Below, piece after piece: positions 1-64,000 of a stretch of 64,000 nt of DNA. Source of the stretch: Macrostomum lignano. Lineage: Eukaryota. The first letter of the stretch is position 1. Each line of letters opens with the position of its first letter. Below the pieces are notes generated by a model. The model ran no database searches, was not told the origin of the DNA, and saw only the letters and a program-made list of their open reading frames with translations. Location: contig NIVC01001710.1 in the NCBI GenBank assembly GCA_002269645.1, positions 1 to 64,000 on the forward strand. The letters are read 5' to 3'. A program made the position numbers and the translations under genes.

Positions 1-1194
1 TGTTGAGCTACTCGTAGATTAGATTCCATTTAGCTTTTCGATTTTTTGTCTGAAAATTGCTAATTTTGAGCATAAAATATTGTTTATTATACCTGTTGAG
101 TCGTTTCTGGCTGTCGGCCACACCTTTCACAGTCATGAATTCATTATAAGTGGCAATGATTATATTAAAACACGCACCGAGTAGTACGTATAATGTAAAA
201 CTTGAATAACTTTCTACGCTAAATATGAATATGAGTTCTATTATTAAATCAAAGTGTTGGAAAGAAACTACACAATTGATGAGGATGCTTCTCGTTATGT
301 TTTGTCAGCTTGTTTATTTTTTAATGCCTTTTCATCCGGGATATGACGTGCCCAAAGTCACTCAATTGGCGCGCTGGATCGCTATTCGCTACAGAATTTA
401 CAAGGACTACTCGAGTAGGACAGGAAACGTTACATAGAAAATATTTAAAAGGCTGGTTTTCGCCGAAAAAATACACTGCGGAGATTAGAAGTTTTCGTTT
501 ATTTCAGAAAAAGAATTGTTATTGCTTTCGATAGGATCAGGCAGATCTAATGTTCATCTTTTATAGCTGTATTGATATAAGACTTCTTAGCCCATTGTGT
601 CAATGTGTAACAGAGATGATAAAATAGATCCATAAAACCAGAGCTGTGCCATGCGTTATTATGATTTTAGGCACAGGAACTACGTAGAATAAAAGAATTT
701 GACATATACTCGTAATTCTAATTTTCTAAAACAAAAAACTTTATGAATATCCAATAGAGCTATTCCTATAAGAAGGCACAACATATCAAAATATGAATAA
801 TGGGTCTGCCTGCCTCCTATCGAAAGCAGTAGCAATTTTTGCGCTGAAAAATGAAAACTTCCATAAATGAGTACTTCTCGGCGAAAACAGCCTCATAAGC
901 ATTTTCTAAGAAACGTAGTTTCCCGTCCTTCTACTTTAGTAGTCCTTGAGAATTTATAGCTCATTCTTATAAATATTATATGGGAAAATAAAACTTCCTT
1001 TTATGCAAATGAAGTGAAACTTTACGTGTTTTTTTCAGTGGCATTTCAGAGGATGTGTTGAAACCTTTTAATGTCAATTTTCAGCTTCTTGACAAGAATA
1101 TAGGCCTAGCCTATAGTCATAAGTAAATGTAAGAAAAATAATAACCTACAGTCCTACATGTAATAATACGACAAAATCATGAAATAAAGTGCTC

Positions 1195-1590
1195 CTAGTG
1201 GTCCTTGCCAAAAACAAGAGACCGCGCGTAGGTACCATTTTCCTGCACCATGACAACGCACCATGCAGCTCACCGAGCCAGGGTGATAAGAGGATCTGGC
1301 ATCGACTCTGCTGCCATATCTCCAGCCTACTCGCCCGACCTCGCTCCTGTTGACTTCTTCTGTCCGAGGATCAAGAAGAAGCTCAAAGGAAAGCGCTTTG
1401 ATTCTCGCAAGGAGCTGGAAGCTGTCACTCAGGTGAAATTAAGAGACTGTTTTATATAGCATGCTTTTATCGGATGAAGAAATGTATGACTCTGTCTGGA
1501 AACTATGTTGAGAAGTCTCATTAGGTGGGTGTATGCAGATAAATTATTGAAGTGTCTTTTTCCACGAACCATTAAAGCAGCCCTCGCTTA
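1195..1590 (+). mobile_element. Degenerate Tc1/mariner transposase C-terminal relic with right TIR end
   Basis: Frameshifted mariner motifs: FLHHDNAP (about 1230-1265), YSPDLAPVDF, KKKLKGKRF, RMKKC and GNYVEK (about 1470-1520). It ends in GCAGCCCTCGTTA at about 1576-1590, the reverse complement of a TA-CGAGGG-type mariner terminus. Confidence 0.8.
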
Positions 1591-2188
1591 ACCACTGGAC
1601 AAATAATTTGAAATTCCAGTGAAATTGGAGTGCCTGAGCTGTCCATAGTGAAAGCACAATGTAAGGCTGCAATCTTGGAAATTAAAAATATTGCGAGTTA
1701 AGAGAGACAGCGCCGCGACTAGCTACTACACGACGTATGCTGTCTAAATTAGATGACATCATTTTTTTGCTAGCTCATATAGTTATTGTAGATGTCTGCA
1801 GCTACTGCCTCAGGGTAGAAAAAAATAGGAAATGCGCGCAACCACGGCTTAACGTAAGGCGCGCACGTCGCATGTTGGTTACTTTTACGCTCGTAAAAAC
1901 AATTCAAAAGCAGAGGCCTTCGAACAGTCTTTAACAGAGCCCTCTTGTTGTCTGCTGCTGCTGCTTGCCCTTAAATTTACACTGTCAAATAATGCCTGTT
2001 GGTAAAAGGTCACGACGAGCTTTTTGGTGCAGCTGTCTATTAGGGTGCGGCTGCCTCGCAGCGAGATGCGCCCACCACCCACCCAGCCCAGGAAAGAATT
2101 TCTACATTTATGACGTTCTCTTAAAATTTTTAAGGCGCTTTTCTTTCACGGCTCACTTGAGTAGACTCGCGCTAGCTAACTGCTCGAT

Positions 2189-2860
2189 ATGCAGAAACAA
2201 CAGGTGCAGTACGTGGTGACCAGCCAGCCGGAAGCGACTTTTGTGCAGACCGGGCAGCCCGTATCGATTGGTAAGTGATTTGAATTTAGTGCTATTACTG
2301 TTTCTTTATCTACACATTGCCACAGGCTGCAGTGACTTTTAAGGTGAATTCTGGAAAAAGGACAAGGACAAGGCTAAATACGAGTATTGAATGTCAACTC
2401 TTAATACGATAAATAAGGTTTAAATTATCTGAGGCTGGGCCTTGCCAGCCTTAATCCAGTTCTAGGGTCGGGGTCCCTAGTTTTGGTTACACACTCGTCA
2501 AAAGACATCATCACATGTAACAACCTGAACATCACTGCAGGAAAGCAGCAAGAGAGGGAATGGAGCACCGGCACCTGCGGCTGCTTCGAGGACTGCACCT
2601 CCTGCGTCTGCTCATTATTTTGCGGCTTCTGGTACCTAACCTGCAGCATCTCTAAACGAATGAACGAGCACTGCTGCACGCCGTTCTGCGTACCGGATAC
2701 TCTGATGATGTACCGACTGAAGCTGCGCACTCGGTACAACATCGAGGGCAGCGTTATTAAGGACTGCTGCTGCTCCTACTTTTGCGGCCCGTGCACCATG
2801 TGCCAGCTGGCTCGGGAGCTGAAACATATCGAGTCCCAGCTCAACGGTCCGGCCTTCTAA
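2189..2860 (+). CDS. PLAC8/cornifelin-family Cys-rich protein (2 coding exons)
   Basis: Exon 1 is 2189-2270 (MQKQQVQYVVTSQP...SIG, donor GTAAGT at 2271). Exon 2 is 2541-2860 (acceptor CTGCAG, phase 1 matches) and encodes EWSTGTCGCFEDC...LRTRYNIEGSVIKDCCCSYFCGPCTMCQLARELK, the PLAC8 signature. Confidence 0.9.
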
Positions 2861-3842
2861 ACAGTTGGCCAGTGACTGGAGACCGTCACGTGATTAAAGG
2901 TATTGAAACTTCATAAAGACTTTTGAAACCCCATAAAGACTTTCGTTACCTCAACGCAGGCACCACTAATAATAATACGATCGTACAAGCTAGAGACATG
3001 GGCAGCTGAAGCAGAATTCCGCTGCACTAGCAAATGTCGCTGGAGGCCGATTTTCGTTGCACAATGCAAGTTGGTCGAGGAAACAAATTAAAAAAGAATT
3101 ATTAGAGAAACAGCTCTGAAAACCTTGCGAGTGCAACTCAGACTCATAATGTGAGTTTAGTGCTAAAATCTGCATGGCCTCCAGCGAAATTCGATCAACT
3201 GCGACTGTAACGGCTTTTCTACTCTAGCCGCCTGTGGTCTTGGTTCTTACATGAGCCTCTAACTCATAGCCCTCAATCAGTAGTTAAAACATTCAATATT
3301 ACAGACTAACCGAATAAAAAAGCTAAATAAATGTTACCAAACATAATAAAGCTTCTTTGCAGTGTCTAAGCACTAATATAAACAAAACGTTCTTCTCTTA
3401 AATGAATCGCATTGAAGTGTCAAAATATATATGGTTCCTACCGTAATAAGAGATTCCAAACGTCAAAAAATAAAATTTGCAAAATGAGTAGCGGTATTTT
3501 AAAACATTTTCTGGGTTTAAAATAGTTAAATTTGTTGCTTACACAAGTCAGTTATTTATTGAAGTGGATTGAATAATAGGAAGACTCAAATTTTAGGACA
3601 CTGTCTATTGAAAATGCAGCGAGTGATATTGACTTCGTGGAAAAGTACATGTTTCTAGAGAATGGAAGACAAGCGAGTTGAAACCGAACACAAAAATGCA
3701 ATTTTAAGCATTAAGAAGCCTACAAGCAAAAAAACAAAACTTAAGCCGTCGATGCGCTAGTAGTACTACTTAAAACAACTTTAAACTTAGTAGTAGTATG
3801 TATGGTGTAAATTGTATTTAGAGGCATTCTAAAAATAACTCG

Positions 3843-15530
<11,688 letters not shown>

Positions 15531-17710
15531 ATGAAGCAGCTGAAAAATAAGCTCATAGCTTTTAGAAATTGATTGTAGCATCTGGAAATTTAATTTTAAA
15601 CAATAAATACATTATAGTAAAAAATTAAATGACATAAAATAAAAGAACAAAAAAATATTAAGGGCAATAACTAATGGTCTAAGGTTGGCACTATTATGTG
15701 CCAAGGCATAGTAGTCTAGACTTAATCTAAATATAAATATTATCACATAAATTTGGAACTAAATTAGAATCTTTACATGGGGCTATTTTTTCAGTTAATG
15801 CCATTGAGGGCCAATCCCCAAGGCATGTTCAAATATACATGTTTGACAAAAAATATGGCTATTGCACACTTATATATGTGACATATGTGCCTATGCATAT
15901 GACTATACATATCCATGTGCATATGTGCGCAACCCACCCAATTTATACTGGCCATGCAACTTACTTTTTGACCAAAAAATGCAACTTGAAGAATTTTGGA
16001 TAAATGGCAGGAGTAACTATCATTGTCCTATAAGGGTAAAAGCTTGAAAAGCCTTGTCATCTAATTAGTACTATGTCTGTATTCTTTTAGGTAGGTATTT
16101 TTATAACTTATCCCTAGTTTACCACAATTTACCATGGCCAGATCAGTCAGGTTGGCCAGTAGTTGCACATGTATGTCTATGTGCTTAGTGTCTACTTAAA
16201 AGATTTAGAAAATATTATAGGCAATGATGCCTCTCATTGATTATATAACAATGTTGCTTAAAGTGCTCTAAGATATGCTTAGTCCCTTTTTTAATATTAT
16301 TAAAAAAGAAGATACATAAAAATTGACATTGGTCTTAGCCTATATTTTGTTAGTTGCAAAACAAATTTCAACTTAATCAACTAATAAAAATGCTATAAAA
16401 AACCTAACATTCTAGAAATAACTACATAAAAATTGTTTCTAAACCCTAGCAAAGAAAAACCTTTAACTTATTTAATATAACTATTAAAAAGTCTATTGAT
16501 TATTTAAACGATTGATTTTAAAAATTACTTAACTTTTTTTATTAATTTGCCTTGTTAAATTAAGGTTTATAATACAATATTCTAAACTAATGGCAAGGCT
16601 TTTAAGTCAATACTATAGGCCTAATAATTATGGAATAGGGCCAATCTAACATATATATATAGTATATATATTTTTAATTTCTTACTTTATAACCTTTATA
16701 TTATAAAAGCTACATAAAATGTCTTTTAAAAACTTTGTTTATTTTAATTTTTTAAGCATACTGCTTTTTAACTTGATTATTATAACCCTATATTTAATCA
16801 ATTGAATTAAGTATGCTATGTTATTGTCTATTGTACTAGGCCTATTTTAATAGCTTAGGCCCCTACAGTTTTTACCAAAATGTGGAAACTTAAATTGATG
16901 CTTTAAAAAACGATTTTAGGCCTTAGCCTAGTTAAACAATGCTTAGGCTAGGCCTATCAATTAAAAGCCTAAAAAGGCTTAGCCAAATTAGGCCTATTTA
17001 TTATAGGCCTTCCCTTATCTAGCTATTATAGGCCTAAACTAAGAAAATTATATATATTATACGCCTCTGGATATTGTCATTGGTAGATGCTAGCATCCAT
17101 TTTTTTCAAGTATTAATTACATGCAGTATATTATTATTTTTTTAGTTCAAAATATAATAATTCACTTGCTAAGGTTAGTACACTACACACAGAAAATATG
17201 AAGATATACATTAAAAATTGAGCTACTTGCCTTATTTAAGCCAGTAAAACTATCGGTTTAGCCCGCCCAGCTTCACTGTTCACCTGAATCAACTGAAATG
17301 GTATATAAACTGAGATGAATTAAAGGGCCGATCGTGCGAAGTCCCTGTCAGTCATCATGGAGCTATTATAATATATAGCGCGTTTTAAAAAGCCAACTTG
17401 CCGAAAATATTCAAATTTGCGTGCAAAGATTTTTGAAGCAGTATATCAATTTTATTTTCTATGTCTTCTAAGGCTTTTTAAATGCCTATAATTGCTCGTT
17501 TAAAGCAAAAAAATTCTGTTTCTAAACGTAAATTTTTTACAAAACGACTAATATCGGCAAATATTTTCGTAGCATTTTAAAGAAGCTCGTTGAGGAAGAA
17601 ATAATATTTTATTTCTACATTATTACATACTATTGTCCATATTATATTGGGGTGTATTTTAAATATTTCTTATTACCCCTTATTGATTTGTATCACGTTA
17701 GTTTGCAAAT

Positions 17711-19780
17711 ATGGGCTGGAAACTACGGAAAAGAGATGATGTAGAGCCTATTTTACCATTAAAAAAGTGTTTTTGCTTTGATAATCGAATGGGCACTTTT
17801 GTTGGCTGCATTATCATAACTGTAAGTATTAACATTTGTATGCAGAGCAATATAGTCGAGCAAATAGAAGTACGTCTAGTAGAAGTGTATTTTTTGTTCA
17901 AAATTTTCCTTATGCCTTATGCCCTTATGGTCACTAAAGTCATATAGAATATAGACAGCCTAATATCAGGCTTATAGCATTCTGTTATTGACATTCACAG
18001 TCTATTGTTATCATAGGCCTATATATGGGACATATCATATTTGCGAAATACTATTAGTTTCTGGCATCTTTTTCTTTGCATGTGACTAGTAAGTGACAAT
18101 AGCCTAGATCTTTATATCCTCTAAAATCTTTTTTTACTTTATTTACTTTATTATCTCTACTATTAATTTTGGTTGATGGTCGTTTCATCTGCCGCCAGTT
18201 CATCTGCCACCCTTTCGTCTGCAAGAATACGATACAGTCGTTTCGTCTGCCAACAAATAGTAAAGTTTTATTTAATAAGTGTAAATAGGTCAGTTGTTGT
18301 CATTAATTTGAGATTTGAGATATTTAAGATAATAGTGATTAAGATATAGGATCATTTCTTAGTAGTAATGACTTAAACGAGTAATTTCTGAATATTTTTG
18401 TTTATATTTATTAAACTATGCAATTGAACGAATTCAATGCATTTTCGTCATGATATGGCAGACGCCATACTATCTCTTAACCGTCTCAAAGCTTCAAAGC
18501 TCAAAAGCAATTAGTTGAGTTGGAATTATTTTACTTATTATAAATAAGTTACACGCACACAAATTATAAATCCCATTCACAGCTCACTACGTAGATTCAA
18601 TTAAAGCTTATATACGAATAACTGTATTTCTTGGAAACATTGCGATAAGCAAAATAAAAAATACAAAGACTATATCTAATTCTAAATCTGAAAATTACTA
18701 GTAAATTATAAGTATTAAAAATAAACTATAAATTAATTTCAGCCATTTATAAAACTTATTTTGCTACTTATTTTAAAAAGTTGTTTCGTCTGCCGGCAGA
18801 CAAAAAGGCGGCAGATGAAATGACCATGCACATTAATTTTGCCTTGTACCCAAATCTATTACACATTGTGTCCACAACTGTGCAACCTTAAGAATAACCT
18901 GGTCATTTCTATTGGCAACACACATATATAGATTATAGTTCTAGTTTATTTGTCTGTTAACAGTTTATCTGCTAAGTAGATAAAATGCTTATTAATGAAA
19001 TGTGAAATTTAAGGCTTATCATAAATTCAACTTTAGGCCAATGCCAGAAAAAATATTGCACATGATATATATGCCATAGTCTGTATCATGCTAGAGCTGG
19101 GTGCATGCCTAAACAAAAAATGTCAGTTACAAATGCACACCAAAAAAAATTGATCACACGCTTATACTTGAAACTGTACTAGTGTTGCGACAATAAATGG
19201 CTTTTTATGTTGTGACAATAAATGACATTTCTTCATTGCATAATAGACCCTTTTTGACTGATAATTTGCTTAATTTTTCTGCTTTTTGGTGATACTATTA
19301 TTTACAATGGAAAATTGATATACATAAAGATTTGTTTAAATGCCTTATTACAAGCTTTAAAACCCAGAAAGTGGGAAGTTTATGCTTAAAATGAACTTTT
19401 TTCACCTTTTTTTACTTTACAATAACTCTTCTGCATGATTCTATAAAGTGCATGTCAGATGTATTTTTTTAGGAGTGATGCATGCCAACTATGCATGCTT
19501 ACTTTTAGCATGCAAGCCCAATACACACCCAAATTTTTGGGCATATACTACATGATCCAGAGTGTGGTATATATGATGGAACAAAATTGCAATGCTATCC
19601 CAAACTTCAACTTAAATTATAGGTCCTTTTTCATGTTTACAAAACTTTTTTAGCTTTTTCTTTACTTCTTTTAAATAGAAAAATCTTTAAGATAATATAT
19701 AATAATTGTTGTATATAGCTAACATACATTTAGTGTAAGTGCATAGTTTTTAAGATATCTCTACATATAAAAATCAAAAC

Positions 19781-19817
<37 letters not shown>

Positions 19818-22800
19818 GGACAAATTACTTCGCTATGGACTCCCAAACCACTCAACCAAATGACACCAAACTTTACACCCACCCTAAACTTACTACGGAG
19901 AATGTCTTAGGCTACCTTTTAATTTCCTAGACTCAAGTCTTCCTACCTAAAAGTACAAAAAACTGCTCAAAATGCGCGATTTTTTCACTAAATCCTCCAT
20001 AGCGCCGCTCCACTTCTACCGATTCTCTTCAAATTTGACACAGATAATCTTTAACTATTTTGGCACAATCATGTAAAATTTCGAGTATCAAAGTTAGTCC
20101 TGAGCGGTGCTGTGCGCTTTTAAAGTTAGGCTGTTTTTTTCAGCGTAGCAACCACCCCAACCTCCGCCCGCCTGCCTCTCTTTCCCGATCTGGGCCCAGA
20201 TGTGTAAAAGGGTTTCAAAATTGACTAACTTTCAGCTGCCATAAGTTTGCTCCACGTAAAGCGATTGACTTCAAACTTGACACAATTCTTCATTGACTCA
20301 TTCTCTATCTAAATGTAAAGTTTCAACTCTGTAACTCAACCGAAAAGAAACTGTAAGCATGTGAAGTTTGTCTGCTTTTTCTGTTGTTTGTGCCGCTCAC
20401 TCACTCATTCCTCCAGCCCAGACAAAGGGTGAGGCAATAGGGCTCAATGTACTTAGCGAATGTACAGTGTTTTGGAATAACTTTTTAATAGCCTTCTCTG
20501 TACCCCGCGAGTGGAGAGCTAGAGGCGTAGAGAGGAGAGACAGTTTAGCGAGAGATTCAAACTACTGTCCTCTGTATAGACAAGTCTGCAGCAGTTAAAC
20601 AAGGATGGCAAATCAAGGCGATGTGTGATAACGAAAAATTAATGAATAACTGATTACAATGCAATCCTACTAAATTAGTTACACCATGAAAATTTAAACA
20701 TTAAGATTCGCATAAGGTTACTTTAAAATAAATGGCCTCCTAAGAAATGCGTATTTCCTTAGTTGTTAGACTGCTGCAGACTGTGGTGGTGGAGCTGGAG
20801 ATATACAAATTTCTCTCAGGGCTGCTAAGTGCTAATTGACCAGAAAGATGACGTGATTAAAGCATGAGAAATGATAACAACCATGATAGTACTACGCCAC
20901 AAAAACTGGCTTTCGAAGCAGGGTTCGGCAGATTTTTATCTCAAAGGCCAGATAAAGAATCCAGCTCATGGCTACGGGCCAGATGAGAGTGAAAAGGAAA
21001 AGGAATAGACTATTAGAAAGGGAGGAGGGGTGAGAGTAGGGATTCCAAAATCCCGACAGTTTACAATCCCGGGATTGAATAGTCCCGAAATCCCGATGCT
21101 GTTGAAATCCCGGGATTCAAAATCCCGGAATCCCGGTGCTTTTGCAATCCCGGGATTAAAAATCCCGGGATTCGATTCCCAAAAAAATCCCGGGATTCAA
21201 ATCCCGGATTTTTGGCCCCAATCCCGGGATCCCGGGATCCCGGGATTGAAATCCCTAAATTGCTAGACGGACTGTGCGGCGTGCCGCGTGCAGTAGTCAT
21301 GGTCTCGCGACTCTCAGAGTCTCAGGGCCTTTTCATATTACCAATTCCAGAACCAGAATCGGTTCGGAATTCGAAGAAAAACAGCAGTATAACTATTAAA
21401 CTCTGTTAATATTTAACTGCCTTAACAGCCTCACTTAGCACAATTTTTCACTTTCTTCTTGGCGACTGTCATTCAATAATAAAAACTTTATAGCACGTAT
21501 CTCCCTCTAGTTATGGAGACAAAAAGTTTATACTTCACAAATTGGTTCTTGTTCTGGAACCAGAGCAAGCAATATGAAAAGGCCCTCAGTCTCGTCTCGT
21601 GGTAGAAAACGAAAAAAAGTTAAAATTATCTATAATTTACAGTTCACATTAACAATTTTTAGCTCAATTAGGACAGGAGCTTTGCAAATGTTTAACGTTT
21701 CATTGAGAAACAGCAAAAACAAATAAATGTTTTATTATTCAAATAAACGTTTAGACTTTAAATTATCTAATTTAGGCATTGAAAGGTCGTTCTAATCCCG
21801 GACCAATCCCGGGATTAAGGCCTTGAAATCCCGGGATCCCGATCCCGGTCTTTTGCAATCCCGGGATTAAAAATCCCGGGATTCGATTCCCAAAAAAATC
21901 CCGGGATTCAAATCCCGGATTTTTGGCCCCAATCCCGGGATCCCGGGATCCCGGGATCCCGGGATTGGAATCCCTAGGTGAGAGGGGATAAAAGGAAAGA
22001 TAGAAGATAACAGGAGAGACGTACGAGGAGGTTGAGGAGAGAGCAGAGAATATGGGACGAAGAAGCGAGAGGAGGGGAGAGAGAAGGGAGAGGAAATAGT
22101 AGAGGTGAGAAGATGGAGAGAGAAGAGGGGAGAGATGAGACAGAGGATCGATGAGAGAGGAGAGTAGAGAAGAGTGAGATGAGAGAACAAAGAGGAGATG
22201 AGAGTTTTGAGAGGGGGGATTAGAAAGGAGAGAGGAGAGGAGATAAGAGGGGGAAAGACGAGTGAGAAGAGAGAGAGTTGAGAAAGAAGAGAGGACAAAG
22301 GAGAGATGATAGAGTAAAGGGAAGAGGAGGAGAGAAGAAAGAGATGAGATTGTAGAGATGAGTGAGATGAAAGGAAATATGAGAGAGTAGAGTAGAGATG
22401 AGAGATGAAGGAAGAGAGAGCAGAGTGCGGAGAGACGAGAAAAGAGAATAGAGGGGAGAGAGTATAGAAGAGGGAAGAGAAGAGAGGAGTAAGGAAAGAA
22501 AGAAGTCAGAAGAGGGGAAAGAGAATAGTACACAGTAGAGAGGAGAGTAGAGATGACAGAAGAGAGAGGGGAATGAGAGAGCAAAGATGAGAGTGAACAG
22601 ACGATATAAGAGAGGAGAGAGGAGAGTGAGAGAGAAGAGAGAAGACAAGAGAGGGAGAGAGTATAGAAGAGAGAAGAGAAGAGAGGAGAAGAAAGAAGAA
22701 AGGATCGAGTCCTCCTGAGTCAAAAAGGGGAAAGAGAGGAGTATAAGGGGAGAGAGGTGAGAGAACATATGAGAGTAAAGATGACAGATAAGAGAGGGGA

Positions 22801-25800
22801 GATGAGAGAGCAGAAACGAGAGTGAACAGACGAGAGATGGGAGAGTAGAGAGAAAAGAGGAGAGATAAGAAATAAGGGATGAGAGGTGTAGACAAGGGAG
22901 AGATGAGAAGTGAGTGAGGAGAGAGGAGGGGAAGGGAGAGAATCGAGAGGACAGGGGAAATTGGTGAAAAGGACGAGGGAGGAGAGGAAAGAGGGGAGAG
23001 AAGAGAGATAGGATAGGAGAGAGCAGAGAGATGAGAGGAGAGAGTGGACAGAGGAGAGGAAAGAGTTGAGAGAAGAGAGGAAAAAGGAGAAAGTAGAGAT
23101 AAGGAAAGTGTTGAGAGAGGGTAGAGTAAGGAGTGAGAAGAGAGGTGAGGGAAGAGAGAGCAGAGAGCAGAGGGAAGAGAGAGTAGAGAGCAGAAAGAAA
23201 TGAGAAAAGATAAAACAGGAGAAAGGAGATATGAGAGACCAGAGACCAGAGCGAAGAGAGGAGAAGAGAGAGAAAAGAATAGAGGGGAGAGGGAAGAGAC
23301 GAGAGAGGAGAGAAGAAAGAAGAGATAAGAGGGGAGAGAGAGAAGAGACGAGAGAGAAGATAGGAAACGGAAAAGAAGATGGAAGTTTCAAAGGATGCAA
23401 AGGACATAGGGAGAGGCAGAGGTACGTAGAGGCCAGAGTTTGCCTGACATTCTGCGCAGCACCCCAGCCAACAATATCAATGTTTGCCTCAAATCCTAAT
23501 TTTACATGAATGTATACTATTTTATGTTTAACTCTATCCTAACTATTAACAAGGGAACAAGTTTTTGTTTGAGTTTTACCTCAGATTTTAGAATACATGC
23601 AAAAATAATTCCGGGGAATGGAGTTCCCTGGGTTCAAAATCCGCGGGTTTCAACAGCTTGTCTCCTTATACTAAAACCGACGCGATGTTTGTCTGTCTGT
23701 ATGTCTGTCTGTCTGTATGTAGCAAGTGAACTCCTACAATTCTGCCAAGTCAACGTCGAAACTTATATGGGAAAACTGCAAATTTTCCGGAGCAGGCTTT
23801 AGGCTATTTTAATTTTTAATTTTCATCTATCTCTACATATAAAAATCAAAACTCTGTCTGTCTGTGTGTCTGTGTGTGGACAATTTTGATCGCTATGGAC
23901 TCCCAAACCGCTCAACCAAATTACACCAAACTTTACACCCACCCTAAACTTACTACGGAGAATGTCTTAGGCTACCTTTTAATTTCCTAAATTTGAGTCT
24001 TCCTACCTAAAAGTACAAAAAACTGCTCAAAATGCGCGATTTTTTCACTTAATCCTCCATAGCGCCGCTCCACTTCTACCGATTCTCTTCAAATTTGACA
24101 CAGACAATTTTCAACTATTTTGACACAATCGTGTAAAATTTCGATTCTCAAAGTTAATCCTGAACGGCGCTGTGCACTTTTAAAGTTGGGCTGTTTTTTG
24201 TCAGCGAGACAGCCACCCCAACCTCCGCCCGCCTGCCTCTCTTTCCCGATCTGGGCGGCCCAGATGTGTAAAAGGGTTTCAAAATGGACTAACTTTCGGC
24301 TGCCATAAGTTTGCTCCACGTAAAGCGATTAACTTCAAACTTGACACAATTCTTCATTGACCCATTCTCTGTCTAAATGTAAAGTTTCAACTCTGTAACT
24401 CAACCGAAAAAGAAACTGTAAGCATGTGAAGTTTGTCTCCTTTTTCTGTTGTTTGTGCTACTCACTCACTCATTCCCCCAGAGCCAGACGAAGGGTCAGG
24501 CGATAGGACTGAATGTACATAGCAAATGTACAGTGTTTTGGAATAACTTTATTTATAGCCTTCTCTGCACCCCGAGAGTGGAGAGGCTACGTTTAGCCAT
24601 AACAGTTTAGTGAGAAATTCTAACCACTGCCCTCCCCTCTGTATTGGCAAACTCTGCAGCAGTTTAACAGTGGATGGCAATTGGCAAATCGAGGCAATCC
24701 AGCATGGTTTGTAAAAGCGAAATATTTATGAAAAGGTGATGCGATGCAATGAAATACAACCCTACTAAATTAGGCACACCATGGAAATTTTAAGTTTCTC
24801 TTAAAAGTACTTTGAAATTTAAATGGCCTAAGAAATGCGTATTTCCTTGGTTGTTAGACTGATGCAGACTGCAGTGGAGCTGAAGATACACAAATTCCTT
24901 TCAGGGCTGCAAATTGGCAAGAAAGATGACGTGATCAAAGCATGAGAATAACGATGAGAGTAGTACGTCCCACAAACTGGCTTTCGAAGCAGTGATCGGC
25001 AGACTTTTACTTCAAAAGCCAGATAAAGAATCCAGCTTATGTGCGGGCCAGATGAGAGTGGAAAGGAGAAGGAATAGACTATTAGAAGAGAGGAGAGGCG
25101 GGACGGGGATAAGAGAAAACATGGAAGATAAGAGAAGAGACAAGTGGTGAGGAGAGAGCAGAGAAGAAGGGAGGAAGAAGCGAGAGGAGGGGAGAAAGGA
25201 GGGAGAGGAAAGAGTAAAGGTGAGAAGAGGGGAGAGATGAGACAGAGGATCGATGAGAGGAGAGTAGAGAAGAGTGAGAAAAGAGTAGAGATGAGAGAGC
25301 AGAAAGAAGATGACAGAGGGTCAAGAGGAGAGGAGAGAGTAGAAAGGATAGAGAAGAGAGAAGATAAGAGGGGGAGAGAAGAGTAAGAAGAGAAGAGATA
25401 GAGATAATAGAGATAAGAGAGGGATGTAAGAAGAGGGGAGAAAGGAGAGATGAGATTGTAGAGATGAGACAAATGAAAGGAGAGATGAGAGAGTAAAGAT
25501 AAGAGATGAAAAAGGTGAGAGGAGAGTGCAGAGAGATGAGAGAAGATATTAGAGGAGAGAGAGTATAGAAGAGAGGAGTAAGGAAAGAGAGGAGTCAGAA
25601 GAGGTGAAAGAGAAGAGTACAGAGGAGATAAGTGAGAGAACGTATTAGAGAGTAAAGATGACAGATGAGAGAGCAGGGATGAGGGTGAACAGACGAGAGA
25701 TGGGAGAGTAGAGAGAACAGAGGAGAGATAAGAGAGAAGAGATTACAGAGACTAGAGGAGAGAGGAGAGACAGGGAGAGAGAAGAGGAAATAGGAGAATG

Positions 25801-25844
25801 AAGAGGGGAGAGAGTAGAGAGGAGAAGAGAGATGGGAGAGGAGA

Positions 25845-25932
<88 letters not shown>

Positions 25933-28379
25933 GAGCAGAGAGAAACTAGAAGAGATAAGAGAGAAAAGATAAAAGAAGAGAAAGGAGAGATAAAAACGCA
26001 GACAAGAGAGAAGAGAGGTGAGGGAAGAGACGAGTGACGAGGGGAGAGAGAAGATATAAAACAAGAAAAGAGATGAGAGGAAAGAGGTGAGAGAAGAGGG
26101 GAGAGAGGAGAGAGAGAGGAAAGAGTAGAGATGAGAGATGAGAGAGTAGAGAAGAGAGTTAAGAGAAGAGAGAAAAGAATAGAGAGGAGAAGGAAGAGAC
26201 GAGAGAAGAGGGGGAGAGAGGAGAGAGAGGAGAAGAGAGAAAACGAAAAAGTAGAGAGGAGAGAGGAGAGGAGAGAGAAAAGAAAAGGGAAGAGATGAGA
26301 TAAGAGATATGAAAGAGAAGAGAGATGAGGGAAGATACGAAAGAAGATAGGAGAGAGGAGAGGAGAGAGAAAACGAAAGAGTAGAGAGGAGAGAGGAGAG
26401 GAGAGAGAAAACGAAAAGTAGAGAGGAGACAGGAGAGAGGAGAGAAGAGAGAAGAGAGAAGAGATAAGAGAGATGAAAGAGAAGAGAGATGAGGGAAGAT
26501 ATGAGAGAAGAGAGGAAAGACGAGGGACGAGAGAGAAGAGAGGAAACAGAAGAAACGATAGAAATTTTAAAGGATCCAAGGGACATAGGGAGAGTCAGGG
26601 AGAGGCCAGAGTTTGCCAATACATGTTTTAGAGTCAGACAGACATTGCCTGACATTCTGTGAAGTAACCCAGCCAACAATATCAATGTTTGCTTCAAATC
26701 CTAATTTTACACTAATGTGTTCATTTTATGTCTACCTCTATCCTACTAACTATTAACAAGTTTTTGTTTGTGTATGACCTTAGATTTCAGAATACATGCA
26801 AAAGTAGTTCCGGGGATTGGAATTCCCCGGGTTCAAAATCCGCGGGTTTCAACAGCTTGTACATATAAAAATCAAAACTCTGTCTGTCTGTCTGTCTGTG
26901 TGTCTGTGGACAATTTTGATCGCTATGGACTCCCAAACCACTCAACCAACTAACACCAAATTTTACACCCACCCTAAACTCACTACGGAGAATGTCTTAG
27001 GCTATCTTTAAATTTCCTAGACTCAAGTCTTCCTGCCTAAAAGTACAAAAAACTGCTCAAAATGCGCGATTTTTTCACTAAATCCTCCATAGCGCCGCTC
27101 CACTTCTACCGATTCTCTTCAAATTTGACACAGGCAATTTTCAACTATTTTGACACAATCGTGTAAAATTTCAAATCTCAAAGTTAATCCTGAAAGCCGC
27201 TGTGCACTTTTAAAGTTAGACTGTTTTTTTCAGCGAGGCAGCCACCCCAACCTCCGCCCGCCTGCTCTCTTTCCCGATCTGGGCAAAGGGTGTGAATCAG
27301 GTTTTAAAATGCCTAACTTTCGGTTGCCATAAGTTTGCTCCACGTGAAGCGATTGACTTCTAACTTAACACAATTCTTCTTTGATTCATTCTCTGTCTAA
27401 ATGTAAAGTTTCAACTCTCTAACTCAATCAGAACAGAAACTGTAAGCATGTGAAGTTTGTCTGCTTTTTCTGTTGTTTGTGCCACTCACTCACTCATTCC
27501 CCCAGAGCCAGACGAAGGGTCAGGCGATAGGGCTCAATGTACATAGCGAGTGTACAGTGTTTTGGAATAACTTTTTAATAGCCTTCTCTGTACCCCGCGA
27601 GTGGAGAGGAGAGAGTTTAGCGAGAGATTCAATTTTAAACCACTTTCCTTTCCTCTGAATAGACAAGTCTGCAGCAGTTAAACAAGGATGGCAAATCAAG
27701 GCGATGTGGGATGGTTTATAAAAATATCGAAAAATTAATGAATAACTTATTACAATGCAATCCTACTAAATAAGTTACACCATAAAAATTTTAACATTAA
27801 GATTCGCATAAGGTACTTTAAAATTTAAATGGCCTCCTAAGAAATGCGTATTTCCATGGTTGTTAGACTGCTGCAGACTGGTGGTGGAGCTGGAGATATA
27901 CAAATTTCTCTCAGGGCTGCTAATTGACCAGAAAGATGACGTGATTAAAGCATGGGAAATGATAACAACCATGATAGTACTACGTCCCACAAACTGGCTT
28001 TCGAAGCAGGGATCGGCAGATTTTTATCTCAAAGGCCAGATAAAGAATCCAGCTCATGGCTACGGGCCAGATGAGAGTGAAAAGGAATAGACTATTAGAA
28101 AGGGAGGAGGGGCGAGAGGGGACAAAAGAAAAGATAGAAGATAACAGGAGAGACATACGACGAGGTTGAGGAGAGAGCAGAGAATATGGGACAAAGAAGC
28201 GAGAGGAGGGGAGAGAGAAGGAAGAGGAAATAGTAGAGGTGAGAAGATGGAGAGAGAAGAGGGGAGAGATGAGACAGAGGATCGATCAGAGAGGAGAGTA
28301 GAGAAGAGTGAGATGAGAGAACAAAGAGGAGGAGAGTATCGAGAGGGGGATTAGAAAGGATAGAGGAGAGGAGATAAGA

Positions 28380-28454
<75 letters not shown>

Positions 28455-31400
28455 GAGAGAGAGAGAGAGTTGAGAAAGAAGAGAGGAGAAAGGAGAGATG
28501 ATAGAGTAAAGGGAAGAAGAGGAGAGAGGAAATAGATGAGATTGTGGAGATGAGAGAGATGAAAGGAAAGATGAGAGAGTAGAGATGAGAGATGAAGGAA
28601 GAGAGAGCAGAGTGCAGAGACAAGAGAAGAGAATAGAGGGGAGAGAGTATAGAAGAGGGAAGAGAAGAGGAGTAAGAAGAGAGGATTCAGTAGAGGGGAA
28701 AGAGAAGAGTACACAGGAGAGTGGAGAGTAAAGATGACAGAAGAGAGAGGGGGTAGAGAGCAAAGATGAGAGTGAACGCGATATATGAGAGAGAGGAGAG
28801 TGAAGAGAGAAGAGAGAAGACAAGAGAGGGAGAGAATAGAAGAGGGAAGAGAAGAGAAGGGAAAAAGGAGAAAGGAAAGAGAGGAGTCAAAAGAGGGGAA
28901 AGAGAAGAGTACAGATGAGAGAGGTGAGAAAACATACAAGTATAAGAGAGTAAAGATGGCAGATGAGAGAGGGGAGATGAGAGACCAGAGACGAGAGTGA
29001 ACAGACGAGAGATGGGAGAGTGGAGAGAAAAAAGGATAGAAATAAGAGATGAGAGGGGAGACAAGGGAGAGAGAAGTGAGTGAGGAGAGAGGAGGGGAGG
29101 GGAGAGAACCGAGAGGACAGGGGAAAGAGGAGAAAGGACGAGAGAGGAGAGGAAACAGGGGAGAGATTAGAGGAGAAAGAGAGATGGGACAGGAGAGAGC
29201 AGAGAGATGAGAGGAGAGAGAGGGAGAGAGAGAGGAGAGAGAGAGGGAAAGAGAGAGGAGAGAACATGCAGAAAGAATGAGAAGAGAGAAGAGAGAAAAG
29301 ATAAAAGAAGAGAAAGAAGAGATAGATAAGAGAGCAAAGACGAGAGAGAAGAGAGGTGAGGGAAGAGACGATAGAAGAGAGGAGAGAGGAGAGAGGAAAG
29401 AAGAGAAGAGATGAGAGGAGAAGGAGAGAGAGGAGAGAGTACAGAGTAGAGAGGAGGGAGGAGAGGAGGGATAAAAGAATAGAGGGGAGAGGGAATAGAC
29501 GAGAGAATAGGGGATAGAGGAGAGAGAGAAGAGACAGAGACGAGAGAGAGAGGAGAGGAAACAGAAGAGAAGATCGAAGTTTCTAAGGATCCAAGGGACA
29601 TAAGGAGAGGCAGAGGCCAGAGTTTGCCTGTTCGCAGCACCCCAGCCAACAATATAAATGTTTGCCTCAAATCCTAATTTTTCACGAATGTACTCTATTT
29701 TATGTTTAATTCTAACCTAACTATTAACAAGTTTTTGTTTGAGTTTGACCCCAGATTTTAGAGTACGACATACAAGTACATGCAAAAATAGTTCCAGGGA
29801 TTGAAATTCCCCGGGTTCAAAATCCGCGGGTTTCAACAGCTTGTAGTGTATATATACCTGAATTTTGGTATAAAGTTTTGAAAATTTTAATTATTTAAAT
29901 ATTTATTATTAAATACTATTTACTATTTATATAAGAAACTATATAGTATAAAGTCTTAAGTATATAGTTTAACAATTCTTTTGCAAGTATATTGTAAATG
30001 TGTAAAAGATAGCAGCTTTATAAAAAATGATTCTATTTTTTTAGTTTATATAAAGTTTTGCTCCTCTATAATAATTGGCCTAGTGAAGAACTCCTCCTCA
30101 GCTGGTAGCAAGGTCTATTGACAGAAAAGTTGGTGGGAAAGAGGCACAAGAGCTTTTGCAATACCAACAAAGAAGTTGTGCAATTCAGACCTATTAATCA
30201 AGTACCTAGGCTTATAAAGGTCTAATAAATAAGAAATGACTGCTTTTGCTTTGATATTTTTTTCAAGTGCATACCTGAATTCTATGAAATACACTGCTCT
30301 CATTTTAGATTACTGCTTTGGTTGAAGCCATAACTGTGTTCCTTGACTGGCTAACCTATGATGAAAACCTTAAATTCGAGATTCATGGAGCCTTTCGCAG
30401 CTTTTGGAAGCGACTGTTTTGGAAGGGCTTTGCCATCTGCGATGGCATTATGACTCTGTCACATGTTATTATCATTGCCCTGTGCATATTTACCATTGTT
30501 GCCATTCTGCGACCTAACAAATTTGTGAGCATTTTTACTTCATCCAAAGAACTTACCATTACTTGGTGCAAAAAGTTCGAAGACTTTTACTTAAAACAAA
30601 ATCTTTAACTAAGTGGCACACATTCAATTTCAGAAAATCTATGACCTACTACCGACTCTAAGAGTTCTGTACGTCACTATGATTTTATACATTCTAATTG
30701 AGCTGGGCATCAGCTGCTACGTTTTCTCCTGGTACGGCCTAGCTGGATGGGTGAGTTATGAATGTAAACTTGTTGAAAATATTGAGAATGCGATTTTTCA
30801 TGATAGGCAAAATTGATCATCTTCAAATTCAACGTGCATTTCAGCGCCTACCGTTCCTGGTGTGGAGGAACATGTTCTACCTGATTCGTTTCTTTTGTAA
30901 TGTAAGCTTTGTGCGCAATGTGCCCCGCTGGATACCCTTTGATTCCCTATTTTCCTACTGTCACTCGCTGAGTCATCCCCTACTGTCAATCACTGGTCAT
31001 CCCCTACTCACCTACTGTCACTCACTGGTCATCCCCTACTGTCAATCTCTGGTCATCCCCTACTCACCTACTGTCACTCACTGGTCATCCCCTACTCACC
31101 TACTGTCACTCACTGGTCATCCCCTACTGTCACTCACTGGTCATCCCCTACTGTCAATCACTGGTCATCCCCTACTCACCTACTGTCACTCACTGGTCAT
31201 CCCCTACTCACCTACTGTCACTCACTGGTCATCCCCTACTGTCACTCACTGGTCATCCCCTACTGTCAATCACTGGTCATCCCCTACTCACCTAATGTCA
31301 CTCACTGGTCATCCCCTACTCACCTACTGTCACTCACTGGTCATCCCCTACTGTCACTCACTGGTCATCCCCTACTGTCACTCACTGGTCATCCCCTACT

Positions 31401-31830
31401 GTCACTCGCTGGTCATCCCCTACTGTCACTCGCTGGTCATCCCCTACTGTCACTCACTGGTCATCCCCTACTGTCACTCACTGGTCATCCCCTACTGTCA
31501 CTCACTGGTCATCCCCTACTGTCACTCGCTGGTCATCCCCTACTGTCACTCACTGGTCATCCTCACACTTACGGATCATTTTACTGGCAATCTGCTGCCC
31601 AGTCGCTGCTATAGACCAATCCTGTTAAACCTCATCGCCAGGTGGGCTTCTGCATCGTATTCTATTCATACGCTTGCGAAATTTCGCAAGAGCTGGCCAA
31701 CCCGGAGGCCAAGGATCCGAACGAGGCTGGCGGCATAGCGCTGGGCTTTCAGTATCAGGGCGTACCGGTTAATGACCCCAATTATGGCCAGGTGTCCTAC
31801 GCTGGCTCCGAGTACTATGCTCAAGCCTGA
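17711..31830 (+). CDS. Uncharacterised multi-pass membrane protein (LAPTM-like N-terminus), 5 exons
   Basis: Exons 17711-17821, 30309-30524, 30634-30750, 30845-30901 and 31642-31830 are all GT-AG and phase 0, giving about 229 aa. The protein has CFCFDNRMGTFVG before TM1, about four hydrophobic segments and a Tyr-rich tail. Joining exon 1 to exon 2 across 12.5 kb is inferred. Confidence 0.7.
18177..18827. mobile_element. MITE-like element with about 21-bp TIRs
   Basis: ATGGTCGTTTCATCTGCCGCC (18177) is inverted against GGCGGCAGATGAAATGACCAT (to 18827), with internal TCTGCC/GGCAGA repeats. No TSD was identified. Confidence 0.6.
19758..23660 (+). mobile_element. Non-autonomous Helitron-like element, copy A
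   Basis: 5' A|TCTCTACATATAAAA followed by (TCTG)n; 3' GC-rich CCGCGGG then AACAGCTTG|T; no TSD; GA-rich core; interrupted by a hAT-type insertion. Confidence 0.7.
21037..21976. mobile_element. Composite non-autonomous hAT-type element with 8-bp TSD
   Basis: 11-bp TIR TAGGGATTCCA/TGGAATCCCTA; TSD GGTGAGAG at 21029-21036 and 21977-21984; ATCCCGGGAT subterminal arrays. The equivalent site in Helitron copy C (about 28110) is empty. Confidence 0.85.
23826..26859 (+). mobile_element. Non-autonomous Helitron-like element, copy B
   Basis: Same 5' TCTCTACATATAAAAATCAAAACTCTG start, shared 1.2 kb body, GA-rich core and 3' AACAGCTTG end. Confidence 0.7.
26860..29843 (+). mobile_element. Non-autonomous Helitron-like element, copy C (fused head-to-tail to B)
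   Basis: The junction reads CAGCTTG|TACATATAAAAATC; the copy ends AACAGCTTG|T at 29843. Confidence 0.7.
30950..31565. repeat. 24/33-bp minisatellite (CTACTGTCACTCACTGGTCATCCC)n in intron 4 of the membrane-protein gene
   Basis: Tandem units lie between the donor at 30902 and the acceptor at 31641. Confidence 0.95.
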
Positions 31831-33472
31831 ACTGTCTCTTATCGTTCTGTCTGTCCGGTTCAGTGATTTGTGATTCACGGATTTGCTGACTTCTAAGGTT
31901 TTGTGTTCTTACGTCTTCTATATTATGCTTATCTATGTTATGTGTACTGATTGGGCTGAGGGGGCAAATACAAGTTAAGAATCTAAGGTGCTTTAAAGGT
32001 TAGTTTAGCTAACGGACTATTCTGATGGATGCGTACTCTTTGAAATTGAGTCACTTCGTTTTTTACATTACCTGTAATAATAAAACGAATCCAGCCTTGT
32101 TTGACGCTTTTGTTTCTCTACAGCGCGTGCTACAACAAGAATTGCCTGTTTCCCTGCCTTGGTTTCTCTCACCTGTTTTATTTATGATTTTTTTACTATG
32201 AATTCGTCGCCACTACAGGTATTTATCGCACAGTTACAACCATATATATTTCACGTGCTATAATACCGTACTTTTTAACTATGTTTTAATCTAAATAGAA
32301 GCTTTTTCCTAGCAACAAAAAGCATTCCCCTAGTGTTTACAAGCAATAAAAGTGAAAAAAAACATTCCACTGTTAACATTGGAATCATTGTTTGATTCCA
32401 ATAAAATTTGTTTAAATGTTTTTTTTTTCAAACTTTGATTGTTATCGCTGGAATCAACTTATCCGCGAAGCTGTGAGCAATGTTTTTGTAAAGTTTTGAT
32501 TGCCTTTTATAGTCTGCTAATTACTCAACCGCTTTTTTGTTTGACTTGCTCGATCTGGTGCACATTTGTTTAGTAACATTGATTATTGAATATTCATTTA
32601 CTGTACTAAGTGCTGTACTAATCATAACTCATTGGTTTTAATTACGCTTTTTATAATTGCCATCATATATCTAATATCAGCTTGTGTAACCATTATGCCT
32701 TTCGTATGCATTCCGCTGATTGTGCATCGATAATAATAGTGTTGCTAAAATATAATTGCTAAAATATAAAATTGCTAAAATTGCTAAAACTCTACAACAC
32801 TCTAGACTGGCAAAAGGTCGCTTGCAAGTTGCAGTTAAAATGAACACGCTTTTAAACTTGTAATTGTCGTTGGCTTATAAATAATCACTAGGACGCACAA
32901 TCAGGTATACGCCTTTCTGCAGCGACCCAGTATCGAATTGCTTCAATGTTTTGAAATAGCATTTAAACTACGTTTGCTTCGCGGGATGTAAATCGATCCC
33001 TTAGTTTAATCCCAATATATTATTTACATCTGGATTTAGTCCTGCAAATTAGAATCTAATCATAACCAAGGCGAGATATTTAAAATAAAATAAAAATAGT
33101 ATTTGAAAAGACTATTCAGAAACAAAAGCAAATTCGCTGGCTTTATTCGTAAATCTAAGCCAGTTGGCTATTACAAATATCAATACCAATACAATACAAA
33201 TTTCATACAAAAAGTAATTTGTGCTTCCTTTTTAATAACGAATTAACTATTGACAGGCACAATCAATTGAAAATATTTACAACTGTTCAATGCGTGAGTA
33301 AAAAAAGTAATATTAATATAAAATAAATATGTTTGCATGTCTATTTTATTTGTTTCTAAAATACTGCTGCCTGTTGTTTTAATTCTTGACTTTTACATTA
33401 AACAAGCTGTGGCATCATTTCGAAATCGACACTTTTTGCGCTTTTTTTATCAGATAATTTTAAAGCGTGGCT

Positions 33473-33484
33473 GATGACGTGGCA
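33473..33484 (+). promoter_or_regulatory. CREB3/XBP1-type (UPRE) element GATGACGTGGCA upstream of GOT1
   Basis: The TGACGTGG core in extended GATGACGTGGCA context lies about 100 bp upstream of the GOT1 ATG. Confidence 0.45.
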
Positions 33485-33579
33485 CAAAATTTTATTGTGT
33501 TTAATTTAATTACGTTTAGTTTAATTATCATCTAAAGCCATCGTAGCATCATACAGGCATTTTTTTATAAATCAGTGGC

Positions 33580-36500
33580 ATGAATATGTTCACTACAGGA
33601 ATAACTGATTTGCAAAGTAAGTTTTTTTAAATCAGGTTTCGCAATTTCTTTATGAAACCTTGATTAATTTGTCTTATGGTGTGTTTTGTATTGTAGACTT
33701 TATCATTTTAGTAAGCTTTGTGAAAGCAGATTTACTTTTGCGTGTTTATAGCCTATTACTATTCTTGCTGGTGTCATTTTTTTCTTTTATAGGCCTAGCA
33801 TTGAAATTTTTGGAGAACTTTTAAGGAGTTAGAGATATGGCACATAAATTGATAGTAGAGTTCTAGAGTTGTCTAGAGTTCTACACTTAAGCCATGGCAG
33901 CCATGGCTAAAATTCTATTGTATTTTAATATTCTCTTCTATGTTGGCAACAAATATCATCTATTAGGCCTCTTTAAAATCAACTTAAAGTATATATTTCT
34001 TTATCACTAAGTTAAGTATTGTCACTGGATAAAAAATGTGTTTTTAATCTAATTTAAGGCTTAGTTTAGATCTAGTTTAGTCTATTTTATTTTAATCTAA
34101 AAAATAAATAGCTTTCTCTATAATTAAAAACTTTTTTGCATTTAATACAGGTTATTGTCTTTTTTATAATATTATTTGATCTGTTTATAATATAAAACAA
34201 TTTTATCTGTCTTAATCTTAATGTTAGGCCTATCTGTTTATAATATTATCTAATAGATCTTGATCTATTCTTTTTGTACCAAGATAGAAAACTTCTATTA
34301 AAAAAGTATTATCTTGATATTGTAAGGTTCCCTTTTTGATTCAAAACCTTTTTAAAAATCTAATTGTAGCTTATATAGCAAATATTAGAAATATTTTATT
34401 TTTGATATATATAATATATGCATATATACACCTATATCTATTCAATCTAGTTATTAATTATTAATGTAATGATTAAGAATAATTTACTCCAAAAATATTA
34501 TAATATATTTAAGATAAGCCTTATTTAGCATCACTTGTTTTCTTAGAAAGTATTGTAATTAAAACTAGGCTATTTTTGTTTTAATGAGTATAATATCAAT
34601 AATATTGTAAATATTATAAATATTATGAAATTTTGTTTGTTTAAAACCAAACTGTGAAAGGGATATAAATACACAAGCAGAACCAGAAGGAAACCAACTT
34701 GTCTGCCGCTTGTTTCAAGCTTGAAATTGTTCTAGTATCTCGAAATTGAAGCCTTATTCAATACTTACTGATTTAGTTGTTTTGGTAGAAGCATTAAGAA
34801 GCCCCAAAATTGGGAGAGTTCAAACTGTTCTCAGAAGAATGAGAAATCCAGATATAGAATCTGAGAAATTGCCTTTAGAAGATAGGAATCCTACCACAGG
34901 GTAGAGAAGTCCAGACTCAGAGTCTGAGAAACCCACTTCAGGGCAGAATACCCAGTAAGTAAGCTGTGACCCTCTGATCCCAAGAATGCCCAGGACTGAG
35001 AAAATATCTTTAGAAGGGTATAGAAATAGGATAGACAGTGCCTAAAGACCCCTCAGGCTAGAAACTACAATAGAAGTACATATGCTACCAATGGAAGTAC
35101 ATGTGCTACCAGTAAAAAGGCAAGTAATAACTAGTAAGATCAGTAAGAAGAATTAACCCCTGTTACAACCTTGGTAACATGATATTCAATAATAGTAAAT
35201 AGAAGAGTATCCCTGTGACAACTTTGGTGGCATTGTGGAATTATTTATAAGGACAGAAGCAAGCCCTACATTATATTGTAGCAAATAGTCTCTTTGTACT
35301 AAATATATAAATTATAATTAATCTATGAAAACTATCAAATAGCTTTTTTCCTACTAAGCATTTAAAAGTAACAGTTTTCTAACTATTTATTTTTCTATTG
35401 TGCAAATGTTACTATAATATTTGCATTGGTATAGGCTACTTATCAAATTTATTTTTCTTACTAAAGGTTTTTATTAATGTATACATATGCTATTTTACTT
35501 TATCTCCCTAAATCTCTTTAGACGAATATTTTCATTTTATTTTTAGACTAATATATTGAATAGCTAATATCCTTTTTTGGCATCCTTAATTTAGACCTAA
35601 GGAAAGCAAGTAAACAAAAAATGTTTTATTATAAACAAATTAGATAGGTTCTGTCAAGATTTAGAGTCTAATATTATCTGATTAAAATTTTAATCCTAAT
35701 ATAAACTTTTATAGTACTATGTTAAAGTTGCGTGTCTGAGAAAAAGTAGAATTAAGAAGGTAAGCACTATCATTTTTTATGCGACATGTTTTGCCTCGCA
35801 TCAGGCATTGTCAGGCTATTAAAATTAGTAACGATTTATTTGTTCATTTATATTTAACAATTAAGACTAAAAATGGTTCGATAAATAGGCCAATTTATAT
35901 TTTTTATAATATTAATCCAAAAATATTTAATAGCCAGGGTCAATGTTATGCAACTTTTCTATGTATTAATAGAATATTCAAATCAATTAAGTATAAAATA
36001 TACATAAAAATATTAACAAATCACTTTGTTTAAACATTTTAGAGATTGGGATTGGCCTATCCGGCTTTGGATCAGTGTTTGTCTTCTTGGGCATACTGCT
36101 ATTTTTTGACCGTGGGCTGCTTGCAATAGGCAATGTGAGCAAGCTTAAGTGCTTTATGCTTGCTTGAATTATTTCTGTGTTTTGTTGATGTAAATTACTC
36201 TTTAAACCAAACTACATATTTCAGGTTCTGTTCCTCTCTGGCATTTGTTTTGTAATTGGTCTGGAGCGCACATTTCACTTCTTCTTTAAGCTAGAAAAGC
36301 TGAAAGGCACAGCCTTCTTTTTTGGCGGCATTCTAATTGTATTGTTTGTTTCACCTATACTGGGCATGCTGCTGGAGTTCTACGGCTTCTTCGTGCTCTT
36401 CAGGTATTCATTTCCGCTGCCATCTAACCAGGCTTGCTGCCATTTTAGTGTCCTGATGATTTTAGTAGTGTCCCTGCCTGAAGCCCAGTTTAGTGTCCTT

Positions 36501-37581
36501 GGCACCTAGTCCAGTGTCCCTGATGTCCAGTCCAGTGTCCCTGACGCCCAGTCCAGTGTCCCTGATGTCCAGTCCAGTGTCCCTGACGCCAGTTCAGTGT
36601 CCCTGACGCCAGTTCAGTGTCCCTGACGCCCAGTCCAGCGTCCCTGACGCCAGTTCAGTGTCCCTGACGCCCAGTCCAGTGTCCCTGACGCCAGTTTAGT
36701 GTCCCTGACGCCCAGTCCAGTGTCCCTGACGCCCAGTCCAGTGTCCCTGACGCCCAGTCCAGCGTCCCTGACGCCAGTTCAGTGTCCTTGACGCCCATTC
36801 CAGTGTCCCTGACGCCAGTTTAGTGTCCCTGACGCCCAGTCCAGTGTCCCTGACGCCCAGTCCAGTGTCCCTGACGCCCAGTCCAGCGTCCCTGACGCCA
36901 GTTCAGTGTCCCTGACGCCCAGTCCAGTGTCCCTGACGCCAGTTTAGTGTCCCTGACGCCAGTCCAGTGTCCTTGACGCCAGTCCAGTGTCCCTGACGCC
37001 AGTTCAGTGTCCCTGACGCCCAGTCCAGTGTCCCTGACGCCAGTTTAGTGTCCCTGACGCCCAGTCCAGTGTCCCTGACGCCCAGTCCAGTGTCCCTGAC
37101 GCCCAGTCCAGTGTCTCTGACGCCAGTTCAGTGTCCTTGACCCCCATTCCAGTGTCCCTGACGCCAGTTCAGTGTCCTTGACGCCCAGTCCAGTGTCCTT
37201 GACGCCAGTCCAGTGTCCTTGACGCCAGTCCAGTGTCCCTGACGCCAGTTTAGTGTCCTTGACGCCCTTTCCAGTGTCCATGACGCCAGTCCAGTGTCAG
37301 TGACGCAAGTACAGCTGGCAGTTTTTCTTTTTTTCAGCGGCTTCTTTCCTGTCGTTCTCAACTTTATGTCGCGGGTGCCAGTTATTGGTCCGGTGAGTAA
37401 TTGCTTTTTTATTTAACCAAAGAAGAGTAATATCTTTATTATGAGCTAGAGAGCATCCTATGAGTTATTCTTTGATTCATTTTGGCTTGTCAGAAAAAAT
37501 AACGAAACTGAATTACCGATTGAATTTCCAATCTTTTTCCAGATGCTGGACAAGTGGCGGACCGCAAGAAACCCAGTATGA
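33580..37581 (+). CDS. GOLT1: Vesicle transport protein GOT1 (GOLT1A/B-like), 5 exons
   Basis: Exons 33580-33616, 36043-36134, 36225-36403, 37338-37392 and 37543-37581 splice to [22 protein letters not shown]...[16 protein letters not shown]...[10 protein letters not shown]...[31 protein letters not shown]. This is a complete Got1/Sft2-family protein; the start could also be the ATG at 33586. Confidence 0.93.
34653..35240 (+). mobile_element. Possible decayed LTR plus PBS in GOT1 intron 1
   Basis: A GC-richer block in AT-rich DNA that starts TGTGA and ends TGTGACA, followed by ACTTTGGTGGCA. No partner LTR is seen. Confidence 0.3.
36500..37310. repeat. 19/20-bp minisatellite (CCAGTGTCCCTGACGCC[C]AGT)n in GOT1 intron 3
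   Basis: About 40 tandem units. Confidence 0.95.
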
Positions 37582-38959
37582 GCTGCTTGGCCTGTTGCTT
37601 CCGTGTTTTGTTGCTTTGCTTTTGCTAGTTTTCTTTTGGCTGACATTATTTCAAATCGTTGTCTTGATTTCAATTTCTTTCGTCTAATATAAAAATTTTG
37701 CGTTTTTGAGGGACGATGTCGCGATATTTATGGGCTAGTCTTCTACTGTCATATGAAGCAGTGATTCGGTGAAGACCTGCAGCAGGTGCGGGTGGACAAC
37801 ATTTCTCCACATATATTATTAATTGAAGACTTTATTAACTATTCGGGATTGACAAGCGCTAGGATAACTGATATATGGCCCCTACTACTCTTCAAAGTGG
37901 AGCACTGCTAACGGCATCTGGCCTAGTGAATTGTCATTGGTAGTCAAAATGTGCGAAAAAGTTGGCGTGCTTCCGATTTAGACATCCAGAAGTACCTTGG
38001 GCGATGGAGATTTTGTGCATTGTATAAAGTCGATGGGCTAGTATACAGTTGTAGAATTAACCAAAGTAAGCTCTGGTGCCAACATAAACATAATAATAAT
38101 ATACTATAATAACTGATTTCTCTGCTAGTCCTATTCTGTAGTCTGTAGCAGTGTCTCTGCTACGCCAGTTTTTACCTGATTAATTGACTCGTCAACTGAT
38201 ACGTATAAATTGATCATAGTGTACAACAATGCGCGTAAGAAGTTACCTGTTTTTTTAGCGTAAATTGCTTTGTAAATCATTTGTCTGCCTTCCCTACTTA
38301 CAGTGTTAATTCTAGACAGAATTTGAAAATTTTCAGTGCTCTGCTTATGATGAAAAATATAATGACAAAATCTATATGCTGGACCGAAGTTTAATTTAAG
38401 ATTAAATGTTCTCGTATCGAACACTGGTATCACCGATTTTCAACATCAATTAACGCCTGAGACCGTCTTGCAAGGATTTCTGCAATTGTGTTTGCCACCA
38501 ACTTCTAAATTGCAGGATCTCGAGAAAGGCAATTCCTGGTAGCTTCTAGCTTATACAGCTATAGTTATAATATTTAAAATGACGCTGTTTATTAAGGTAA
38601 GCTGAGCTGACGTGTTCTCTAATCATTGCCAGTCGTGCGATTTCGGTGTTGGGCTTTTCCGTTCCCCCAGCTGTTTAACCTTTTATAACAAACTGCTTTG
38701 ACTCGTGCGGTATGCAGAGATTTTTTAAGTCAGACTTAAATTTCAAGAAATACTACTTTAAATAGGAAAAATCGTAATGTTTTCGTTTTCTAAACGGATG
38801 TTTCAACTTTAGTAGAATGCTTTGCAACAAGGCGAGAGCCGGGTTATGTTCTTGACAGCTAGACAAAAATACATTGGACCGATAAGATTAGTTGCATTTT
38901 TTCTGCTGCATAAGCTCGAAAGCAAAAAGAAAAATAATGCATATGTAGTGAATTAATGG

Positions 38960-40914
38960 TAGATTAAGTCTATGGTTTCAGACTTGGATAATGATCACAG
39001 TCACGAGTGGCGAAGCCACGAGTGACTGCTGATCATTATTTAATTCTGAAACCATAGACATAATCGCATTATCATATAGACTAGCGTTTTCGGTTGATCA
39101 TTATGTAACGCCATTAAGCCACGCCATTAAGTAACGCTGCAGTGTCTTCGTGCCATAGATATTGGCTCGGCAGTGAGCAGGGACAAGGGAGCGCAGCTCC
39201 CTTGCGGGGGTGTGGGGGCAGAGCCCCCACTAATTGGACCATAGACAATTTTTTAGAATACAGTTCTCTAAAAGAAAAGCTCGACCATGAAGTCTGTTAG
39301 GAAGTTAAGAACTAGAAGCAAGAAGCGAGAGAAATCGAATTAAAAATGCCTCTTATCAACTGGAAAAACCTACCGGTCGACAGTTTAGATGGCGTCTCGT
39401 CTACTGAACTAGATTTTCTGAGTGAACTGAGCGCCGTGAACCACAGTTCCGATGAAATTCTTGGAGATTTTATCGACTACCTGACTAAAATCGAGACGGC
39501 TGATGAGGCCGCTGCGGTTTCTAGTGTCGAGCTTCCAGAACTATCTGATTTACCCAGTGCGATGGATGTTGCCGAACTGGAATCACTGCCGAGCACTACA
39601 CGAGAACACATGTTTCTGTATGGCAAAATGTTCGTGGAGTTTTTGAAGAAACATGGTGCTGTGGATGTAAGCGTGATCAGTGACAGTCGCTTGGCCGAAT
39701 TTTTAAGGTTCTTTTACTTCTGTCTAAAAAAATCTGACGGCAGTTGCTATTCGCCAGCTACGTTGGTCTGCATTCGTGCTGGAGTGCAGAGGTACTTGAC
39801 TCTCGTGCTGAAGCGTCGAACAAATATTATTTCCAGTGACGAGTTCGCCACTGCCAACCGGATGCTGCGAGTAAAGGTGCGGCATTTTCATGCTGATGGA
39901 GGCACTGTCAATCAGCACGAGCCAATAGAAGAAGGTGATTTACAGAAAATGCGTGCTTATTTTGACCGTTCTACAGCAGAACGGTTGCAAGATGAAGTAC
40001 TATTTACGCTGCTGTATGTCCTGGGCGAGAGAGGTCAAGAACACCTGTCAAGTCTAAAGCAAGTTGGCACGCTCCAAGAAGAAGTCGACGCTGATGGGAA
40101 TCCATATCTTGCGTTGCCGCCGTTAAAGACAAAAAACCAGACTAGCGATCCAACAAAATGCAAGGGAAATCAGCGCAAACAGAGTCGGATCTACGGCGCT
40201 CAGCGGGAGTTGATCCTGCATTATCAGAGTTTGTTACCGCAGAATTCGTCCTCGTTCTTTCCGCGCCCTCTGACTAACAATTCGGGAGGACAAATTCGAT
40301 TCTCTGCTACGCAAGTGCGCGGTGTCAATTGGTTGGCTGCATTCATGAAGCACGTTAGTAGTGTGTGCAACCTCTCCAAGCAGTACACGAATCACTGCAT
40401 ACGCGTCACGCGTATTGCGGATCTTTTCGACAAAGGAATGCCTATGGGGAGATAATGGCGGTAACGGGACAACGATCGGAGTCCACTGTTCGACGTTATC
40501 TCGCACGCAAGCGTGACAGAACCCTCAGGAAGGTTGCTACCGCTGTTAGTGACAATTTGGCCGCACCAACCGATGCGACTACGAGTGCAACCACTAGTGC
40601 AACAGTCATGCAGCAAGCTCAAGTTGACCTGCGAAGTGTGCAACAGCCGATGTTTGCCAACTGCCTCTTCGATGGGTGCACGTTCAAATTCTAACAAAGA
40701 ATATATAGCTCGTACTTATAAGTCTTAACTGTCGAAAATCAAATACTTTGGTATTCGTTTGCTTTGCTATATCCTCGATCTGTTTCCTGTTAAAGTTCTT
40801 GTTGCTTAAATTAATAAAAGCAGTGAATTTCTCGCTCATAATCTATGGCAATTTATCGTGACTTAACAGCTTCATTAAAAAATGCATTAAAAAACGATAG
40901 TCTATATGATAATG
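38960..40914 (+). mobile_element. Crypton-type tyrosine-recombinase DNA transposon
   Basis: The YR ORF lies between 24-bp inverted repeats (39067-39090 and 40891-40914, 1 mismatch) and inner 10-bp IRs (39151-39160 and 40841-40850). A 100-bp hairpin abuts the left IR. Exact termini are not determined. Confidence 0.8.
39346..40694 (+). CDS. Crypton/DUF3504-type tyrosine recombinase (one 1-nt frameshift at about 40447)
   Basis: Motifs YSPATLVCIRAGVQRYL, LGERG (Arg), KTKNQ (Lys) and YTNHCIRVT (HxxR). After adding one G to the G-run the frame continues GEIMAVTGQRSESTVRRY (Tyr) and ends FANCLFDGCTFKF. Confidence 0.85.
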
Positions 40915-41014
40915 AGTAGTAAAAATACCTTCAAACATTGTTGGGATTGACAGTTTTACTATGAATTTGATTTTTGAGCAATAGTGAACTGCTTTTAGAC
41001 CGCAGTTGCGTAGT

Positions 41015-41103
41015 CTATACTGAGCATGCTGCTGGAGTTCTATGGCTTTTTCGTGCTCTTCGGGTATTCATTTCCGCTGCCGTCTAACCAGGCTTGCTGC
41101 TTT
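41015..41103 (+). pseudogene. Duplicated GOT1 fragment (3' part of exon 3 and start of intron 3)
   Basis: Matches 36355-36443 with a few substitutions. The intron homology resumes after the satellite at 48572-48650. Confidence 0.9.
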
Positions 41104-44100
41104 TTTAGTGTCCTGATGATTCTAGTAGTGTCCCTGTCTGAAGCCCAGTTTAGTGTCCTGATGATTCTAGTAGTGTCCCTGTCTGAAGCCCAGTTTAGTG
41201 TCCTGATGATTCTAGTAGTGTCCCTGTCTAAAGCCCAGTTTAGTGTCCTGATGATTCTAGTAGTGTCCCTGTCTGAAGCCCAGTTTAGTGTCCTGATGAT
41301 TTTAGTAGTGTCCCTGTCTGAAGCCCAGTTTAGTGTCCTGATGATTCTAGTAGTGTCCCTGTCTGAAGCCCAGCTTAGTGTCCTGATGATTCTAGTAGTG
41401 TCCCTGTCTGAAGCCCAGCTTAGTGTCCTGAGGATTCTAGTAGTGTCCCTGTCTGAAGCCCAGTTTAGTGTCCTGATGATTCTAGTAGTGTCCCTGTCTG
41501 AAGCTCAGTTTAGTGTCCTGATGATTCTAGTAGTGTCCCTGTCTGAAGCCCAGTTTAGTGTCCTGATGATTTTAGTAGTGTCCCTGTCTGAAGCCCAGTT
41601 TAGTGTCCTGATGATTCTAGTAGTGTCCCTGTCTGAAGCCCAGCTTAGTGTCCTGATGATTCTAGTAGTGTCCCTGTCTGAAGCCCAGTTTAGTGTCCTG
41701 ATGATTTTAGTAGTGTCCCTGTCTGAAGCCCAGTTTAGTGTCCTGATGATTCTAGTAGTGTCCCTGTCTGAAGCCCAGTTTAGTGTCCTGATGATTTTAG
41801 TAGTGTCCCTGTCTGAAGCCCAGTTTAGTGTCCTGATGATTCTAGTAGTGTCCCTGTCTGAAGCCCAGTTTAGTGTCCTGATGATTCTAGTAGTGTCCCT
41901 GTCTGAAGCCCAGCTTAGTGTCCTGATGATTCTAGTAGTGTCCCTGTCTGAAGCCCAGCTTAGTGTCCTGAGATTCTAGTAGTGTCCCTGTCTGAAGCCC
42001 AGTTTAGTGTCCTGATGATTCTAGTAGTGTCCCTGTCTGAAGCTCAGTTTAGTGTCCTGATGATTCTAGTAGTGTCCCTGTCTGAAGCCCAGTTTAGTGT
42101 CCTGATGATTTTAGTAGTGTCCCTGTCTGAAGCCCAGTTTAGTGTCCTGATGATTCTAGTAGTGTCCCTGTCTGAAGCCCAGCTTAGTGTCCTGATGATT
42201 CTAGTAGTGTCCCTGTCTGAAGCCCAGTTTAGTGTCCTGATGATTTTAGTAGTGTCCCTGTCTGAAGCCCAGTTTAGTGTCCTGATGATTCTAGTAGTGT
42301 CCCTGTCTGAAGCCCAGTTTAGTGTCCTGATGATTTTAGTAGTGTCCCTGTCTGAAGCCCAGTTTAGTGTCCTGATGATTTTAGTAGTGTCCCTGTCTGA
42401 AGCCCAGTTTAGTGTCCTGATGATTCTAGTAGTGTCCCTGTCTGAAGCTCAGTTTAGTGTCCTGATGATTCTAGTAGTGTCCCTGTCTGAAGCTCAGTTT
42501 AGTGTCCTGATGATTCTAGTAGTGTCCCTGTCTGAAGCCCAGTTTAGTGTCCTGATGATTTAGTAGTGTCCCTGTCTGAAGCCCAGTTTAGTGTCCTGAT
42601 GATTCTAGTAGTGTCCCTGTCTGAAGCCCAGTTAGTGTCCTGATGATTCTAGTAGTGTCCCTGTCTGAAGCCCAGTTTAGTGTCCTGATGATTTAGTAGT
42701 GTCCCTGTCTGAAGCCCAGTTTAGTGTCCTGATGATTCTAGTAGTGTCCCTGTCTGAAGCCCAGTTTAGTGTCCTGATGATTCTAGTAGTGTCCCTGTCT
42801 GAAGCTCAGTTTAGTGTCCTGATGATTCTAGTAGTGTCCCTGTCTGAAGCTCAGTTTAGTGTCCTGATGATTCTAGTAGTGTCCCTGTCTGAAGCTCAGT
42901 TTAGTGTCCTGATGATTCTAGTAGTGTCCCTGTCTGAAGCCCAGTTTAGTGTCCTGATGATTCTAGTAGTGTCCCTGTCTGAAGCCCAGTTTAGTGTCCT
43001 GATGATTCTAGTAGTGTCCCTGTCTGAAGCCCAGTTTAGTGTCCTGATGATTCTAGTAGTGTCCCTGCTGAAGCCCAGTTTAGTGTCCTGATGATTCTAG
43101 TAGTGTCCCTGCTGAAGCCCAGTTTAGTGTCCTGATGATTCTAGTAGTGTCCCTGTCTGAAGCTCAGTTTAGTGTCCTGATGATTCTAGTAGTGTCCCTG
43201 TCTGAAGCTCAGTTTAGTGTCCTGATGATTCTAGTAGTGTCCCTGTCTGAAGCCCAGTTTAGTGTCCTGATGATTCTAGTAGTGTCCCTGTCTGAAGCCC
43301 AGCTTAGTGTCCTGATGATTCTAGTAGTGTCCCTGTCTGAAGCCCAGCTTAGTGTCCTGATGATTTTAGTAGTGTCCCTGTCTGAAGCCCAGTTTAGTGT
43401 CCTGATGATTCTAGTAGTGTCCCTGTCTGAAGCCCAGTTTAGTGTCCTGATGATTCTAGTAGTGTCCCTGTCTGAAGCCCAGTTTAGTGTCCTGATGATT
43501 CTAGTAGTGTCCCTGTCTGAAGCCCAGTTTAGTGTCCTGATGATTCTAGTAGTGTCCCTGTCTGAAGCCAGTTTAGTGTCCTGATGATTCTAGTAGTGTC
43601 CCTGTCTGAAGCCCAGTTTAGTGTCCTGATGATTCTAGTAGTGTCCCTGTCTGAAGCCAGTTTAGTGTCCTGATGATTCTAGTAGTGTCCCTGTCTGAAG
43701 CCCAGTTTAGTGTCCTGATGATTCTAGTAGTGTCCCTGTCTGAAGCCCAGTTTAGTGTCCTGATGATTCTAGTAGTGTCCCTGTCTGAAGCCCAGTTTAG
43801 TGTCCTGATGATTCTAGTAGTGTCCCTGTCTGAAGCCCAGTTTAGTGTCCTGATGATTCTAGTAGTGTCCCTGTCTGAAGCCCAGTTTAGTGTCCTGATG
43901 ATTCTAGTAGTGTCCCTGTCTGAAGCCCAGTTTAGTGTCCTGATGATTCTAGTAGTGTCCCTGTCTGAAGCCCAGTTTAGTGTCCTGATGATTCTAGTAG
44001 TGTCCCTGTCTGAAGCCCAGTTTAGTGTCCTGATGATTCTAGTAGTGTCCCTGTCTGAAGCCAGTTTAGTGTCCTGATGATTCTAGTAGTGTCCCTGTCT

Positions 44101-47100
44101 GAAGCCCAGTTTAGTGTCCTGATGATTCTAGTAGTGTCCCTGTCTGAAGCCCAGTTTAGTGTCCTGATGATTCTAGTAGTGTCCCTGTCTGAAGCCCAGT
44201 TTAGTGTCCTGATGATTCTAGTAGTGTCCCTGTCTGAAGCCCAGTTTAGTGTCCTGATGATTCTAGTAGTGTCCCTGTCTGAAGCCCAGTTTAGTGTCCT
44301 GATGATTCTAGTAGTGTCCCTGTCTGAAGCCCAGTTTAGTGTCCTGATGATTCTAGTAGTGTCCCTGTCTGAAGCCCAGTTTAGTGTCCTGATGATTCTA
44401 GTAGTGTCCCTGTCTGAAGCCCAGTTTAGTGTCCTGATGATTCTAGTAGTGTCCCTGTCTGAAGCCCAGTTTAGTGTCCTGATGATTCTAGTAGTGTCCC
44501 TGTCTGAAGCCCAGTTTAGTGTCCTGATGATTCTAGTAGTGTCCCTGTCTGAAGCCCAGTTTAGTGTCCTGATGATTCTAGTAGTGTCCCTGTCTGAAGC
44601 CCAGTTTAGTGTCCTGATGATTCTAGTAGTGTCCCTGTCTGAAGCCCAGTTTAGTGTCCTGATGATTCTAGTAGTGTCCCTGTCTGAAGCCCAGTTTAGT
44701 GTCCTGATGATTCTAGTAGTGTCCCTGTCTGAAGCCCAGTTTAGTGTCCTGATGATTCTAGTAGTGTCCCTGTCTGAAGCCCAGTTTAGTGTCCTGATGA
44801 TTCTAGTAGTGTCCCTGTCTGAAGCCCAGTTTAGTGTCCTGATGATTCTAGTAGTGTCCCTGTCTGAAGCCCAGTTTAGTGTCCTGATGATTCTAGTAGT
44901 GTCCCTGTCTGAAGCCCAGTTTAGTGTCCTGATGATTCTAGTAGTGTCCCTGTCTGAAGCCCAGTTTAGTGTCCTGATGATTCTAGTAGTGTCCCTGTCT
45001 GAAGCCCAGTTTAGTGTCCTGATGATTCTAGTAGTGTCCCTGTCTGAAGCCCAGTTTAGTGTCCTGATGATTCTAGTAGTGTCCCTGTCTGAAGCCCAGT
45101 TAGTGTCCTGATGATTCTAGTAGTGTCCCTGTCTGAAGCCCAGTTTAGTGTCCTGATGATTCTAGTAGTGTCCCTGTCTGAAGCCCAGTTTAGTGTCCTG
45201 ATGATTCTAGTAGTGTCCCTGTCTGAAGCCCAGTTTAGTGTCCTGATGATTCTAGTAGTGTCCCTGTCTGAAGCCCAGTTTAGTGTCCTGATGATTCTAG
45301 TAGTGTCCCTGTCTGAAGCCCAGTTTAGTGTCCTGATGATTCTAGTAGTGTCCCTGTCTGAAGCCCAGTTTAGTGTCCTGATGATTCTAGTAGTGTCCCT
45401 GTCTGAAGCCCAGTTTAGTGTCCTGATGATTCTAGTAGTGTCCCTGTCTGAAGCCCAGTTTAGTGTCCTGATGATTCTAGTAGTGTCCCTGTCTGAAGCC
45501 CAGTTTAGTGTCCTGATGATTCTAGTAGTGTCCCTGTCTGAAGCCCAGTTTAGTGTCCTGATGATTCTAGTAGTGTCCCTGTCTGAAGCCCAGTTTAGTG
45601 TCCTGATGATTCTAGTAGTGTCCCTGTCTGAAGCCCAGTTTAGTGTCCTGATGATTCTAGTAGTGTCCCTGTCTGAAGCCCAGTTTAGTGTCCTGATGAT
45701 TCTAGTAGTGTCCCTGTCTGAAGCCCAGTTTAGTGTCCTGATGATTCTAGTAGTGTCCCTGTCTGAAGCCCAGTTTAGTGTCCTGATGATTCTAGTAGTG
45801 TCCCTGTCTGAAGCCCAGTTTAGTGTCCTGATGATTCTAGTAGTGTCCCTGTCTGAAGCCCAGTTTAGTGTCCTGATGATTCTAGTAGTGTCCCTGTCTG
45901 AAGCCCAGTTTAGTGTCCTGATGATTCTAGTAGTGTCCCTGTCTGAAGCCCAGTTTAGTGTCCTGATGATTCTAGTAGTGTCCCTGTCTGAAGCCCAGTT
46001 TAGTGTCCTGATGATTCTAGTAGTGTCCCTGTCTGAAGCCCAGTTTAGTGTCCTGATGATTCTAGTAGTGTCCCTGTCTGAAGCCAGTTTAGTGTCCTGA
46101 TGATTCTAGTAGTGTCCCTGTCTGAAGCCCAGTTTAGTGTCCTGATGATTCTAGTAGTGTCCCTGTCTGAAGCCCAGTTTAGTGTCCTGATGATTCTAGT
46201 AGTGTCCCTGTCTGAAGCCCAGTTTAGTGTCCTGATGATTCTAGTAGTGTCCCTGTCTGAAGCCCAGTTTAGTGTCCTGATGATTCTAGTAGTGTCCCTG
46301 TCTGAAGCCCAGTTTAGTGTCCTGATGATTCTAGTAGTGTCCCTGTCTGAAGCCCAGTTTAGTGTCCTGATGATTCTAGTAGTGTCCCTGTCTGAAGCCC
46401 AGTTTAGTGTCCTGATGATTCTAGTAGTGTCCCTGTCTGAAGCCCAGTTTAGTGTCCTGATGATTCTAGTAGTGTCCCTGTCTGAAGCCCAGTTTAGTGT
46501 CCTGATGATTCTAGTAGTGTCCCTGTCTGAAGCCCAGTTTAGTGTCCTGATGATTCTAGTAGTGTCCCTGTCTGAAGCCCAGTTTAGTGTCCTGATGATT
46601 CTAGTAGTGTCCCTGTCTGAAGCCCAGTTTAGTGTCCTGATGATTCTAGTAGTGTCCCTGTCTGAAGCCCAGTTTAGTGTCCTGATGATTCTAGTAGTGT
46701 CCCTGTCTGAAGCCCAGTTTAGTGTCCTGATGATTCTAGTAGTGTCCCTGTCTGAAGCCCAGTTTAGTGTCCTGATGATTCTAGTAGTGTCCCTGTCTGA
46801 AGCCCAGTTTAGTGTCCTGATGATTCTAGTAGTGTCCCTGTCTGAAGCCCAGTTTAGTGTCCTGATGATTCTAGTAGTGTCCCTGTCTGAAGCCCAGTTT
46901 AGTGTCCTGATGATTCTAGTAGTGTCCCTGTCTGAAGCCCAGTTTAGTGTCCTGATGATTCTAGTAGTGTCCCTGTCTGAAGCCCAGTTTAGTGTCCTGA
47001 TGATTCTAGTAGTGTCCCTGTCTGAAGCCCAGTTTAGTGTCCTGATGATTCTAGTAGTGTCCCTGTCTGAAGCCCAGTTTAGTGTCCTGATGATTCTAGT

Positions 47101-48571
47101 AGTGTCCCTGTCTGAAGCCCAGTTTAGTGTCCTGATGATTCTAGTAGTGTCCCTGTCTGAAGCCCAGTTTAGTGTCCTGATGATTCTAGTAGTGTCCCTG
47201 TCTGAAGCCCAGTTTAGTGTCCTGATGATTCTAGTAGTGTCCCTGTCTGAAGCCCAGTTTAGTGTCCTGATGATTCTAGTAGTGTCCCTGTCTGAAGCCC
47301 AGTTTAGTGTCCTGATGATTCTAGTAGTGTCCCTGTCTGAAGCCCAGTTTAGTGTCCTGATGATTCTAGTAGTGTCCCTGTCTGAAGCCCAGTTTAGTGT
47401 CCTGATGATTCTAGTAGTGTCCCTGTCTGAAGCCCAGTTTAGTGTCCTGATGATTCTAGTAGTGTCCCTGTCTGAAGCCCAGTTTAGTGTCCTGATGATT
47501 CTAGTAGTGTCCCTGTCTGAAGCCCAGTTTAGTGTCCTGATGATTCTAGTAGTGTCCCTGTCTGAAGCCCAGTTTAGTGTCCTGATGATTCTAGTAGTGT
47601 CCCTGTCTGAAGCCCAGTTTAGTGTCCTGATGATTCTAGTAGTGTCCCTGTCTGAAGCTCAGTTTAGTGTCCTGATGATTCTAGTAGTGTCCCTGTCTGA
47701 AGCCCAGTTTAGTGTCCTGATGATTCTAGTAGTGTCCCTGTCTGAAGCCCAGTTTAGTGTCCTGATGATTCTAGTAGTGTCCCTGTCTGAAGCCCAGTTT
47801 AGTGTCCTGATGATTCTAGTAGTGTCCCTGTCTGAAGCCCAGTTTAGTGTCCTGATGATTCTAGTAGTGTCCCTGTCTGAAGCCCAGTTTAGTGTCCTGA
47901 TGATTCTAGTAGTGTCCCTGTCTGAAGCCAGTTTAGTGTCCTGATGATTCTAGTAGTGTCCCTGTCTGAAGCCCAGTTTAGTGTCCTGATGATTCTAGTA
48001 GTGTCCCTGTCTGAAGCCCAGTTTAGTGTCCTGATGATTCTAGTAGTGTCCCTGTCTGAAGCCCAGTTTAGTGTCCTGATGATTCTAGTAGTGTCCCTGT
48101 CTGAAGCCCAGTTTAGTGTCCTGATGATTCTAGTAGTGTCCCTGTCTGAAGCCCAGTTTAGTGTCCTGATGATTCTAGTAGTGTCCCTGTCTGAAGCCCA
48201 GTTTAGTGTCCTGATGATTCTAGTAGTGTCCCTGTCTGAAGCCCAGTTTAGTGTCCTGATGATTCTAGTAGTGTCCCTGTCTGAAGCCCAGTTTAGTGTC
48301 CTGATGATTCTAGTAGTGTCCCTGTCTGAAGCCCAGTTTAGTGTCCTGATGATTCTAGTAGTGTCCCTGTCTGAAGCCCAGTTTAGTGTCCTGATGATTC
48401 TAGTAGTGTCCCTGTCTGAAGCCCAGTTTAGTGTCCTGATGATTCTAGTAGTGTCCCTGTCTGAAGCCCAGTTTAGTGTCCTGATGATTCTAGTAGTGTC
48501 CCTGTCTGAAGCTCAGTTTAGTGTCCTGATGATTCTAGTAGTGTCCCTGCCTGAAGCCCAGTTTAGTGTCC
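41104..48571. repeat. 45-bp satellite array, about 165 copies (TTTAGTGTCCTGATGATTCTAGTAGTGTCCCTGTCTGAAGCCCAG)n
   Basis: A highly homogeneous array about 7.46 kb long; the unit is present once at 36444-36488. Confidence 0.98.
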
Positions 48572-49558
48572 TTGGCGCCTAGTCCAGTGTCCCTGATGTC
48601 CAGTCAAGTGTCCCTGACCCCAGTCCAGTGTCCCTGACGCCCAGTCCAGCGTTTTATTGGTAAATTTTATTGGTACGCTGCCTGGGGTTTCATGATCTCT
48701 CTATAACCCTCTCCCCTTGGCTACGCTACTAGTGAAAAGACGGCCTTCCTATTTTTAAAAAAAATTAAAATCTGATTTTTCCAAATTCGCCGAAATAAAA
48801 AGTTTCAATTTGAATTCATCTGTTAGTAGTAACACATGTAAATGTAGTAGTTTTGGAATTTATTAAATATATTAATTAAATCCGCAATATACTTCAGTTT
48901 CTCTGTCAATTGCTGGCGTGGGAATCTGCGTAGCTGGCAACGCAAGAAGACTCTTGGATTTACGAGTTACGAGCTATATGTGTTAATCAGGGCTAATGGC
49001 TAGCCTTTAGAGATAGGATCGAGCGCGGACTTTTGAATTTCACGGTGAAGGCAGTGTTTATTTTATAGATCGTTCTTTGGATACAAAAATGGACGCTCTA
49101 TTTTAACTCGGTTTGTCTTGTTAATTGCAGCTTTTGTTGATTGGTTTGTGTTCAGTCTAGCTAACAAGTTACAGTTTTTTTGCGGCGCTTTCAGCTGTAA
49201 TCTCTATAATTATAGTTGTCATAAAAAATTGAAGACATGCAGTTTCAGTAGAGAAAACGTTTAAAGTGCTTCGCGCTTCACGTTGGCGTTGTTTGCAAAA
49301 TACAATTGTAAAATTAACGCTATTGCGATAGATTGCACCACTGAGGAATAATTATAATTGACACGAAACGCGTTTAAAATTGAATTATAGGGCTTTTTAC
49401 ACCGCCATTAAATTGGACCAATTTTTACATACTTCGATCGTGCATCCGATACGTGATATTTGATGGTTTTAATGGTGATTTGAGCGAGTCTACGGGCATA
49501 TCGCTATACCCGGAAACAAATTAAAATGTAGCTATCATCCAAATGTTATCAATGTTTA

Positions 49559-50630
49559 TTGTACCATGACCTTTGTGCACACTGGGCACTTATTCTTGCC
49601 TTTGAATGCCATATAGACTACATTTAAGCCCGCTTGCAGGAAAGAAATATCGAACAAATTGTCTATGTCAAAATTACTTTAATGCAAATTAGCGGGCAGT
49701 TAATGACATTTAACGCCCGGTTGTCTATGTCAAAATTACTTTAATGCAAATTAGCGGGCAGTTAATGACATTTAACACCCGATTGTCTATGTCAAACTTA
49801 CTTTAATGCAAATTAGCGGGCAGTTAATGACATTTAACGCCCGATTGTCTATGTCAAACTTACTTTAATGCAAATTAGCGGGCAGTTAAGTATCAGATTA
49901 AACATACCTTTTGATGGAGTTATTTGTATAAATCACGAGGGCCTGAGGCCCGAGGGATTTATGAAAATAACTCCCGAAAAAGGCATGTGTAATCTCGTAT
50001 AAACCATAGACATAAAGACTTTACGGGATATTATTGAATATTACCAAATAAAATTGCGTCCAAGAACGCAAATATTGTCACGGAAAGTCTTTATTTCTAT
50101 GGATTATTGACATTTAACGCCCGGTTGTCTATGTCAAACTTACTTTAATGCAAATTAGCGGGTAGTTAATATCATTAACTTCCCGCTAATTTTGTCCCAC
50201 TTTTTCAAGGACACAAATGTCTATGGCACAATGATAGGCGCCGTAGGCGCCCTCTGATTTCTCATTAACGCCCTTAAAGCATGGGTATTAATTTACTATT
50301 AATTTAATAGGTATGTACTATATGTACTATTAATTAATAATAATTAATTAATTAATTAATTATTTACTAAATTAATTAATATTAAATTTATTAATAAATT
50401 AATAAATAATTAATTAATTAAATAATAATATACTAATAATTGTTAATGATATTAACTGCCCGCTAATTTGCATTAGAGTAAGTTTGAAATAGACAATCGG
50501 GCGTTAAATGTCATTAACTGCCCGCTAATTTGCATTAAAGTAGGTGTGACTACTGCAAGCGGGCTTAAATGTAGTTTATGGCATTAAAAGGCAAGAATAA
50601 GTGCCCCGCGGGCACAAAGGTCATGGTACA
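49559..50630. mobile_element. Foldback element with about 80-bp TIRs and 62-bp subterminal tandem repeats
   Basis: TGTACCATGACCTTTGTGC...GCCCGCTTGCAG (49559-49639) is inverted at about 50551-50630. 62-bp units start at 49659, 49721, 49783 and 49845, with inverted copies at about 50455-50535 and an AT-only centre. Confidence 0.75.
49896..50102. mobile_element. Non-autonomous Crypton-like double-hairpin element
   Basis: An imperfect palindrome at 49896-49993 is centred on CGAG-GGCC-TGA-GGCC-CGAG, followed by a second IR at 50004-50022/50084-50102. It shares AAACCATAGACATAA with the Crypton hairpin at about 39049. Confidence 0.55.
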
Positions 50631-52599
50631 ATGACATTTAACGCCCGATTGTCTATGTCAAACTTACTTTAATGCAAATTAGCGGGCAGTTAATGACATT
50701 TAAACCACTTTAAAGCTCACTTTCAGGGAGGTTATTGACATAGATTTTATTTTGCGGGATTTAATCGATCACTTTCCCGGACATATTGCAAGGATTATTG
50801 TATGTATCTAAATAAGCGAGCTTCTCTCTTCTCATCCTTCGTGACTCGAGAAATTTCTTAATGAAATTTCGTCTCTGGTAAGAAAAGGTATGTCCTTCGG
50901 CTCTCGGGATTTAATCACATACCAACATCAAACCCATAGAATCTTATACTTAACGCCCGATTATTCTGTCCCACTTTTTCAAGGACACAAATGTCTATGG
51001 CACAATAATAGTAATACCTATGCTTTAATTAATTAAGGGCGTTAATGGGAAAAAGTGTTGTCATTATATTCGTGCTGGCTTTGTACTGAATCAAATCACC
51101 TTTTGGCCATAAAAACCCTCAACCGGGACCTCTCGTTTCCGCGCCCCTATGTTTTCGTAAAGTTTTTCACATTCAATTCTGTGTGAAATCTTGTGCGTTT
51201 TCAATGTGCGGGCCTACATTATTAATCTAAAGCTTAAGTTCAACCTTTTTTGTATATATTGGTGCTGCATACATTTTATGTAACTATGGCACTCGCTCTT
51301 CTATCTTGTATTTGTCTACTCTGGCTTCAAACCATGTCAGTGCATACCTCACATATGTACATGTACGATGTTATAGGGTTAGTTTACTCTCAATTAAGAG
51401 AGGGAGTAGAGAGAGAGAAAACGTAAAAGAACTCAGCATCATTATTTGCATGCTCTGCACTCAAGGCAGAGAGCCATACGGGTGGAGACGCGTAGCTGTC
51501 TCGCGTTTAAAAAAAGCGCATTAATTTCTAGTGAAAGACGCGGCCGCTGGCGGTGTGCCGCTAGCTACATGTACATTGGTTACTTACTTCACTAATCCAG
51601 AACAAAAATGGAAACAGCTACGTCCAGACCACCTTTGATGTCACTTTAAAGCAGCAAATGTCTTCTTTCGAATAAATCCAATTCTAATCTCGTACACGTT
51701 TGGTCATTTCATTCAAAATTTATGCTTGAATTAACCTCTAGGCATCCAAGCTTGGTTCTGTAAGATCGCTTCAAAGCCAAGGCCATAGACAAATTTGTCT
51801 TTCTTACTGAATCAGGTGCACCCCTAAAAGCCCAGAATTAAGTATAGAGCTTTTCTGCTAGTTCCTGTTTAAACCCTCCTTACCCACAAATGGATTCTAC
51901 GCACCCGAAAGAGACAGCAAACATTTGAGTCAAAACATAATGAAAATACTTGATGGACTTCTTTAAACCATGTCTATGTGCCGGCCATAGTCGGCACTTG
52001 CTTTAGTGATGCGGGACATGGTTTTTGATGCCATGGACATTTTTGAAGCTCTGAGCTTTTAGGCTGTTTCGGTATGGCCTGCAGCGGTGCAGGCCTCTGG
52101 CTTTCAAATGGTTAAAGCAAGGAGTTCTATACTTAGCAATCTTGTCTTGCTAATTAAAGAACTCCTTGGTTAAAGCATCGTAAAGCCAGACAGTGTTACA
52201 GCTTAAAAATGACACCAGAGGTATGCAGCTGCTTCCATTTCTGCTCCCGCGGGATTAAAAGTGTCAGAACTTGCCGGATACATCTTGTCGGTGTTCAACT
52301 AACCAAAATGTACATTGTGGCGGCCCAATCAGCACGCAGCCAGCGATTGCGAGTACATCTGCACTGAAACCCCCTGCCCGCCAGGCTGGGGGGTGGGTGT
52401 ACTCGGGCAGACAGTCAGTATGCTAAGTCGGGGGGGTTGGCCTTCAATCGTGCCACCTTTTTGGCGCACCTCCCCATGTGATCGCGTGCTTATTTATACT
52501 TACCGCGTAAAGCAAATAAACTTTCACGTTTCTCGCTTGCAACTTACTTCGTTTTCGCAAGCCGCTAAATTGGTGAGCCCGACATAGCTATTTCGTACA

Positions 52600-53320
52600 A
52601 TGGCTTCCAACACAGAGGCAGCTGTCTCTCAAACTGCCCACGTTTTGGGCAGCTCAACCCCGCGCATGGTTCATTCAAGCCGAAGCCCAGTTTTCTCTGC
52701 GCGGAATCACTCAAGATGCGACCAAGTACAACTACTTGGTGGCAGCGCTCGACCAGCAAACGGCTGAACGCCTCCTCGACATTTTAGAGGCTCCCCCAGC
52801 AGAGGGCAAGTACGAGACGCTGAAGCAACGTCTCAAAGGCACCTTCGACTTGACGAGGCAGCAGAGGGCCAGTCGCCTGCTCAACATGACCGGCCTCGGT
52901 GATCGGCGGCCCTCAGAACTCATGGATGAGATGCTCGCCCTGCTGGGAGACCACCCACCGTGCCTACTCTTCGAAGAGTTGTTCCGCCAGCAGCTGCCGC
53001 CGGACGTGCGCATGGCCATGGCAACCGCCGACTTCGCGGAGCCTCGGCAAGCAGCGCGGCTCGCCGACAGGCTGTGGGCCAGCAGGCCGCAGTTCACCGC
53101 TGCCTCCGTCCAGCAGCCAGCGGTGGCGACCTCCCCACCGCCTGACCAGCCGGCGGTGGCTTCGGCCAGCAGGAGCAGCTGCCCGGCCCGGCAGCATCGG
53201 CCCCCACAGCGCGGTCAGGACAGCGGGCTGTGCTTTTATCATCGCCGGTTCGGCGCGAAGGCCCATCGCTGCGAGGCACCCTGCAGCTTCCAGGGAAACG
53301 GGCAGGCCGGCCGTCAGTGA
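52600..53320 (+). CDS. gag: Gypsy Gag (2-nt deletion near 52627)
   Basis: ATG at 52600. [19 protein letters not shown] lies in the frame of ORF 52736-53320, and the C-terminus carries a [16 protein letters not shown] zinc-knuckle-like motif. Confidence 0.9.
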
Positions 53321-56300
53321 ACAGCTCGGCGGCCGGCAACAACAGCAACCTGTTGCTCATTCCCGATGTGCTGACGGGCTGGCGTTTTCTGGTCGACACG
53401 GGCGCCGAGGTCAGCATCTTCCCTGTCACTGGCACCGATGCACGCCTGCGGTCCACTGGCCCGTTGCTTTACGCAGCCAATGGCAGCCTGATACGCACCT
53501 TCGGCTCCCGGCAGCTCACGCTCGACCTCGGCATCAAGCGCTGCTCCTGGCCGTTCGTCTTGGCCGAAGTCTCGCGCCCGCTGATCGGCGCGGACTTCCT
53601 CCGCCACCACGGCCTGCTGGTGGACCTGCCGCACCGGCGGCTCCTGGACGCTTGCTCGCTCGCCAGCGTGCACCTGCTGGACGGCATCGGGTCTGGTCTG
53701 CAGCTCGCCGCGGCTGCCACCGCGGACCCGTACAGCCAGCTGCTGGCCGAGTTCCCCGCTCTCACCGAGCCCAGTTTCCAGCGGGCTGCGCCACGGCATG
53801 GGGTGGAGCACCACATCCCGACGCAGGGCCCGCCGGTCCACGCCCGCCTTCGCCGCCTGCCGCCGGACAAGCTGGCGGTGGCCAAGGAGGAGTTCCGGCT
53901 CCTGGAGCAGCTCGGCATCGTGCGCCGGTCCAACAGCCCGTGGTCCTCACCGCTGCACATGGTGCCCAAGGCCTCGGGCGGCTGGCGTCCCTGCGGCGAT
54001 TTCAGGCGGCTCAACGACGCCACGGTGCCCGACCGCTACCCGGTGCCGCACATTCAGGACTTTTCAGCGCGCCTGGCCGGTGCTCGGTCTTCTCCAAGAT
54101 CGACCTGGTTCGCGGCTACCACCAAGTGCCCGTGGCTGCGGCCGATGTGCCCAAGACCGCCGTCATCACCCCGTTCGGCCTCTTCGAGTTCCTGCGAATG
54201 CCGTTCGGGCTCAAGAACGCCGCCCAGGCCTTCCAGCGGTTGGTGGACTCCGTCTGCCAGGATCTCGACTTCGTTTTCGCCTACATTGACGATTTCCTAG
54301 TCGCCAGCCGCAGCCCGCAGCAGCACCTGGAGCACCTGCGCACGCTGTTCCAGCGCCTGGCGGACAACGGTCTGATCATCAACCCGGCGAAGTGCGAGTT
54401 CGGCCGCAGTGAGATCGACTTCCTCGGCCACCGGATCAGCGCCCAGGGAGCCGTGCCGCTGCCCGCCAAAGTCGACGCCATCGCCAGGTTCGCGCCGCCA
54501 GCCACCGTCAAGGGCCTGCAGGAGTTCGCCGGCATGGTGAATTTCTACCACCGCTTCGTGCCGCGCGCCGCCCAGCTGCTGCGCCCCATCCATGCGGCCA
54601 CTGCTGGCAAGGAGAAGCTCGTGAGGTGGACACCCGAGCTGACTGCCGCCTTCGAAGGAGCCAAGCGGGCACTGGCTTCCGCCGCACTGTTGGCGCACCC
54701 GCGGGCGGACGCGCCCATCGCCCTCACTGTCGACGCCTCGGACACCGCCGTCGGCGCAGCGCTCGAGCAGCGGGTGGGCGGCGCGTGGCAGCCGCTCGCT
54801 TTCTTCAGCCGGCAGCTCCGAGCGCCTGAGCAGAAGTACAGCGCGTTCGACCGTGAGCTGCTTGCCCTGTACCTGGCGGTCCGGCATTTCCGCTACGCGC
54901 TCGAGGGCCGCGCCTTCACCGCCTTCACGGACCACAAGCCACTCGTCGCGGCCATGTCTAAGATGTCGGACCCGTGGTCAGCACGACAGCAGCGGCATCT
55001 GGCGTACGTGTCTGAGTTCACCACCGATGTCCAGCATGTGGCGGGCAAGGACAACCCGGTGGCGGACGCGCTGTCCCGCTGCACGATCGCCTCGGTACAG
55101 CCCCGGCTGCTACCCGGTGTGGACTTCGCGGCCATGGCGCAGGCGCAGACAGCAGACCCGACTGCCCAAGAGGACGCTAGCCTTCAGCTCGAGCCGCTGC
55201 AGCTCAGCCCTGGCGTCGCCCTGCTGTGCGACATCTCGACCGGCCGGCCGCGCCCGCTGGTGCCTCCGGATTTCCGCCGCGCCGTTTTCGACGCCATCCA
55301 CGGCCTCGCCCACCCGTCAGTCCGCAGCACGCGGCGCCTCGTGGCCGCCAAATTCGTGTGGGCTAGCATGAACCGGGACGTCAGCCGGTGGGCGCGCACT
55401 TGCGTAGCCTGCCAGACGGCCAAGGTGCATCGGCACGTCACCGCCCCGGTAGAGAGCATTCGCGTCCCAGACCAGCGCTTTGCCCACGTGCATGTCGACT
55501 TGGTGGGGCCGCTGCCGTCGTCTCAAGGCTTTACGCATCTGCTGACGATCGTTGACCGATTCACCAGGTGGCCGGAGGCGATCCCGATGACTGACACTTC
55601 CGCCGCAGCCTGTGCCTCCGCCTTCATCGCCCACTGGGTTGCCCGATTTGGCGTGCCGGGTGACCTCACCTCAAACCGCGGCTCGCAGTTCACGTCGCAG
55701 CTCTGGTCCAACGTCTCCCGGCTGCTCGGCATGCAGCTGCACCGGACTACGGCCTTCCATCCGCAGGCGAACGGGCTGGTCGAGCGGTTCCATCGGCAGC
55801 TGAAGGCCGCCCTCAGGGCGCGGCTGACGGGACCGGCCTGGGTCAGCGAGCTGCCCTGGGTGCTGCTCGGCATCCGGACGGCGCCCAAGGAGGACCTGCC
55901 GGCATCGTCGGCTGAGCTGGTTTACGGAGCGCCCCTCTGCGTGCCCGGCGAGTGCCTGCAGCCCGGCCCGGCAACCGAAGGCCACGACCAGTTTCTCGTT
56001 CGGCTCCGCGACGCAGTCCAGGCGTTCCGGCCGACACCCACGGCGCATCACGGCTGCCGCCCGACCGCCTGGCCCGCCGCACTCGATGCCTGCCCGTTCG
56101 TGTTCGTCCGGCGCGACGGTCACCGAGCCCCGCTGCAGAAGCCGTATGACGGCCCATTCAAGGTCCTCGAGCGGGACGCCAAGACTTTCCTGCTCGACCT
56201 GGGGACGCGCCAGGACCGCGTGACAGTCGACAGGTTGAAGCCGGCCATCATCGACTCGCGAGAGCCGGTCCCGCTGCCATCTGTACGACCGAGAGGCCGC

Positions 56301-56417
56301 CCGCCTAAGCGGCCTGTACCACCCTCGGCCGCCGCCGACAGCCAGCAACCCCAGGCCGCCCTCCCCAGCCGCCGGCAGCCGCCACGCCGGTGCCGCCGAA
56401 CGGTTTTCGACACATAG
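53293..56417 (+). CDS. pol: Gypsy Pol (protease, RT, RNase H, integrase); -1 frame relative to gag; 1-nt frameshift at about 54086
   Basis: FLVDTGA (PR), YIDD (RT), TVDASD and DHKPL (RH), HPSV...CVAC (IN zinc finger), HVDLVGP and ANGLVERFH (IN), GPFKV. Confidence 0.95.
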
Positions 56418-57217
56418 CTCGGTGCTGGGGGAGCTGTGTGGCGGCCCAATCAGCACGCAGCCAGCGATTGCGAGTACATCTGCACTGAAACCCCCTGCCC
56501 GCCAGGCTGGGGGTGGGTGTACTCGGACAGACAGTCAGTATGCTAAGTCGGGGGGGGGGGTTGGCCTTCAATCGTGCCACCTTTTTGGCGCACCTCCCCA
56601 TGTGATCGCGTGCTTATTTATACTTACCGCGTAAAGCAAATAAACTTTCACGTTTCTCGCTTGCAACTTACTTCGTTTTCGCAAGCCGCTAAAACATGTA
56701 GAAATTTAGAAAATGTCAAGAAAAGTTTCGAAGAGCAATATTGTTATTAAGCTTTGTTAATCTAGCATTTGGTTAGCTTTCGAAAACCCCAAATCGCTTG
56801 TATTAAAAAGTATAGTTATGCAGAGCACAGAATTTGATCTAAGCTTCTTTTCGGCTCTCCCAAACGGTCTAGTCCAGCTCGATGTCTGCTCTTCTTTTCT
56901 GTGTCAATGAAAGGGTTAGACTTGAGAGCACAATGCACACAGCTCAGTGTACACATGCAGAGAGATAGAAGAACAGAATGACTCACTCTGCATGTCCATC
57001 TTTATGATGCAGCGTCGCTATGGAGCGCAAGCAATAGCAAATGGCGCTTCGCCACAGAGTGGGCGGGTCCTCTCTCTATTAAATATGCCTGGCACGAGTC
57101 TAAAAACTCAACGCTGCGCCATCTCAGACTCACCGCTCCGACAATTCTATCGAATTAAAAAAAGGATTACAAGGAATCAGGTTCAACAGACAGCCTAACC
57201 AGCCACCACCCTCTGGC

Positions 57218-60200
57218 ATGGGCAGACCCAAATTGCTACAGGCTATAATTGCCGTCTGTCTGCTGTGTCAAGGTATTTATTTTACTTTGAATGCTGCCAA
57301 TTAAGGAGCTAACTGAAAGTTAACTAGACTAAATGTTTATGTGGCTCCCCTAACATTTACAGGAGACGCACAGCTAGCAACCACTCTTTGGACAGGATCT
57401 CCTCCTCCATCCGGCACACCTTCGATGGGATCTCCTCCCCCATCCGGCACCCCTTCGATGGGATCTCCTCCTCCATCCGGCACCCCTCCGATGGGATCTC
57501 CTCCTCCATCCGGCACCCCTTCGATGGGATCTCCTCCTCCATCCGGCACCCCTTCGATGGGATCTCCTCCTCCATCCGGCACCCCTTCGATGGGATCTCC
57601 TCCTCCATCCGGCACCCCTTCGATGGGATCTCCTCCTCCATCCGGCACCCCTTCGATGGGATCTCCTCCTCCATCCGGCACCCCTCCGATGGATCTCCTC
57701 CTCCATCCGGCACCCCTTCGATGGGATCTCCTCCTCCATCCGGCACCCCTTCGATGGGATCTCCTCCTCCATCCGGCACCCCTTCGATGGGATCTCCTCC
57801 TCCATCCGGCACCCCTCCGATGGGATCTCCTCCTCCATCCGGCACCCCTTCGATGGGATCTCCTCCTCCATCCGGCACCCCTCCGATGGGATCTCCTCCT
57901 CCATCCGGCACCCCTCCGATGGGATCTCCACCTCCGTCTGGTACGCCTCCGATGGGATCTCCACCTCCGTCCGGCACCCCTCCGATGGGATCTCCTCCTC
58001 CATCCGGCACCCCTCCGATGGGATCTCCTCCTCCATCCGGCACCCCTCCGATGGGATCTCCTCCTCCTTCTGGCACCCCTCCGATGGGATCTCCTCCTCC
58101 TTCTGGCACCCCTCCGATGGGATCTCCTCCTCCATCCGGCACCCCTTCGATGGGATCTCCTCCTCCATCCGGCACCCCTTCGATGGGATCTCCTCCTCCA
58201 TCCGGCACCCCTCCGATGGGATCTCCTCCTCCATCCGGCACCCCTCCGATGGGATCTCCTCCTCCATCCGGCACCCCTCCGATGGGATCTCCTCCTCCGT
58301 CCGGCACCCCTCCGATGGGATCTCCACCTCCGTCTGGCACTCCTCCGATGGGATCTCCTCCTCCTTCTGGCACCCCTCCGATGGGATCTCCTCCTCCGTC
58401 CGGCACCCCTCCGATGGGATCTCCTCCTCCTTCCGGCACCCCTCCGATGGGATCTCCACCTCCGTCTGGCACCCCTCCGATGGGATCTCCTCCTCCTTCT
58501 GGCACCCCTCCGATGGGATCTCCACCTCCGTCTGGCACCCCTCCGATGGGATCTCCTCCTCCGTCTGGCACTCCTCCGATGGGATCTCCTCCTCCTTCTG
58601 GCACCCCTCCGATGGGATCTCCTCCTCCGTCCGGCACCCCTCCGATGGGATCTCCTCCTCCGTCTGGCACCCCTCCGATGGGATCTCCACCTCCGTCTGG
58701 TACGCCTCCGATGGGATCTCCTCCTCCTTCTGGCACCCCTCCGATGGGATCTCCTCCTCCTTCCGGCACCCCTCCGATGGGATCTCCACCTCCGTCTGGC
58801 ACCCCTCCGATGGGATCTCCACCTCCGTCTGGCACTCCTCCGATGGGATCTCCTCCTCCTTCTGGCACCCCTCCGATGGGATCTCCTCCTCCGTCCGGCA
58901 CCCCTCCGATGGAATCTCCTCCTCCGTCTGGCACCCCTCCGATGGGATCTCCACCTCCGTCTGGTACGCCTCCGATGGGATCTCCTCCTCCTTCTGGCAC
59001 CCCTCCGATGGGATCTCCTCCTCCATCCGGCACCCCTCCGATGGGATCTCCACCTCCGTCTGGTACGCCTCCAATGGGATCTCCACCTCCGTCCGGCACC
59101 CCTCCGATGGGATCTCCACCTCCGTCTGGCACTCCTCCGATGGGATCTCCTCCTCCTTCTGGCACCCCTCCGATGGGATCTCCTCCTCCGTCCGGCACCC
59201 CTCCGATGGGATCTCCTCCTCCTTCCGGCACCCCTCCGATGGGATCTCCACCTCCGTCTGGCACCCCTCCGATGGGATCTCCTCCTCCTTCCGGAACTCC
59301 TCCTATGGGATCTCTTCCTCCATCCAGTACTCTTCAGCCAACAGGTCCTACACCGACTGGACCTCAGCCAACAGGTCCTTCACCGACTGGACCTCAGCCA
59401 ACAGGTCCTGCATCGACTGGACCTCAGCCAACAGGTCCTGCATCGACTGGACCTCAGCCAACAGGTCCTGCATCGACTGTACCTCAGCCAACAGGTCCTA
59501 CACCGACTGGACCTCAGCCAACAGGTCCTGCATCGACTGGACCTCAGCCAACAGGTCCTTCACCGACTGGACCTCAGCCAACAGGTCCTGCATCGACTGG
59601 ACCTCAGCCAACAGGTCCTGCATCGACTGGACCTCAGCCAACAGGTCCTACACCGACTGGACCTCAGCCAACAGGTCCTGCATCAACTGTATCTCAGCCA
59701 ACAGGTCCTACACCGACTGGACCTCAGCCAACAGGTCCTTCACCGACTGGACCTCAGCCAACAGGTCCTGCATCGACTGGACCTCAGCCAACAGGTCCTG
59801 CATCGACTGTACCTCAGCCAACAGGTCCTGCATCGACTGGACCTCAGCCAAGTCCCATTGTGACAGAGCCATCAACTTCTTTATCAACACTGTCAACAAC
59901 ACCTCCGTTGAGCGTCGTGCAGACTACAGAAGCTGGGCAGTGTCCGCTCAACTATTGTCAGAATGGCAGACCGTGCTTTTATATTGGAAGCATCAGGAGA
60001 TGCTCTTGCGGATCAAAATTTATTGGTGATAGATGCCAGCTTAGTGAGTGATTGTTTGCTTTAGTAAATTAGTTCTTGTACAGGGAAAGTCAGGGAAAGT
60101 TCTTTTACAAGCTCCAGATACTTGTTCGCAGGCACGCACTCATACACACGCTCATGCAGTGTACAGCGGCCCTGACTTTCTAATCGTCAAGCATGTACAC

Positions 60201-62118
60201 TCTCTGTATCTCGGGGGTTGGCCCTCATTAGGCGTCATCTTGTACTTCTGTTTTCCGTGATTGAAAACAGTAATTTTATAATCAATAGCAACTACCTGGT
60301 TTCAGAGAGAAACACAGTGACAGCACGAAATAGAATAGTTGGAGTTTCTTTTATCAACGACTTCAATCAGATTGATTCAGCCGCGTCGATCAGCTTCTTC
60401 GCAAAATTTGAACTCTATGTAAGCAGCTTCTATTACTCTAGTCTATTTGTGTGCACTTTCCAACGAAAATTGTTTACTCAAATTTCAGATGCGCGCCTGT
60501 CTGTCGATGTCATCGAATCGCCAATTCTCTAGCGCTTTCTTTCAATTCGTACTTGTCAAGCTGGAGCCAGGATCGGTGGTCACTACCTATAGGCTGGACG
60601 TCGGAACCAACACGTCCAGTTCCGGAATGTCGGCTAGCGACATCGCCTCGGACGTGGATTCCGGAATAACCGCGTTCGCTTCCAGTGTCAACGCCAGCGC
60701 GTTCAACTTTTCGGCTGAGAACACCACAGCAACGCGTAGGGACCGCAATACGGTCTTGTACCGACTGTGTCTTTACCGATTGCCCGTCACTTTACCGACT
60801 GTGTCTTTGCCGATCGCCTGTCACTTTAACGACTGTGTCTTTACCGATTGCCCGTCACTTTACCGACTGTGTCTTTGCCGATCGCCTGTCACTTTAACGA
60901 CTGTGTCTTTACCGATTGTCTGTCACTTTACCAACTGTGTCTTTACCGATTGCCCGTCACTTTAACGACTGTGTCTTTACCGATTGCCCGTCACTTTACC
61001 GACTGTGTCTTTACCGATTGCCCGTCACTTTACCGACTGTGTCTTTGCCGATCGCCTGTCACTTTAACGACTGTGTCTTTACCGATTGTCACTTTACCAA
61101 CTGTGTCGTTACCGATTGTCACTTTACCAACTGTGTCGTTACCGATTGTCACTTTACCGACTGTGTCTTTACCAATTGTCTGTCACTTTACCAACTGTCT
61201 TTACCGATTGCCTGTCACTTCACCAACTATCCTTTTCTTGCACTTGTCACTGTCCTCGATTCGTACATTCTACTTTTCTTACTTTGAATAGGAAAATTTC
61301 GCATAAAAGAAAGCCGCTTCTTTAAATTTCAGCGTACGACTTCTGCGCCACCGGTGAGGCTGGCTGCTCGCCTTACGCCACCTGCACCCCAACGGGCACC
61401 AGCTACAATTGCACCTGCCGCCCAGGCTACCTGGACTCCGACACCAGCAACCAGGGCACAGTTTGCACACAGCAATGCGATTCCACTGTTAGCTCCTGCT
61501 CAGGAAACGGCATCTGCAAAACGGTTACAGGCAAGAACTTCACCTGCGACTGCTTCACTGGCTACACTGGAAACAGCTGCTCTGTTGTCCAGCTGAGCCC
61601 AGCCGTTCTTGCCCTGGTGATTGTGGTGCCAATCCTGTTCGTCATCATAGTCGCCGTGGTGACTGGCATGCTGTGCATGAACCGGCGTCAGAAACGGTTG
61701 AAAAAGCGAGTGGCCAAGACTATCGCTGATAACAGTTCGCCTCAGGAGTCCGTTGTTGTCTCCACGTACGGTTCGCGGAATGACGCTGTTAGTGCCATTT
61801 TTGCTACATGTTTTGCTTTTTGTGCCGCGCATTATCTCGCATACGGGCGTGTCAATTTAGACATCTTATCATCTGTTACTTTCCCAATAATGCTCAACAT
61901 CAGCCTAACCAACAATAACACTTCAGTCCTTGTCACAGTACCGAGGTCGCATACCTCGGGCGCATCTGGACCAGCCAGAGGTCAACAACGCGTACGCCTA
62001 CACTGAGCCTGGAAGCGGCAGTCTGCAGCGGCCGCAGCCACCAATGCAGCAGACATCGAGCTTTGCCTACCCGTTTAAGCGCTATTCTAACATGATGTTC
62101 GAAGGCGGCAATGGAGAT
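57218..62118 (+). CDS. MUC13-like transmembrane mucin: signal peptide, Pro/Ser/Thr repeats, EGF, SEA, 2 EGF, TM, cytoplasmic tail
   Basis: Exons 57218-57272 (signal peptide), 57363-60043 (repeats and EGF; adding 1 nt at about 57691 restores frame and phase), 60306-60418, 60489-60735 (SEA, GSVV motif), 61333-about 61765 (two EGFs, TM, RRQKR) and about 61930-62118. The last junction and the terminal exon are unresolved. Confidence 0.85.
57394..59850 (+). repeat. Coding tandem repeats: 33-bp GSPPPSGTP[P/S]M (about 58 copies) then 30-bp [10 protein letters not shown] (about 17 copies)
   Basis: Read directly from the sequence; most variation is at synonymous positions. Confidence 0.95.
60130..60230 (-). 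mobile_element. 5'-truncated SINE body fragment
   Basis: GTGTACAGCGGCCCTGACTTTCTAATCGTCAAGCATGTACACTCTCTG matches 14655-14705. Confidence 0.7.
60757..61230. repeat. About 33-bp intronic minisatellite (TACCGACTGTGTCTTTACCGATTGCCCGTCACTT-like)
   Basis: Degenerate tandem units lie between the donor at 60736 and the acceptor at 61332. Confidence 0.9.
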
Positions 62119-62302
62119 GTAAGTATACATTGTTGAGCAGGGTTTATTAACACATAAAGCCTAAGTGTACGCGTCAACCATAAACGTTAGGCCTACATTA
62201 CGTCTTCTGTCGTGTGGTTGTGGCGCACGGTTAACAGTGTTCTATAAGTAGAGAATAAAGCATGCACTTTGGTTATAGAAAATTTCCTAGATCATGCTTG
62301 GG

Positions 62303-62457
62303 CGCAACCTTGGGAGATTCACTCGGCCGTTTCTATTGGCAACACACACATGTAAGTCGCTATTGGACGGAAAAGTAGTCACGTGACTGCTCTCAGCCAA
62401 TAGCGACTTACATGTGTGTGTTGCCAATAGAAACGGCCGGGTGATTCCCAAAGTTGC
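62303..62457. mobile_element. Palindromic MITE-like hairpin element
   Basis: Perfect 43-bp arms at 62324-62366 and 62397-62439, with imperfect extension to 62303 and 62457. Confidence 0.65.
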
Positions 62458-62512
62458 ACATGTATATCCTAGATAGAAGAAATACTCGTATATTTGAGTT
62501 GCTAAGAAATAA

Positions 62513-62700
62513 GGGCCCAGAGCAGCTCAGCGGTAAACGCGTCTGGCTCTCGCACCATTGTCCCCGAGTTCGAGTCCTGGTGCGACCATATTAATTTGGG
62601 GTTTGTGTGCACGAAGATTGGCCGGGGGCGGTTGCGTACCATTCTCACCGATGCACAGAGAGTGTACATGCCCTCTATATTTTATTCTCGCACACACCGC
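62513..62700 (+). mobile_element. tRNA-derived SINE copy
   Basis: AGCAGCTCAGCGGTAAA (A box) and GAGTTCGAGTCC (B box), then the shared body TTGGCCGGGGG...GCACAGAGAGTGTACATGCC. Confidence 0.7.
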
Positions 62701-64000
62701 TCCAGGAGAATTTCTACTAGTTCTGATCGATGAACGAACGCCGTCGTGGAGAGTTACAAGTTAAAATGCACTGCCTGTGCGAGCTGCGAGCTGTATTCAC
62801 TGTATTCATAATTGCGTCACAAATATTAATTTCACTGTGAGAATTTTATTTTTATTTGTACACCTGAGCATCTCATGACATTTTTCAGTGCTATAATTAT
62901 TGATAGAAACGATAGGGATGCATGATTAAACGTGTACAGATGTATCATTCGCTTTTTTCTCTGTGCGAAATGTTACTGTCTGTGCATATCGATTAGTCTT
63001 GTAAATCAATTTGATGGATTGCCTGGAAAGTACAGCCTTTTAATTGACAGTGTACGATCAGTGTATCATTTATGTTAAGCTTAATTGCTTTGAAATTTTG
63101 CATCAAGATCAATATTTTTTCATGGTTTATTTTATCAAACAGACCTTATGTTATATTCGGTCGTTTACACAGCATATAAAAATGCTGTGTGTGAATTACT
63201 CGTTACATGTACGAGCTAATTTCAATTAAACCCCTCACACTCATACTTTGGTGTGCTTAAATATCTTCGTCAGAAGTATGTCGTGTAAACATGAAGATAT
63301 ATTAGCATTAGGTAATGTATCTAGCGAACAGTATAGAGATCACCTGGTATACCAGTGCCAAGATTACAAAAGCAGATAAAATAATGCCGTCCGCTCGCAA
63401 ATCTGCTGGCTTAATTTATGAATTAATTTTACACGATACAAGGAATTTCGCAAAAAACTAATGATAGTCGTGGCTGTTATAGAAATCGAAAAATATAAAG
63501 TATATATCTTTCTGGTACAATATCTGGCATGTAAGATCTTCAAAATTGTGCAGCTTTTATGCATGCCATTTAATTAGAAGTATATTAATGATGATATATA
63601 GCTACGTGCATAACATAGAACTTCAGATTATACAAATTGCGTGTAATACAATGACGATCAAAGCGCAAGCATCACGATTGACTTTCGTCGTCTCATAATC
63701 TCATACGTGTAGTATGGTCAGATCTGCACTTTTACGAGCGTACACATGCATGGATAATTAATGTACACACATGTACCTCTGTGTATACGCAGGTTTAATT
63801 TTTATAGTACGCAAACTTTATTATTTTTCATTTCATTAGTCATTAGAGTATTACAGTTTTTGAAAAAAATTAAAACATTATTTTAATTACACAGGACATA
63901 AGGGACATTTTAATGACATAGTTAGTCGCACCTACGCTACATATATGTACATGTACTTTGCTCTGAATTTCTAGTATAAAGTGTACTAACAGCGCTGTCG

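What the first reader, a model, noticed from the sequence alone, without database searches (positions are those of the whole stretch)
41015..48650. Birth of a satellite: single-copy GOT1 intron 45-mer amplified about 165-fold in a duplicated fragment
41015-41103 copies GOT1 exon3/intron3 (36355-36443). The next 45 bp occur once in the gene (36444-36488), bounded by a 10-bp direct repeat TTTAGTGTCC, but are tandemly repeated for 7.46 kb here before intron homology resumes (48572-48650). The final unit keeps the ancestral CTGCCTG and some early units keep the ancestral GATTTTAG, while the centre is homogenised. Conversely, the neighbouring 19/20-mer is expanded in the gene (about 40 copies) but not in the duplicate. 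Ancestor, seed microhomology and product are all visible in one window.
Basis: seen in the sequence. Interest (0 to 1): 0.75.

Follow-up and report, generated by a model that had tools for sequence, protein, structure and literature searches.

The report
Hypervariable 45-bp minisatellite beside flatworm Got1
A 7.5-kb run of 166 copies of a 45-bp unit sits in an old 225-bp copy of a Got1 gene fragment in the flatworm Macrostomum lignano. The same array has only 8 and 16 copies at the two sister loci, so this is a recent local expansion of an existing variable minisatellite, not the birth of a satellite from single-copy DNA.

Summary
Positions 41104-48572 are 166 head-to-tail 45-bp units (99% matches). 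They lie inside a copy of the exon 3/intron 3 junction of the Got1 gene, which sits 4.66 kb upstream.

The window is Macrostomum lignano contig NIVC01001710.1 (Mlig_3_7). Tandem and simple repeats make up about 15% of that genome.

Two other Got1 loci in the same assembly change the interpretation:
- **The duplication is old.** Both loci carry the same fragment, with identical junctions and the same seven derived flank substitutions.
- **The array already existed.** It has 8 and 16 units at those loci, so array formation predates the split of the three copies. Only the growth to 166 units is specific to this window.
- **The 45-mer is not a unique seed.** It is a diverged dimer of the intron's own 20/21-bp minisatellite unit. 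The bounding TTTAGTGTCC is that unit's core. One paralogue's intron holds 3.8 tandem copies of the 45-mer.
- **The GATTTTAG units are probably derived, not ancestral.**

Inside the array, old variant units sit at the edges, there is a 12-unit block duplication, and a 4.8-kb interior is almost pure.

Verdict: an ordinary but well-documented VNTR-type expansion. Array length and genome-wide distribution could not be checked.

The parts
33580..37581 (+). Got1 (vesicle transport protein GOT1B) gene, five coding exons. This is the source of the duplicated fragment.
   Evidence: Pfam PF04178; 133-aa product P0128 = BOX15_Mlig002190g1/g3; exon mapping by tblastn and translation.
36355..36443 (+). Source segment: the last 49 bp of exon 3 (ends at 36403) plus the first 40 bp of intron 3.
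   Evidence: Gap-free alignment to 41015-41103, 82 of 89 identical.
36444..36488 (+). The single 45-bp unit in intron 3. It forms the diverged 5' edge (two subunits of 22 and 23 bp) of the intron minisatellite.
   Evidence: Only gene-side copy in this window. Each half matches the 20/21-mer at 17 positions, and 0-1 of 2000 shuffles score as well. The L002 paralogue has 3.8 copies here.
36477..37314 (+). Intron 3 minisatellite of 20/21-bp units, 40.4 copies. The sister loci have 14.1 and 8.8 copies.
   Evidence: TRF.
38934..40926 (+). Window-specific insertion of a Crypton-like (tyrosine-recombinase) element between the gene and the duplicate. Its reading frame is interrupted after 369 aa.
   Evidence: 99.4% identical over 1968 bp to a copy on NIVC01002014.1. 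The protein is 100% identical to a M. lignano 'Tyr recombinase domain-containing protein'. L002 and L004 show the uninterrupted site.
41015..41103 (+). Left part of the duplicated Got1 fragment (exon 3 end and intron 3 start), carrying 7 derived substitutions.
   Evidence: Identical in the three loci.
41104..43660 (+). Units 1-57 of the 45-bp array: the older, heterogeneous part. It includes a 12-unit block duplication (units 7-16 at 41374-41823 repeat as units 19-28 at 41914-42362).
   Evidence: Variant maps. Unit 3 shares 37G>A with L004 unit 5.
43661..48471 (+). Units 58-164: a nearly pure block with 1 substitution and 4 one-base deletions in 4.8 kb. This is the recent expansion.
48472..48561 (+). 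Units 165-166. The last unit keeps CTGCCTG (34C), as does the last unit of the L004 array.
48562..48651 (+). Right part of the duplicated fragment: about 4.8 diverged 20/21-bp units, ending at the junction CCAGCG|TTTTATTGG.
   Evidence: The junction is the same in L002 and L004.

Best explanation
Intron 3 of M. lignano Got1 holds a compound minisatellite. Its core is 20/21-bp units, and its 5' edge is a diverged two-subunit (45-bp) higher-order unit.

Before the three Got1 loci of this assembly diverged, a fragment of about 225 bp or more was copied once to a site about 1.4 kb downstream of the Got1 stop codon. The fragment covered the exon 3 end, the intron 3 start and the first repeats. The copying mechanism is inferred, not shown: templated 'filler' synthesis during break repair, or replication template switching.

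In that copy the 45-bp unit became a copy-number-variable array. It now has 8, 16 and 166 units at the three loci.

The array grows and shrinks by out-of-register recombination or replication slippage between units, including multi-unit blocks. This homogenises the interior and leaves old variant units at the edges. The window's haplotype underwent a recent burst that produced about 107 near-identical units.

Nothing indicates a function. It is a neutral, locally amplified VNTR, at most the 'short array to local amplification' step of satellite DNA evolution.
For: Shown:
- The array and its flanks.
- The organism and contig.
- Sister loci L002 and L004 have identical junctions, and their 89-bp left flank is identical to the window's. 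All three duplicates share 7 substitutions that are absent from all three gene copies.
- Copy numbers are 8.2, 16.2 and 166.2 for the 45-mer array. The intron 20/21-mer has 8.8, 14.1 and 40.4. The intron 45-mer has 3.8, 1 and 1.
- The 45-mer halves are related to the 20/21-mer.
- Shared edge variants: 37G>A in window unit 3 and L004 unit 5; 7G>A in L002 unit 3 and L004 unit 5; a terminal 34C unit in the window and in L004.
- The unit pattern 'cja.b.cb.b' is repeated 12 units later, and identical variants sit next to each other as runs (aa, aaa, hh).
- Units 58-164 are almost invariant.
- Gene versus duplicate flank divergence is 7/89. Divergence between the loci is 0.5-9%.

Background: simple and tandem repeats are 15% of this genome, and the assembly holds 180 Mb of redundant blocks at 95% identity or more (PMC5730564).

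Inferred: the way the fragment was copied, and slippage or unequal exchange as the growth mechanism.
Against: - Array length rests on a single PacBio CLR/Canu contig, and no reads could be inspected.
- The 12 one-base deletions are all in or next to short homopolymers. They may be uncorrected consensus errors.
- I cannot exclude that the common ancestor had a long array that shrank twice, although the pure interior argues for recent growth here.
- Genome-wide absence of the 45-mer was tested on only about 130 kb of M. lignano DNA.
- No outgroup species was available to date the duplication.
- The three loci do not give one consistent tree. The window is closest to L004 in the gene, but L002 and L004 share a MITE-like insertion that the window lacks. 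Recombination among the copies therefore blurs the order of events.
Confidence: 0.8

Rival explanations
1. In this lineage a unique 45-bp intron segment, bounded by a chance 10-bp direct repeat, was duplicated through that microhomology. It was then amplified about 165-fold, so ancestor, seed and product are all present in this window.
For: In the window and in L004 the gene has exactly one 45-mer, flanked by TTTAGTGTCC on both sides. The last array unit carries the gene's CTGCCTG.
Against: Arrays of 8 and 16 units with the same junctions exist at the sister loci. The 'microhomology' is the periodic core of the minisatellite. The L002 intron has 3.8 copies, all with GATTCT, so 19T is probably derived.
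Confidence: 0.08
2. The array exists, but its length of 166 units is an assembly artefact. Either the assembler over-extended a tandem repeat, or it merged reads from the three similar loci.
For: The assembly comes from noisy PacBio CLR reads (Canu 1.4, Pilon polishing) of a highly repetitive, partly redundant genome (PMC5730564). Twelve one-base deletions occur in or next to short homopolymers.
Against: Both flanks are collinear with two independently assembled contigs. The array has an ordered internal structure: a variant gradient, a block duplication, and edge units shared with the sister loci. A spuriously extended consensus would not be expected to show this. Assemblers more often collapse tandem repeats than expand them (general knowledge).
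Confidence: 0.12
3. The 45-mer belongs to a dispersed satellite or to a transposon-borne tandem repeat, and the Got1-adjacent arrays are only three of many.
For: M. lignano is very rich in tandem repeats and transposons. Three different mobile elements have inserted within 2 kb of the array's left edge in one locus or another.
Against: No terminal inverted or direct repeats flank the fragment plus array. The 45-mer is absent from the other roughly 100 kb of M. lignano DNA examined. There is no translated match in the 5.8-billion-protein collection and no match in JGI metagenome contigs. The array is contiguous with Got1 exon sequence, which fixes the origin of the fragment.
Confidence: 0.05
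4. The pure 4.8-kb interior arose in one step: rolling-circle replication of an excised circle of 45-mers, followed by reintegration into the array. It did not arise by many slippage or unequal-exchange events.
For: 107 consecutive units carry one substitution. Rolling-circle amplification is a proposed route for satellite DNA growth (PMC4935994).
Against: No direct evidence. The block duplication in units 7-28 shows that ordinary multi-unit misalignment operates here. The same purity can come from a few successive doublings.
Confidence: 0.1
5. The array is coding. One frame is open through every 45-bp unit ([15 protein letters not shown]) and is in frame with the Got1 exon fragment's ATG at 41026, giving a repetitive hydrophobic protein.
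For: ORFs of up to 614 aa, interrupted only by one-base deletions. The stop codon lies just after the array, at 48582.
Against: About half of all frames of a random 15-codon unit lack a stop ((61/64)^15, roughly 0.49). No homologue exists in the protein collection. No gene is called there in the GenBank annotation of the locus. Only about 3 of 13 unit variant types are synonymous in this frame (derived), as expected without constraint.
Confidence: 0.03

Closest known systems
Hypervariable minisatellites / VNTRs (for example the human loci studied by Jeffreys; cited from general knowledge)
   Same: Tandem units of tens of bp. Very different copy numbers between homologous copies (8, 16, 166). 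Variant repeats are interspersed with a polarity along the array. The flanks are stable, and growth occurs by out-of-register exchange or slippage.
   Different: The copies compared here are paralogous or redundant contigs of one assembly, not demonstrated alleles. No germline mutation data exist. At 7.5 kb the array is at the long end for a minisatellite.
Model of satellite DNA birth: de novo duplication, then a short array, then local amplification (Ruiz-Ruano et al. 2016, PMC4935994)
   Same: A short array at one locus (8-16 units, under 1.5 kb) and a locally amplified version of the same array (7.5 kb) are both seen.
   Different: No dissemination to other loci is shown. There is no heterochromatic cluster. 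The 'de novo' step is not captured, because the unit was already part of a tandem repeat.
Higher-order repeat formation in tandem arrays (as in alpha satellite; general knowledge)
   Same: The amplified unit is a dimer of two diverged subunits. The whole 45-bp units are 99% alike, whereas the two halves share only 15 aligned identities.
   Different: Much smaller scale, with subunits of 22-23 bp. Not centromeric.
Templated 'filler' insertions, or short dispersed duplications made during double-strand-break repair or replication template switching (general knowledge)
   Same: A piece of about 225 bp was copied from about 2.6 kb away on the same strand and in the same orientation. It has no transposon termini or poly(A) tail.
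   Different: No diagnostic junction microhomology was found. The mechanism is inferred only.

Membership tests
Minisatellite / VNTR | Head-to-tail array of units of about 10-100 bp | tested here: met
   Period 45, 166.2 copies, 99% matches.
Minisatellite / VNTR | Copy number varies between homologous copies of the locus | tested here: met
   8.2, 16.2 and 166.2 units at three loci with identical junctions. Whether these loci are alleles or homeologues is not resolved.
Minisatellite / VNTR | Locus-specific, not dispersed through the genome | tested here: inconclusive
   Found only at Got1 loci in about 130 kb of M. lignano DNA. The whole genome could not be searched with these tools.
Minisatellite / VNTR | Interspersed variant repeats, with polarity along the array | tested here: met
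   35 of the 42 variant units lie in units 1-57; units 58-164 are nearly pure.
Classical satellite DNA | Long arrays (tens of kb to Mb), usually heterochromatic and cytologically clustered | tested here: not met
   The array is 7.5 kb and lies between a Got1 gene and other genes and transposons.
Classical satellite DNA | High genomic abundance, or presence at many loci | not testable with these tools
   No M. lignano whole-genome or read collection is searchable here. The metagenome scan was empty.
Higher-order repeat | The unit is composed of two or more diverged subunits, and whole units are more alike than the subunits are to each other | tested here: met
   Each half matches the 20/21-mer at 17 positions, with 0-1 of 2000 shuffles scoring as well. 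The two halves share 15 aligned identities. Whole units are 99% alike.
Transposon-borne tandem repeat (MITE, Helitron or foldback internal arrays) | Array enclosed by transposon termini (TIRs, TSD or hairpin ends) | tested here: not met
   Only chance 12-15-mers are shared between the 3.5 kb to the left and the 4.1 kb to the right. The nearby Crypton-like and MITE-like insertions are locus-specific and lie outside the fragment.

The most novel reading that the evidence does not exclude
The three Got1 loci form a natural time series of a tandem array on its way to becoming a satellite. A dimeric higher-order unit forms at the decayed edge of an intronic minisatellite. It escapes the gene on a 225-bp templated copy, persists as a short array (8-16 units), and then bursts to 166 units on one haplotype, possibly through a one-step rolling-circle event or at an unusually high ongoing mutation rate. 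If the 45-mer also proves to be spreading to other loci or circles, or to be length-polymorphic between DV1 and NL10 worms, this would be a tractable model for satellite emergence in a transgenesis-capable animal.
Probability: 0.12. Interest if true: 0.55.

Novelty: new member of a known kind. Interest (0 to 1): 0.3.

Why it matters
The direct importance is modest. The locus is a clear, internally dated example of how a tandem array grows: stable old edges, block duplications and a young pure core. Three homologous copies serve as snapshots, and the lab organism's genome is 15% tandem repeats.

It also shows that a single window can mislead. The apparent 'single-copy ancestor plus seed microhomology' dissolves once paralogous loci are compared.

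In practice, the locus could serve as a hypervariable marker to tell M. lignano haplotypes, homeologues or lines apart. It is also a place where the assembly's repeat lengths should be checked.

Tried and rejected
- **Protein search with the array ORF (41026-41976).** No homologue, not even the sequence itself, so it gave no route to other arrays.
- **Exact 31-mer scan of JGI metagenome contigs.** Nothing found, as expected for a flatworm sequence.
- **DNA folding of three units on both strands.** No structure beyond shuffled controls (z = +0.6 and +1.25). Hairpin-driven slippage is not supported.
- **Rfam and tRNA scans of the region.** Nothing found, so there is no SINE or tRNA-derived explanation for the flanks.
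- **Search for terminal repeats around the fragment plus array.** Only chance matches, so transposon capture is rejected.
- **Search for further gene/duplicate homology (a decayed tandem gene copy).** None beyond the 225-bp fragment.
- **Coding reading of the open frame.** Rejected on lack of constraint and lack of annotation.
- **Junction microhomology.** At most 1 bp, which is uninformative.
- **Literature search for a described Macrostomum satellite matching this unit.** None found in the abstracts and titles returned.
Full report
**1. What is in the sequence**

Tandem Repeats Finder reports an array at 41104-48572 with period 45, 166.2 copies, 99% matches and score 14637. I segmented it into 166 units. 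Of these, 124 equal the consensus TTTAGTGTCCTGATGATTCTAGTAGTGTCCCTGTCTGAAGCCCAG.

Immediately to the left, 41015-41103 aligns without gaps to 36355-36443, with 82 of 89 positions identical. To the right, 48528-48652 aligns to 36455-36581 with one gap. A sensitive comparison of the gene region with everything around the array found no other homology.

The upstream sequence is a Got1 (GOLT1B-like) gene:
- The joined exons hit Pfam PF04178 at E=2.6e-14.
- They reproduce a 133-aa M. lignano protein.
- Exon 3 ends at 36403, so the copied piece is the last 49 bp of exon 3, 40 bp of intron 3, and the start of the intron's repeats.

These are a single 45-mer in the gene here, CTGCCTG in the last unit, some early GATTTTAG units, and about 40 versus 4.8 copies of the 20/21-mer.

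**2. Where the window comes from**

The ORF at 39346-40452 is 100% identical to BOX15_Mlig009749g2 of Macrostomum lignano. Fetching the contigs that encode the Got1 protein returned a locus identical to window 23580-47581 with the same record coordinates. The window is therefore NIVC01001710.1:1-64000 of assembly Mlig_3_7, GCA_002269645.1.

That assembly was built from PacBio CLR reads with Canu and polished with Pilon. Simple and tandem repeats make up 15% of the genome. The assembly contains 180 Mb of redundant blocks at 95% identity or more, because the sequenced DV1 line carries extra large chromosomes (PMC5730564).

**3. The decisive comparison**

The same assembly holds two more Got1 loci, L002 (NIVC01002080.1) and L004 (NIVC01000452.1).

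Both carry the same Got1 fragment downstream of the gene:
- The left junction (GCGTAGT|CTATACTGAGC) and right junction (CCAGCG|TTTTATTGG) are identical.
- The 89-bp left flank is identical in all three duplicates. It differs from all three gene copies by the same seven substitutions.

So there was one duplication, and it is older than the split of the three loci. Those loci differ from each other by 0.5-9% in unique sequence.

Both sister duplicates already contain a 45-mer array. Copy numbers by TRF:

| Locus | 45-mer in intron 3 | 20/21-mer in intron 3 | 45-mer in duplicate | 20/21-mer in duplicate |
|---|---|---|---|---|
| Window | 1 | 40.4 | 166.2 | 4.8 |
| L004 | 1 | 14.1 | 16.2 | 4.2 |
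| L002 | 3.8 | 8.8 | 8.2 | 4.7 |

Edge units are shared between loci:
- 37G>A occurs in window unit 3 and L004 unit 5.
- 7G>A occurs in L002 unit 3 and L004 unit 5.
- The terminal unit has 34C in both the window and L004.

The array therefore existed, with several units, in the common ancestor. Only the growth to 166 units is specific to the window's haplotype.

**4. The 45-mer is not a unique seed**

- Each half of the unit aligns to the neighbouring 20/21-bp unit at 17 positions. Only 0-1 of 2000 shuffles reach that score.
- The unit is thus a diverged dimer from the 5' edge of the intron minisatellite.
- The 'bounding 10-bp direct repeat' TTTAGTGTCC is the conserved core of that repeat, not a chance microhomology.
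- In L002 the Got1 intron itself has 3.8 tandem 45-mers. All have GATTCT, with both CTGCCTG and CTGTCTG present.
- By parsimony 19C is ancestral. The 19T (GATTTTAG) state is derived in the window and L004 gene copies.
- The ten 19T units in the window's array are then either new mutations spread by block duplication, or conversions from the gene 4.6 kb away. They are not retained ancestral units.

**5. How the array grew**

The variant map shows three things:
- 35 of the 42 variant units lie in units 1-57.
- The ten-unit pattern of units 7-16 recurs exactly at units 19-28. The one difference is a one-base deletion in an otherwise unique GAGGATT unit. This is a 12-unit (540-bp) block duplication.
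- Units 58-164 (43661-48471) carry one substitution and four one-base deletions in 4.8 kb.

Identical variants often sit side by side. Together these are the expected marks of out-of-register recombination or replication slippage, with homogenisation of the interior and conservation of the edges.

The near-zero diversity of the interior, against 1-3% divergence between loci, makes the burst much younger than the locus split (inference).

Single-strand folding gave no structure beyond shuffled controls. I have no evidence for a structure-driven mechanism.

The way the 225-bp fragment was first copied is not shown. There are no transposon termini or target duplications around it and no useful junction microhomology. 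Templated repair synthesis or template switching from about 2.6 kb upstream is the most economical inference.

**6. Surroundings**

Two locus-specific insertions lie between the gene and the duplicate:
- The window has a 1993-bp Crypton-like (tyrosine recombinase) element at 38934-40926. It is absent from L002 and L004, and 99.4% identical to a copy on another contig.
- L002 and L004 have a MITE-like element of about 335 bp with long terminal inverted repeats and the duplicated target GCTTTTAGAC. It lies 14 bp left of the fragment, where the window shows the empty site. L004 carries a further 2.5-kb nested insertion.

These presence/absence patterns do not fit one tree together with the sequence identities. 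This suggests exchange among the copies.

No Rfam family or tRNA lies in 30-52 kb.

**7. What could not be tested**

- No reads were available, so the 7.5-kb length rests on one contig. The twelve one-base deletions, all in or beside short homopolymers, may be consensus errors.
- The whole M. lignano genome could not be searched. The 45-mer is absent from the other DNA I could fetch, from JGI metagenome contigs and, as a translated ORF, from the protein collection. This does not exclude other arrays.

**8. Comparison with known kinds, and verdict**

The locus meets the tested defining features of a hypervariable minisatellite/VNTR and of a small higher-order repeat. It fails the size and context criterion of classical satellite DNA, and it is not enclosed by transposon ends.

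It matches the 'short array, then local amplification' stage of the satellite-birth model of Ruiz-Ruano et al. (PMC4935994). It does not show the de novo step, and it shows no dissemination.

In a genome that is 15% tandem repeats this is an ordinary kind of event, though unusually well documented by three homologous copies.

Scores: interest 0.3; novelty, new member of a known kind.

Noticed in passing
window 38934-40926 (+); L001 9602-11569: A Crypton-like tyrosine-recombinase element, 99.4% identical between two contigs, so probably recently mobile. The window copy's ORF stops after 369 aa, against 449 aa in the other copy. It has no Pfam hit at E<=0.01, and its relatives in M. lignano are only 34-54% identical.
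   Followed up: partly
L002 14118-14452; L004 ~14897-17682; empty site at window 40990-41000: A MITE-like element of about 335 bp with 95-120-bp terminal inverted repeats and a GCTTTTAGAC target duplication. It is present at two of the three loci, and L004 has a 2.5-kb nested insertion. The presence/absence pattern conflicts with the sequence-identity tree, which hints at recombination among the Got1 loci.
   Followed up: partly
window 36477-37314 versus L004 12900-13203 and L002 12189-12369: The intronic 20/21-bp minisatellite of Got1 is itself copy-number variable (40, 14 and 9 units). The haplotype with the largest 45-mer array also has the largest 21-mer array.
   Followed up: yes
window 52736-56417 (+): A GC-rich LTR-retrotransposon pol ORF of 1172 aa (RT, RNase H, integrase zinc-binding and integrase core domains). 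It appears intact.
   Followed up: partly
window 57341-60051 (+): Very long in-frame coding-looking tandem repeats: a 33-bp unit x58.5 giving ([11 protein letters not shown])n and a 30-bp unit x17 giving (PTGPxSTGPQ)n, followed by a Cys-rich EGF-like tail. This is probably a mucin-like or adhesive secreted protein gene.
   Followed up: no
window 49558-50700: A foldback-like structure: 3.7 copies of a 62-bp unit at 49658-49889 and inverted copies at 50451-50572, around an AT-rich (ATTA)n centre.
   Followed up: partly
window 22059-23377, 25149-26562, 28188-29557: Three blocks of GA-rich low-complexity sequence, each about 1.3 kb and spaced about 3 kb apart, within a segment that is itself triplicated (73-89% identity between copies in the BLAST comparison).
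   Followed up: no
window 13745-14405; 5134-5889; 30954-31562; 60759-61228: Further sizeable tandem arrays in the same 64 kb: (CTAT)165, a 14-mer x54, a 24-mer x23 with 112-bp higher-order structure, and a 34-mer x14. This fits the reported 15% tandem-repeat content of the genome.
   Followed up: no
window 3843-10471 (-); 2483-2860 (+): A RasGEF-domain gene on the minus strand, and a PLAC8-family ORF.
   Followed up: no
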